A stretch of DNA of 50,342 bases from Bacteroidales bacterium (lineage in GTDB: Bacteria; Bacteroidota; Bacteroidia; Bacteroidales; UBA932). This document shows positions 1-50,342 of the stretch, one piece after another. The DNA lies in contig JAILCZ010000152.1 of NCBI GenBank assembly GCA_024689985.1, forward strand, positions 1-50,342, written 5' to 3'. A program made the position numbers and the translations under genes. The notes under the pieces were generated by a model. It was not told the origin of the DNA. It was given only the letters and a program-made list of their open reading frames with translations, and did not search any database. Every line of letters begins with the position of its first letter. The first letter of the stretch is position 1.

Positions 1-2
1 AC

Positions 3-1730
3 GGTGCAGGTTGCGCTTCCGGCAAGATACTTTCCGGTTGCGGCAACAGATGCAGTAATAGTCGCAGTTCCTTCGGCAATAGGAGTTACGTTTCCGCTTG
101 CGTCAACTGTTGCAACGCTTGTATTGCTTGATTCGTATGTAACAGTACCGGTTGAGTTCGTCGTTGCGGCATTAGCAGTTGCGGCTGCGCCAGCCTTGAG
201 GGCAAGTTCACTCTTTGCAAATGTCACTTCCGTACCGATTGAGGTATAGGTGAAATGGTCGTTGTCCCAGAAGCCAAGCTCCTTTGTAGTGTTGTAAATT
301 GTAGGATAAACGATAACATCTCCGACAGATCCCTTAGGCACATAGAGTGTTTCCTTGAGCTGAGCGAAGAGCATACAGGTCGTAGAGCCCTGAGAGATCT
401 CGCCCTGACGGTCTGAGTTTGAACTTGCGCCCTTGCAGGTCTTGGTTACGGTTACGCTTTCAAGCTTGATTCTCCTTGAGAGATACTTGGCATAGTTGTC
501 GCCGGTAAGTTCTGCGAGTGTTATGGTAGTCTCCGGAATTGTCGCGCCTGATGTGACGGTAGCGTTTGAGTAATCCATTGACACGATCTCAGGGAGACCG
601 TTGTATTCATATCCGACACCATATACGAGACCGTTGATCTTGTCTCCTACCTTGAGGGTCTTTTCGTCGCTGTTGTAAAGCACGATGGCAGAATCTGCTT
701 CCTCGATATAATAGTTGGAGCCGTTGATGTACGTTACAACCGCATCAGTAAGCTTCACGCGATATGCTTTGCGAGAGCTTGACGTTCCGCCAGCAATTGC
801 CTTGACGATGCCGTCGATACCGGTACCGGTCTTAGCATCGAAATTGAAGTTTACGGTCTTGATCTTGCCGGATTCAAATGCAACGTCAGAGGTAAGAGTA
901 AGCTGCTTCTCATATCCGTTGACTGAAAGAGTAAGTGTCTGGCCGCTCTTTGCAGTGAATGGCTTGATACCGATATAGTAAACTGCCGACTCGCCCTGAG
1001 CGAGTGAAGTAGGAGAACTTACATAGGCATTGACAGTCTTTGATGCATAATTTCCAACGCCCACGAAGACAGGTGTGTCACCTGAGATATTCACATAGAA
1101 TGATCCGATGATTGAGTCCGTCGGAGATGTGAATGAGAACTGGCTAGGAGAAAGAGGGTCTGATGTATTGTTCGTCACAGTGAGGGCAATCACAGACGCG
1201 AGGTTCTTCATTGTCACTGAGACCTCCTTGCCGGTCACAGAGTTGGCATATCCGTAGATCGGGAAGTTCTCGCCTGCAAGATGTGCCATTGAGCCTGCGC
1301 TTGCAATAGCCTGAGAAGCGTTGTTCTTGTTACCAATTACGAAATAGCAGCTCTTGCTCTTTACTGAGTTGTACTTCTTGTTGAAAGGATAGATAAGACG
1401 CCAGTCATAAGCCTCTTCAGTACTGAGGGCATCTCCCTTGAGCATTCCTACGAATTTGTTTGCTGAAAGGTTGTCCGTATTGATCGTGAAGCAGCTGTCA
1501 TTTGTATAGGTTGCCTCTCCTTCAAGTGAGTGGAACACAGCGATCTGGTCACCTGCCTCCCAAGCGGTCTTCATAGAGCTGTTCGTCGTCTTCACCGCTT
1601 CAGGAACTGCGAAGAGAGAAAAATCTCCTGTCACGGTTTCTGGCTTGACTGTATCTGTTTCAGTTTTGTTACAAGCACTTACAAGTGCTGCGAGGGTAAT
1701 CAACCCCATTGCGAAAAATTTGGTTTTCAT
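3..1730 (-). CDS. Fimbrillin/Mfa-like surface lipoprotein with additional OB-fold-like and Ig-like (Big_2) domains; 3' end runs off the window
   Basis: Not in the ORF track because it is open at the edge. Hand translation from ATG 1730: MKTKFFAMGLITLAALVSAC-NKTETD (lipobox), VKT...TAWEAGDQIAVF (fimbrillin N-terminal motif), later VTYESSNTSVATVDASGNVT...GTATITAS (Big_2-like). Confidence 0.75.
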   Translation of the reverse strand, partial: MKTKFFAMGLITLAALVSACNKTETDTVKPETVTGDFSLFAVPEAVKTTNSSMKTAWEAGDQIAVFHSLEGEATYTNDSCFTINTDNLSANKFVGMLKGDALSTEEAYDWRLIYPFNKKYNSVKSKSCYFVIGNKNNASQAIASAGSMAHLAGENFPIYGYANSVTGKEVSVTMKNLASVIALTVTNNTSDPLSPSQFSFTSPTDSIIGSFYVNISGDTPVFVGVGNYASKTVNAYVSSPTSLAQGESAVYYIGIKPFTAKSGQTLTLSVNGYEKQLTLTSDVAFESGKIKTVNFNFDAKTGTGIDGIVKAIAGGTSSSRKAYRVKLTDAVVTYINGSNYYIEEADSAIVLYNSDEKTLKVGDKINGLVYGVGYEYNGLPEIVSMDYSNATVTSGATIPETTITLAELTGDNYAKYLSRRIKLESVTVTKTCKGASSNSDRQGEISQGSTTCMLFAQLKETLYVPKGSVGDVIVYPTIYNTTKELGFWDNDHFTYTSIGTEVTFAKSELALKAGAAATANAATTNSTGTVTYESSNTSVATVDASGNVTPIAEGTATITASVAATGKYLAGSATCT

Positions 1731-1753
1731 CTCGTTTTCGTATTAAGGGTTAA

Positions 1754-1906
1754 TTAAAATGAAATAGGGGTATCATCTACGGTCCAGTCATCAACTGATC
1801 CGGATGCTGCCGAGCAGACGTTGTCCTCGACATCCATTGACAGATAATTTACGGACGGGGCTACATACATTGCCTTGTCCGATTTGTTAAATAGGCTAAA
1901 TATCAT
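1754..1906 (-). CDS. Small 50-aa peptide with YxAP motif and acidic tail
   Basis: Hand translation: MIFSLFNKSDKAMYVAPSVNYLSMDVEDNVCSAASGSVDDWTVDDTPISF*. Stop lies 23 nt before the lipoprotein ATG. Alternative start at 1918. Promoter-like TTTG-N20-TAAATTTA at 1980-1949. Confidence 0.7.
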   Translation of the reverse strand: MIFSLFNKSDKAMYVAPSVNYLSMDVEDNVCSAASGSVDDWTVDDTPISF

Positions 1907-2014
1907 ATTATCAATCATCTAAATTGAACTTTATTATCTCGTAACTTGTAAATTTATTGATAATTATACTTTATTCCAAATCCCTCAAATACCCCTCTAA
2001 ATCCCATCTCGGAT

Positions 2015-3433
2015 TTACAGACTAAGGGACCAGAGGTTGTCCTCAATTAGTTTCTTATACTCGACGTAACCATCTGAGCCTAGAGTAAACTCCACCAGGT
2101 GAGTTTGAGCAGCGTTTAGCCCCATATCTACCATCTCCTTTCGACGTTCTTTCAACAAAGCGTCTTCTGATTTCGGGCCTTCTTCTTCAATTGCTCCAAA
2201 TTCTTTCTCATAAGCGTCTGCATAGACACAGATGTCCAGCGCATCTCCATAATCATCACTTCCCAACTCAAAGCGATGGCCATAAAACCGCGAGCACGAT
2301 GCCACGGCAGTACTTGTCTCAAACTTATCCGTCAGATAACAATAGCGGGATACCGGAACGATTGATTTAACAATGCCGTCCTTCAGATTTACCAAATACA
2401 TGGCACGGACCACCTTATAATCACCCCCATTGTCATTCCACGCACCATGAGTGTAAATCAAATAGCTGTCAACCTCCTTATTAAGATTAATACGGCCATA
2501 ATAATAGAAATGCATCCTGCGCCAGTCATAATCCATCTCCCTTCCAAGAACTTCAACTGTAGCGGAAGACAGTTCCTTCAGTCCGGCAGTCTTAATCTCC
2601 TGAATTGATACATTCAGACTGTCCAAATGAATCTCCTTCAACCTGGGCAATTCAGGAACTGCAAGTCTTAAGCCTCTGTAATTAAAATCTTCGTTCCACG
2701 CCCTCTTTCTGAGTTCACGGCCGTCATACTTGCCGTGTTCATAATCACTATAATCTTTGAACAGTTCACAATATGTATCCGCAATGGTCAGACACCCCTT
2801 AGCGTTCAATTCAACTGAAGCCAGATGACAATACGGGGAATCCCTGGAAGCATCACTGTTAAAGCCCTTTACATAAGATTTTTCATAGAGTTCAATCCTT
2901 GAGCCGGATATCTTTACATACCTGTGATCATAAGACACTCTTCCATACTTAGCATCTTTGGAGATGTCCATTATGGACTTCAGCGTATCATCCTTTACGT
3001 TTACAAGGAAAAGCCTGTCCTCAACAAACCCATAACGTACCTTCACAAGATAGCTGTCAACATGCCTGTCAATCCCGACCCTGTTCCTATACACTGACAA
3101 ATCTTGCGGCAAAGTGTTTTGCCGGGAGACGAAAGATACAGTCTCACCTAAATAATCCGCAAAATCTCCGTGAGAAAACAATGACTTGACAAACACATCC
3201 TTCAACCTCGCCTCTGCAGACGCAGACAAGTCCACGAACATATCGGCAGGAATCTCCCTGATATCAAAAGTGTCAGCCTTACCGCATTCCAACTTGGGCA
3301 TATCCTTAACGATTATCCCACTCGTTTCATAATTAACGAAACGAGGCATATCATACACGTTATCCCACTTAGTCTGAGAATCACCCTGCTGCAGCAATCC
3401 GCTCAGCGACAATGCTACAATACAACAAATCAT
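2015..3433 (-). CDS. Hypothetical exported protein, divergent member (A) of a five-gene paralog array
   Basis: 472 aa with two internal copies of the DSYL(V/I)...(L/M)(F/Y)LVN.KD...KSI motif shared with the four upstream genes. Confidence 0.8.
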   Translation of the reverse strand: MICCIVALSLSGLLQQGDSQTKWDNVYDMPRFVNYETSGIIVKDMPKLECGKADTFDIREIPADMFVDLSASAEARLKDVFVKSLFSHGDFADYLGETVSFVSRQNTLPQDLSVYRNRVGIDRHVDSYLVKVRYGFVEDRLFLVNVKDDTLKSIMDISKDAKYGRVSYDHRYVKISGSRIELYEKSYVKGFNSDASRDSPYCHLASVELNAKGCLTIADTYCELFKDYSDYEHGKYDGRELRKRAWNEDFNYRGLRLAVPELPRLKEIHLDSLNVSIQEIKTAGLKELSSATVEVLGREMDYDWRRMHFYYYGRINLNKEVDSYLIYTHGAWNDNGGDYKVVRAMYLVNLKDGIVKSIVPVSRYCYLTDKFETSTAVASCSRFYGHRFELGSDDYGDALDICVYADAYEKEFGAIEEEGPKSEDALLKERRKEMVDMGLNAAQTHLVEFTLGSDGYVEYKKLIEDNLWSLSL

Positions 3434-3446
3434 ATCTATTTCTTAT

Positions 3447-4784
3447 TTAATTAAATTCTAAAAAACCATCTTTGTCCAAGTATACTTCGTAATGACTTCC
3501 TTCTGGATAACTTAACAGGCGCTCCTTATATTGATTCATATTTGTTCCCTTTTTCACGATGGAGTCCCATAACAAATCATCAACACATTCGACATACAAC
3601 GTCAAAGGAGACGAAGCATTATTACCATACTCAAGATTGACCGACAACCACCCTTTGTGACATTCTGAACGTCGATAAAGCAGACCATTATAAACATCTC
3701 TATACCCAATAGAAGAGACCCTAACGACAGAAGTTAAACGATTGTCTTTGAAGTTTATCATAAATACTCTTGGGTCTATATCTAAGTCGACACTAATTGA
3801 CAAGACCAAATATGAAATAACAGAATCCTGACAATGTACCCAGCCAAGCCAATAATAATAATTGTTCTTCCAATTCTCACGAGACAGGGCAGGGCCAAGC
3901 ACGGCGGTTTCTTTTGGGTTTAAAGCCATTGTAGGAGTTACCCTGATTCTTTTTATATCAATCTTTCTACCAAGCTTAGTCCGACACCGAGGCATAGTGG
4001 ACAAAACAATTCCTTCCGTCTTATAATTTGAATACAAAACAGTGTCCGATAAACTATATCTTGAGGCAAGCCAGGGATTATCCAGATAATCAGGTGCAGA
4101 ATTATGTTTTATTTGCGGATATAGCAAGGCATAATTCTGTTGCACGGATAAGAAGCCTTGATTGTTAACGCTAATCTTTGTCAAACGCCTTCTTCTACCT
4201 TCACACCATTGTTTTTCCAGATTACCCTCCAGCATACTACGATAAGTCCTACCATAGAACACCAAAGAGCCACCTTGCAAGTAAGCATCCATTTCAGTGT
4301 ATTCCGTGGACAAACACAAAACCGATTTAAGGCATCCATCCTTAACATTCAACAGATAGAGTTGAGGCGAACACTGCCTATCATCAATTCCCGTCACATA
4401 AACAAGATAACTATCTATCTGATTTGATATTAATATTCGCTTGTTATAGAGCCCCAATCTAATACGTCCACGATTATCCCTATTATTGACCCAGTAATGA
4501 TACTCCATATTATCAATAATATCAAATCTAAGCAATGAATCGAGGACTGAATACGTCGACTCTCCCATGAGGATAAGAGATGACGATTGAATATCTTTGA
4601 GTTCTATTCGATTATACACTCCCAACGGAAGTGAAGGCAAATCTCCTATCTCAATATTCTGTCCTTCGTAATTATAATAGAATGGGGCAAGATAATACTC
4701 GTTCCACTTAACCCTGGCGTAACCACTAACGGAAGAAAATAACATCACAAATAATGATGTTATTGTAATCATTTTATTTAACAT
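3447..4784 (-). CDS. Hypothetical exported protein, paralog B
   Basis: 445 aa; signal peptide MLNKMITITSLFVMLFSSVSGYA; duplicated SYLV...LxN domain; C-terminal LDKDGF. Confidence 0.85.
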   Translation of the reverse strand: MLNKMITITSLFVMLFSSVSGYARVKWNEYYLAPFYYNYEGQNIEIGDLPSLPLGVYNRIELKDIQSSSLILMGESTYSVLDSLLRFDIIDNMEYHYWVNNRDNRGRIRLGLYNKRILISNQIDSYLVYVTGIDDRQCSPQLYLLNVKDGCLKSVLCLSTEYTEMDAYLQGGSLVFYGRTYRSMLEGNLEKQWCEGRRRRLTKISVNNQGFLSVQQNYALLYPQIKHNSAPDYLDNPWLASRYSLSDTVLYSNYKTEGIVLSTMPRCRTKLGRKIDIKRIRVTPTMALNPKETAVLGPALSRENWKNNYYYWLGWVHCQDSVISYLVLSISVDLDIDPRVFMINFKDNRLTSVVRVSSIGYRDVYNGLLYRRSECHKGWLSVNLEYGNNASSPLTLYVECVDDLLWDSIVKKGTNMNQYKERLLSYPEGSHYEVYLDKDGFLEFN

Positions 4785-4809
4785 AGTTTACCAATGGTTG
4801 TTGCACTCC

Positions 4810-6159
4810 CTACTGCCGTGTGACAAATCCGTCTTTATCCAATAGCAGCACGTACTTGCTTGATTTCGGCATATTTGCTTCGTACAAGTTGAAATCATGT
4901 ATCACATCATCCTCTTCTTTCATATCATATGGTTCATAATCAACAATAACACTGTATTTCTCTTCGGAATAATCGCGGACGACCTTCATCGGAGAGACTG
5001 CCTTTTCACCATAGTCATTGAAAACGGTAATACTTCCACAACGACATAAAGAATGTCTATATTGATAACGGTTTCTCATCCTGTCAATAAGAGACGCATT
5101 AACCACAGAAGTCATACGATAACCATTAAAATTAACCAAAAACAATCTTGGATTTCCATATCCACTGACGGGATTTACCAATACAAGGTATGACTTAAGG
5201 CCTCTCCTACAATGAACCCGTTTAAGCCAGAAGAAGACATTCCCTGTCCAATTATCCATACACAATGCAGGGCCTATTAACTCAGCTTCCTCTCGAGTAA
5301 AACAGGATAACGGAGTAGAGATAACCTTCTTAATATCAATCCTACGGCCAAAAACATTGTGGCATTTCGGCAAATCTGAAAGGACTATATCATTACTACT
5401 ATAATTGACATATTCCAACGTATCGGATTGCCTCATTCTTGATAATGAATCGAGAATACTACTATCACATTTTGGAAAACTGCGCTTATCGCGAGGGATA
5501 ATCAGACTATGATTCTTAATAACAGACAAGCGCCCATTTTCATCCATTTGAAAATCTGTCAAATGACGAGATTGATTGGAAACATATCTCCATCCGACAT
5601 TGACTAATGAGCAGTATCCGTTTTCAAACAAACTAATTCTTCCCTTACGAATAACGGCTGTCAAAGCATCAATTTTCTCAATTGAAACACGACCGGAGAT
5701 TAACATTATCGACTGGAGGCAGCCATTCTTCATGTTTACAAGAAACATCGTTGGAGTATAAGTAAACCCAAGTGTATAAACCAAATAGCTGTCGATTGTC
5801 TTAATAATCTCAATTCGTTTGTTTAAAACATTGAATACTAAAGAATCATGAGCATATCCATCACGAAGGAGCCAGTAAAGACCCGGTTCCTTAAGCGATT
5901 CTCGCAGCAAAGAGTCCAGAGTTCTAGACAATGTTTGCCCCACCGGCATGAGGGACGAGGGGTTAATGTTTCTTACATCAACCCTGTCAATCTTCTGTGA
6001 TGGAAGCGATGGCAAATCTTTAAGGACAATGTGTTGTCCCTCATAATTGAAATATATTATTTCCTCGTGGTACTCGTTCCACTTCACTCTCGCAAAACAA
6101 CCAATTGAGGAGAATAACATCAGTATCAATGATGTAATTATTGCCATTCTATTCAGCAT
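4810..6159 (-). CDS. Hypothetical exported protein, paralog C
   Basis: 449 aa; signal peptide; C-terminal half highly similar to paralog E. Confidence 0.85.
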   Translation of the reverse strand: MLNRMAIITSLILMLFSSIGCFARVKWNEYHEEIIYFNYEGQHIVLKDLPSLPSQKIDRVDVRNINPSSLMPVGQTLSRTLDSLLRESLKEPGLYWLLRDGYAHDSLVFNVLNKRIEIIKTIDSYLVYTLGFTYTPTMFLVNMKNGCLQSIMLISGRVSIEKIDALTAVIRKGRISLFENGYCSLVNVGWRYVSNQSRHLTDFQMDENGRLSVIKNHSLIIPRDKRSFPKCDSSILDSLSRMRQSDTLEYVNYSSNDIVLSDLPKCHNVFGRRIDIKKVISTPLSCFTREEAELIGPALCMDNWTGNVFFWLKRVHCRRGLKSYLVLVNPVSGYGNPRLFLVNFNGYRMTSVVNASLIDRMRNRYQYRHSLCRCGSITVFNDYGEKAVSPMKVVRDYSEEKYSVIVDYEPYDMKEEDDVIHDFNLYEANMPKSSKYVLLLDKDGFVTRQ

Positions 6160-6187
6160 GATCCACCGATTAAAAAAAACAATGACA

Positions 6188-7447
6188 CTACTTGCGCGTC
6201 AAATACCCATCCTTATCTAAAAGCATCACATTTTGTCTTTCCTTTGGAGTATAACCAATAAAATGGGGGCCAAGGATAACATCACCCATGCTTATAATTA
6301 CTTCATCTTCATATTTGGTATGCATTCTAAGCTTCCCAACTCCAAGAGTCGAATAACTGTGAACTAAATAATCAGATTCTATTCCCAGTGAAGACACTCG
6401 AGCAAATGACGTTAATCGAGAGTTTTTAAAATTAACTAAAAATACGCCAGGATTTTCCGTCATATTTGCAGAGATTGCCAGCACAAGAATTGATTTTACA
6501 CGTTTCTGACAATGAACTTCATTAAGCCAGTATATACTATAACAGCCCCACTTGTTTTCAAAAAGCGCAGGCCCTATTGTTTTCGCATCTAAGGCACTAA
6601 GGGGAGTCGTTGGCATAGTTTGAATTCGCTTAATATCTATCCTTCTCCCCCAAAAAAGCTTAATATGGGGGAATGATGACAGAACTATTCCTCCATTCCT
6701 AAAATTCATAGTCAATATTCCGTCAGCTTTCTTGATAGTATTTGTTCCCGAAAGATAATTCTCATCATAAAACGAAGAATCAACATAATATCTATTTGAT
6801 GGATACAATAACGTATATGTTCGTTCCAGTGACAAAAGGCCATCCTTATTTAGCCCGATCCTTGCTGTACGTTTCCCCAAATCTTCGTCAAATCCAATGT
6901 TACCACATACAATGCTATAATATCGATTCCCAAACAAATCAAGACCATGACCATTCCGATGAAGTATCACCCACGATTTGGCCATGTTGTGACGGTCAAA
7001 GTAGGAAACCAACATTACGGATTTCAGGTAACCATTTTGAACATTGACTAAATAAAGAAGAGACTTTTTATCAATTCCTAAAGAATATACTAAATAGCTT
7101 TCAACCGATTTATCAATTGTAATACAGTCTTTATATAACTTATAATCCAACGGCACAGAAGGCTCTCCAACTAACATCCTATCCACTCTAATTAACGAAT
7201 CAAGAACAACCGACGACGATGATTTCATTGGAATCCAAGATGATAACGAGCCAATGTGCTCACAATCAATCCGACTCATTGCTCTCGATGGCAATACTGG
7301 TAGATCCTTCATTAGAATCCTCTTGTTCTCATAATTACGATAAATCGGTTCCTCATAATACTCGTTCCACTTCCCTCTCGCAAAACAACCAATTGAGGAG
7401 AACAACATCATTATCAATGATGCTATTATTGTCATTCTATTCAGCAT
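6188..7447 (-). CDS. Hypothetical exported protein, paralog D
   Basis: 419 aa; N-terminus like C, C-terminus (LLDKDGYLTRK) identical to E. Confidence 0.85.
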   Translation of the reverse strand: MLNRMTIIASLIMMLFSSIGCFARGKWNEYYEEPIYRNYENKRILMKDLPVLPSRAMSRIDCEHIGSLSSWIPMKSSSSVVLDSLIRVDRMLVGEPSVPLDYKLYKDCITIDKSVESYLVYSLGIDKKSLLYLVNVQNGYLKSVMLVSYFDRHNMAKSWVILHRNGHGLDLFGNRYYSIVCGNIGFDEDLGKRTARIGLNKDGLLSLERTYTLLYPSNRYYVDSSFYDENYLSGTNTIKKADGILTMNFRNGGIVLSSFPHIKLFWGRRIDIKRIQTMPTTPLSALDAKTIGPALFENKWGCYSIYWLNEVHCQKRVKSILVLAISANMTENPGVFLVNFKNSRLTSFARVSSLGIESDYLVHSYSTLGVGKLRMHTKYEDEVIISMGDVILGPHFIGYTPKERQNVMLLDKDGYLTRK

Positions 7448-7474
7448 AATCCACCGATTTAAAAAACAATGACA

Positions 7475-8848
7475 CTACTTGCGCGTCAAATACCCATCCT
7501 TATCCAATAGCAGCACGTACTTGCTCGATTTAGGCATATTTGATTCGTACAAATTAAAATCATGTATCACATCATACTTCTCATCAATATCAGTTAGCTT
7601 AATATCCTCCATTATTTCGTACTTGCAATCGTAATAATCACGCACGACCTTCATCGGAGAGACTGCCTTTTCACCATAGTCATTGAAAACGGTAATACTT
7701 CCACAACGACATAAAGAATGTCTATACTGATAACAGTCTTTCTGCCCCCCAATAAGAGAAGCATTAACCACAGAAGTCATACGATGCTCATTAAAATTGA
7801 CCAAAAACAATCTTGGGTTTCCATATCCACTGATGGGATTTACCAATACAAGGTATGATTTAAGACCTCTCCTACAATGAACCCTTTTAAGCCAAAAGAA
7901 TACATTCTCTGTCCAATTCTCTTGACACAGTGCAGGGCCTATTAACTCAGTTTCCTCTTGAGTAAAACGGGATAGCGGTGTAGAGATAACCTTCTTAATG
8001 TCAATACTACGGCAAAAACCACTGTGGCATTTCGGCAAATCTAAAAGGACTATATCCTTACTATTATAATTGGCATAATCCAACGTATCAGATTGAAACA
8101 TTCTTCTTAATGAATCGCCATAAGCCTTACATAATAAGGGAAAAGAGTGTTTTTCGCGAGGGATAAACAGACTATGATTCTTAATAACAGAGAAGCGCCC
8201 ATTTTCATCCATTTGAAAATCTGTCAAATGACGAGATTGATTGGAAACATACCTTTGAACATTAACCTTGGAGCGATAACCGTTCTCATATAAACCAATC
8301 TTGTCCCCTTGAATTGTTGCCGTCAACGCATCCTTCCTCTCTATTGAAACACGGCCGGACACCTGTAAGATAGATTGAAGATAACCATTTCGTAAATTTA
8401 TAAGGAACACCGTAGAATCACCGCTAAAGTCCAACGCACAAACTAAATAACTATCAACTCCATTCTTTATTTCTATCCGTTTATCAAACAATTTAAAAAC
8501 CAAAGAATCACCATGAAGAAACATATCGGGATACATAGGATAAAACTCAAGGAATAAATGATAATGTAGATTTCTTGAGTTCATCTCCTTCCTTAATAAG
8601 GAATCCAAGATGGCAGACGACACCTGCCCCAAAGAGATAACGAACGAGGATTGGATATCCCTTATATCAACCCGCTTCAGTTCATCCAAAGGCAGGGACG
8701 GCATATCTTTCAAGACAATGTTCTGTCCCTCATAGTTGAAATAAATTATTTCCTCGTGGTACTCGTTCCACTTAACCCTGGCGTAACCACTAACGGAAGA
8801 AAATAACATCACAAATAATGATGTTATTGTAATCATTTTATTTAACAT
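7475..8848 (-). CDS. Hypothetical exported protein, paralog E (first gene of the array)
   Basis: 457 aa; first 89 nt identical to paralog B. Confidence 0.85.
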   Translation of the reverse strand: MLNKMITITSLFVMLFSSVSGYARVKWNEYHEEIIYFNYEGQNIVLKDMPSLPLDELKRVDIRDIQSSFVISLGQVSSAILDSLLRKEMNSRNLHYHLFLEFYPMYPDMFLHGDSLVFKLFDKRIEIKNGVDSYLVCALDFSGDSTVFLINLRNGYLQSILQVSGRVSIERKDALTATIQGDKIGLYENGYRSKVNVQRYVSNQSRHLTDFQMDENGRFSVIKNHSLFIPREKHSFPLLCKAYGDSLRRMFQSDTLDYANYNSKDIVLLDLPKCHSGFCRSIDIKKVISTPLSRFTQEETELIGPALCQENWTENVFFWLKRVHCRRGLKSYLVLVNPISGYGNPRLFLVNFNEHRMTSVVNASLIGGQKDCYQYRHSLCRCGSITVFNDYGEKAVSPMKVVRDYYDCKYEIMEDIKLTDIDEKYDVIHDFNLYESNMPKSSKYVLLLDKDGYLTRK

Positions 8849-8927
8849 GATTCACCAATTTAAGGGTGACACGATTTTTTAATAGGGTTTATAAAAGTAT
8901 AGGTTAATTAAAAACTATTAATCTCTC

Positions 8928-8958
8928 CAAAATTACCAAATTGTTTCATTAGAACAAA
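8928..8958 (-). promoter_or_regulatory. Bacteroidetes sigma70 promoter for the paralog array
   Basis: Minus strand TTTG (8958-8955), 19-nt spacer, TAATTTTG (8935-8928), matching the -33/-7 consensus. Confidence 0.6.
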
Positions 8959-8984
8959 CGAAATAAAAAAAAGACCGAAGATTG

Positions 8985-9165
8985 TGATGTGCCCCCCAAA
9001 AGTTGGACGGTTTAACATTAGTTACGAGGCCTTAGATTGGAACAGAGCTCGGTATTGTACCGGGCTCTTTCCATTTAGCCTCAGCTTGATTCCATCATTA
9101 TTGTAATATCGGATATATGTCCGAAGAGCAGCCTTGAACTGATCAATAGAGTCCCATTCTTGCAA
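8985..9165 (-). mobile_element. IS3-family right-end remnant (terminal IR plus last ~47 codons of transposase)
   Basis: Minus frame 9165-9022 reads LQEWDSIDQFKAALRTYIRYYNNDGIKLRLNGKSPVQYRALFQSKAS*, a typical IS3 OrfB C-terminus. Terminal TGATGTGCCCCCCAAAAGTTGGAC at 8985 resembles IS3/IS150-group inverted repeats. Confidence 0.85.
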
Positions 9166-9238
9166 ATCAAGCACATTAGGAGCAATCTTTCCCAATTCTC
9201 CCTTGTATGAATGATAGTGTTGCTTCTTTCGTTTCGCT

Positions 9239-9690
9239 TAAATTTGGAAATCGCAAGCCCATAGCCCGCGAAGGCCAAGCAGAGGTGCTATTTTTTGGCG
9301 GACGATGGTTTGCGGCAGACGAAGGCCACGCAAAGGTGCCTATTTTTGGCGGACAGCGGCTGGCGACTGACGAAGGCCACGCAGAGGCGCCAAAATTTGG
9401 AAATCACACGCCCGCAGCCCGCGAAGGCCAACCAAAGCCCCCGATTTTTGGCGGACGATGGTTTGCGGCAGACGAATGCCACGCAGAGGTGCCTATTTTT
9501 GGCGGACAGCGGCTGGCGACTGACGAAGGCCACGCAGAGGCGCCAAAATTTGGAAATCGCAAGCCCATAGCCCGCGAAGGCCACGCAGAGGCGCCTATTT
9601 TTGGCGGACAACGGCTGGCGACTGACGAAGGCCAAGCAGAGACGCCTATTTTTGGCGGACAGCGGCTGGCGACTGACGAAGGCCAAGCAA
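9239..9690. repeat. Tandem array of nine 51-bp units, three variants in order A-B-C-A-B-C-A-C-C
   Basis: The anchor CGAA(G/T)GCCA recurs at 9269, 9320, 9371, 9422, 9473, 9524, 9575, 9626 and 9677 (exact 51-nt period). Confidence 0.95.
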
Positions 9691-9847
9691 GGCGGCCATT
9701 TGATGGAAAGTGCAGGCGGGAGGCAACGGGCTGCCAGGCAGAATGGCTGTTATTTGGAGAGAGGAGGAGGTGGGATGGAGGAAAAAGAAAAAGGACCGAG
9801 GAAAACCTCGGCCCTGATTATTGGGATGTATTCGAATTCGTATACGA

Positions 9848-12800
9848 TTAGAATGTAAGTCTGAGTCCGAACTGCAGTCTCCAACGTGAATAGAAGTCAC
9901 TGTAAGTAAGCTCGTTGCCGAGGTACTTGTAGGTTGGAGTGTAGTTGCCGTCGGTACCCTGTGTCATTGCTGTGACTGAGAGGATCTGGCGGTTGTATGC
10001 TGATGCATAGTACATACCCCAGCTTCTGTTGAGAAGGTTGGAAGCGTTGAGGAGGTCTACGATGAACTGAACCTTGCGGCCCTTAGCCTTGTCGTAGATG
10101 AAGTCCTGGGTGAAGTGTACGTCGAAGTGATTCTCGAATGGAGCGATTCCGGCGTAGCGCTCTGACCACTGTCCGCGATGTGAGCTGAGGTAGTCGTCAC
10201 CCTGGATGAGAGCCTCGAACTGAGCTGCTGACTCTGTGTCTGCCCAGGTCATAAGGGCGATCTCGTCCTGTGTAGGGATGTACATAACTGAGTTGCCGTA
10301 CTGACCGTCACCGTTGAAGTCCTTGGACTCCTTCATAGTGTAGCAGAATCTCTGGCCGCTCTCTCCGGTGTATGTCACGCTGATTGATGATGACATAAAG
10401 CCGAGGTAAACAGGTGTGGTGTATGAAACGACTGCCTGAACCTTGTGAGGATGGTCGAAGAGTGAGTATGAAAGCTCCTCTGCGTTGGTGTCGAGTGAGT
10501 AGTTGTACTTCCAGTTAGAGTATGCGACTGATGATGTACCGTCGTTGACTGAGTATGAGTGTCCGAAGGTGTATGATGCCATCAAGTCGAGACCGAATGG
10601 GAATGACTTCTCAATCTTGCCAGAAAGGTTGTATGAATAACCCTTGTTGGTGTTGCCGAGGGCTACGATTGCAGAGTAGTCGCCGCTTGATACTGAATAG
10701 TAAGGAGCTGTCGCATCAACATCTGAACTTACAGCGTATGTCTTTGCTGACTTTGAGACAGCAAGGTTGTTGAAGAATACGTTGTTGAGAGTCTTTGAGA
10801 AGAGGCCTTCAGCCGTGAACTTCCAGCCGTCGAAGAGTTCCTTCTCGAAGGCGAGGTCGGCACGGAGTACCTGTGGGTACTTGAAGTCGTCGCTGAGTGT
10901 GTTGATGGTTGCGCCTGAACCTGAAGCAGAGAATACGCCAGCGAGTACGATGTCGTTGTAAGGATCGCTGGTAAGAGGAATGCTGCCAGGGTTCTTCTTT
11001 GAGATTGACTTAGACTCCATACCGGTGTTGTTGTATGCGTTTGAAAGCCAAACGAAAGGAACACGGCCGGTGAAGAGACCTACACCTCCACGGAGGAGAG
11101 TCTTGTGAGTGTCGTCAGTGAACCAACGGAAACCTACGCGTGGTGACCAGAGCGGTGTCTTCTTAGGAACGACGCCTACATACTGGTTGTTTGCTGTTGC
11201 AAATGTAGTTTCGTTGAACGTAGGGTTCTTAGTAGGCTTGTTGAGAAGCATAGGGATGTCCATACGGAGACCGTATGTGAGAGTGAAGTTCGTGTTAGGC
11301 TTCCACTCGTCCTGTGCGTAGAGACCGATCTGTGCAGCTCTTGTGGTAGCAGCCCAGCGGGTGTCGCCGCCTGTGAGCTCAGGATCTGAATATCTATAAT
11401 TGAACTGCTTGATCGTATCGTTGAAGAAATCGTTTATGGAATTGTATGTATATCCACCGTAAACGTACTGGAGGAACAGATTCTTGAAGCTGTAGATCTC
11501 ATTGTGAGTACCGAAGGTGATCTCGTGATTTCCCTTGTACCAAGAGAAGTTGTCCGTGATGGTAAAGGTATTGGAATCCATAGAGTTGGCACCTGAAGAA
11601 TACTCAGTACCGAGGTCGATGGCCACATTGTCCTGGATATATATATTTGCACCGTTGTATGGGCAGTCACGCTTGTCGCGGACGAGGACTGCAGATGCAC
11701 GGAACATATTTGACATCTCATCATTGATCTGGCTGTTGAGCTCGGCTACGAAAGTATTCGTAGTGTTTGACATCTTGTATGATGAGTTGTTGAAGTAATA
11801 TGTGTAAGCGCCTGAACCGTACTTGTCAGCATAAGCGTCAGCAAGCTGATAACGGAACATAAGCTTGTTGGTCTTGTTGATGTTCCAGTCGAGACGGGCA
11901 AGAGCGTTGATAGAACGGTCCTTGGCCTTGTGCTCGCCGTAAGACTCACCTGTGTTGCTTACGCCGTAGGTCTCCTCGTACTTCTGAATCATCGCAGCAG
12001 CCATAGCCTCGTTGAAGACGTTACCATAGCTTACACCGTTCCATACAACTTCCTCGCTGAGAGTCTTGGCATCGTAAGAGCCGTTTGAAGGAGAGTAAAC
12101 ATTAGGAACTTCCTTCTTGTAATACTCACCGCTGACGAAGAGGAAGAGCTTGTTCTTGATGATCGGGCCACCTGCCGTGAAACCATAGGTGTTGATAGCC
12201 TCGTCAGAATACTTTGTGCGGTTTTCAACATCCTTGCCGGCTGTAGTACCGATGAAGTTCTCATTGAGGAAATAGGTATAAGCAGAACCCTTGTACTCGT
12301 TTGTACCAGCCTTGGTGATGGCATTGATAGCACCACCCGTGAAGCCGGACTGACGGACATCGAACGGAGCGATTACCACCTGGATTTCCTCGATTGCATC
12401 GAGAGAGAAAGGATTGGCGCCCGTAAGTCCACCATTGGTACCTGAGCTTGAAAGACCGAAGGTGTCGTTAGCGACAGCACCGTCAATCTGAATACTGTTG
12501 TAGCGGTTGTTTGCGCCACCGAAAGAAATACCACCAGACTTGTTGATAGAAGCAAGCGGAGTGTACTTGACTACGTCATTGACACTTCTGTCAATCATAG
12601 GAGTACTTTCAATCGATGCCCTGCTCCAGCTTGTACCTGCACCTGTCTGGTTAGCGTTGAAACTCTTCTCCGCAACGACCGTAACAGCGTCGAGTTCGTT
12701 TGAAGAAGTCATAACAGTATTGAGCTCAAAAGCTTCACCGAGCTTGAGCACAACGTCGTTGTACTGCACAGTGTTCATTCCGATGAAGGAAACCTCAACC

Positions 12801-13039
12801 TTGTAAGGACCTCCTGAACGCATACCATTGATGACGAAACGGCCATCAACGTTAGCTGAAGAATAATACTGTGTACCTGAAGGAGTGTGAATCGCGATGA
12901 CGGCTGCACCAGCGAGGGCTTCACCGTTGTCATCAGTGATTCTACCATTTAGACTTGATGTTGTCACCTGGCCAAAGGCTACAACACTTGCAAAAATTGC
13001 TGCGATTACGAGCAAAATCCGCCTAATTGATTGACGCAT
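9848..13039 (-). CDS. Oar-like TonB-dependent receptor with N-terminal carboxypeptidase-regulatory-like domain
   Basis: Start reassigned to MRQSIRR (13039); signal peptide; plug motifs IDGAVAND, APFDVRQSGFTGGAINAITK; C-terminal QFGLRLTF. No susD neighbour. Confidence 0.9.
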   Translation of the reverse strand: MRQSIRRILLVIAAIFASVVAFGQVTTSSLNGRITDDNGEALAGAAVIAIHTPSGTQYYSSANVDGRFVINGMRSGGPYKVEVSFIGMNTVQYNDVVLKLGEAFELNTVMTSSNELDAVTVVAEKSFNANQTGAGTSWSRASIESTPMIDRSVNDVVKYTPLASINKSGGISFGGANNRYNSIQIDGAVANDTFGLSSSGTNGGLTGANPFSLDAIEEIQVVIAPFDVRQSGFTGGAINAITKAGTNEYKGSAYTYFLNENFIGTTAGKDVENRTKYSDEAINTYGFTAGGPIIKNKLFLFVSGEYYKKEVPNVYSPSNGSYDAKTLSEEVVWNGVSYGNVFNEAMAAAMIQKYEETYGVSNTGESYGEHKAKDRSINALARLDWNINKTNKLMFRYQLADAYADKYGSGAYTYYFNNSSYKMSNTTNTFVAELNSQINDEMSNMFRASAVLVRDKRDCPYNGANIYIQDNVAIDLGTEYSSGANSMDSNTFTITDNFSWYKGNHEITFGTHNEIYSFKNLFLQYVYGGYTYNSINDFFNDTIKQFNYRYSDPELTGGDTRWAATTRAAQIGLYAQDEWKPNTNFTLTYGLRMDIPMLLNKPTKNPTFNETTFATANNQYVGVVPKKTPLWSPRVGFRWFTDDTHKTLLRGGVGLFTGRVPFVWLSNAYNNTGMESKSISKKNPGSIPLTSDPYNDIVLAGVFSASGSGATINTLSDDFKYPQVLRADLAFEKELFDGWKFTAEGLFSKTLNNVFFNNLAVSKSAKTYAVSSDVDATAPYYSVSSGDYSAIVALGNTNKGYSYNLSGKIEKSFPFGLDLMASYTFGHSYSVNDGTSSVAYSNWKYNYSLDTNAEELSYSLFDHPHKVQAVVSYTTPVYLGFMSSSISVTYTGESGQRFCYTMKESKDFNGDGQYGNSVMYIPTQDEIALMTWADTESAAQFEALIQGDDYLSSHRGQWSERYAGIAPFENHFDVHFTQDFIYDKAKGRKVQFIVDLLNASNLLNRSWGMYYASAYNRQILSVTAMTQGTDGNYTPTYKYLGNELTYSDFYSRWRLQFGLRLTF

Positions 13040-13111
13040 AAATATTTTAAGAAAATTAAAGTATTTCTGATGTGCGAAGTTAATTAATTTTTTAAAAAAC
13101 TGAAATGTTTG

Positions 13112-13142
13112 TTTGCATATTAATACAATATCCGTATCTTTG
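13112..13142 (+). promoter_or_regulatory. metK promoter
   Basis: TTTG (13112-13115), 19-nt spacer, TATCTTTG (13135-13142). Confidence 0.75.
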
Positions 13143-13151
13143 CAGCACGAA

Positions 13152-13198
13152 ATGTGGACAGATTTGATTGCTTGCAACCACGTGAAAAAATGCTAAAA
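13152..13198 (+). ncRNA. SAM-II-class riboswitch aptamer in the metK leader
   Basis: P1 AUGUGG (13152-57)/CCACGU (13178-83), loop GAUUUG...UUGC, 3' GCUAAAA. These are SAM-II hallmarks, placed just after the promoter of SAM synthetase. Confidence 0.8.
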
Positions 13199-13225
13199 TT
13201 CATATTTGTGTTTTGTGTTTTTCGT

Positions 13226-13258
13226 TGGCTCCGCATTTCTGTCGGGGCTATTTTTTTT
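13226..13258 (+). terminator. Intrinsic terminator in the metK leader (probable riboswitch expression platform)
   Basis: UGGCUCCG/CGGGGCUA stem followed by 8 U, about 73 nt upstream of the metK ATG. Confidence 0.75.
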
Positions 13259-13331
13259 GCCCCAATGTCCTCAGGACCATTTCCTTGGGCAATTTATAAA
13301 GATTATAAAGTAAAAACAAACATAAACAGAG

Positions 13332-14591
13332 ATGAACTATCTTTTCACATCAGAATCAGTCTCAGAAGGACATCCTGACAAAGTCGCAGACCAGATCAGC
13401 GACACAGTACTGGACAACCTCCTCGCCTGGGACCCACAGAGCAAGGTAGCCTGTGAGACCCTCGTGACGACGGGCCAGGTAGTGCTTGCCGGAGAAATCA
13501 AGACGACAGCAGACGTAGAACTCCGCGATGCAGTCCGCGAAACCATCAAGAAAATTGGTTATACCAAATCAGAATACAAATTCGACAGCGAAAGCTGCGG
13601 AATCCTCTCAGCCCTCCACGCACAGAGCCCGGACATCAACCGTGGCGTAGAGCGTGAGAACCCACAGGAGCAGGGAGCAGGAGACCAGGGAATGATGTTC
13701 GGATACGCGACAAACGAGACACATAACAGAATGCCTCTCACACTCGAGCTCAGCCACCTCCTCCTCATCGAACTCGCAAAGATCCGCAGGGAGAAGAACT
13801 CCCCGATGCCATACCTCCGTCCTGACGCAAAGAGCCAGGTGACGGTAGAATACGACGGAGACACGGACAAGCCAGTACGCGTCCACACCATCGTCATCTC
13901 CACCCAGCACGACGAATTCGCAAGCGACGAGAAGATGCTCGCAAAAATCCGCAAGGACGTGAAGGAAATCCTCATCCCGCGCCTCATCAAGCGCCTCAAC
14001 AAGGCAGAAAAGGCCCTCTTCGACGACAACTTCATCCTCCTCGTGAACCCAACGGGCAAATTCGTGATCGGAGGCCCTCACGGAGACACCGGACTGACCG
14101 GCCGCAAGATCATCGTGGACACATACGGCGGACACGGAGCGCACGGCGGCGGAGCATTCTCAGGGAAGGACCCGTCAAAGGTTGACAGAAGCGCAGCATA
14201 CGCAGCACGTCACATCGCCAACAACCTCGTGGCTGCAGGAGTCGCTGACAGAGCCCTCGTACAGGTGGCATACGCCATCGGAGTGGCAAAGCCGGTCAGC
14301 CTCTTCGTCAACACCCACGGCACGGCCAAAGTAAAGATGACGGACGCCGAAATCTCGGCAAAAGTTGCGGAAATCTTCGATATGACGCCACGCGCCATCG
14401 AGGAAAGACTCAAGCTTCGCAACCCGATCTACACCGAGACAGCCTCATACGGCCACTTCGGCCGTCCAAGCAAGGTGGTCACCAAGACATTCACCAGCCG
14501 ACTCGGAGAGAAGAAGACTATGGAAGTAGAACTCTTCACCTGGGAGAAACTCGACTACGTAGACAAGGTAAAAAAGGCCTTCGGACTCTAG
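13332..14591 (+). CDS. metK: S-adenosylmethionine synthetase
   Basis: [42 protein letters not shown]. Confidence 0.98.
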
Positions 14592-14613
14592 AATTTTGTA
14601 TCTTTAGGCCCTG

Positions 14614-15579
14614 ATGGGAAAGAAAAGGGAAATACAGTGCCCGCCTCCGGCAGAACTTCCGGCACCGGAAGAGATTGACGTCGAAGGCATTCTCCGGAGT
14701 TTCCTCTCCGGAGAAACGGACATAGTATGCGTACTCGGACCGACAGCGTCCGGAAAGACGCGCTATGCCGTAGCATTGGCCAGAAAATTCGCCGGCCTCG
14801 GAACAGAGGCGGAGATCATATCCGCCGACTCCCGCCAGGTTTATCGCGGGATGGACATCGGAACCGGAAAAGACCTCGTGGAATACGGCGAAATCCCCTA
14901 TCACCTGATAGACATTGTCCCGGCAGGGACAAGATACAGCCTCTACGACTACCAGAGAGACTTCGAAGAGGCATACAAGGACATCAGGGAAAGAGGCAGG
15001 CTGCCGATAATCTGCGGCGGAACGGGCCTCTACATACAGGCCGCCCTCAGCGGATTCTCCCTCCCGGAGATACCGCCTGACGAGGCCCTGCGCGAAAGCC
15101 TCGAGCAAGAAGACATCGAAGAACTCCGCGAGAAACTCCTGGAGCTCAGGCCGGTCACCGACCAGAGCATTCTCGAATCCAAGAGAAGGACGATCCGCGC
15201 CCTGGAAGTGGCCCTCTATGAAAACGAACATCCGGAAGTAAGGAGGGCGGACTATACGGAAAAGAAAGCCTACTACATAGGCACCCTCGTAAGCCGCGAG
15301 GACAGGACGGCCAGAATAGACCGCAGGCTGGAGGAAAGGCTGGCCGAAGGAATGGTAGAAGAGGTGAAGGGCCTGCTGGACGCAGGCGTAGACTCATCGG
15401 TACTGATGGGCTACGGCCTCGAATACAAATTCATCACCCAGTACATCCTCGGAATCAACTCCTATGAAGAGATGAAGACACTTCTGGGAACGGCGATCCA
15501 CCAGTTCGCAAAAAGGCAGATGACCTGGTTCCGCGGAATGGAGAGAAAAGGGGTCCGCATCCACTGGACCTTAGTGTAA
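14614..15579 (+). CDS. miaA: tRNA dimethylallyltransferase
   Basis: [42 protein letters not shown]. Confidence 0.95.
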
Positions 15580-15587
15580 GACACCTT

Positions 15588-16040
15588 ATGAAAAAGAAAG
15601 AACATAACATAGAGATAAGCAACAGAAGGGCCTCGTTCGACTTCGAGTTCCTTGAGACCTATCAGGCCGGAATCGTCCTGGTGGGCACTGAAATCAAGTC
15701 GATCCGTTCCGGAAAGGTCTCTTTTCAGGATGCATTCTGCTATTTCAACAACGGAGAACTCTATGTCAAGGGCGTGAACATCGCCAAATACTTCTGGGGT
15801 TCCTGGGGTCAGCACGAGCCTACGCGCGACCGCAAACTCCTTCTCAATAAAAAAGAACTCCGCTCGCTGGAACAAGCCGTAAAACAAAAAGGCCTCACGA
15901 TTGCAGTCGTGAAGCTATTCGTAAACGATGAAGGTCTTGCAAAACTTGTCATAGCCCTTGCAAAGGGTAAGAAAGAATTCGACAAGCGCAACACCATCAA
16001 GGAAAACGACATCAGGCGCGAGATGGAGCGCGGAGAGTAA
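15588..16040 (+). CDS. smpB: SsrA-binding protein
   Basis: [36 protein letters not shown]. Confidence 0.97.
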
Positions 16041-16824
16041 TCTTCGTCGGTCCCTCGATTTCCAGCCAGTAATCCTTGTCAAACTCAGGATAAATGAACT
16101 TGCCCTCCTTGTCTATTACGAAAGACAGGTAGGTAATCTTGTATCCCTGCTCCAGGAACTTCTTCTCATAATAAGTCTGTACCTCATAGAGGGCAGGGCT
16201 GAAATCAGCCGAACGCTCACCTGAATACAGGTCTTCAGTGCAGCCCAGAATCTTCAGGCCGTTCTGCTCGGCAATAGCCTTTGAATACTGATGGAGGAAC
16301 ATAGAATCCGTCTTGAGATGGACAATACCACCCGGGCGGAGGATATTCCTGAACCTCTCCAGGAAAAGCGGGCTCGTAAGACGGCAGTTCTCGCTCTTGA
16401 CCTGAGGGTCGGAGAAAGTGAGCCAGATTTCCGAAACCTCTCCAGGAGCAAAGAAAGCCTCGATGAATTCCACCCTGGTACGGAGGAAGGCCACATTCGG
16501 AAGGCTATTCAGTTCAGCCTCCTTGGCACCCTTCCAGAGACGGGCGCCCTTGATGTCCACGCCTATATAATTACACTCAGGATTCCTGCGGCTGAGGTCG
16601 ATGGTGTACTCCCCCTTTCCGCAGCCCAGTTCGAGAACGATTGGCTGAGGTTTTGCGAACATCCTTTCATTCCAGTGACCTTTGATATCGTGGTCCTTCA
16701 GTTTGAGACCCTCGGGGCCCGCGCCCTGACCCTTCTCACGGTCCAGAACCTCGGAAGCATCCGGCTGCAGAAGGCAGCGGAAAGTCTCATTTTCCCTGAA
16801 TTTTCTCAGTTTATCGTGTCCCAT
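16012..16824 (-). CDS. trmB: tRNA (guanine-N7) methyltransferase
   Basis: [34 protein letters not shown]; 3' end overlaps smpB by 29 nt. Confidence 0.93.
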
Positions 16825-16839
16825 AACAGGTATAGATGT

Positions 16840-17289
16840 TTATTTCTTGGTTACTACAAGGCCGAGTCCGCGGATGCAGGAAGACTGCCTGCTGACCGGT
16901 ATGTTGATCTCAATGGTCCAGATGCCGGCCTCCTTCGGAGCGACACCGTACCTGTAAGCCCTCTTGTAATGATATGAATTGAATGATTTCCTGACGAAAG
17001 CGGAGTCAGGAAGAGTAAAAGTCTCTGAAAAAACCTGCTGTGAAGGCGAAATCCACCGAGTGTAGGCCTGGATATCAGACCAGGAATCCTTGTCTCCCTT
17101 CCTTACATCGGCTATCGTATAGAGGTCGAGGTCATAGAGGGTAAGAGAATCCGACATATCCACGGTGAAGACATACTTTCCAGGCACCTCAGTGTCGGAG
17201 GCCTTCACAAAGGTCTCCCTGGAAGAAGGATTGCTGCAGGAAAGAACCAGCAGCATCCCCAGAAGGAGTGCCTTAAGACTGTTTCGCAT
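16840..17289 (-). CDS. gldH: GldH-like lipoprotein
   Basis: Start reassigned to MRNSLKALLLGMLLVLSC (lipobox); C-terminal IRGLGLVV; occupies the usual holB-ricT-gldH position. Confidence 0.65.
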   Translation of the reverse strand: MRNSLKALLLGMLLVLSCSNPSSRETFVKASDTEVPGKYVFTVDMSDSLTLYDLDLYTIADVRKGDKDSWSDIQAYTRWISPSQQVFSETFTLPDSAFVRKSFNSYHYKRAYRYGVAPKEAGIWTIEINIPVSRQSSCIRGLGLVVTKK

Positions 17290-18460
17290 TGTTCTTAGGC
17301 TTGTTGCCGCCCTTTTTCTTATTGTTGCTGCGATTGTTGCGGTTGTTGTGCTTTGACTTCTTCTTCGGAGAATCGAAACGGGAAATGCTGTCGTCACCGA
17401 CTGCAGTAACGAATTCCGGAGCGTCAGGAAGAGTATCCTCCTTGAGAGAAGCAGGCTTGATGCCGTTGCGGTTCATCTTGATGATCTCGCGCACCTCACT
17501 GGCCGGGAGAGCATAGAGATTGGCAAGAGAACCCTTGTCATAAGAGAAATAAAGGGTCTCCTTGAGGATGTCGGTCTTCATAAGGAAGGCCTGACCATCC
17601 TGGAATTCAAGCGGTTCAGAAACCTTAGGGATTCTGGAGCGGGCATCAAGATAATTGGCCACCTCGTAATTGAGGCAGCACTTGAGCTTTCCGCACTGGC
17701 CGGCGAGCTTCTGCGGATTGAGCGACAGATCCTGGCTGCGGGCGGCAGCCGTCGTAATTGACTGGAAATTGGAAATATAGTTGGCGCAGCAGAGCTCCCT
17801 TCCGCAGACACCGAGACAGCCGATGAGACCGGCCTCCTGACGGGCACCGATCTGCTTCATCTCAATCCTGATGCGGAATTCCTCTGCAAACACCTTGATG
17901 AGCTGGCGGAAATCCACGCGGCCGTCGGCAATGTAATAGAAAATAGCCTTCGTTCCGTCACCCTGGAATTCGACATCTCCGATCTTCATCTCGAGACCCA
18001 TCTCAGTAGCGATGCGACGGGCCTGGATCATAGTCTCCTGCTCACGGGCAATGGCCTCCTGCCACTTCTCTATATCGAAATTCTTAGCCTTACGGTAGAT
18101 CTTCTTGAGAGGAGTTACCTTCGGATCGATGCCCTTCGCAGCCATCTGACGGCCGACGACCGGACCCTCGAGGGTCACGATGCCGAGGTCGTGTCCGCTG
18201 GCAGCCTCAACGATCACGAGGTCGCCAGTCTTGATGTTCTGACCGGAAGTATTGACATAAATACCCTTTCTGGTATTCTTGAAGCGGACCTCGAAGAGGT
18301 CTTTATACTGCTCCTGGCGCACGCCGGCAAGCCAGTTGTAATCCTTCAGCTTGCAGCAGCCGCTTCTGTAGGTCACATTGAGCTCTCCATTCTCGTCTCT
18401 TGACACCGTACAGCCTCGGTTGCAGTCAAATTGGGTATTTTCGTTATCTGTATAATCCAT
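17273..18460 (-). CDS. ricT: PSP1/YaaT (RicT) family Fe-S regulatory protein
   Basis: GRVDFRQLIK, GVCGRELCC, KLAGQCGKLKCCLNYE. Confidence 0.9.
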   Translation of the reverse strand: MDYTDNENTQFDCNRGCTVSRDENGELNVTYRSGCCKLKDYNWLAGVRQEQYKDLFEVRFKNTRKGIYVNTSGQNIKTGDLVIVEAASGHDLGIVTLEGPVVGRQMAAKGIDPKVTPLKKIYRKAKNFDIEKWQEAIAREQETMIQARRIATEMGLEMKIGDVEFQGDGTKAIFYYIADGRVDFRQLIKVFAEEFRIRIEMKQIGARQEAGLIGCLGVCGRELCCANYISNFQSITTAAARSQDLSLNPQKLAGQCGKLKCCLNYEVANYLDARSRIPKVSEPLEFQDGQAFLMKTDILKETLYFSYDKGSLANLYALPASEVREIIKMNRNGIKPASLKEDTLPDAPEFVTAVGDDSISRFDSPKKKSKHNNRNNRSNNKKKGGNKPKNNAKQS

Positions 18461-18477
18461 ATTAATTGTTTTCGGAG

Positions 18478-19569
18478 CTAGGCCAACAAATAAAGTTTGT
18501 TCACCATATCGCTGAACAGAACTTTCTGGTTGACATTCCTGTCAATAAGCATATGCGCGCGGTCGAAAAGCTGAACGGCACCTCGTGGGAAAGTCCTTCT
18601 CAAACGGGGCGAAACGCTCAGGAACCATTCTTTCTCTCCGCTCTGGAGAGAGACCAGTTCGGGCATATTCTGCTGAATGAAGAACACTTTCCTCAGACAG
18701 TCCTCAGCAAATTTACAAAAAGCTTTCTGTTTTTCACGCGTATCCAGGCCGGCCATCGCATCGGCCGCATCAAGAGCAGCCATAAGATCCTTCGAAATCA
18801 GGCCTTCGATGAGAGTCTTGAAAATGTTCATCCTCTCCTGGTCCACCTCCGGTGAAGAAAGACCGGCAAGGGCCACGCCCACGCTTCCACCCGAAGCCGC
18901 AGCAGCCTCAACGGCCTGGCTTTCAGGTATCTGCATTTCCTTCTGCAGCACATCTGAGACTTCCTCCTTAGAAAGAGGCATAAGCTTGATGCACTGACAA
19001 CGGGAAGTAATCGTCTGAAGCACCATATCAGGATTATGGGTAACCATCAAGAAGATGGTGTTCTCAGGCGGTTCCTCGAAACTTTTGAGAAGACTGTTCG
19101 CAGTCTCCCTCCTCATTTTCTCCGGGAGATAGATTACCACGGCCTTCCAGCCGCCTTCCACAGAAGAAAACGAGAGATTGGATATTATAGACCGGCCTTC
19201 CCTGATCGTAATGAAACCGGACTTTCCCTCAAGTCCGAGGGCGGCCTCGAGATCCCTCTCAAGGAAATAAGGATTCTTGGTCACAAGATCACGGAAATAA
19301 CCCAGGAACAGGTTACATTCCAGATTCTTGGCCTCTTCTTTTATCTTGCCGCCGGTAGCGATCGGAAAGGTGAAATGCACGTCGGGATGAACGACCTTGG
19401 CGACCTTCCTGGAATCCATCAGGGTCTCCAGGAAAGAAAGGGCGACCTGCATACCGCAGCCGCCGTCATTCTCATAAAACATCAGGGCGTGAGGAATCCT
19501 GCCGCTTGAAATCATTCCTTCAAGGGCATCCACTACCGCTTTGTTTCCAGTAATCTCGCTAAGTCTCAT
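18478..19569 (-). CDS. holB: DNA polymerase III delta-prime subunit
   Basis: GRIPHALMF, HPDVHF, ANSLLKSFEEPP, TITSRCQ. Confidence 0.9.
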   Translation of the reverse strand: MRLSEITGNKAVVDALEGMISSGRIPHALMFYENDGGCGMQVALSFLETLMDSRKVAKVVHPDVHFTFPIATGGKIKEEAKNLECNLFLGYFRDLVTKNPYFLERDLEAALGLEGKSGFITIREGRSIISNLSFSSVEGGWKAVVIYLPEKMRRETANSLLKSFEEPPENTIFLMVTHNPDMVLQTITSRCQCIKLMPLSKEEVSDVLQKEMQIPESQAVEAAAASGGSVGVALAGLSSPEVDQERMNIFKTLIEGLISKDLMAALDAADAMAGLDTREKQKAFCKFAEDCLRKVFFIQQNMPELVSLQSGEKEWFLSVSPRLRRTFPRGAVQLFDRAHMLIDRNVNQKVLFSDMVNKLYLLA

Positions 19570-20553
19570 CTACTTGTTTCTATCTCCCACGAATCTCGCA
19601 AGACTGGTAAGAAGATCCTTCTCCCTGCAGTCCGGAATCGGCGCAAGTGATTTCACAGCCTTGTCAATATAATCATTCAACACCTTGACCGCTGCCTCGA
19701 TTCCTCCGTTCGACTTCACGAAGTTGCGGATTTCATCCACCAGTTCAGGCTTGTCGCCGACGGATTTCACCATAGCCCTTATTTCCAGGGCCTTTTCAGC
19801 AGAAACATTATCAAGAGCCCCGAGAAGAGGCATAGTGATTTTCTGTTCCTTGATGTCAATTCCGACAGGCTTTCCGAGGGAATCCGATCCCAGATAGTCG
19901 AAAATGTCGTCCTTTATCTGGAAGGCAAGTCCAAGGTTGTACGCATAACTCTTCGCAGCCTCCGTCATCTCATCCGGAGCCGATACTGAAAGGGCTCCGC
20001 AGACAGCGGAAGCCTCGAAAAGAGAGGCTGTCTTGTTATAAATGATTCTGATGTAATCATTGAAGTCGGTATCACAGGACGAGGCCTTCTGAAGCTGCAG
20101 AAGTTCGCCTTCCGCAAGGTCAGAAAGAGTCTTGGCGACAGTCCTGATGACCCTCATAGGCTCATTGTCAAGGGCAAGGATGTTGTCGATGCACTTGACG
20201 AGCCAGTAGTCTCCGAGGAGAACTGCAGCAGACGGGCCCAGCAAAGACATAACGGTCGGAACACCACGGCGCACCGCACTGTCATCAGCCACATCGTCGT
20301 GCAGCAGGGTTGCATTGTGCAGCAACTCCACGGCAGCGGCAGATTTGTATGTGTCTTCTGATAAGGAACCGTTGGAACAGGCCTTTGCGAAAAGCAGGGC
20401 TATGATTGGACGAAGTTGCTTTCCCGAGTGGGAAAGCACAATTTCGTTGGTGGAATTCAGCAGCTTTATGTCGCTGCCGAGAGACCGCCTCATAATTTGC
20501 CCGACTTTCTCAAGATCTGTCTCCAAAGACTCCTTAATGTCTTTGTAGAGCAT
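19570..20553 (-). CDS. Polyprenyl diphosphate synthase (IspB-like)
   Basis: GKQLRP, LLHDDVAD...RRG, FQIKDDIFD, GKPVGID. Confidence 0.93.
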   Translation of the reverse strand: MLYKDIKESLETDLEKVGQIMRRSLGSDIKLLNSTNEIVLSHSGKQLRPIIALLFAKACSNGSLSEDTYKSAAAVELLHNATLLHDDVADDSAVRRGVPTVMSLLGPSAAVLLGDYWLVKCIDNILALDNEPMRVIRTVAKTLSDLAEGELLQLQKASSCDTDFNDYIRIIYNKTASLFEASAVCGALSVSAPDEMTEAAKSYAYNLGLAFQIKDDIFDYLGSDSLGKPVGIDIKEQKITMPLLGALDNVSAEKALEIRAMVKSVGDKPELVDEIRNFVKSNGGIEAAVKVLNDYIDKAVKSLAPIPDCREKDLLTSLARFVGDRNK

Positions 20554-20559
20554 ATTTCC

Positions 20560-21219
20560 TTAGAAAATCAATGCCACAGAAACTGCTACACCGTTAAAGG
20601 CCTTCTTGTCCTGGAATGCGGAAACGACTGTTTCCTTGACGGTGTCGGAGTTGACATTTCCTTCATCATCGGTAAGAGAACCGAAGTTCCAGAAATAACG
20701 GCCTGAAATCTGGAGCTTCCAGATCTCAACGCCTACGCCGAGTCCGAGACCATATTCCCAACGGTCGATTCCAGCCTCATCCCACTTGTTCTTGACGGTG
20801 GTGACGACATTGTCAACGGTAACCGAAGTCTCATTCTTCACGCCGAATCCGATGAAAGGCTCACCGAATACATATGGACGGAGCATTCCGCAATCCAGAC
20901 CCCACTGAACCTGAACAGGGACCTCGACATAGCCGATCTTGGTGTCGAGAGTGGTCTGGTCAGCACTGCCGTTGATATATTTGTCGAGGGTGGCACCCTT
21001 CAACTGATAGATGACGGAAGGCTGAACGGCGAATCCCAAAGGAAGGCCGATTTTATATGTAAGACCAGCGTGATACTGGTTGATCTTATCTGCTGTCCAG
21101 TCTGAGGACTTTGTAGATGAAGACGTAAGACCTGCGATTACACCGAGGCCGTTGTCAGCCATTGCGTTATGACTGAATGCCATTACAGCTAAAAGTGCTG
21201 TGACAAGGATTTTTTTCAT
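20560..21219 (-). CDS. Outer-membrane beta-barrel (porin/OMP_b-brl_2-like) protein
   Basis: Signal peptide, YVEVPV motif, alternating beta strands, C-terminal Phe. Confidence 0.75.
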   Translation of the reverse strand: MKKILVTALLAVMAFSHNAMADNGLGVIAGLTSSSTKSSDWTADKINQYHAGLTYKIGLPLGFAVQPSVIYQLKGATLDKYINGSADQTTLDTKIGYVEVPVQVQWGLDCGMLRPYVFGEPFIGFGVKNETSVTVDNVVTTVKNKWDEAGIDRWEYGLGLGVGVEIWKLQISGRYFWNFGSLTDDEGNVNSDTVKETVVSAFQDKKAFNGVAVSVALIF

Positions 21220-21231
21220 GACTATCTAAGT

Positions 21232-21546
21232 TTAAATGAGGGCATCAAGTTTAGCGGCGATATCTGCCTTTGGCACTGCGCCGACAATCTTGTCCTTTAC
21301 TTCACCATCCTTGATGAAAAGGAGGGTAGGAATGTTTCTGATTCTGTATTCTGCCGCAACCTCATCGCATTCATCGACATTGACCTTGATGACGGTTGCC
21401 TTACCTGCGTACTCCTCAGCGATCTGAGAAACGAACGGTGAGATCATACGGCAAGGGCCACACCAGGAAGCCCAGAAATCGACGAGAATAGGTCCGTCGG
21501 TCTTGATAAGCTCCGCGAAATTCGCATTTGTTGCTGTCTTTTCCAT
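21232..21546 (-). CDS. trxA: Thioredoxin
   Basis: VDFWASWCGPC, IPTLL; 104 aa. Confidence 0.95.
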   Translation of the reverse strand: MEKTATNANFAELIKTDGPILVDFWASWCGPCRMISPFVSQIAEEYAGKATVIKVNVDECDEVAAEYRIRNIPTLLFIKDGEVKDKIVGAVPKADIAAKLDALI

Positions 21547-21560
21547 AATTTTTAAAATTT

Positions 21561-21596
21561 AATCCAGTCACAAATATAACAATTTATGACTGGATT
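21561..21596 (-). terminator. 15-bp RNA hairpin between the efflux operon and trxA, containing the trxA -7 element
   Basis: Minus RNA AAUCCAGUCAUAAAU-UGUUAU-AUUUGUGACUGGAUU (one U-G pair); TATATTTG at 21578-21571; no strong U tail. Confidence 0.5.
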
Positions 21597-21629
21597 GCAA
21601 CTTGCCCCGGAAGGGCTTGTATGTAGGTA

Positions 21630-21923
21630 TTAAATGGCTTTCTCTATATTCCAGGAATAAGCCCTGAGGCCAAGGTCCTTGTTCTCCTCGTCCTTTTCCT
21701 TGAGAGCGGAGAGGATCTCGTCAGCCTTGCCGTCCTCAACGATGGTGAGGAGGGCGAAATTCATTGTAGGCCAGGCGTGGTTGCCCATATGAGGCTCGCC
21801 GTCGACAGAACCCCTTCCCTGGATGTCCTGCCACTGGGTGAATCCTCTCTGGCCGCAGGCCTCGAGAGTCTCAACGATTTCCTCGTTGTAGGCCTGGTTA
21901 TATGATACGAATATTGCTTTCAT
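21630..21923 (-). CDS. P-II-like transporter-associated protein (PG0541 family)
   Basis: RGFTQWQDIQGRGSVDGEPHMGNHAWP; last gene of the TolC-MFP-RND operon. Confidence 0.85.
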   Translation of the reverse strand: MKAIFVSYNQAYNEEIVETLEACGQRGFTQWQDIQGRGSVDGEPHMGNHAWPTMNFALLTIVEDGKADEILSALKEKDEENKDLGLRAYSWNIEKAI

Positions 21924-21929
21924 TGTTCC

Positions 21930-24900
21930 TTACTTTTTAAGTTGAGCGAGTTTTGCCGCCTTGTTGCGTTCCTGACGGGTTGCGAATACACAGTAAACCG
22001 TAGGAATGAGAACGAGGGTTACGAGGGTTGAAATCGAAAGACCCCAGCATACGGTCATACCGAGAGACCTCCACATTTCAGAACCTTCACCGGTGCCGAG
22101 CGCCATAGGAAGCATACCGAGGACGGTGGTAAGCGTGGTCATAAGGATAGGACGGAGACGGCTCTTGGCAGCAGTCACTGAAGCCTCAAGCACGCTCATA
22201 CCGCGCTCCCTCATAAGAATCGTGTAGTCAATGAGCACGATACCGTTCTTCACCACGATACCGAGGAGGATTATGATACCGATCATGGCCATCACGCCGA
22301 GAGGCGTACCCGTGATCCAGAGACCGAGGATGACACCCACGAGGGCGAACGGAAGCGAGAACATAATCACGAACGGACTCATAAATGACTCGAACTGGCT
22401 GGCCATCACCATATACACGAGGATGACGATCAGGACCATAAGCATCACGAGGTTCTTGAACATCTTCTGCTGGTCTTCGAAGTCACCGCCGACGGTAACC
22501 GACATCGAGCTAGGCACATCCACCTCGTCGAGGACCTGGTCAATTGCAGTCACACCGTCACTGAGGGCGAAACCTTCGTTGAGGATGCCGCTGATGAGGA
22601 TGTATCTCTGACGGTTCTTTCTCTCGATGGTAGGAGGAACCATAGTCTCGACGATCTCACCGAGGTCCTTGACCTTGACGTTTCCGTAAGGAGAAGGCAC
22701 GATGACATTCTCGAGGTCCTCGACGCTGGTCCTGAACTCAGGAGCATAGCGGACGCGGATGTCGTATTCCTCACCATCCTCACTGTAGTATGAGCCGACC
22801 GTTCCGCTCATCGCAGCAGAGAACACTGATGCAGCAGTAGTGGAATTGAGGCCATTGAGAGCAAGCTTGGTCCTGTCGAAATCAGCCTGGTACTCAGGAG
22901 TGTAGTCATCACGGCTGAGGGTAACCTGGGCGAAGCCTGGGTTCTCCTGAATCTTGCTCTTGATGATGTTCGCAATTGAGTCGGTCTCGGCGAAGTCGTA
23001 GCCGTAGAGTTCGACCTCGACGGTAGTCGCGCCGCCGACGCCTCCCATACCTTCTGTAACAGATGCCTTCTTCACCTCAGGATACTCTGTGAGGTCCTTT
23101 CTGATGACATCGGCAACTTCAGCCGTGCTGCGGAAAGGAATGCCCTTTTCAGCGCAGGTCTCGCGGCGCCAGTCGATGCCGCCGAGGTTGATGTTCATCG
23201 AAACGATATGAGTACCGGTCGCCTGAAGGTTGCCGTATGTGCTGCTTGAAGATGCCTGGCCATAGCTGATTGAGCTGACCTTCATCTCAGGAACGTCCTG
23301 CTTGAGTCGTGCGTAGAACCTGTGGGCGAACTCCTCGGTAACCTCCTGGGCTGTACCTACAGGAAGCTGGATGCTGAGAGTAAGACGACCCTGGTCTGAC
23401 TGAGGGAAGTACTCGGTCTTGAGGCCCGGTGCGAGAAGCGCCATTACGCCTATGAAGAGTCCGAATGAAGAGAAGATGACAGTCTTTCTATGAACCGTAG
23501 CCCAGCCGATGATCTTTGAATAACCTGCGGAAATCTTGTCGAGTCCGTTGTTGATAGGATCGAAGATCATATGGTGAAGCTTGCCAGTCTTGGCTCCGGC
23601 CTTGAGCATCCTTGAACAGAGCATAGGCACGAGAGTAAGGGCCGCAGTCGTAGAAATGATCATAATGATCGAAACGATCCAACCGAGCTGCTTGAACATA
23701 ATTCCGGCCATACCCGAAACGAGGGTGAGAGGGAGGAACACGCAGAGCATCGTGAGGGTGGAGGCGATTACGGAGATACCTACCTCGGCAGTACCGTGTA
23801 CGGCAGCTTCGATTCTCTTCTCTCCCCTCTCAAGATGGGTTGACACGTTCTCGAGGACCACGATGGCGTCGTCCACGACCATACCGATCGCGATGCTCAA
23901 GGCTGACATTGAAATGATGTTCAGGGTGTTACCCGTCGCAAAGAGATATACCAGCGAACCGAGAAGGGCGATAGGAATGGAAATTATGATGATGAACGTA
24001 GCCCTCCATCTTCCGAGGAAGACGAATACTACCAATGCCACTACGAGGAGGGTAATCAAGATCGTCTCCTTGAGGGTATTGAGGGAGTTGATGATATTGT
24101 CGGACGAGTCGATGACGGTCTTGATCTCGATATCGCTAGGGAGGTCGGCCTTGATCTTCTCGATTTCCTTCTTGACGGCATTGATCACGTTCACGCTGTT
24201 TGCGCCGCTCTGCTTGGTGATGGCGATGGTAGCTGAACGGACTCCGTCGGTGAATGCGACCTGGGAGCGCTCCTCCTCACCGTCCGCAACGGTAGCGACG
24301 TCACGGACATATACGACCTTGCCGTTTGAGACTCCGACGACCACGTCGAGAATCTCGGAAGGATCGTCGAATTCCTTCTCCACGCGGAGAGTATAGGTAT
24401 TCGAGCCCACGTCGATGTTGCCGGAAGGGATGTTCTGGTTCTCATAAGCGATAGCCTGTGACACGCTTGAAATATTCAGACCGTATGCCTGAAGCTTCTG
24501 AGGGTCGCAGTAAACCTTGATCTCACGTGTAGGAGCACCTACGACATTGACGGAGCCGACACCCTTGATACGGGCAAGAGGTGTTGCGAACTGGTCGTCG
24601 AGGATTTTGTCGAGGCCCGGAAGGGACTCGTCTGCCGTCGCTGAAAGGATCAGGATAGGCATATCATCGGCACTGAACTTGAACAGCACCGGAGTCGTTG
24701 CGTTGTCCGGAAGGGACATTGAGACGAGGCCCAACTTGTCCCTGACATCGTTCATTGCCTTGTCGATGTCAGTACCATATTCAAATTCAAGCGTGATGAG
24801 GGAGATGTTCTCCCTGGACTGTGAAGAAATGTCCTTGAGGTCACTCACTCCGTTGAGGGAGTTCTCAAGCACTTTCGTGACGTTTGTTTCGATGTCGCTT

Positions 24901-25067
24901 GCACTTGCGCCCGGATATGTCGACATCACGAGGATGACGTTGGCATCAAAGTCCGGGAAAAGGGCAATTGACGTATTTACAAGCGAGAAGATACCGAAGA
25001 TTGCGAAGGCCACGAACAAAAGGGCCGTCGTAACCGCGTTCTTCACCGCAGATCTGTATATACTCAT
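21930..25067 (-). CDS. RND efflux permease (AcrB/AcrD/AcrF family)
   Basis: 1045 aa; AIGMVVDDAIVVLEN, GIVVKNGIVLID, RLRPILMT. Confidence 0.96.
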   Translation of the reverse strand: MSIYRSAVKNAVTTALLFVAFAIFGIFSLVNTSIALFPDFDANVILVMSTYPGASASDIETNVTKVLENSLNGVSDLKDISSQSRENISLITLEFEYGTDIDKAMNDVRDKLGLVSMSLPDNATTPVLFKFSADDMPILILSATADESLPGLDKILDDQFATPLARIKGVGSVNVVGAPTREIKVYCDPQKLQAYGLNISSVSQAIAYENQNIPSGNIDVGSNTYTLRVEKEFDDPSEILDVVVGVSNGKVVYVRDVATVADGEEERSQVAFTDGVRSATIAITKQSGANSVNVINAVKKEIEKIKADLPSDIEIKTVIDSSDNIINSLNTLKETILITLLVVALVVFVFLGRWRATFIIIISIPIALLGSLVYLFATGNTLNIISMSALSIAIGMVVDDAIVVLENVSTHLERGEKRIEAAVHGTAEVGISVIASTLTMLCVFLPLTLVSGMAGIMFKQLGWIVSIIMIISTTAALTLVPMLCSRMLKAGAKTGKLHHMIFDPINNGLDKISAGYSKIIGWATVHRKTVIFSSFGLFIGVMALLAPGLKTEYFPQSDQGRLTLSIQLPVGTAQEVTEEFAHRFYARLKQDVPEMKVSSISYGQASSSSTYGNLQATGTHIVSMNINLGGIDWRRETCAEKGIPFRSTAEVADVIRKDLTEYPEVKKASVTEGMGGVGGATTVEVELYGYDFAETDSIANIIKSKIQENPGFAQVTLSRDDYTPEYQADFDRTKLALNGLNSTTAASVFSAAMSGTVGSYYSEDGEEYDIRVRYAPEFRTSVEDLENVIVPSPYGNVKVKDLGEIVETMVPPTIERKNRQRYILISGILNEGFALSDGVTAIDQVLDEVDVPSSMSVTVGGDFEDQQKMFKNLVMLMVLIVILVYMVMASQFESFMSPFVIMFSLPFALVGVILGLWITGTPLGVMAMIGIIILLGIVVKNGIVLIDYTILMRERGMSVLEASVTAAKSRLRPILMTTLTTVLGMLPMALGTGEGSEMWRSLGMTVCWGLSISTLVTLVLIPTVYCVFATRQERNKAAKLAQLKK

Positions 25068-25085
25068 ATTCTGATTCCTCCTGGA

Positions 25086-26105
25086 TTATTCTACAACCTC
25101 GATCTTGTCGCCGTTCTTGAGGCTTGCATTACCCTTGACTACGACGATGTCGCCTTCGCTGAGGCCTTCGAGGATTTCATAATTGTTTCCGAAATGACGG
25201 CCGAGCTTCACGACTGTGAGGGTTGCCTTGTCGCCGTCCTTTACGAATACCTGGCGCTGGCCTGAACCGCTCTGCTTTACAACGGCTGCATCAGGAATGA
25301 CGACGCTTGAGTTGCTTCCGAATGAAACCTTCACGCGGGCGAACATACCCGGACGGAGGACACGGCTTGAATTCTCAACAGCCACCTCGATGGTGAATGT
25401 ATGAGTACCTGCGTCCATAGTAGGATAGATGCGGTTGATCTTTCCGGTGAAAGTCTTGCCAGGAAGGGCGTCAGCCGTCACCTCTACCTTGTCTCCCTTG
25501 CGGAGCCTGGTGTAGTCAGACTCGGAAATAGCCACGAGAAGGTGGACAGGAGTGATCTGCTGGACTACATAGATAGGGCTGCCGCCATAGAGGTCGCCCT
25601 TGTCGTAATTGCGGGCCGTGATTACGCCTGAAACAGGTGAACGGAGGATTGTGTTCTCGAGAAGATTCTCGTAAGAAGTCTTGTGTACCTTGTATGCGAG
25701 TTCCATTGACTCGAGGTCTGACTTTGAAACGCCGCCCTGCTCATAGAGCCTGTGGATTCTGTCGAGTTCGGTAGAGTCGTTGAGCATCTGGAGCTTTGCC
25801 TGGAGGAGGGACACCTGGTCCATCTCAGCGACAACCTGGCCTGCCTTCACGAAATCACCGATCTCGCAATAAAGCTTGTTGATTCGTCCGCCAGTCTGAG
25901 GAGCGATGTTGTTGACAACGCTGGCGATGACGGTAGATGTATAGATAGCGTCCTGAGGCACTTCCTGGACGGTTGCAGCTGTGACGCTGACTTTTGCGAT
26001 TCTCTCAACCTCTGCAGCAGCTTCATTCTTGCTTGCCGAACTTCCGCAACCTACGGCTGCGGCAAGTGTTGATATCATCAGGATTGTTCTGAATGTCTTT
26101 TTCAT
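25086..26105 (-). CDS. RND periplasmic adaptor (MFP) lipoprotein
   Basis: Lipobox AVGC, GDFVKAGQ, LRSPVSGVI, LRPGMFARV. Confidence 0.93.
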   Translation of the reverse strand: MKKTFRTILMISTLAAAVGCGSSASKNEAAAEVERIAKVSVTAATVQEVPQDAIYTSTVIASVVNNIAPQTGGRINKLYCEIGDFVKAGQVVAEMDQVSLLQAKLQMLNDSTELDRIHRLYEQGGVSKSDLESMELAYKVHKTSYENLLENTILRSPVSGVITARNYDKGDLYGGSPIYVVQQITPVHLLVAISESDYTRLRKGDKVEVTADALPGKTFTGKINRIYPTMDAGTHTFTIEVAVENSSRVLRPGMFARVKVSFGSNSSVVIPDAAVVKQSGSGQRQVFVKDGDKATLTVVKLGRHFGNNYEILEGLSEGDIVVVKGNASLKNGDKIEVVE

Positions 26106-26117
26106 ATATCGTACTTT

Positions 26118-27536
26118 TTATTTTTCAATGAAATCGAAACCGATTGTCTGTTCAAGATTTGACTTTGCCACGAGGAAATTGTAAACCGCCTGTGATTCTG
26201 CGAGCTTGGCCTGGGTGAGGGCAAGCTGGGCGTCGTTGAGGTCGGTGATGGTGCTCTTTCCTACCTGGTAGCTGATAGCCGAAATGTCATAGGCCTTCTG
26301 TGCGAGGGCGACAGTCTCGAGGGCTGAGTTGTAGCTCTTCATATTCGTCTCCATAGTATTGAGATACTGGCGGATGGCGATTTTCAGCTGACGCTCGGTA
26401 TTTCTGATGGTGAGGTCGAGTTCCGTCTTCTGGGCCTTTGCCTGGCGCACGTCGTTGAGACGCTTTCCGCCTGAGAAGATAGGAATCGTAAGGCTGAGTC
26501 CTACATAAGAGTAAGGAGTCCACTGATACTCGCTGAACTTGAAGTCGTTCGTCATCGCGTTCATCGTGTAAGAGAATGTGGCCGCGAGGCTCGGGAGGTA
26601 GGCATACTTCTGGATGCGGACCGCATTTGCGAGTTCCTCTGCCTGGATGGCGAGCTGACGCATCGTCGAGTTGTAGTCGAGGCTGGCGTCGTCGTTCTGG
26701 TGAATGTCACGGAACATCGTCTCGGTGTAGTCACCGAGGCTTCCGGCCACGTCGATGTTCCTGTCGAGGTCAACGCCCATAACGGCCTTGAGCTGCCAGA
26801 GAGCGAGAATCACAGAAGACTCTGCGTTGTAAACGTCAGGAATGGCGCTGGCTACATTCGTCTTTGCCCTGGTGTAGTCGAGTTCGGTAGCCTTCTGTAC
26901 ATTGTACTTCTTCTCGGTCTGCTCGAAATTCTCGACGGCGTTCTCATAGACGCTCTTGTAAACATTGAGGGCCTCCTTTGCGAAGAGGACTCCGTAGAAT
27001 GCCTGCTTGACCTGGGTAACCATCTCAAGACGGGATGAGCGGGCCTTCTCCACTGCGAGCTCAACATCCTTTCCGCTGACCTTCAGACTCTCCCAGAGCT
27101 GGAAGTTCACAAGAGGCATTGAAGCCGTAAGTCCGCCTGTGTATGTATTGTCACGGCCGACCTCGATTCCGGATGCTGAAGATGACGACGAATCGTCAGT
27201 CGTAGATGTCGAAGTGGAAGTGGATGAACCGAAGAATGAACTCATATCCACATCCATATACATAACCTGCTTCTTGAGTGTTCTCATATAGCTGCCTGTC
27301 AGGTCAACCTGCGGCAAAAGTGATGCATATGTACCTTTTTTAGCGTAACCTGTCCTTTCGATCTCCAAATCAGCGATTTTAACAGTCTCATTCTCGCTGA
27401 GAGCAATCTGCAGTGCCTGATCCAACGTAATGACTGCAGCTGAGGTGTCTGCCGGAGCCGCATCCTGTGCCGAAACCAATGTCGGGACTGAGAAAAGAGC
27501 GGCCAGAATGGCAAGCCTTCCTAGAATTTTCATCAT
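26118..27536 (-). CDS. TolC-family outer membrane efflux channel
   Basis: ITLDQALQIAL, YLPSL, IPIFSGG; first gene of the efflux operon. Confidence 0.93.
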   Translation of the reverse strand: MMKILGRLAILAALFSVPTLVSAQDAAPADTSAAVITLDQALQIALSENETVKIADLEIERTGYAKKGTYASLLPQVDLTGSYMRTLKKQVMYMDVDMSSFFGSSTSTSTSTTDDSSSSSASGIEVGRDNTYTGGLTASMPLVNFQLWESLKVSGKDVELAVEKARSSRLEMVTQVKQAFYGVLFAKEALNVYKSVYENAVENFEQTEKKYNVQKATELDYTRAKTNVASAIPDVYNAESSVILALWQLKAVMGVDLDRNIDVAGSLGDYTETMFRDIHQNDDASLDYNSTMRQLAIQAEELANAVRIQKYAYLPSLAATFSYTMNAMTNDFKFSEYQWTPYSYVGLSLTIPIFSGGKRLNDVRQAKAQKTELDLTIRNTERQLKIAIRQYLNTMETNMKSYNSALETVALAQKAYDISAISYQVGKSTITDLNDAQLALTQAKLAESQAVYNFLVAKSNLEQTIGFDFIEK

Positions 27537-27730
27537 TTGATATACTTAATAATTAACAAACTAACCTTTATCGCGTTCTTTTTTGTGCAAAATAAAGCGG
27601 ATGCAAAAGTAACAAATTATGTTCCACTAAATTGTGGCCTGACACACAATAACCTATTTTACCACCTTATAGGTCCAATCAGTGGTAAAATAGAACATTT
27701 TTATATGTATTCGGTTCTAAAAGTCGGAAC

Positions 27731-28561
27731 TTATCCGATCCTTTTGGCAGGGATTTTCTTGGTGTATGCCCAAATGAGGAAGCCGGCACCAAGCAGGATG
27801 AACGGGATGGAAAGCAGCTGACCCATATTAAGAGCCATATTTTCCTCGAATCCCACCTGAGGCTCCTTGATGAATTCGATTATGAAGCGCATTCCGAAGC
27901 AGATGATGAAGAAAATTCCGATGAATGTGCCCCTGTAGATTTTCTCGAGCCTGAATTTGTAAAGGCTGATAAGAAGCAGGCCGAGGAGAAGGTATGATCC
28001 CGCCTCGTAGAGCTGCGTAGGATGTTTTGGAAGGGTCTCGCCGCGAAGATCGAAGATGAAGCCCCAAGGCAGAGACGTAACGTCTCCGTATATTTCCGAA
28101 TTGAAGAGGTTGCCAAGCCTGATGAAGCAGGCCGCGAAGGCCGTCGCTATTGCAAGATGGTCCAGAAGCCAGACAAAGTCGAAGCCGTTCTTCTTTCCGA
28201 AGTGCTTGGCATACCACCACATAGCGAGCAGAAGAAACAATGTGCCGCCGTGGCTTGCCAGACCGCCCTTCCACGGCATAAAAATCTCGAGGAAGCCCTG
28301 AACGCTGCCAAGATAATAGTCAGGCTGATAGAAAAGACAGTGTCCCAGACGGGCTCCGATTATCGTTCCGAAAAGGAGAGTATAGAGGAGCGAATCAAGG
28401 AGTTCTTCCTTGACGCCTTCCCTTCTGAAGAACCAGCGGAAAATGTACCAGCCGAGAATGAACCCAGAAATGAAAAGCAGTGAATACCATCGGAGTGCAA
28501 GAGGTCCGATATGTACAAGTATGGGATTGACGTGCCAATGTATAAAAAGCAATTCTTTCAT
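27731..28561 (-). CDS. lgt: Prolipoprotein diacylglyceryl transferase
   Basis: LRWYSL, GARLGH, GGLASHGG, RLGNLFNSEIYG, HPTQLYE. Confidence 0.96.
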   Translation of the reverse strand: MKELLFIHWHVNPILVHIGPLALRWYSLLFISGFILGWYIFRWFFRREGVKEELLDSLLYTLLFGTIIGARLGHCLFYQPDYYLGSVQGFLEIFMPWKGGLASHGGTLFLLLAMWWYAKHFGKKNGFDFVWLLDHLAIATAFAACFIRLGNLFNSEIYGDVTSLPWGFIFDLRGETLPKHPTQLYEAGSYLLLGLLLISLYKFRLEKIYRGTFIGIFFIICFGMRFIIEFIKEPQVGFEENMALNMGQLLSIPFILLGAGFLIWAYTKKIPAKRIG

Positions 28562-28593
28562 TTCAATTAGTGTTCAGCGGGACAAAGATAAAC

Positions 28594-28626
28594 AAAAAAC
28601 AGGGAACCCCGATTAGGATTCCCCGT
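28594..28626 (-). terminator. pgk intrinsic terminator
   Basis: Minus RNA ACGGGGAAUCCU-AAUC-GGGGUUCCCUGU-UUUUU. Confidence 0.8.
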
Positions 28627-28645
28627 TATATTAAGTGAGTGAAAA

Positions 28646-29899
28646 TTACTCGCGTACTGCTGCGATACCAGGAAGTTCCTTGCCCTCGAGAGCCTCGAGC
28701 ATAGCGCCACCACCTGTTGAAACGTAGCTTACCTTGTTTGCATAACCCATCTTTGTAACGGCAGCGACTGAGTCACCACCACCTACGAGAGTGTATGCAC
28801 CCTTTGCAGTAGCCTCAGCGAGGTCCTCTGCGATCTGGAGAGTTCCCTTTGCGAAGGTAGGCATCTCGAATACGCCTACAGGGCCGTTCCAGATAATGGT
28901 CTTGGACTCGAGGATGATCTTCTTCCAGTTGTTGAGAGACTCCTGGGATGCATCCATACCCTCCCATCCCTCAGGGATGTTGAAGATGTCCACAACCTGT
29001 GTGTTGGCGTCGTTGCTGAATGAGTCAGCAGCAACGGTAGCAACTGAAAGTGAAAGGTTCACGCCCTTCTCCTTGCAGTCCTTCATAATCTGGAGTGCAT
29101 CTGGCATAAGGTCGTCCTCGTGAAGAGAAGCGCCGATCTTACCGCCCTGAGCCTTGATGAAGGTATAACCCATACCACCACCGATGATGAGGTTGTCAAC
29201 CTTTCCGAGGAGGTTCTTGATGACTGCGAGCTTTGAAGATACTTTTGAACCACCGATGATAGCGGTGAATGGGCGCTGAGCGTTCTTGAGGACGTTGTCG
29301 ATAGCCTTGATCTCACCCTCCATGAGGTAGCCGAACATCTTGTCGTTAGGGAAGTACTTTGCGATGAGGGCTGTTGAAGCGTGTGCACGGTGAGCTGTAC
29401 CGAATGCATCGTTGATGTAGCAGTCAGCGTATGAAGCGAGCTTTGCGACGAATGCCTTCTGGCTCTCCTTGACTGCTGCCTTTGCAGCCTTCTTCTCCTC
29501 GTCGGTAGCGTCCTCAGCAAGTCCTCTTGGCTTGCCTTCCTCCTCAGCGTAGAAACGGAGGTTCTCGAGAAGGAGAACTTCGCCTGGCTTGAGGGCAGCT
29601 GCCTGAGCGTCTGCCTTCTGGCAGTCCTCAGCGAACTGAACAGGAGCACCAAGCTTTTCAGCAACGTGATCTACGATATGCTTGAGCGAGAACTTTGCAT
29701 CAACTCCCTTCGGACGACCGAGGTGAGACATAATGATGAGAGATCCACCACCTGCAAGAACCTTCTTGAGTGTTGGGATAGCGGCACGGATACGAGTGTC
29801 GTCCGTGATTTCGAACTTGTCATTGAGAGGAACATTGAAGTCCACTCTGACGATAGCTTTCTTACCCTTGAAATCGTAAGAATCAATGAACTGTTGCAT
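28646..29899 (-). CDS. pgk: Phosphoglycerate kinase
   Basis: [39 protein letters not shown]. Confidence 0.98.
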
Positions 29900-29978
29900 A
29901 AGTTTATGAGTATTAAATAACTGTTAAATCTTTTTGAGCGTGCAAATTTACTATCTTTGCGGGGAAAAACAAAAGAAC

Positions 29979-30908
29979 ATGCAAATCGGTTACCCTGGAG
30001 AATTTTGGAAAGACTATGAATTGATTGATTCCGGACGAGGAGAAAAACTCGAACGCTTCGGAGGCTATGTGCTGGCCCGTCCCGAGCCTAAGGCAATCTG
30101 GGACAAGACCCTCTCCGAAACTGAATGGAACAAATTGATTCACACCCGCTTCACACCCGGCGCAGGCTTCGCGAAAGCCGGCAAGGAAGACAGCGGAACC
30201 TGGAACCGTCTCAAAAAGATGGACGACCAGTGGTACATCAGATACAGTGGAGCCCAGAAGGGTCTGGATTTCTCTCTCAGACTCGGTCTCACCTCGTTCA
30301 AGCACGTGGGAGTCTTCCCAGAGCAGGCGGACAACTGGGAATACATCTTCAGGAACACATCCGAACTCGTGGCGAAAGCCAAGGAGGAAGGCCGCCCGGC
30401 CCCTAAGGTTCTCAACCTCTTCGCATACACCGGAGCCGCATCCCTTGCGGCGAAATGCGCCGGCGCAGACGTAACCCACCTGGATTCAGTCCGCCAGGTA
30501 ATCACCTGGGCAAGGGGAAATATGGAAAACAGCCGTATGGACGGCATCCGCTGGGTCCTCGAGGACGCGATGAAATTCGCCAGACGCGAGGCAAAGAGAG
30601 GAAACGTATATCAGGGAATAATCCTCGACCCTCCTGCATACGGCCACGGCCCGGACGGTGAAAAGTGGAAGCTGGACGAATGCCTCTTCGATATGATGAA
30701 GTGCGTATCTTCCATCCTTGCCCCTGAGAACAGCTTTATGGTCCTCAATCTCTATTCAAACGGATTTTCAGCAGCCCTCGGCGAGACCGTGGTCCGCGAA
30801 GCCTTCCGTCTGAAGGACGGGGTGAAAATGGAAAGCGGGGAACTTGCCCTCCGCGACCGGTCCGGCAAAGTTCTCCCGCTCAGTATATTCGTAAGACTCA
30901 GACGCTAG
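29979..30908 (+). CDS. Class I SAM-dependent RNA methyltransferase (RlmI/RlmK-like)
   Basis: Start MQIGYP; DYELIDSG..EKLERFG, HVGVFPEQ, VLNLFAYTG, ILDPPAYG. Confidence 0.85.
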   Translation: MQIGYPGEFWKDYELIDSGRGEKLERFGGYVLARPEPKAIWDKTLSETEWNKLIHTRFTPGAGFAKAGKEDSGTWNRLKKMDDQWYIRYSGAQKGLDFSLRLGLTSFKHVGVFPEQADNWEYIFRNTSELVAKAKEEGRPAPKVLNLFAYTGAASLAAKCAGADVTHLDSVRQVITWARGNMENSRMDGIRWVLEDAMKFARREAKRGNVYQGIILDPPAYGHGPDGEKWKLDECLFDMMKCVSSILAPENSFMVLNLYSNGFSAALGETVVREAFRLKDGVKMESGELALRDRSGKVLPLSIFVRLRR

Positions 30909-33900
30909 GCGGCGTCCTCAGGAGTCCCCAGAATCATATCCATCGCAGCCATAAGTTTGTCTGCGAGTTCCTTGTCTCCACCCTTGACGAGTTCTTCGTT
31001 CAGATAGTAGAGATAATTGCATACCATCTCGAAGTCAGTCTTGGCATAATCGTAATACTCAAGATAGAATCTCGCAGAGGTAAGAAGTTCGTTTCCGAAT
31101 GTAGTGGCAATCTCGGCCGCCTTCTCCTTCTGTCCGAGGGAGTAGTAGAGAGACACCATCTGCACTACCATATAATCATTGGTGGTGAATCCGATAGGAA
31201 TCGTGTCGTAAGGATACATCTCCTCCTTGAACACCCTCTGGCACTTGTCCAGCATCTCGAGGGCCCAGTCTTCGTGGCCTGCCTTGATGAAGGCGTATGC
31301 GCACTGTACGAAGAGACCTCTCTGTGACATCACGCCCATATGGGTGTACATATTCTGGTAGTCTGCGAAGTAGTCGTCGCGGCTCATCGCATCCCACTTA
31401 TATATATTGGTCATAAGGTCGTAGAGATGATCCACGTCCACGATGCCCGGGTCAGTCGAAGAAATCTTGTTCTTTATAGGAACGAACTTGTATGAGTATC
31501 CCTCATACATAAGATAGTCCTTGATACCGATGTTGATGTCTCCGCCCTGGTTGAGAAGGTTGAGCGGACGGTCCCACTGGTAATTCGAGAGCAGGTCGAG
31601 AAGGAAGAGCTCAGGCTTGGTCACATAAGACTTTCCTTCAGGAATCTCGAGGACGATCTCGTCCGGAATCGAATCCTTCATTGATTCAGGAAGGATGCCG
31701 TACTTTATGACATTCTCCTTGTTCACAGGAACGGAGAATTTCCTCGACACGATGTAGTCCACCTTCTTTCCGCTGGTCAGGGCGACCTTCGCGTCAGGAT
31801 GCTTGAACACCGTCATCACGTCCGAGATAGGCACGACCTGGTTCCTGGTATCGTTGATGAAGATCCACTCGTTGTTGCCGTAGAGATACTGGTCCTGACC
31901 TACGGTAAGGTCGAGAGGCTTGGACTTGTTGACGGCATATTTCATCTGGTCGATGTGCCAGTCCGTTCCGAGCAGGGACGTATTGGCGATACGCACGTCA
32001 GTACGGCAGTTCTCCACCTCCTGTGCGTACCAGAGAGGGAAGGTATCATTGTCTCCGTGGGTCACGAGGATGCCGTTCGGACCGACCGAATTGAGATAGT
32101 TCTTGGCCATCTCCACGGCCGTGTAACGGTTGCTTCTGTCGTGGTCGTCCCAGTTCTCCTCAGCCATAAGTACAGGAACTGCGCAGCCGAGAAGGGATAC
32201 CGTCGTAGCCAGGACAGCAGCTCCCTTGCCCTTGAGCCTGTCATTGATAATCGTGTATAGCGCAGCCACGCCGAGGCCTATCCACACCGCAAAGAAGTAG
32301 AATGAGCCGGCATAGGCATAGTCACGCTCGCGAACCTGATAAGGAGGCTGATTGAGGTATAGCACGATGGCTATACCAGTCATAAAGAACATCAGGAAAT
32401 TCAGCCAGCATCCTCTCTTGTCCCTTTCGAACTGGAAGAACAGACCGAGGAGGCCGAGGATGAGAGGAAGCATATAATAATGGTTCTTTCCCTTGTTGTC
32501 CTTCAGGATTGAAGGAGCGTCGCTCTGGTCTCCGAGGATCAGGTTGTCGATGAAAGGAATTCCGGACTCCCAGTTGCCCAGGAAGATGTCGCCCGGAGTC
32601 GGGCTGTGTATCTCGTTCTGGCGACCGGCGAAATTCCAGAGGAAGTATCTCCAGTACATCCAGTTGAGCTGATAGTCGAAGAAGAAGCGCATATTGGCTC
32701 CGAAGGTAGGCATCGGCTTTCCGCCTTCAGCTCCTGGAACCATCCTTCCCTTGCCCTTGGTGTAGGTCTCATAGAATCTGATGGCTCTTGCATCCGAGTT
32801 CCACATCCTAGGGAAGAGCATCTTGCCTTCAGGACGGTATTTTGCATCGGCAGGGCCGTCCACGTTCTTGTATTTTCCGCCAAGAGGAGCCCAGTATGTA
32901 GACTGCTTGATGTCGTATGGCGCCGCGAAATACTGGCCGTAGAGAAGAGGCGTGCTGCCGTACTGCTCACGGGAGAGATAGCGGACGAGGGTGAAGGCGT
33001 TGTCCGGCTGGTACTCGTTGGTAGGAGTCTTCACCGAAGAACGGATGATTTCGATAGAGAATACGGAGAAGCCCACCACGATGGTAGTGAAGCAGACGAG
33101 GACCGTATTCCAGAACACCTTGCTTTCCTTTGCCGTTTTGTAGATGCCCCAGAAGCAGGCAGCAAGAAGGGCTACGAGGAAGAAGGCGGCTCCTGTGTTG
33201 TACGGCAGACCGAGGACGTTCACGAAGAAGAGGTCGAAGTAAGCCGCGAACTTAGGGAGATATGGTATGATTCCGAAGAGGATCAGCGCGAGGATGACCA
33301 CCGAAATCAGGAAGATCTTGACATACTGCTTGAATCCGTAGTGACCCGTCTCGTTCTTTCGGTAGTAGAACATAAAGACGAGGGCAGGGATTGCGAGGAG
33401 GTTCAGCAGGTGAATACCGATTGAAAGGCCCATCACGAAGGAAATGAGCACGATCCAGCGGTTTGCATAAGGCGTGTCAGCCTGCTCGTACCACTTCGTC
33501 ATCGCCCAGATGACAACTGCAGTGACGAACGAAGACATCGCATAGACCTCAGCCTCGACTGCCGAGAACCAGAAGGTGTCGGAGAAGGCGTAAGCCAGGG
33601 AACCGACGACGCCGGACCCGATTATCGCTATGCTTTCACCGAGGGAATAGGTTCCATCCTCCTTTGCACGGAAGAGTCTCTTCACGAAGAAGATGACCGT
33701 GAGGTAAAGGAAGAAGATGGTCAGTGCCGACAGCAGGGCGCTCATCGCGTTGACTGCCACGGATGCATTCAGATTGGCCGGAGCGTCAGGGTTGGTCATA
33801 TCACCGCCTGTTACGGCCGTAAACATACGGGCGACGAGCTGGAAGACAGGGTTTCCCGGTGGGTGGCCGACCTCAAGTTTGTATGATGACGCTATAAACT

Positions 33901-34018
33901 CTCCACAGTCCCAGAATGAAGCAGAGGGCTCAATGGTAGAGAGATATGTGAACGCAGAAATGACGAAAACTACCGTCGCCGCGATTCTGTTCCACAATCC
34001 AAATTTCTTTTTATTCAT
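30905..34018 (-). CDS. DUF2723 / TMEM260-like GT-C membrane glycosyltransferase
   Basis: SFWDCGEFI, GHPPG, FWFSAVEAEVY, RERDY, GDNDTFPLWY; start reassigned to MNKKKF. Confidence 0.88.
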   Translation of the reverse strand: MNKKKFGLWNRIAATVVFVISAFTYLSTIEPSASFWDCGEFIASSYKLEVGHPPGNPVFQLVARMFTAVTGGDMTNPDAPANLNASVAVNAMSALLSALTIFFLYLTVIFFVKRLFRAKEDGTYSLGESIAIIGSGVVGSLAYAFSDTFWFSAVEAEVYAMSSFVTAVVIWAMTKWYEQADTPYANRWIVLISFVMGLSIGIHLLNLLAIPALVFMFYYRKNETGHYGFKQYVKIFLISVVILALILFGIIPYLPKFAAYFDLFFVNVLGLPYNTGAAFFLVALLAACFWGIYKTAKESKVFWNTVLVCFTTIVVGFSVFSIEIIRSSVKTPTNEYQPDNAFTLVRYLSREQYGSTPLLYGQYFAAPYDIKQSTYWAPLGGKYKNVDGPADAKYRPEGKMLFPRMWNSDARAIRFYETYTKGKGRMVPGAEGGKPMPTFGANMRFFFDYQLNWMYWRYFLWNFAGRQNEIHSPTPGDIFLGNWESGIPFIDNLILGDQSDAPSILKDNKGKNHYYMLPLILGLLGLFFQFERDKRGCWLNFLMFFMTGIAIVLYLNQPPYQVRERDYAYAGSFYFFAVWIGLGVAALYTIINDRLKGKGAAVLATTVSLLGCAVPVLMAEENWDDHDRSNRYTAVEMAKNYLNSVGPNGILVTHGDNDTFPLWYAQEVENCRTDVRIANTSLLGTDWHIDQMKYAVNKSKPLDLTVGQDQYLYGNNEWIFINDTRNQVVPISDVMTVFKHPDAKVALTSGKKVDYIVSRKFSVPVNKENVIKYGILPESMKDSIPDEIVLEIPEGKSYVTKPELFLLDLLSNYQWDRPLNLLNQGGDINIGIKDYLMYEGYSYKFVPIKNKISSTDPGIVDVDHLYDLMTNIYKWDAMSRDDYFADYQNMYTHMGVMSQRGLFVQCAYAFIKAGHEDWALEMLDKCQRVFKEEMYPYDTIPIGFTTNDYMVVQMVSLYYSLGQKEKAAEIATTFGNELLTSARFYLEYYDYAKTDFEMVCNYLYYLNEELVKGGDKELADKLMAAMDMILGTPEDAA

Positions 34019-34082
34019 CGTAAAATTGTTTGCCCAAAGATACAAAAGGTTTCCTTATCTTTGCAAAAACTATACCTTGAAT

Positions 34083-34427
34083 ATGGCAGACAACGACTGG
34101 AAGAAGCGTCTGGGAGTCGTTTTTTCGACCAATCCGGACTTCCAATATACGAACGAAGACGAACCCGAGGAGCAGACTCCCGAACCGTCAAAACAGCGCC
34201 TCATCGTAAGGATCGACAGAAGCGGCCGCGGCGGCAAGCAGGTCACCCTCGTCGAGGGCTTCAAAGGCAGTTCCGACGACCTGAAGGAGCTGGGACGCAG
34301 CCTCAAAGTGAAATGCGGAGTCGGCGGTTCCGTTTCCGACGGCCAGATCATAATCCAGGGCGACCTCCGCGACAAGGTCACCAACCTTCTTACCCAAATG
34401 GGATACAATGCTAAACGAGGCAACTGA
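34083..34427 (+). CDS. yciH: Translation initiation factor SUI1/YciH
   Basis: MADNDWKKRLGVVFSTNPDF, RGGKQVT, LKVKCGVGGS, IIQGD. Confidence 0.92.
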   Translation: MADNDWKKRLGVVFSTNPDFQYTNEDEPEEQTPEPSKQRLIVRIDRSGRGGKQVTLVEGFKGSSDDLKELGRSLKVKCGVGGSVSDGQIIIQGDLRDKVTNLLTQMGYNAKRGN

Positions 34428-35142
34428 AATACTCCCGGTTGACGAGGCCCTCAGAAGCGGCTACATCGTTCTCGACCAGGCGATCGGTGAACCCACGCGC
34501 TACAGCGTCTGGGGCAGCGACCCGTTTATGGAGGTGCTCATCGTGGCCGCCACGATATTCACCCTGCTGAACATCCGCAACCTCATCACCATCTTTCCTC
34601 TGCTGATAGAGAGCCTCATCCACTGGCGCGGCTGCCTCAACATCGAGTCTTCGGTGAGGACCATACGTGCCCGCGACATAGTCGGAGCCAGCCTCATACT
34701 CCCCTTCTGCCTTCTCTGCGACTACTTCGACATCCTGACGCCGTCATTCAAGGAGGGACTTTCCGCGTCGCTGTCCATACTCGTCACAATAGGCCTCTTC
34801 CTGCTCTGGCTGATAGTCCGCATCCTGATGACATACATCATCCAGCCATCCCGTCGCACACGCGACACCTGGACCAGCGCAGCCAACTCCCCGAACAGTT
34901 TCTTCATCCTCGCTACCCTCGCCATCTTCATCGCCAGCAGCGTGATGCACCTGACCGGCTACGACGACTACCTGATCCATAAGGCTATCATCATCATAAT
35001 CACCTTCTTCTATGCAGTTTCCATTATCCGCAAAGCGCAGATTTTGGGGTCTGCTTATGGGGGTTTGTCAATTATTTTGTACCTTTGTGCCCTTGAAATT
35101 TTACCAACAGGATTGCTACTTGCTGCTTGCACCCTGCTGTAG
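34408..35142 (+). CDS. DUF4271-like membrane protein
   Basis: Multiple TM helices; C-terminal ILYLCALEILP; usual position upstream of hemD. Confidence 0.75.
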   Translation: MLNEATEILPVDEALRSGYIVLDQAIGEPTRYSVWGSDPFMEVLIVAATIFTLLNIRNLITIFPLLIESLIHWRGCLNIESSVRTIRARDIVGASLILPFCLLCDYFDILTPSFKEGLSASLSILVTIGLFLLWLIVRILMTYIIQPSRRTRDTWTSAANSPNSFFILATLAIFIASSVMHLTGYDDYLIHKAIIIIITFFYAVSIIRKAQILGSAYGGLSIILYLCALEILPTGLLLAACTLL

Positions 35143-35159
35143 AAGTTTAATGAAAGGAA

Positions 35160-35903
35160 ATGAATACGAACAAAATTCTGATTTCACAGCAAGCGCCCCT
35201 TAATATCGCGCCCTACACAGCCCTATCAGAGAAATTCGGCGTAAACATCGATTTCCGCCCTTTCTTTCTGATTGAACCGTTAAGTTCAAAAGAATTCAGA
35301 GCACAGAGAGTCAATATTCCTGACTACACTGCCGTTGTGTTCTCGTCCCGTCACGCCATTGACGCCTATTTCAAGCTCTGCGAAGAAATTCGCTTCAAGG
35401 TTCCGGAGACGATGAAGTACTTCTGTACTACGGAAGCAGTGGCAATGTATCTTCAGAAACATATAGTATTCAGAAAGAGAAAGATTTTCTTCGGAAACGG
35501 AACTCCTGATTCGATCATCGAACTCATCGGAGCGAAGCACAAGGACGAAAACTTCCTCATAACAACTGCAGACACGGCAAACAACGCCTACATCGACGGC
35601 ATCTTCACCAAGGCCGGACTCAAGCACACCGTTGCGATGTTCGTAAAGTCCGTCCCACAGGACCTCAAGGACCTCAACCTCAAGGACTACGGAATGGTTG
35701 TCTTCTACAACCCTCACGACGTGGAATCCCTCCAGGTAAATTTCCCTGACTTCAAGCAGGGCGACCTCCTCTTCACCTCATACGGCAAGGGAGTCGTCAA
35801 GGCTATGGAAGGAGCAGGACTTTCAATCTCCATCCAGGCACCTACACCAGAAGCACCGTCTGTTGCTAAAGCGCTCGAGCTGTTCCTCTCAAAGAACAAG
35901 TAG
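35160..35903 (+). CDS. hemD: Uroporphyrinogen-III synthase-like protein (Bacteroidetes HemD)
   Basis: ILISQ, IDFRPF, MKYFC..EAVAMYLQKHIVFRKRKIFFG, APTPEAPS. Confidence 0.85.
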   Translation: MNTNKILISQQAPLNIAPYTALSEKFGVNIDFRPFFLIEPLSSKEFRAQRVNIPDYTAVVFSSRHAIDAYFKLCEEIRFKVPETMKYFCTTEAVAMYLQKHIVFRKRKIFFGNGTPDSIIELIGAKHKDENFLITTADTANNAYIDGIFTKAGLKHTVAMFVKSVPQDLKDLNLKDYGMVVFYNPHDVESLQVNFPDFKQGDLLFTSYGKGVVKAMEGAGLSISIQAPTPEAPSVAKALELFLSKNK

Positions 35904-35909
35904 CAGCCT

Positions 35910-36266
35910 ATGGCTCAGACCTTTCCAAAGGCAGAACATCTATCGGGAACGACTGGTATCGGAAGACTCCTCAAAGAAGGAAAATGGGGCGGTCTTCAGG
36001 ACCTCAAATACTGCGTGGTCAAGGACAATGGCCTCGAGTATTCCCGTTTTATGGTGTCCGTCCCGAAGAAATTCTTCAAGAGAGCCGTAAAGCGCAACCT
36101 TCTCAAACGCCGCATCCGCGAAGCATACCGCCTCCAGAAGTCCATCCTCCCGCAGGGCAAGGGTATGGACATAATGGTCGTGTACAATTCCAAGGAGGTA
36201 CTCTCCTCGGCTGAGCTCTTCTCCCGTATGGAGACCATCCTCAGCCGTCTCAGCCAGGGCGAATAA
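35910..36266 (+). CDS. rnpA: RNase P protein component
   Basis: [33 protein letters not shown]. Confidence 0.95.
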
Positions 36267-36268
36267 TT

Positions 36269-36517
36269 ATGGACAAGGGCAAGGACATCCTCAAGAGGAT
36301 CACCAGTTTTCCGCTGGTCCTGCTGGTTCTGTTCTACAGGACCTGCATCTCCCCTTTCAAACCGCCAAGCTGCCGCTTCGTGCCTACCTGTTCCGAATAC
36401 GCCCTACAGGCCCTCCGCAAATACGGCCCGATCAAGGGCACATACCTCGCCGTCAAGCGGATTCTCCGCTGCCATCCAGGTCCCGGCGGCGGTTCAGGCT
36501 ATGATCCAGTTCCATAA
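36269..36517 (+). CDS. yidD: Membrane protein insertion efficiency factor
   Basis: [23 protein letters not shown]. Confidence 0.95.
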
Positions 36518-36528
36518 ACTATAGGAAT

Positions 36529-37152
36529 ATGTCAATCGACATCATCACAATTTTTGATTTCGTGGGAACGTTCGCTTTCGCAATAAGCGGACTCAGGCTC
36601 GCTGCGGCCAAGCATTTCGACCTCTTCGGAGCCTTCGTCGTAGGTTTCATAACGGCCGTGGGAGGCGGCACGCTCAGGGACGTCCTCCTCGACCTTCCTC
36701 CATTCTGGATGCAGACTCCGACCTATGTGTCCATCACCGGCCTGGCCCTGCTCTTCGTCATCATCTTCAAGAAGCAAACGGTCAAGATTGACAACACCTT
36801 CTTCGTCTTCGACGCGATCGGCCTCGGCCTCTTCGCTATCGTCGGAATTGAAAAAAGCCTCAGCGTCGGCTATCCGGCCTGGGTCGCAATCATAATGGGA
36901 TGCATCACGGGTGCCTTCGGAGGTATTCTCCGCGACACCTTCATCAACGAAGAGCCCCTCCTCTTCAGAAGGGACATCTACGCTATGGCCTGCATAGCCG
37001 GCGGCATCCTCTTCTTCGTCCTCAGGAACATAGGAATATCGGAAGGCTTCTGCCAGATCGGAGCAGCCGTATCCATCTTCCTCACCAGAATCCTTTGCGT
37101 GCACTTCGGAGTAAACCTCCCTCTGCTCACCCAGGACAAAAACAAAGACTGA
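36529..37152 (+). CDS. TRIC/UPF0126 membrane protein
   Basis: GTFAFAISG, TAVGGGTLRD, DAIGLGLF, GAFGGILRD. Confidence 0.9.
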   Translation: MSIDIITIFDFVGTFAFAISGLRLAAAKHFDLFGAFVVGFITAVGGGTLRDVLLDLPPFWMQTPTYVSITGLALLFVIIFKKQTVKIDNTFFVFDAIGLGLFAIVGIEKSLSVGYPAWVAIIMGCITGAFGGILRDTFINEEPLLFRRDIYAMACIAGGILFFVLRNIGISEGFCQIGAAVSIFLTRILCVHFGVNLPLLTQDKNKD

Positions 37153-37154
37153 AA

Positions 37155-37745
37155 ATGAAAGACACCCTTCTTCACGCCTGCTGCGCTCCCTGCTCCTCGG
37201 CCATCCTCGAAAAGATGGACAAGGACGGCATCGAGCCCGTCATATTCTTCAGCAACTCCAACATCGTACCCAAGGAAGAGTACGACAAGCGTCTTGCCGA
37301 GCTCTACAGATACGCTGCCCGCTACGGCTTCGAAGTCGTTGAGGACGAGTATGACCACGAGGCCTGGAGAAAAGCGGTGAAGGGCCTGGAAAACGAGCCT
37401 GAAAGAGGAGCCAGATGCCTTCAGTGCTTCAAATTCCGCCTTGAAAGGGCTGCCGAATTCGCCAGGAAGCGCGGACTCGGAAGGCTCACGACGACCCTCG
37501 CCTCATCCAGATGGAAGAGACTTGACCAGGTTGACGAGGCAGGAGAAGAGGCCTGCAGCCAGAATGAAGGCGTACAGTGGTGGTCGGTAAACTGGAGAAA
37601 GGGCGGACTTCAGGAAAGACGCAACGCCCTCATAAAGGAGCTTGGATTCTACAACCAGCTCTACTGTGGCTGCGAATTCTCGCTAAGACCTGCTGCGGAC
37701 AGGCACTCCGATGATGATGGTCAGAGTAGCGATGGCGCCAAGTAA
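37155..37745 (+). CDS. queH: Epoxyqueuosine reductase
   Basis: Start MKDTLLHACCAPCS; EPERGARCLQCFKFRL; YNQLYCGCEFS; tail overlaps the NhaC 3' end by 63 nt. Confidence 0.92.
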   Translation: MKDTLLHACCAPCSSAILEKMDKDGIEPVIFFSNSNIVPKEEYDKRLAELYRYAARYGFEVVEDEYDHEAWRKAVKGLENEPERGARCLQCFKFRLERAAEFARKRGLGRLTTTLASSRWKRLDQVDEAGEEACSQNEGVQWWSVNWRKGGLQERRNALIKELGFYNQLYCGCEFSLRPAADRHSDDDGQSSDGAK

Positions 37746-38948
37746 GAACGGATAACAGAGATTTGCCGCAATCGAAAGTGCGGACACGCCAGCAAGGCCG
37801 GAGGCCATCAGAAGCTGGGCTCCGTAAGGGATGATGCTCTGTACAAAGCAGGAGAATGTGTCCATAAGGGAAGCAGTGCGGCGCGGATCTATGCCAAACT
37901 TGGTGGAAATGTCCTTTGCGATTCCGCCGGCAGTGATTATGGCTATGGTATTGTTTGCCGTACAGAGGTTCGACAGGCAGACAAGGCCGGCAATAGTAGC
38001 CTCAGCGGCACGGCGTGACGAGATTCTTTTCGTCAGGATGCGCACCAGATAATCAATTCCTCCGTTGTGACGGATGACCGAAAGCACTCCTGAAGCCAGG
38101 AGGGTCACGATGATCAGCTCCATCATACCAGTAATTCCGCTTCCGATGGCCGAAAGCAGATCCACCCAGGAAAGGGAGCCAAGCACGAGGCCGAGCAAAG
38201 AATTGAATACCAGGCCGATGAGCAGCACCAGCATCACATTCACGCCCGAGAGGGCAAGGCCGATTATCAGCACATATGGCAGGACCAGAATCCACTGCGG
38301 GTCCTCAATCTGAGGAACAGACTCAACCTGCATTCCAAGCATCACATAAATCGCGAGGGCAATTATGGCAGCGGGAAGCGCCAGGCGGATATTCATCTTG
38401 AACTTGTCCGACATATTGCAGCCCTGGCTCTTCGTGGAGGCAATCGTAGTGTCCGAAATGAAGGAGAGATTGTCTCCGAAGAAGGCTCCGCCGACGATGA
38501 TGGCGGTGACCATAGAAATGCTGATGTCCGTTTCCGAGGCGATACCGGCGGCAATCGGGACGAGGGCGACGATGGTGCCTACAGAAGTGCCGATGGCCAT
38601 CGAGACGAAGCAGGAGGCCAGGAAAAGGCCGGCGAAGATGAGTTTGCCCGGGATTATCATCAGGGTGGCGTTGACGGTGGCGTCAATCGAGCCGATGGAC
38701 TTTGCCGTGGACGCGAATGCGCCCGCGAGGATGAAGATCCAGACCATCATCATCACGTTCTTGTCGCTCACGCCTTCGGAGAAGACTCCAACCTTCTTCT
38801 CGATTGTGTCCTCCTTGCAGATTATGACGGCATAGATGGCGGCAATGAGGAATGCTGCAGTTACAGGAACCTTATAGAAATCCCCTGCGATCAGGGATGA
38901 AACAAGATACACTACAAGGAAAACTATAATCGGACTGACTGCAAACAT
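37683..38948 (-). CDS. NhaC-family transporter
   Basis: SMAIGTSVGT, GAFFGDNLSFISDTTI, IIPYGAQLL. Confidence 0.9.
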   Translation of the reverse strand: MFAVSPIIVFLVVYLVSSLIAGDFYKVPVTAAFLIAAIYAVIICKEDTIEKKVGVFSEGVSDKNVMMMVWIFILAGAFASTAKSIGSIDATVNATLMIIPGKLIFAGLFLASCFVSMAIGTSVGTIVALVPIAAGIASETDISISMVTAIIVGGAFFGDNLSFISDTTIASTKSQGCNMSDKFKMNIRLALPAAIIALAIYVMLGMQVESVPQIEDPQWILVLPYVLIIGLALSGVNVMLVLLIGLVFNSLLGLVLGSLSWVDLLSAIGSGITGMMELIIVTLLASGVLSVIRHNGGIDYLVRILTKRISSRRAAEATIAGLVCLSNLCTANNTIAIITAGGIAKDISTKFGIDPRRTASLMDTFSCFVQSIIPYGAQLLMASGLAGVSALSIAANLCYPFLLGAIATLTIIIGVPVRSRS

Positions 38949-38953
38949 TCTTA

Positions 38954-39556
38954 TTATTCTACTGAATTCATATCAATGAGATTGTTGAGCAGGGCATATA
39001 CGGTAAGACCTGCGACGGTCTTGATGCCCGTCTTTCTCGTGATATTCTTTCTATGGGTGATTACTGTGTAAATTGAAATATTGTACTCGTCCGCAATCTC
39101 CTTGTTGAGCATACCCTTGGCGACACAGACAAGAATTTCCTTCTCCCTGATGGAGAGTTCGTTACCCTCGGCCTTCGGAGCCTCGGCACGTGCGTCGAGG
39201 GCAGAGCGCATCTTGCGGATGATTACGGTCGGGATGTCATAGATGCTCACGACCTCATCGAACTGCTTGAGAATTTCCTCCCCCATCGCGATCGTCTCAA
39301 TTGCTATCACGGGAGCATCCGTAAACTCTCCCATAAGAGCTCTGGCATTTTTTCTGGAATCATAGTCGAACACCTGAGGGTCTATGATGACTATGTCCAC
39401 GTCCATATTCTTCAGTCGCGTCTCGCTGCTTCGGGTCAGGTCGGACAGGATACCGCAGACCTTGAATTCGCCAAGGTCCGAAAGGATGCTGTCCAGGCCC
39501 TTCGCAACCATCAGCGAAGGCACTATGAGAAGGACATTTTTCTTACTGTCGGCCAT
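38954..39556 (-). CDS. LuxR-type HTH regulator (CdhR/PG1237-like)
   Basis: C-terminal LSIREKEILVCVAKGMLNKEIADEYNISIYTVITHRKNITRKTGIK; degenerate receiver-like N-terminus; overlaps the hemerythrin-like gene. Confidence 0.9.
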   Translation of the reverse strand: MADSKKNVLLIVPSLMVAKGLDSILSDLGEFKVCGILSDLTRSSETRLKNMDVDIVIIDPQVFDYDSRKNARALMGEFTDAPVIAIETIAMGEEILKQFDEVVSIYDIPTVIIRKMRSALDARAEAPKAEGNELSIREKEILVCVAKGMLNKEIADEYNISIYTVITHRKNITRKTGIKTVAGLTVYALLNNLIDMNSVE

Positions 39557-40262
39557 TTTCTTCGATTCTGGTAACTATTGGAACAAGGATATTGTCCTCG
39601 ATTCTGGTATGCTTCACGAGGTCGATGTCAAGACGGTAGATCGCAATAAGGAGACGATTCCTGAGGGCATCGCTGCACTCTGCAGGAAGATACTTCATAA
39701 TTATGTTCTTGAGGTCGTTGAGAGCCTCGCTGATATTGCTGTGATTGTCCTCGAACTGGGCAATTGAGAATCCCTTGCGGTCCTCTCCGCGGAGGAGGGA
39801 TGCGACATAAGGGAAAACGACCTTCTCTTCATATCCGAAGTGATTGTCCAGCTCAGCCTTGTAATCATTAAAGAATTTCCAGATCACGGCCTGCTGCTTC
39901 TCTCCGCAAGGCTCAAGGAGCTTGCAGATATCCTCCTGCATCGCAATTACCGCATCCTCGAGATAATATGAGTGCGAATTGTGAAGATATTTGATGATGT
40001 CCGTTGGGTTGCCTTCCGAAAGGGCAGCTCCCGAAGGAACATAATCATCGAAGGTATAGACGTTGCACACCAGCAGAAGTGTCGCCACGTCAACGTCTGA
40101 CTTGGCGCAGGCGTCGGCGACGGTATGGTCGCTAAGTGACACGCTCACACCCAGTCTGGAGAGAATTGGAAGCAGATGATAGTTGAGGTCAATGAGGTCT
40201 GCAAGCCTCATCTGCTCCGAAAATAGAACGTCTCTCTGGATTGTCTTTTTTAAAGTTGTCAT
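39543..40262 (-). CDS. Hemerythrin/Ric-like di-iron domain protein (PG1236-like)
   Basis: YLHNSHSYY, HFGYEEKVVFPY, H..IEDNILVP; ScdA-like N-terminus. Confidence 0.85.
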   Translation of the reverse strand: MTTLKKTIQRDVLFSEQMRLADLIDLNYHLLPILSRLGVSVSLSDHTVADACAKSDVDVATLLLVCNVYTFDDYVPSGAALSEGNPTDIIKYLHNSHSYYLEDAVIAMQEDICKLLEPCGEKQQAVIWKFFNDYKAELDNHFGYEEKVVFPYVASLLRGEDRKGFSIAQFEDNHSNISEALNDLKNIIMKYLPAECSDALRNRLLIAIYRLDIDLVKHTRIEDNILVPIVTRIEENGRQ

Positions 40263-40303
40263 AATTACTGTTGAGTAGGGATTTCAAAGATACAATTTTT
40301 CTT

Positions 40304-40340
40304 AAAACAAAAGGAGGCCACCTTCACAGGCAGCCCTCCT
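40304..40340 (-). terminator. Intrinsic terminator
   Basis: Minus RNA AGGAGGGCUGCC-UGUGAA-GGUGGCCUCCU-UUUGUUUU. Confidence 0.85.
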
Positions 40341-40414
40341 CGGAACAATTAAAAGGATCTAAACTTTCATTTTATTATAGCCTTTACAAACTATATGGCT
40401 TCAATCTCAATCTA
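40304..40414 (-). ncRNA. Candidate ~110-nt small RNA
   Basis: Own -7 element TATCTTTG (40427-40420), upstream operator-like box and strong terminator; no meaningful ORF between them. Confidence 0.6.
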
Positions 40415-40449
40415 TGTTGCAAAGATATGGGTAGAACGGATGCCAGTCA

Positions 40450-40467
40450 ATCCCAAGAAGTTGGTAT
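40450..40467. promoter_or_regulatory. Palindromic operator-like box (sRNA promoter)
   Basis: ATCCCAA-GAAG-TTGGTAT, 11/14 match to ATCCCTA-N4-TAGGGAT, 22 nt from the -7 element. Confidence 0.65.
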
Positions 40468-42524
40468 TATGAAGCATAACTGTGTAACCCGCCGAGAATG
40501 AAGTTCACGCCGAAGTACGTGATCAGCACGCACAGAAAGGCGAGAATTGCAAAGACGTGCATCACGCGAGGCTTTTCCAGGGCCTTGAGCGACACTTTGT
40601 GCATCGCGGCCGCATAGACAAGCAGGGTGACGAGGGCCCAGGTCTCCTTCGGATCCCAGGACCAGTATGTACCCCAGCTGACATTCGCCCAGATGGCGCC
40701 AAGGAAGGTGCCGATTATGAGCAGGAACTCAGCCGGATATAGAATTACCGTGGAAATTGCCGCGAGTTCGTCGCTGGCCTCGTCGTTGCGCACGACCAGG
40801 CCCATAACTCCCAGCAGGGCCATCATACCGAAGAGGGTGTATGAAATCATCATACAGGCCACGTGGATTGACAGCAGAGGGGACGAGAGTACCGGCATCA
40901 GCGGGGTGATGCGCGGATTTGACTCGCCGAGGACGGCGACAAGCATAGCGAAGCCGGCAAGCATCAGGCCCAGAGGCTGGATTACCGGGAACCGTCTTCC
41001 GACAACGGCGGTAAAGACTGAAGACATCCACGCAATGAGGAGCATCATCTCGAAGCCTCCCGCCATAGGGATATGGCCCTGGACGAACCAGCGGAGTCCG
41101 AGAACAACCGTAAGGTAAACACCAACGACGGCAGAAAGCAGGCTGAGGGCATTCACGACCGGACGCGGAAGACGCCTGCGACGCGATATGGCAAGTCCCA
41201 TCCAGATGAAGACGATCATTCCAAGGGTGACGCAGATCATTGCCAGCATCATCGGCCGGCCCAGTTTGTTGTAGATTTTCTCCGCCTTGAGATGAGACGC
41301 GTCCGGAAGAACATCCGATGCCACCTTTTCCTGATACAGGCGCATTTTGGCGATTACCCTTGAGGCTTCCTCATAATCTTTGTTGAAGAAAAGCTCGCCC
41401 AGATACGGAAAACACTTCTTGATGAATGTCCAGGTATCGGTATCCATATCTACCGGAAGAATCTGTGCGGAAGAGTACCATACCACCTTTCCGTCCTCCT
41501 CATAAGGGAAGACCTTCACGATTTTTTGGGCGCAGGCGCTCTGGAAGGCGTATATCTTCTCGGCTTCCTTAGCCGTTCCCACTTCCTTCTTCTTTATCTT
41601 CATCGGCACATCAGCCCAGGAGCTGCCGTAGAACATCCAGCCCGTGAACACCTGTTCCGTCGTATATCCCCCTACCGACGGCTTGCCATATACTTTCATC
41701 ACATAGTCCCTGGCCATCGTCTGAAGAGGACAGATTCTGCCGTTGTAATAGACGTAGAGGTCTCCTATCTGTTCTGCGACATCCTCAGGAAGCACCTTCG
41801 GCGCGGCTGAAGCCGTATGCGAGAAGCCCAGGATCAGGGCAATGACGGCCATTCCCTTTCCGAGACGCGAAAGAGCCCTGCGGAAAGTTGATTTGGAATC
41901 AAAAAAGAAGGATACGAGTCCCACAAGAAGGCAAAAGTACCCGATATATGTCAGCGTGACTCCCCAAGGATCATCACTGACGGTGAGGATGGTTCCATTT
42001 TCATCCTCATCATATGCGCTCTGGTAGAAACGGTATCCTCCTGTCTTAAGAATCTTGTTCATACTGATCACGGCCTCCTCCGATCCGTTCACGAGAACCG
42101 TGCTGCTGTAATCCATCGGCATTTCGGAGCCCGGATAGCGGCTGACCTCGAATGATTTCAGGGTGATGGAAAACGGAAGTTCCGCCTTCCCGCCTTCCTC
42201 GAGTTCCATCTCGCTCACCGTCTCTCCAACCCTGATCTTCATAAGACCGGTCCTTGACGTAAGGTGAGTCACAAGGGCTCCTACGAGGATGAGCACGAAG
42301 GAAAGATGGATTATCGCAACTGCAGGGCGGCGGATTGCCTTGCTTTTGAAAAGCCAGACAAGGCCGGAAATGACGGCCACGGCCCACAGAAGGATGAAAA
42401 GAGGAGAATGATAGAACAGGCCGAAGGCCTTGTCCGGGCCGGAGACTTTTTCAACGACCGTGGCAGCCATCATCATCAGGATAATGGCTGCCATTGATAT
42501 GAGCGATATTCTTTTAGATAGCAT
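40467..42524 (-). CDS. ccsA: Fused System II cytochrome c maturation protein (CcsBA, ResB plus CcsA)
   Basis: IIHLSFVLILVGA, YRFYQS, LSIHV, WWD domain GAIWANVSWGTYWSWDPKETW, GLHSY. Confidence 0.92.
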   Translation of the reverse strand: MLSKRISLISMAAIILMMMAATVVEKVSGPDKAFGLFYHSPLFILLWAVAVISGLVWLFKSKAIRRPAVAIIHLSFVLILVGALVTHLTSRTGLMKIRVGETVSEMELEEGGKAELPFSITLKSFEVSRYPGSEMPMDYSSTVLVNGSEEAVISMNKILKTGGYRFYQSAYDEDENGTILTVSDDPWGVTLTYIGYFCLLVGLVSFFFDSKSTFRRALSRLGKGMAVIALILGFSHTASAAPKVLPEDVAEQIGDLYVYYNGRICPLQTMARDYVMKVYGKPSVGGYTTEQVFTGWMFYGSSWADVPMKIKKKEVGTAKEAEKIYAFQSACAQKIVKVFPYEEDGKVVWYSSAQILPVDMDTDTWTFIKKCFPYLGELFFNKDYEEASRVIAKMRLYQEKVASDVLPDASHLKAEKIYNKLGRPMMLAMICVTLGMIVFIWMGLAISRRRRLPRPVVNALSLLSAVVGVYLTVVLGLRWFVQGHIPMAGGFEMMLLIAWMSSVFTAVVGRRFPVIQPLGLMLAGFAMLVAVLGESNPRITPLMPVLSSPLLSIHVACMMISYTLFGMMALLGVMGLVVRNDEASDELAAISTVILYPAEFLLIIGTFLGAIWANVSWGTYWSWDPKETWALVTLLVYAAAMHKVSLKALEKPRVMHVFAILAFLCVLITYFGVNFILGGLHSYAS

Positions 42525-44172
42525 TGATGAACTTCACGATTGCATCACGGTCCTCCTTGTCCAGGGCACGGAATGCTTCGACCGAAGAGCGGGCATCGCT
42601 CTCAGATGAGCCGTGCCACATAATTGCCTCGATCACATTGCGTGCGCGCCTGTCGTGGAGTCTGTCCGAATGGCCGGCACACAGAGGAGAAAGTCCCCTG
42701 CCCCAGAGAGGGGTGGTGCGGCACCATCCGGTGCGGATGTCATTGACCATATGGAGTTTATGCTGAATCATATCCGTATAAGGCCAGATGGTCTGGTTAG
42801 GATACTTAGGCAGCTTCTTGACCTTGCCGTCGATTGTCTTCTGACCGTTCACGAAGAAGAGGTTAGGGTCATAGGCATCGTCATCGCCCGTAGTCCAGCT
42901 TGGCTTGTGACAGTGGGCGCAGCCGATCTCGCGGAAGAGGTAGCGTCCCTTCTGCACCGTCTCGTCGTCGAGGTCACGGGCAGCAGGCACTGCAAGTCCT
43001 CTGTGCCAGATCATAAAGTCAGCATAATTCTCATCGGTCATTTCAACCGGAAGATTCGTACTTGTAAGATAGTTGTAGATATCCGTCTCCACGTCACCGG
43101 TATATTCGACGCCCGTAAGCTCCTCGAACTGGTCCTTCGGGAAGTAGTCGTAGAACACGGCCTGTACTTCAGGGTCCTGTGAGGATGTCTTGGCGTAGTA
43201 ATCGCCGGAGAGGTTGAGATAATGATATCTTCTGTCGGAACGGGTCACGTTCGTGATGTTCCAGATTGCGTTCGCACCAGGACCGTCCTGCACCTTGCCG
43301 CGTGAAAGGGCGTAGGTGAAGCGGCGGGCCACCTTGGTACCGTCGCCCTGCTTTGAGTTGGAGTACATACTTACCCACTGACCGTTGGCATAGTATGCAG
43401 GATTGAGGTTCACTCCGTATTTTTCCTCGAGCTGATACTGGGCGAGGAGGTCGTCGTCGGAGATTGCGTCAAGAAGACCGGTTCCGTAGATTCCGATCGT
43501 GGATTCGAGTTTCACTCCGTACTCGCCCTCAGCCAGTTCAGTCTGGTCGGTCGCAAGTACCTTTCCGCCATAGAAGGCGTCAAGAGGGATGGTTACCTCC
43601 GGATAGATGAGGCTGTAAGTCTCGCCGTCATCGAATTTGTTGCCCCACTCGTCGGTGTACTCAAGCCAGTCGATCGTGATCTTGCTTTCGTCGATAGGAG
43701 CCTTGAAAGGGCCGTTGGCCTTTGTCTGAGGCATACCTGCCACTGAGCCCACATAGGCCTCGGTAGCCTTGTTATAGACTACGAGAAGATAGCCGTTGCC
43801 ATATTCGTTGGCCTTGTATGAGGTCACCCTCTTTCCGTAGCCGTAGCCTGGATGGCAGTCGATGCACGAAGCACGCACATAGGCAGGGCCGAGGCCGTTG
43901 AACGGCTTGGTGCTCGTATTGTACGTGCGCTCGAAGAAGTATTCTCCGTAGTTGAATTCGTCATCCATTCCTGCCTCGCTTACAGCAGGAGAGGCGTCCT
44001 CGTATGCGGACGCCGTCGTGTTGAAGGTGGTGCCTAATTCACCACCAGCGTAAGTCTCGATCTTAATCTCGTCGTCGGTGATTTTCCATTCCGCCGAAGA
44101 GACCTTGTCGTCGTTGCAGGCTGCAGCAGCAGCCAATGCAACGATCGAAAGGATAATTGTTCTGTTGGTCAT
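42514..44172 (-). CDS. Di-heme oxidoreductase (DUF1111-like) lipoprotein
   Basis: Lipobox AAAC-NDDK; NGLGP...CIDCH and GRYLF..IGCAHCH; RTTPLWG, LHD.RAR...EAIMWH. Confidence 0.9.
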   Translation of the reverse strand: MTNRTIILSIVALAAAAACNDDKVSSAEWKITDDEIKIETYAGGELGTTFNTTASAYEDASPAVSEAGMDDEFNYGEYFFERTYNTSTKPFNGLGPAYVRASCIDCHPGYGYGKRVTSYKANEYGNGYLLVVYNKATEAYVGSVAGMPQTKANGPFKAPIDESKITIDWLEYTDEWGNKFDDGETYSLIYPEVTIPLDAFYGGKVLATDQTELAEGEYGVKLESTIGIYGTGLLDAISDDDLLAQYQLEEKYGVNLNPAYYANGQWVSMYSNSKQGDGTKVARRFTYALSRGKVQDGPGANAIWNITNVTRSDRRYHYLNLSGDYYAKTSSQDPEVQAVFYDYFPKDQFEELTGVEYTGDVETDIYNYLTSTNLPVEMTDENYADFMIWHRGLAVPAARDLDDETVQKGRYLFREIGCAHCHKPSWTTGDDDAYDPNLFFVNGQKTIDGKVKKLPKYPNQTIWPYTDMIQHKLHMVNDIRTGWCRTTPLWGRGLSPLCAGHSDRLHDRRARNVIEAIMWHGSSESDARSSVEAFRALDKEDRDAIVKFINAI

Positions 44173-44181
44173 ATGTATAAA

Positions 44182-45339
44182 TTACTGTGCAATTGTCGTT
44201 TCTGCAGCTTCGAGGACCTCCACGAGAGCAGCGCAGGCTTCCATTGCAGCATCACACTTGGTGTTTGTCTTGCTGTAGTTCTTCACGAACGGATAGTCCA
44301 TTGCGTTGATTGCTGTGAGGGCTGCCTCGATGGCTGATGAGATGGCGTCGTCAGTATCTGCGTCATTCTTTGCAAAGTATGCGTGGAGTGATGATGCTGA
44401 GTTTCTCTCTGATGAGGTGCGGCCACCATAATAGACATTCTCGACAGATGTGATGTTGTCATAGAAGTCAGTGATTGAGTTGTAGCTGTATGGTGACTCG
44501 ATGTAGCTCTCGTCCTCTCCGGTGTGTGCCTTGCCGATCTTTGATGTTCCTACCTCGTCGGCGATGTCAGCTGATGACTGGAGGATTGACTGCATAGCGT
44601 GTGTCCAAGAGCGGAAGGTCGATCCGGCCTCGCCTGATGCGAGAAGGTTCTCTCCGTAGTAGAGGTCGCCGCCTGCGACTGTGGTGTTGAGCTCAAGCTC
44701 TTCCTCTACGTATGTGAGACGGTCGCCTGCTGCCTCGCCTCTCCAGGCTGCGTCAAGCTGTGCGGTTCTGTTCTTGAGGTCTCCTGACACGGCTACAGCA
44801 TAGATGAATTCGTTGTCAGTAATCTCTGATGCGCTCTTTGCCTCACCGTCTTCGAAGAGGATGTATTCGATTCCGTGGAATCCGAGAAGGGCGTTTCCGA
44901 GGTTCTCACCAGCGTAAACGGCTCCGTCCTCGCCTTCGAGGTTCTTGAGCATCTCAGGGCTGGCCATAAGGTTGTTGAATGCGTCCTCATCGAGTGGCCA
45001 AGAGTCGATGTGAGGGTCGATACCGAAGTCCGTCGCAGCTCCGAAGAGGAATGCCTCGCTCTTCTCCCACTGCTCACGAGCCTGGAGGAAAACCTTTGCG
45101 GCTGCCGCTACGTTTGCGTCTGTCTTTGATGCTGCGGCTGTGCTGAGGGCTTCCTCGAGTTCCTCGGTATAGTCTGCGAGTGATTTGTATGTAGGATAGA
45201 CGGTATTTGTAAGGAAGTCGGCTGCGATTTCCTTGAATTCTGCATCCTTTGCTGATGAGTCATTTGCATCGTCGTTGTCGCAAGAAGTGAATGCGAGTAC
45301 TGATGCGGCCATTGCGGCCATTACGAAAAATTTTTTCAT
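44182..45339 (-). CDS. Imelysin-family (IrpA/LruB-like) iron-regulated lipoprotein
   Basis: Lipobox FTSC-DNDD; WEKSEAFLFG, IDSWPLD, GFHGIE (GxHxxE), ESPYS; very acidic. Confidence 0.9.
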   Translation of the reverse strand: MKKFFVMAAMAASVLAFTSCDNDDANDSSAKDAEFKEIAADFLTNTVYPTYKSLADYTEELEEALSTAAASKTDANVAAAAKVFLQAREQWEKSEAFLFGAATDFGIDPHIDSWPLDEDAFNNLMASPEMLKNLEGEDGAVYAGENLGNALLGFHGIEYILFEDGEAKSASEITDNEFIYAVAVSGDLKNRTAQLDAAWRGEAAGDRLTYVEEELELNTTVAGGDLYYGENLLASGEAGSTFRSWTHAMQSILQSSADIADEVGTSKIGKAHTGEDESYIESPYSYNSITDFYDNITSVENVYYGGRTSSERNSASSLHAYFAKNDADTDDAISSAIEAALTAINAMDYPFVKNYSKTNTKCDAAMEACAALVEVLEAAETTIAQ

Positions 45340-45376
45340 GTTGATTATTTATTTGATTACACTACCTTCTATTGAA

Positions 45377-46663
45377 TTATCTCCTGAAGAAGCCTGTATA
45401 GGTGATGCCGATATTGATGCTCGGCTCGTTGTTGTACTGGCTCTTGAAGAATCTATGTGAGTATTCTGCCTTGAGAATGATGTTGCTTATTGGACTGTAG
45501 TTGATTCCGACGGCCATCCTGGTCTTGTCTGACCACTCATAGTCAGTCTGGCCTGATGGTGCGACATAAGAGTCATAGTATTCGCCGCGGACGAAGGCGA
45601 AGAGTTTCTGGCCTTCGAGCTTCCTTGAATGAAGGAAAGTGAACACATCATATCCTGCCTCTGCTCCGAATGCCATCGCATTCTCGCCCACGAGGGTATG
45701 GGAATATGGAGAGAATGTGGAGTTGTCGGAGTTCTTGTTGCTGGTTCCGATTGCAGCGGCGTTGTCGAGGTAGCCGTAGTCGGCATTTCCTCTGGCAATC
45801 ACCTTGCTGCCTTTGTATTCGAAGTCGAATGAACCGATGAGCACCGTGCCGGCGACACCGGTGCTGGTCGAGCCTGACGAGCTGACCGTTCTTGGATATG
45901 CGTCGTTGTCGGTGCCTCCTACATAGCCAGAAAGGCCGAGGCGAAGGTTTCTGAAGCTGTAGTTATCCACTCTGAAGGCAAAGGCGAGATCGTTTGCCAT
46001 CGTGTATTCGTAAGGCGATGCTGATCCGCCGCTCACCCAGCCGTCATTCGAGAAGAAGCGGCTGTTTAGTCCAGGAAGGACCTGTGCCGTATAGCCCCAG
46101 TCTCCGAGTCGTCCGAAGACGCTCACTCCGATCTGGTGCCAGGTGCAAGGGATGATCGTACTTTCACCTTCCTGACGGTAAACCGTGAAGAATTTGTCCG
46201 GTTCGTGGCGGTAGTTCGTGAGACCGACCGGGACGATGACCATTCCGGCCCTTACATTTATTGCAGGATTGAAGGTCTTCTGGAGCCAGAACTGCTCGAG
46301 ATAGACTTCTCCTCCCCTTTCAATTTCGTGTTCCACTTCGATCGCCTCATCGCCTTCCACTTCGATGGAAGCCTCGACGCCTCCGTGTTCGAACTCAATC
46401 TCAGAGCCCATTGACCAGCCTTTTCCGAAGTCATAACCCATCATTACCACTACGTGTGGGAGATCCACCTGACTATGGCCCTGAGAATCTTTATATCTGT
46501 CGGCGTACATATATCTGTACGGGGAGTTGCTGTAGAAATTATGAGAATAGACGGCCTCGCCATAACCTCCGATTACGAATCGGGTGGAGTCCTGAGCGGA
46601 CAGGTTGAAAAATGTCAGAACCGTCAATAAAACACACAAAACTAACTTTTTCATCTGAAGCAT
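45377..46663 (-). CDS. Outer-membrane porin-like beta-barrel
   Basis: Signal peptide (start 46663 or 46654); IGGYGE, SEIEFEHGG, VYLEQFW, VPVG..N..HEP..F; acidic loop. Confidence 0.8.
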   Translation of the reverse strand: MLQMKKLVLCVLLTVLTFFNLSAQDSTRFVIGGYGEAVYSHNFYSNSPYRYMYADRYKDSQGHSQVDLPHVVVMMGYDFGKGWSMGSEIEFEHGGVEASIEVEGDEAIEVEHEIERGGEVYLEQFWLQKTFNPAINVRAGMVIVPVGLTNYRHEPDKFFTVYRQEGESTIIPCTWHQIGVSVFGRLGDWGYTAQVLPGLNSRFFSNDGWVSGGSASPYEYTMANDLAFAFRVDNYSFRNLRLGLSGYVGGTDNDAYPRTVSSSGSTSTGVAGTVLIGSFDFEYKGSKVIARGNADYGYLDNAAAIGTSNKNSDNSTFSPYSHTLVGENAMAFGAEAGYDVFTFLHSRKLEGQKLFAFVRGEYYDSYVAPSGQTDYEWSDKTRMAVGINYSPISNIILKAEYSHRFFKSQYNNEPSINIGITYTGFFRR

Positions 46664-46707
46664 AATTTTTACAGATGCAAAGTTAGTTTCGTGCGGAAGT
46701 AGGGGCA

Positions 46708-46725
46708 ATCATTAAATTTAGGGAT
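46708..46725. promoter_or_regulatory. Palindromic operator-like box (porin operon promoter)
   Basis: ATCATTA-AATT-TAGGGAT, 12/14 match, 22 nt from the -7 element TAACTTTG (46685-46678). Confidence 0.7.
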
Positions 46726-46791
46726 TCTTCAGGCCCCCGAATCCCCATATGATGTTAGCCAAAAACGAACAGCCTCGTCAATAGCGAACGG

Positions 46792-49323
46792 CTACACTAT
46801 GAGCGTCGCTATTTGGTATGCTACAAAGGCCGCGATCCAGGCGACAACCATCGTCGTGGCACAGATGATTATGGCCCAGCTCCACCTGTTGGTCTCGTTC
46901 TTGATTGCCACGAAGGTAGCGATGCACGGGAAGTACAGGAGGACGAAGACCATAAAGGCTACGGCTGCCGGAAGGCTCACCGTGGAGAGGAGGGCCTGCT
47001 GCAGCTGGGTGTCCTCGGACATCGTGTCTGCGTCAGTTTCGCTCACGGCTGCGCCCTGGCTGTACATCACGCCAAGGGTGGATACGACGAGCTCCTTGGC
47101 GACGACTCCGGTAAGGAGTCCGATGTCCATCTTCCAGTTGAATCCAAGAGGGGCAAGGGCCGGCTCCACGGCCTTTCCGAGCAGGCCGATGTAGGAATGT
47201 TCCTGCTGCTTTTCGTAATATACATTCACGCTGTCCGCCCACATTGCCTTCTGCTCGGCGGCGAAGGCGAGGGCCGTGCTGTCAGGGGTCTGGATGGTCT
47301 CAAGAGCTGAAATCTGCTCTGATACCGCTGCGAAATTCTCCTGTGCGAGGTTGAGTTTTTCGCTTGTCGGGAAATAGCCCAGGAACCAGATGATGACTGA
47401 TCCGATGAGGATGGTCGTCGCCATCTTCTGGAGGTACTGACGACCCTTCTCCCAGGTATGGCGCCAGATTGCCTTTCCGGTAGGCACACGGTATGGAGGA
47501 AGCTCCATTACGAACGGCAGGTCGTCATCCTTGATGAAGCGGCTGACGACGACTGCTGCCAGAAGTGCCAGGACGATGCCGAGGAGATAGATCAGCAGCA
47601 GGGCAAGAGCCGAATGTGCCGGGAAGAAAGCTCCGGCCACAAGGACGAATATAGGAAGTCTGCCCGCGCAGGACATAAATGGAATGATTGCAATCGTTAT
47701 GAGGCGGCTCTTGCGGCTCTCAATCGAGCGGGTCGCCATAATTGCCGGCACGTTGCAGCCGAAGCCCATCACCATCGGGATGAATGACTTGCCGTGCAGG
47801 CCGATCTTGTGCATCAGCTTGTCCACGATGAAGGCCGCACGGGCCATATATCCGGAGTCCTCCATCAGGGAGATGAAGAAGTACAGGATCATAATGTTCG
47901 GCAGGAAGACGAGGACGCTTCCCACGCCGGCGATACAGCCGTCCACCACGAGGTCCTTGATCCAGCCGTCAGGCATAAATGAGGCCACGAATTCTCCGAA
48001 TGTCGCCACGAGCCAGTCGATCCAGTCCATCGGGTAGTTTCCTAGGGTGAATGTCGCCTGGAAGATGATGTACAGCAGGAGGATGAATATCGGGAATGCC
48101 AGCCACTGGTTTGTGACGACAGAGTCGATCCTGTCAGTCAGCGTCCTGTGGTGCTGGGTTTCCGTATGACGCTCGTATGTCTCAGCAAGGGCTCCCTGGA
48201 TGAATGCATATTTGGCATCGACGATGGCAGATTCGAGGTTCGTGTGCATAAGCTTCTCTATCCTCTGTCCCTCGTCATATCTTGCCGCGATTATGCTGTC
48301 GTGATTCGGCAGGGCCTCTACCACTTTCTCAATCTGGGAGTCGTTCTCCAGGTATTTGATCGCCAGATATCTGGTAGAGTATTTCGAGCGGATGTCCTTG
48401 TCTTCCTGGATGAGGAGCTTGATCCTGTCGATGCTCTTTTCGATTTCCGCGCCGTGGTTGATGTGGATATGGCGGCTGAGCTTAGGGTCTGCCTGGGTGT
48501 AGATATGGATGATCGTCTCCAGCAGCTCAGGGATTCCTTCGCCGTCTCGGCAGACCGTCGGGCATACAGGTATGCCGAGGAGGTAGCCGAACTGCTTGAT
48601 GTCAAATTTATCCCCCGTCGCGCGGAGCTCGTCGTACATATTCAGAGCCATCACCACGCGCAGGTTCATATCGATCACCTGTGTCGTAAGGTAGAGGTTG
48701 CGCTCGATGTTTGATGCATCGACGACATTCACTACGACGTCAGGTGTATTTTCAATGAGGTTTTTGCGGACATAGAGTTCTTCGGGAGAATAAGCCGAGA
48801 GAGAATATGTTCCCGGCAGGTCAACGAACACGAATTTATATCCCTTGTACTCGAATTTTCCCTCCTTGGCATCCACCGTCACGCCGCTGTAGTTGCCCAC
48901 GTGCTCGTGGCTGCCGGATGCTATGTTGAAGAGGGATGTCTTACCGCAGTTAGGATTTCCCACCAGGGCTACGCGGATCACGTGCCCGCGCTCCTCTGCC
49001 AGTCTGGACATCTCCGCGTCGAGTCTCTCCTCGTCGAAGATATCCTCAGGTACGATGGCATCAAGACCTGTCTGTTCAATGAGGGACTGCTTGGCCTCGG
49101 ATGCACTGATTACTTCAATCTGCCTGGCCTCCTCCCTTCTGAGAGAAAGCTTATATCCTAGTATTTCGTATTCGATTGGGTCCTTTAGCGGTGCATTCAG
49201 AATGACGCGCACCTTCTTTCCCGTGATGAAGCCCATCTCAATGAGCCTCTTTCTGAACGAGCCGTGGCTGCCGACCTTGGCAATCACACCCTGCTCGCCT
49301 GTCTGTAAGTCAGATAATTTCAT
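46792..49323 (-). CDS. feoB: Ferrous iron transporter, FeoA-FeoB fusion
   Basis: N-terminal FeoA (KRLIEMG...APLKDPIEY), G1 GNPNCGKT, GNYSGVTV, DLPGTYSL, NMYD, GFGCNVP, FVMELPPY. Confidence 0.96.
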   Translation of the reverse strand: MKLSDLQTGEQGVIAKVGSHGSFRKRLIEMGFITGKKVRVILNAPLKDPIEYEILGYKLSLRREEARQIEVISASEAKQSLIEQTGLDAIVPEDIFDEERLDAEMSRLAEERGHVIRVALVGNPNCGKTSLFNIASGSHEHVGNYSGVTVDAKEGKFEYKGYKFVFVDLPGTYSLSAYSPEELYVRKNLIENTPDVVVNVVDASNIERNLYLTTQVIDMNLRVVMALNMYDELRATGDKFDIKQFGYLLGIPVCPTVCRDGEGIPELLETIIHIYTQADPKLSRHIHINHGAEIEKSIDRIKLLIQEDKDIRSKYSTRYLAIKYLENDSQIEKVVEALPNHDSIIAARYDEGQRIEKLMHTNLESAIVDAKYAFIQGALAETYERHTETQHHRTLTDRIDSVVTNQWLAFPIFILLLYIIFQATFTLGNYPMDWIDWLVATFGEFVASFMPDGWIKDLVVDGCIAGVGSVLVFLPNIMILYFFISLMEDSGYMARAAFIVDKLMHKIGLHGKSFIPMVMGFGCNVPAIMATRSIESRKSRLITIAIIPFMSCAGRLPIFVLVAGAFFPAHSALALLLIYLLGIVLALLAAVVVSRFIKDDDLPFVMELPPYRVPTGKAIWRHTWEKGRQYLQKMATTILIGSVIIWFLGYFPTSEKLNLAQENFAAVSEQISALETIQTPDSTALAFAAEQKAMWADSVNVYYEKQQEHSYIGLLGKAVEPALAPLGFNWKMDIGLLTGVVAKELVVSTLGVMYSQGAAVSETDADTMSEDTQLQQALLSTVSLPAAVAFMVFVLLYFPCIATFVAIKNETNRWSWAIIICATTMVVAWIAAFVAYQIATLIV

Positions 49324-49384
49324 GTTCTCGACCTCTGCAATAATTGTCCGGATGCAAAGGTAAGGAACATAGTTCTTTTATAAC

Positions 49385-49402
49385 ATCCCTATTTATGGTT
49401 AT
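49385..49402. promoter_or_regulatory. Palindromic operator-like box (feoAB promoter)
   Basis: ATCCCTA-TTTA-TGGTTAT, 11/14 match, 22 nt from the -7 element TACCTTTG (49362-49355). Confidence 0.65.
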
Positions 49403-49751
49403 CTTTCTTCTTTCTCTCCTGTTCCGCCAGCCACTCGGCCCTCCTCTTCGCATAATACTCCTTGCGCTTCGGATTCTCCGGGAACCAGCCCTTCAGGATA
49501 CGCTTTTCCTGGTCGAAGACCTCCTTCACACCCCAGAAGAAAGAGAACGCGGCAGCTCCAAGAATCGTAGAACCGACAAAATTGCAGGTAAATAAGGAAG
49601 CCACAAGACAGATGATTCCGCTCACGAAGAAGAACCACCAGAACTTCCTTCCGAAATAATACTCGCCCTTGATCACGATAGGATGAAAAATACCAATGAT
49701 CAAAAAAGTTGCCGCACCTACGACTATGCCACCAAAATAAAGATTCTCCAT
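49389..49751 (-). CDS. DUF4491-like small membrane protein
   Basis: Start MENLYFGG; FLIIGIFHPIVIKGEYYFG, W..KEVFDQEKRILKGWFPENPKR. The longer ORF in the track reads through repeats. Confidence 0.85.
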   Translation of the reverse strand: MENLYFGGIVVGAATFLIIGIFHPIVIKGEYYFGRKFWWFFFVSGIICLVASLFTCNFVGSTILGAAAFSFFWGVKEVFDQEKRILKGWFPENPKRKEYYAKRRAEWLAEQERKKKDNHK

Positions 49752-50054
49752 AACTAAAATTCGAGCTGCAAAGATACGCCAAATTTTCACAACCATCCCT
49801 ATCACTAATGATGGTTCATCTCCCCCTCTCCCCAAAACCAGCCCTTCCCACATAGCCCTCCTCTCCCCTCCTGGTAAATCTGAATTCTCCCGATATCTAT
49901 CCTTCGGCTCGGCAGAGGAGCCGATTGGAGAGGCACCGGCATCCGCTTTCGAGTGAGTGAGCGGGCAAGCGGAGCGCGACAGTGCCGCTATCCGGGAAGC
50001 CGCCCGAATGACCGAAGCCGTTCGTTTCCAGGCAACTGACAAGCATAGCTGATT

Positions 50055-50342
50055 TGTTTGTCCCGAAAACAGCCGTCCTCCGTGGATTTCACGGCTAGCA
50101 GGTGGGTGTTGTCCCGAAAATGCCCGTCCCACGTGGAGAAGATCGGGTTGCAGGTGGGTGTTGTCCATAAAAAGGGCGTCCTGCGTGGATTTCGCGGGTC
50201 GCAGGTGGGTGTTGTCCATAAATAAGGCGTCCTGCGTGGATTTCGCGGGTCGCAGGCGGGTGTTGTCCATAAATAAGGCGTCCTGCGTGGATTTCGCAGG
50301 TTGCAAGTGGGTGTTGTCCATAAAAAGGGCGTCCTGCGTGGA
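50055..50342. repeat. Tandem array of at least six 51-bp units, truncated by the window end
   Basis: The anchor TTGTCC recurs at 50058, 50109, 50161, 50212, 50263 and 50314. Confidence 0.95.

Follow-up and report, generated by a model that had tools for sequence, protein, structure and literature searches.

RyhB and its analogs PrrF, NrrF, and FsrA are short, terminated RNAs of iron-starvation regulons; according to the accessible part of a 2026 review, no RyhB homolog is known in Bacteroides, and Bacteroidetes lack Hfq (PMC13750123). At low iron, ferredoxin, rbr, sdh/frd, vor, and pfor are repressed in all or most of three Bacteroidetes species, and the available text of the study describes knowledge of the iron-response regulators of this phylum as scarce (PMC10434189); the terms "motif" and "palindrom" return no match in that article. 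The genes for a hemerythrin-domain protein and a LuxR-family protein, BT_0519-20 in Bacteroides thetaiotaomicron, correspond to the CdhR pair (PG1236/PG1237, the latter being CdhR) of Porphyromonas gingivalis (PMC10434189). Both pairs are iron-induced and needed for hmu expression, and the published portions available to us describe no binding motif or RNA output for the CdhR system. Loss of CdhR lowers expression of hmuY, of the TetR operon PG1178-81, and of PG1236, and binding of CdhR to the hmuY promoter was not reproduced in the part of that report available (PMC11018363). At the same regulator locus of B. thetaiotaomicron lies IroR (BTnc022), an iron-induced RNA whose deletion mainly alters capsule loci and for which the accessible part of the preprint gives no direct target (bioRxiv 10.1101/2025.09.08.672848).

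We analyzed a 50,342-nucleotide stretch of Bacteroidales DNA (hereafter the window; assembly GCA_024689985.1, contig JAILCZ010000152.1), in which an iron-regulon small RNA had been proposed between ccsBA and a regulator gene pair. On the minus strand, which carries all features described here unless stated otherwise, the ccsBA stop codon is followed by a 20-bp near-palindromic box of the AATACC-N8-GGGATT type (40449..40468) that shares 2 nt with it, a 21-nt spacer, the Bacteroidetes -7 promoter element TATCTTTG (40420..40427), an A/U-rich stretch of ~75 nt, and an intrinsic-terminator-like hairpin with a U tract (40304..40341). The box, the -7 element, and the terminator of the original prediction were confirmed; its 22-nt spacer was not, as we count 21 nt, a value that depends on where the edge of the box is drawn. 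At the five box-type start sites of B. thetaiotaomicron seen in the accessible data, transcription begins at the 5th base past TTTG. This rule sets the start in the window at 40415, with the center of the box near -43, and yields a predicted RNA of ~112 nt (40304..40415).

The body of the RNA contains a 5′ arm (ending in GAUUGAAGCCAU; 40395..40410) complementary to the ferredoxin and frdA mRNAs over the start codon and the codons that follow, and a 3′ arm, AGAUCCUUUUAAUUGUU (40344..40360), antisense to the ferredoxin leader. A hairpin unique to the window's genome (40376..40395) lies between them and loops out of the predicted duplex. As proposed earlier, the body has no real coding capacity: the only ORF noted in it has 3 codons (40359..40370) and is not conserved, no ORF is conserved across the 47 homologous loci described below, and 25 of these have no ATG between the start and the end of the core. 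A small antisense ORF on the plus strand was dropped, as it is not conserved either. The tract preceding the terminator, previously described as likely unpaired, is free in the centroid fold and only partly free in the minimum free energy fold. In the window's genome, the terminator would additionally stop read-through from ccsBA. Just 5′ of the hemerythrin gene is a second -7 element (40285..40292) that the original prediction lacked; no box was seen upstream of it, and it is likely the basal promoter of the regulator pair.

The claim that this promoter architecture is common to feoAB and the porin operon was borne out, since box, 21-nt spacer, and -7 element recur in both. The box-driven operon (40467..46726; box at 46726-46707) codes for a porin, named by analogy as it has no Pfam match, an imelysin, a di-haem protein, and CcsBA, and is of the iron-induced BT2473-82 type, while the box of feoAB (46792..49403; box at 49403-49384) is a weaker match with a GATG end. 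A consensus of the window's boxes matched 6 sites with at most two mismatches in 1.77 Mb. At three of these sites a -7 element stands at a distance of exactly 21 nt, although two of the three are circular because the consensus was built from the window's own boxes. Further boxes with 21-nt spacing precede genes for an MptD-like ECF component (G000:C72:2732; L103) and a TetR protein (G000:C107:3629; L104); these are likely members of the same regulon as judged from their promoters, both family matches being below curated cut-offs. The regulon lists derive from the consensus and regexes and are hence incomplete. In the accessible part of a published supplement, the same box lies 21 nt 5′ of the -7 element at the mapped B. 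thetaiotaomicron start sites of fldA, BT_0519, BT_0503, and xusA (PMC7366714), and iron depletion induces these genes 326-, 20-, 2.4-, and 663-fold, respectively (PMC10434189). We propose that the box marks an iron-starvation regulon and that the shared geometry reflects co-regulation. Its center at -43, upstream of the -33 region, is a position typical of activators, and the box is unlike the Fur consensus. In several homologs (L059, L072, L077, L054-L056, L074, and L075), a second box-like half is found 5′ of the box of the RNA, possibly a divergent or tandem site.

The regulator pair downstream consists of a BT_0519/PG1236-like hemerythrin-domain protein (39543..40262; PF01814) and a CdhR/BT_0520-like LuxR-family regulator (38954..39556; PF00196). 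The former is 34% identical to the BT_0519-type protein of L092, a metagenome contig that matches published B. thetaiotaomicron promoter sequences, and is likely the sensor of the pair, the LuxR-family protein being the likely activator that would read the box. Of 150 genomes of the order, 97 have the hemerythrin gene, and the box often lies immediately 5′ of it; in many families the box stands before this gene itself. The window's genome has two Fur-family genes, and no flavodoxin was found in its assembly, which is 84% complete.

Conservation of the RNA within the genus is a stronger test than the box count: 31 of 401 same-genus genomes contain the core pattern, and none contains a reversed control. 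Thirty core-pattern loci were returned; after removal of two chance matches that fell within unrelated sequence and one contig edge, and addition of a BLAST match (L026), 28 remained, the window included. All 28 have the box, 21 nt, and the -7 element, although the regex for these core-selected loci left the spacer free (21 to 22 nt for the first 12, 20 to 23 nt for the rest). A sequence-only model matched 33 of 150 well-assembled genomes of the genus. Nineteen further loci were found with the profile, 18 with a box detected by regex at a fixed 21 nt and the last with a GATG-ending box recognized by eye, so that the box with its 21-nt spacer is present at 46 of the 47 homologous loci by regex and at the 47th by eye. 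Only the two arms and the terminal hairpin, which is at the same place in the folded homologs, are conserved, and the inserts between the arms vary. RNAalifold returned no consensus pairs for the alignment, and no conserved structure was seen besides the terminator. When 61 relatives were searched with this region by BLAST, most of the output was terminator-like noise, and two matches were real.

Outside the genus, the sequence-only model R1 yielded chance matches only, none of 25 with a box. An order-wide pattern (box end, 21 nt, -7 element, and RGYCATWWA) hit 9 genomes outside the genus versus 10 for the control, and, as it cannot match the Bacteroides variant described below, it is uninformative on absence there. 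No such RNA was seen at 23 distant hemerythrin loci. Motifs of the GCCAU or CCAUA type were also observed in box-driven non-coding stretches, possibly further variants, at L242 (G020), L280 (G525), L424 (G026), and L421 (G070). A second RNA variant within the genus (L406:370-530 and L411-L414) has a 5′ hairpin and one arm that pairs across the ferredoxin AUG, and shows no linkage to the regulator pair within the flanks examined.

The predicted RNA resembles RyhB and its analogs in being short, terminated, and part of an apparent iron-starvation regulon, and, as for RyhB in the accessible part of the review, pairing is predicted at the initiation regions of mRNAs for non-essential iron proteins, including sdh/frd (PMC13750123). 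It differs from RyhB by having no Rfam match, by its likely LuxR/hemerythrin activator box instead of release from Fur, by occurring in an Hfq-lacking phylum, by its two arms that would clamp both sides of the AUG, and by its chief predicted target, ferredoxin. No Rfam family reached its gathering score over the window element or 9 related loci, and RyhB-type covariance models gave no match at E values up to 10. The best Rfam score for the window RNA, obtained with BTnc049, was 18 bits, against a gathering score of 82. GibS pairs at translation-initiation regions without Hfq, and the window RNA is likewise predicted to act there, its match to GibS and other Bacteroides sRNAs in Rfam 15 being far below gathering.

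Of the iron-responsive sRNAs reported in Bacteroides, IroR is transcribed at the same regulator locus, starting ~65 nt past the BT_0520-type stop codon, but it is unlike the window RNA in sequence and architecture. In the available part of its description, IroR is 263 nt long, has no box at its own promoter, and contains neither arm (bioRxiv 10.1101/2025.09.08.672848). Aligned locally, IroR and the window RNA match weakly (6 of 500 shuffles were as good), and there is no model match. As the box, both arms, and the 263-nt architecture are not shared, identity with IroR was rejected, as was identity with SnoA, which sits at hcp according to the accessible text (PMC13370916). Since IroR (L092:3031-3294) follows the strongly iron-induced BT_0519-20 pair, read-through could add to its own induction. 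IroR-like sequence was observed in only 2 of 26 loci viewed in the G526 family. The window RNA is thus RyhB-like by prediction, not a RyhB-family member by sequence, and not IroR. We found no report on this RNA or box in a literature search that left most subscription journals outside.

To predict targets, we used our own gene caller, on which the start codons rest; it returned 1,334 genes and missed a 57-residue 2[4Fe-4S] ferredoxin, which was added back to give 1,335 start regions. Co-folding of the whole RNA with these regions (mean, -7.8; standard deviation, 3.1) placed frdA at rank 1 (-22.7) and ferredoxin at rank 2 (-22.5). Iron-protein targets, as envisaged for a RyhB-like RNA, thus head the genome-wide ranking, and their repression would follow from pairing; ferredoxin, now the main predicted target, had gone unnamed before. 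Among the 1,334 called genes, frdB ranked 11, dfx 13, pfor 18, and rbr 61, and the top 10 included several non-iron genes. None of 90 shuffled bodies reached the z score of ferredoxin or frdA, and 1 to 2 of the 90 matched the other four targets tested, the set of six having been picked after the ranks were seen, with five of its members also on the published list of genes repressed in low iron. In the predicted duplex, the 3′ arm lies on the ferredoxin leader and the 5′ arm on the AUG and first codons, with the private hairpin looped out between them.

When each arm was scanned separately, the 15 best-ranked genes of one arm or the other included those for desulfoferrodoxin, frdA, frdB, PFOR, rubrerythrin, an HdrC-like protein, nth, ispG, and cydB. 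The top 40 of the 3′ arm held 6 members of a blind set of 33 iron-motif proteins (p = 3e-4); in the shuffle test its top 40 held 5 iron-motif genes, and 0 of 60 shuffles did as well. The 5′ arm alone showed no significant enrichment for iron genes (15 of 108 shuffles as good), and ATGGC starts are commoner in iron genes anyway (9/33 versus 126/1,334). Both arms are A/U rich and pair with many leaders, and the 3′ arm is also complementary to rubrerythrin codons in many genomes without a profile match. The tract before the terminator had been described as complementary to generic A-rich initiation regions; this complementarity was found, and it is not only generic, as the tract matches a specific site in the ferredoxin leader. 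Complementarity to the initiation regions of iron-protein mRNAs is conserved.

The arms change along with ferredoxin across lineages, as seen in sequence comparisons. Among RNA-bearing genomes, 24 of 31 ferredoxin leaders contain an AAGGA-type site complementary to the 3′ arm, versus 1 of 20 in genomes lacking a profile match. The latter are not true negatives, since five of the 20 carry a divergent RNA driven by a box and two others have candidates of this kind. Near the hemerythrin gene, a box-driven non-coding stretch was found in only 1 of 17 profile-negative genomes. Such a site is rare in Bacteroidetes leaders, occurring at 77 of 1,334 genes in the window's genome; the window's own ferredoxin leader lacks it, yet pairs well. 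Within the genus, cognate RNA-ferredoxin pairs beat non-cognate ones in 21 of 31 cases (permutation p = 0.009), but the genomes are related and the presence of the RNA needs only 3 to 4 changes on a 65-row hemerythrin tree, so that Fisher and rank p-values overstate the support, which comes from a few events and not from dozens. In G391, the arm and the ferredoxin leader are altered together. Across families, with 9 genomes of the G526 family, mean duplex energies were -24.7 and -21.7 kcal/mol for cognate pairs, against -12.3 and -15.9 kcal/mol for crossed ones. In the 5 genomes with the second variant, the RNA is predicted to pair with the ferredoxin of the same genome at energies of -18 to -20 kcal/mol; these ferredoxins pair equally well with main-type RNAs (-21.4) and with their own RNA (-19.2).

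A counterpart was found in B. thetaiotaomicron. On the minus strand of L092 (3350-3510; B. thetaiotaomicron ~643520-643675), a separate box-driven unit of ~100 nt converges on IroR, ~60 nt past the 3′ end of the latter. In the accessible data, its start is mapped as an orphan at 643619, and coverage drops at its terminator (PMC7366714). The transcript has no sRNA entry in the part of the 2020 table available and was still labeled "orphan" among the 2024 rows listed. It shares with the window RNA the box, the 21-nt spacer, the terminator, the approximate length, and the proximity to the same gene pair, and its core is near-identical to cores of relatives that are antisense to ferredoxin start codons. 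In contrast, its arms have other sequences, and the genus model gives no match. The G526 family includes Bacteroides, and its hemerythrin shares 75% identity with the L092 protein; in this family, the LuxR query matched 35 of 121 genomes, and 19 of the 30 regulator loci returned have a box-driven counterpart (box found in 18) that lies downstream of luxR or converges on it. An arm with the sequence UUACGUA-RCCA pairs with the Met-Ala-Tyr-Val codons of the ferredoxin start of that family; an alternative assignment of the Bacteroides arm to Cys-Gly-Tyr-Val codons was dropped, the ferredoxin match being better. Sequence homology between the window RNA and the Bacteroides-type RNA is not detectable, and the model for the window's genus misses the latter, which leaves their homology unproven. 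The window's layout and a similar 3′ arm recur in a third family (G459), where pairing with ferredoxin is weak (-10.8).

We conclude that the locus is a conserved stand-alone non-coding unit. When iron is limiting, it most likely (with a probability of roughly 0.7) gives rise to a trans-acting RNA of ~112 nt, whose predicted action is to repress the mRNAs of ferredoxin, fumarate reductase, and other iron proteins through base pairing that spans the start codons. In the proposed mechanism, the hemerythrin protein would be the likely sensor of low iron; its CdhR-like LuxR partner would bind the box at about -43 and activate feoAB, the porin-imelysin operon, the MptD-like transporter gene, the TetR gene, and the RNA. 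The 3′ arm would pair with the ferredoxin leader at about -24 to -4, while the duplex formed by the 5′ arm would span the AUG plus the six codons after it; arms in these positions would cover the ribosome-loading site. Pairing would repress ferredoxin, and as synthesis of Fe-S and di-iron proteins dropped, uptake genes, plus flavodoxin where present, would rise. Leakage through the terminator could feed back positively on the regulator pair.

Other readings of the locus must be weighed against a stand-alone RNA. In the window, the overlap between the box and the ccsBA stop codon, together with a terminator placed to end that operon, would suit an element that is only the 3′ untranslated region and terminator of ccsBA with a chance promoter match. 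This is extremely improbable, since across the 47 loci the upstream neighbor is ccsBA once, feoAB seven times, and a divergent gene at many; at the sequence level, an independent promoter, an intrinsic terminator, and a non-coding body recur in these varied contexts. At 38 of the 47 loci the pair, hemerythrin gene first, lies directly downstream, and in 9 of 9 RNA-bearing genomes checked the hemerythrin gene is present elsewhere, the linkage expected of a CdhR regulon. A strict regex finds the second -7 element at 21 loci and misses it at 26. A leader or attenuator of the hemerythrin-luxR operon would fit these positions; nevertheless, nine loci are placed elsewhere, one of them between a divergent porin gene and a convergent feoB. 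The Bacteroides-type counterpart lies downstream of luxR or convergent on it, and the position 5′ of the same genes is not constant; no conserved leader peptide or alternative structure was found, the terminator being the only conserved structure. We consider a leader very unlikely. The RNA is thus neither the ccsBA 3′ untranslated region nor an obligate leader, and the independent gene originally proposed is supported.

The remaining alternatives accept a box-driven RNA. It might act on iron-protein mRNAs while its box serves a regulator other than the adjacent LuxR/hemerythrin pair, for example a Fur-family repressor, given the two Fur-family genes in the genome and the disputed direct binding of CdhR at hmuY (PMC11018363). 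We regard this as unlikely, because the fixed position of the box at -43 is of the activator type, the box precedes the hemerythrin gene itself in many families, the RNA adjoins the pair in two families, and iron-regulon genes fall on CdhR loss in the accessible data of the same report (PMC11018363). Alternatively, the RNA might mainly stabilize or activate the mRNAs with which it pairs, bind a protein, or have other main targets: pairing predicts contact and not its sign, the A/U-rich arms pair with many leaders, non-iron genes figure in the top 10, and Bacteroidetes lack Hfq according to the part of the review available (PMC13750123). Such a different action appears distinctly unlikely, as the duplex spans both AUG and leader with ferredoxin and frdA at the top of the ranking, the arms co-vary with ferredoxin, and ferredoxin and frd mRNAs drop in low iron (PMC10434189, accessible part).

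Taken more broadly, the trans-acting RNA and its counterparts in Bacteroides and relatives may well be the missing Bacteroidales equivalent of RyhB, a view to which we give somewhat better than even odds: one hemerythrin-LuxR activator would turn on uptake and flavodoxin and, through an RNA co-evolving with ferredoxin, turn off ferredoxin and fumarate reductase. If true, this would be a Fur-independent, activator-driven iron-sparing circuit and would account for how a dominant gut order switches from ferredoxin to flavodoxin, the unit occurring in gut and rumen Bacteroidales. It suggests that the neighbor of IroR, rather than IroR, is the iron-sparing RNA. For the repression observed in low-iron Bacteroidetes, the analysis names a candidate RNA, a promoter box, a likely activator, and predicted target sites, with a counterpart in the genetically tractable gut model B. 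thetaiotaomicron whose start site is already mapped.

Other features of the window were also noted. A SAM-II long-loop riboswitch (RF01726, 62.5 bits) lies at 13148-13206 on the plus strand, upstream of a metK-like gene. Five tandem paralogous proteins of ~420 to 470 residues with similar signal-like N termini are encoded at 2015-8848 on the minus strand; their codon use is unlike that of the rest of the genome, and they were missed by the gene finder. Two tandem-repeat regions (9207-9851 and 49750-50321) contain repetitive ORFs with units of ~17 and 15 residues, respectively, and are probably repeat DNA rather than genes.

Follow-up and report, generated by a model that had tools for sequence, protein, structure and literature searches.

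In Porphyromonas gingivalis, the LuxR-type regulator CdhR (PG1237) is encoded next to the hemerythrin PG1236, an arrangement shared by BT0520/BT0519. Deletion of cdhR lowered expression of hmuY 9.7-fold and of PG1236 2.4-fold (tables of PMC11018363), and deletion of PG1236 lowered hmuY 15-fold (PMC11018363). The same study found only a 1.3-fold drop of PG1181 in the cdhR mutant without stress, could not confirm binding of CdhR to a PG1551 promoter fragment, guessed the CdhR site as half-palindromes and urged further study (PMC11018363). The mechanism of CdhR regulation has been called unclear (PMC10434189). In E. coli, ogt is under activation by NarL from 7-2-7 sites positioned at −44.5 and −77.5 (PMC7419079). 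A 2026 review states that Bacteroides have no known homolog of RyhB (PMC13750123).

We analysed a 50,342-nt stretch of a Bacteroidales genome (contig JAILCZ010000152.1), referred to here as the window. Like CdhR/PG1236 and BT0520/BT0519, the window has a hemerythrin gene directly upstream of a LuxR gene of about 200 aa, with the HTH at equal residues. Fused forms, iron inducibility and the activation of hmuY and PG1178-81 are further points of kinship with these systems. The putative orthology to PG1237 comes from synteny, size and domain position; the window pair shares 37% and 34% identity with the pair at locus L182, and a primer scan of the genome contigs for cdhR gave no match. Unlike published accounts of CdhR, we propose a full DNA site, and beyond them also its position, an order-wide regulon, the RIC ligands and a small RNA. 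Observed directly were the palindrome, its promoter phasing, the genes it precedes and its joint occurrence with the regulator. The palindrome is likely the site of the adjacent CdhR-type LuxR protein, which would activate iron-uptake promoters from beside the −33 element under iron scarcity.

Sequence of the box and promoter register

All four 18-mers of the sequence-only reading were found where it had placed them, with its mismatch counts (Table 1). The refined consensus is an 18-base palindrome, ATmCCyA-N4-TrGGkAT, followed by TG; this TG, which was absent from the search pattern, was present at 39/41 and 32/41 sites. Boxes 1 to 3 indeed end exactly 22 nt before a minus-strand TAnCTTTG, and elsewhere the distance to the Bacteroidales −7 element is likewise 22 nt, occasionally 21 or 23.

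Table 1. Boxes, promoter elements and genes in the window.
Feature	Position	Strand	Remarks
CdhR-type LuxR/NarL regulator	38954..39556	-	GerE HTH, residues 133-188; degenerate receiver-like N-terminus
YtfE/ScdA (RIC)-like hemerythrin protein	39543..40262	-	PG1236/BT0519 type
Second −7 element	40285..40292	-	immediately upstream of RIC-like gene; no box at 22 nt
Candidate small RNA	40304..40415	-	box 1-driven; predicted
−7 element TATCTTTG	40420..40427	-	22 nt past box 1
Box 1	40450..40467	.	21.8 bits; overlaps ccsBA stop
Target operon of box 2	40467..46663	-	four genes
ResB-CcsA fusion (ccsBA)	40467-42524	-	target operon
Di-haem oxidoreductase (DHOR)	42514-44172	-	target operon
Imelysin	44182-45339	-	target operon
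Porin-like protein	45377-46663	-	target operon
−7 element TAACTTTG	46678..46685	-	22 nt past box 2
Box 2	46708..46725	.	13.1 bits; upstream of porin-imelysin-DHOR-ccsBA operon
Weak tandem site	46741..46758	.	4.8 bits; 33 bp upstream of box 2
FeoA-FeoB fusion	46792..49323	-	box 3 target
−7 element TACCTTTG	49355..49362	-	22 nt past box 3
Box 3	49385..49402	.	18.5 bits; overlaps DUF4491 stop; feoAB promoter
DUF4491 gene	49389..49751	-
Fourth site	49795..49812	.	11.3 bits; 18 nt from −7 element at 49769-49776

The match count of the window is by itself poor evidence for the motif, as shuffled versions averaged 1.77 matches to the 5 observed, and 5/100 of them reached this count. When sites of the source genome with at most 3 mismatches were paired with one of its 876 TAnnTTTG elements, 6 of the 14 pairs were at 22 nt, three of them outside the window, and any other distance had at most 2. 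Among held-out sites, 29/96 were at 22 nt and every other distance had at most 3. The motif is genuine. A peak at −13 was discarded as an artefact of TAnnTTTG within the box itself. Two sites out of register are that of pckA (44 nt) and the C61 site, upstream of a TonB receptor. Literature searches found no paper describing the box.

Relative to eight B. thetaiotaomicron start sites (starts from the supplement of PMC7366714), the box is centred at −43.5/−44.5. It covers about −52 to −35, abutting the −33 element. A class II activator site had been suggested at −33: the fixed phasing beside the −33 TTG agrees with this class, in which position is fixed against the upstream promoter element, but the box abuts the −33 element and does not lie on it. 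Second sites have a modal offset of 31-33 bp upstream of the main box, and what had been read as a half-site at 46741 is a weak full site at just this offset. The half-site at 40276 is unsupported, given its score of −3.1 bits and its place downstream of the second −7 element. The position, mismatches and 18-nt spacing of the fourth site were correct as read; its regulatory role is unsupported, the spacing recurring in 0/29 DUF4491 loci of relatives. Off-phase and unconserved, it is of doubtful function.

Like NarL of E. coli, which carries out class II activation of yeaR and ogt from 7-2-7 sites, the system combines an HTH of the NarL/FixJ type with a 7-2-7-like dyad beside the upstream promoter element, centred at −43.5/−44.5 and with a second site about 33 bp upstream. 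Unlike NarL, the regulator has no adjacent kinase, its receiver is degenerate or swapped for a RIC domain, and it appears to respond to iron, where NarL responds to nitrate.

Co-occurrence of the box with CdhR

Two or more sites were found in 77/170 genomes with a CdhR-type HTH versus 3/80 without, and one or more in 131/170 versus 25/80, with up to 25 HTH candidates scored per genome and non-independent kin among the genomes counted. For 21-nt sites the figures were 47 in 77 against 6 in 43. A 22-nt site was absent from 39/170 HTH-positive genomes. At the CdhR-dependent hmuY promoter (locus L164), the one examined of about five cdhR-dependent promoters of P. gingivalis, the box is the top site in 8 kb (22.7 bits versus 10.8 for the next), lies in register and has a tandem site 32 bp upstream. 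These results bear out the adjacent LuxR protein as the predicted binder.

Sites also occur in three genomes without a CdhR-type HTH or RIC partner, G203 (5), G230 (3) and G172 (2), which carry only more distant LuxR proteins. Several NarL/LuxR proteins with a common recognition helix might read the box, CdhR being one binder and some sites belonging to unrelated regulons. Paralogs with a similar helix are found in box-bearing genomes that lack the RIC-CdhR pair, and in G230 and G172 such a paralog adjoins a site; in the G172 case, thiS and a sulfur-metabolism gene follow. We nevertheless consider this unlikely as the general explanation, because the source genome has a single CdhR-type HTH (124.4 bits, with 32.7 for the runner-up) and iron genes dominate the targets. 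For the window, reading by several proteins is compatible with binding by CdhR.

Targets and spread of the box

The box is found mostly upstream of feoAB, TonB receptors, a porin-imelysin module, TetR/ABC genes and the hemerythrin-LuxR operon. Among the first genes after the box, 33/47 encode FeoB, TonB receptors, the module porin, RIC, TetR or PepSY, in line with the earlier expectation of iron and heme targets. Upstream of the RIC gene it was found at only 31/99 loci. Iron depletion strongly induces most of the loci with boxes at the mapped B. thetaiotaomicron start sites (PMC10434189); BT_2409 has a strong box, yet is missing from the iron-depletion table of that study.

In the genus, 116/151 genomes had matches, and the reversed-pattern control gave only 5. 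The regulon had been pictured from the window, and its shared box and spacing stand, but its extent is not local. Matches occur in 157/251 genomes of the order, order-wide sites number 361 versus 44 for the control in 250 genomes, and with a relaxed pattern 61/61 genomes of the genus Bacteroides match. Box promoters occur in gut, rumen and oral Bacteroidales.

Iron genes as targets, two Fur-family genes in the source genome and the reported Fur dependence of B. fragilis feoAB would also suit a Fur-family protein binding the box as repressor or apo-activator, but the feoB promoters of five Bacteroides-genus genomes have the box in 0/6 cases and a different AT-rich palindrome in 5/6, which fits the reported Fur control there. 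The strict upstream phasing suits activation, and the sites track the LuxR HTH. As the sequence-only reading had held, the sites do not resemble a Fur box, differing from the E. coli consensus at 7-9/19 positions, and they differ from the Bacteroides feoAB palindrome at 10-11/22. Binding by Fur is accordingly quite improbable. Still less credible is that the box extends the promoter recognised by an alternative or the housekeeping sigma factor and is no transcription-factor site; this would account for the fixed spacing and the −33 TTG overlap but not for the dyad symmetry, the recurrence 31-33 bp upstream or the presence of the box at few of the 876 −7 elements, all of ordinary housekeeping type.

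The RIC-like partner

Like YtfE and ScdA, the hemerythrin protein has an ScdA-like N-domain and a hemerythrin-like bundle, and these proteins are its best PDB matches by sequence and fold. The RIC/YtfE di-iron ligand set is present, with four His and two Glu invariant (H97, H141, E145, H174, H218, E222). Unlike YtfE and ScdA, it scores 60.7 bits against the TIGR03652 equivalog, under the cut-off of 204.7. It is also paired with a DNA-binding domain, or fused to one, which makes it likely a sensor, not a repair enzyme. The RIC gene adjoins the LuxR gene at 30/30 loci and is fused to it in 8/30, and the receiver is missing from the 8 RIC-HTH fusions. The window regulator is not a canonical response regulator, having no receiver Pfam match and no kinase among its neighbours.

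A model of the RIC-CdhR complex scored 0.36 against 0.00 for the best control (pLDDT of the partner 79 or more; runs agreeing in no fewer than 95% of contacts); the model mark was reached by 116/157 solved and 2/215 mismatched pairs, those at 0.60 or below comprising only 18 of the 157 solved pairs and both mismatches. The model thus hints at a complex. The LuxR protein likely requires its RIC-like partner.

Proposed mechanism

We propose that a CdhR dimer would bind the NarL-like 7-2-7 core centred at −43.5/−44.5 and contact RNA polymerase, at times with help from another dimer bound 31-33 bp further upstream. The RIC-like partner would take the place of the kinase as input, CdhR being switched on when the di-iron centre of RIC is empty or damaged. 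In some genomes the RIC-CdhR operon may feed back on itself. One box would drive a predicted RyhB-like small RNA that blocks translation of iron proteins.

The wider scheme is a Fur-independent master activator, in which a RIC-derived di-iron sensor acts through CdhR and the box on uptake genes and RyhB-analogue small RNAs, with seeds that track the mRNA starts of rubrerythrin, PFOR and other iron proteins; we regard it as evenly poised between right and wrong. If the box is the site of CdhR and its partner, Bacteroidales would gain a Fur-independent iron switch, probably with an iron-sparing small RNA. A defined site, a regulator, a candidate sensor and candidate small RNAs make iron sensing in Bacteroidales testable in B. 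thetaiotaomicron. Regulons could be predicted for uncultured gut and rumen genomes, unknown genes could be given iron roles, and the promoter is a possible iron-responsive part for engineered commensals.

The candidate small RNA

Box 1 is predicted to drive a small RNA before any read-through into the RIC-LuxR operon, which it may possibly also reach; the second −7 element is likely a basal promoter. The candidate RNA is about 110 nt long, ends in an intrinsic terminator hairpin (about 40313-40341) and is kept in 39/150 relatives, with two conserved single-stranded segments. Like RyhB, it has its own promoter, a terminator and conserved unpaired seeds. An iron-uptake regulon joined by predicted silencing of iron proteins through a small RNA recalls Fur/RyhB and IroR. 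Unlike Fur/RyhB, the regulator is an activator, not a repressor, and the candidate RNA has no Rfam family, the only match being to a snoRNA under the gathering score. A small ORF within the RNA was rejected, as the alignment, judged by eye, had no conserved frame.

Predicted pairing was enriched at iron-protein mRNA starts, in a target set chosen partly post hoc. Pairing with rubrerythrin starts was predicted in 5/7 cases. For PFOR, both segments matched in the source genome only, and most of the 17 PFOR starts listed had only the start-codon complement in common. We rejected frdB as a conserved target, since it matched in the source genome and in 0/5 relatives; ranking by duplexes of the whole core was uninformative. 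IroR itself was dismissed as a box-driven RNA because the start site published for it lacks the box. Two orphan start sites neighbouring IroR carry the box.

Conservation and spacing of the box

The 18-bp palindrome ATmCCyA-N4-TrGGkAT, read from sequence alone as the mark of a LuxR regulon, is real and much wider than the window. As box-N22-TAnnTTTG with one mismatch, it was found in 116 of 151 genus genomes (the reversed control matched 5 times) and 157 of 251 order genomes; order-wide, 361 sites compared with 44 control sites in the 250 genomes other than the home genome. A relaxed pattern matched all 61 Bacteroides-genus genomes. With 41 pattern hits as its training set, a matrix applied to 79 held-out loci gave 96 sites, 29 of them 22 nt from the -7 element and at most three at any other distance. 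The spacing varies: in the same 120 genomes 22 nt is seen 159 times and 21 nt 53 times, and the xusA box lies at 23 nt. The two bases 3' of the box, outside the pattern, are T in 39/41 and G in 32/41 cases; we read this TG as the -33 TTG. Second sites cluster 31-33 bp upstream (23/45, 146 promoters).

The four 18-mers of the window were confirmed in position and in distance to the minus-strand TAnCTTTG. Three boxes are in register; the fourth site (49795) and one half-site are doubtful. Inside the window, the count of 5 matches is marginal by itself, with 5 of 100 shuffles yielding at least as many. In the 1.77-Mb home genome, 6 of 14 site/-7 pairs are at 22 nt and at most two at any other distance, and three 22-nt sites lie outside the window.

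Positions of boxes and other features in the home genome (G000; plain numbers are window coordinates)
Position	Feature	Distance to -7 element	Gene or context
40450	box	22 nt	hemerythrin-LuxR pair
46708	box	22 nt	porin-imelysin-DHOR-ccsBA operon
49385	box	22 nt	feoAB
49795	doubtful site	18 nt	DUF4491
outside window	site	22 nt	TonB receptor-DUF4876-DUF6850-M16 cluster
outside window	site	22 nt	ZIP transporter
outside window	site	22 nt	Trep_Strep membrane protein
outside window	fourth site, untrained, from matrix		TetR + ABC transporter
C20:4848	strong box, out of register	44 nt	pckA
C61:8967	strong box, out of register	~70 nt before promoter	TonB receptor-DUF4876
C122:2363, C126:13326, C22:8636	similar to AT-rich feoB palindrome		before dps and rubrerythrin
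9240-9701, 50058-50342	two different tandem arrays, 51-bp period		intergenic
9848-13177	TonB-type outer membrane gene		followed by five-ORF run
2015-8848	five adjoining ORFs, 419-472 aa		no Pfam match
4744, 8808	identical 18-mer		within five-ORF run

Target genes and iron response

We counted 47 of the 49 sites that were selected by pattern and have an ORF downstream, two short, doubtful ORFs being dropped; loci selected by LuxR were excluded because they would bias the count. The first genes were 13 FeoB, 11 TonB receptors, 4 module porins, 3 RIC, 1 TetR, 1 PepSY and 14 others, several of these behind long non-coding leaders. In a complete Bacteroides-genus genome (G465), boxes precede TetR/ABC, flavodoxin, the RIC-LuxR pair, a DUF4374-PepSY receptor locus, the imelysin module, two DUF4876 receptor loci, enolase, a UvrD-type helicase and glucosamine-6-phosphate deaminase; its hmu promoter has the right half alone in register, plus an upstream site. 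PMC10434189 lists the same target families as induced when B. thetaiotaomicron is depleted of iron, by 16- to 676-fold for the strongest, yet BT_2409, which has a strong box, is missing from its Table 5.

The core of the box is similar to the NarL heptamer repeat. Among start rows in the PMC7366714 supplement, the box centre is at -43.5 or -44.5 for BT_0507, BT_0517, BT_0519, BT_2065 and BT_2409, and for a secondary BT_4572 start and two orphan starts. No box stands at the primary BT_4572 start; those rows include none for BT_0498 and BT_1219 and just internal or antisense ones for BT_2481 and BT_3633. Activation by NarL uses 7-2-7 sites at -44.5 and -77.5 at ogt and a single site next to the -35 at yeaR (PMC7419079), a class II geometry like that of the box. 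The box appears to work like a NarL class II site, as had been predicted for an activator.

The predicted regulator

The CdhR-type HTH profile (CdhR is PG1237 of Porphyromonas gingivalis) matches 171 of 251 order genomes. At least one box occurred in 131/170 genomes with the HTH vs 25/80 without, and at least two in 77/170 vs 3/80, at most 25 candidates being scored per genome and related genomes not being independent. The home genome has one CdhR-type HTH. Three multi-site genomes that lack the close HTH as well as the RIC partner carry LuxR proteins that are more distant but similar in the recognition helix, two of these proteins adjoining a site. Locus L164, retrieved with a published primer, has the P. 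gingivalis hmu gene order (peptidase C10, HmuY, TonB receptor); its top box in 8 kb scores 22.7 bits (the next one, 10.8) and lies in register before hmuY, with a second box 32 bp upstream.

In the text of PMC11018363, hmuY falls 9.7-fold on cdhR deletion; under NO stress this deletion lowers PG1181 10-fold, PG1019 3.6-fold and PG1236 2.4-fold. PG1236 deletion lowers hmuY 15-fold. A gel shift was seen with the PG1549 region, binding to a PG1551 fragment could not be confirmed, and that text gives no CdhR DNA site.

The home genome also has two Fur-family genes, and a Fur-family protein might read the box instead. feoAB of B. fragilis is reported as Fur-dependent (PMC6460266, PMC5552952), whereas this box stands at none of six Bacteroides-genus feoB promoters (five genomes), five of which carry another palindrome; this argues against Fur. 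The other palindrome (L305-L309) is AT-rich and likely a Fur/PerR-family box.

The HTH co-occurrence, the one CdhR-type HTH in the genome and the top box at the hmuY promoter favour the adjacent LuxR protein, the binder originally proposed, and we consider the box most probably a CdhR site. The boxes at L152 (G172) and L154 (G230) adjoin LuxR proteins whose recognition helix is near-identical but which have no RIC partner; one of these proteins lies before thiS and a sulfur-metabolism gene, and one is HTH-only, of ~66 aa.

The regulator itself is already known, as is its iron inducibility. A literature search, with two key papers outside its coverage, found no prior account of the site, regulon breadth, proposed RIC-type sensor or candidate sRNA.

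The hemerythrin partner

A hemerythrin gene adjoins LuxR in 30/30 loci, fused to the HTH in eight with the receiver-like domain replaced. All 20 partner sequences compared share four His and two Glu residues. The closest solved relatives, by sequence and by fold (model pLDDT 92.6), are ScdA and YtfE, although the partner scores far below the cut-off of the RIC equivalog family. A partner-regulator complex model gave weak support (0.36 vs 0.00 for the best control; 18/157 solved pairs passed with a score of 0.60 or less, and so did both passing mismatches). Because PG1236 loss lowers targets, the partner may be a co-activator, and its iron-free form would be the active one. The box precedes the RIC gene in 31/99 loci; autoregulation is therefore common, not universal.

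A candidate small RNA

The box at 40450 precedes a predicted transcript of ~110 nt ending in a terminator-like hairpin (z -2.7), followed by a second -7 element. Conservation across 11 aligned relatives covers two unpaired segments as well as the hairpin. An RNA model search found the candidate in 39/150 genus genomes, with the box directly upstream in 28/30 loci, including loci followed by a gene other than RIC; Rfam gave no match. By predicted pairing, 9/23 motif-defined iron proteins of the home genome rank in the top 5% of 1394 start regions (at most 5 in 90 shuffles keeping the anti-start pentamer), two of the four motifs having been added after the top matches were seen; the two prior motifs give 5/16. 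Top targets include desulfoferrodoxin, a radical SAM enzyme, rubrerythrin and PFOR. The second segment has 11-16 nt of predicted pairing with rubrerythrin leaders in 5/7 genes examined, and this pairing follows a one-base difference between genomes. frdB was dropped as a target, its pairing not being upheld in relatives.

The published start of the iron-related RNA IroR (BTnc022) is without a box (bioRxiv 2025.09.08.672848 and PMC7366714 supplement). In that supplement IroR starts just after BT0520, overlapping the terminator listed for that gene, and is directed towards an orphan start that is box-driven. From this placement, the operon may account for the iron induction of IroR, and deleting IroR may affect the neighbouring gene.

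Two box-driven non-coding stretches in G465 carry another seed, which is complementary to the PFOR start of that genome. Further short non-coding stretches that have a box and end in a terminator, some with related seeds and some with different ones, occur at loci L042 and L043 (G018, G140), L145, L149 and L182, the last as two paralogous copies; they suggest that several families of sRNA share this box.
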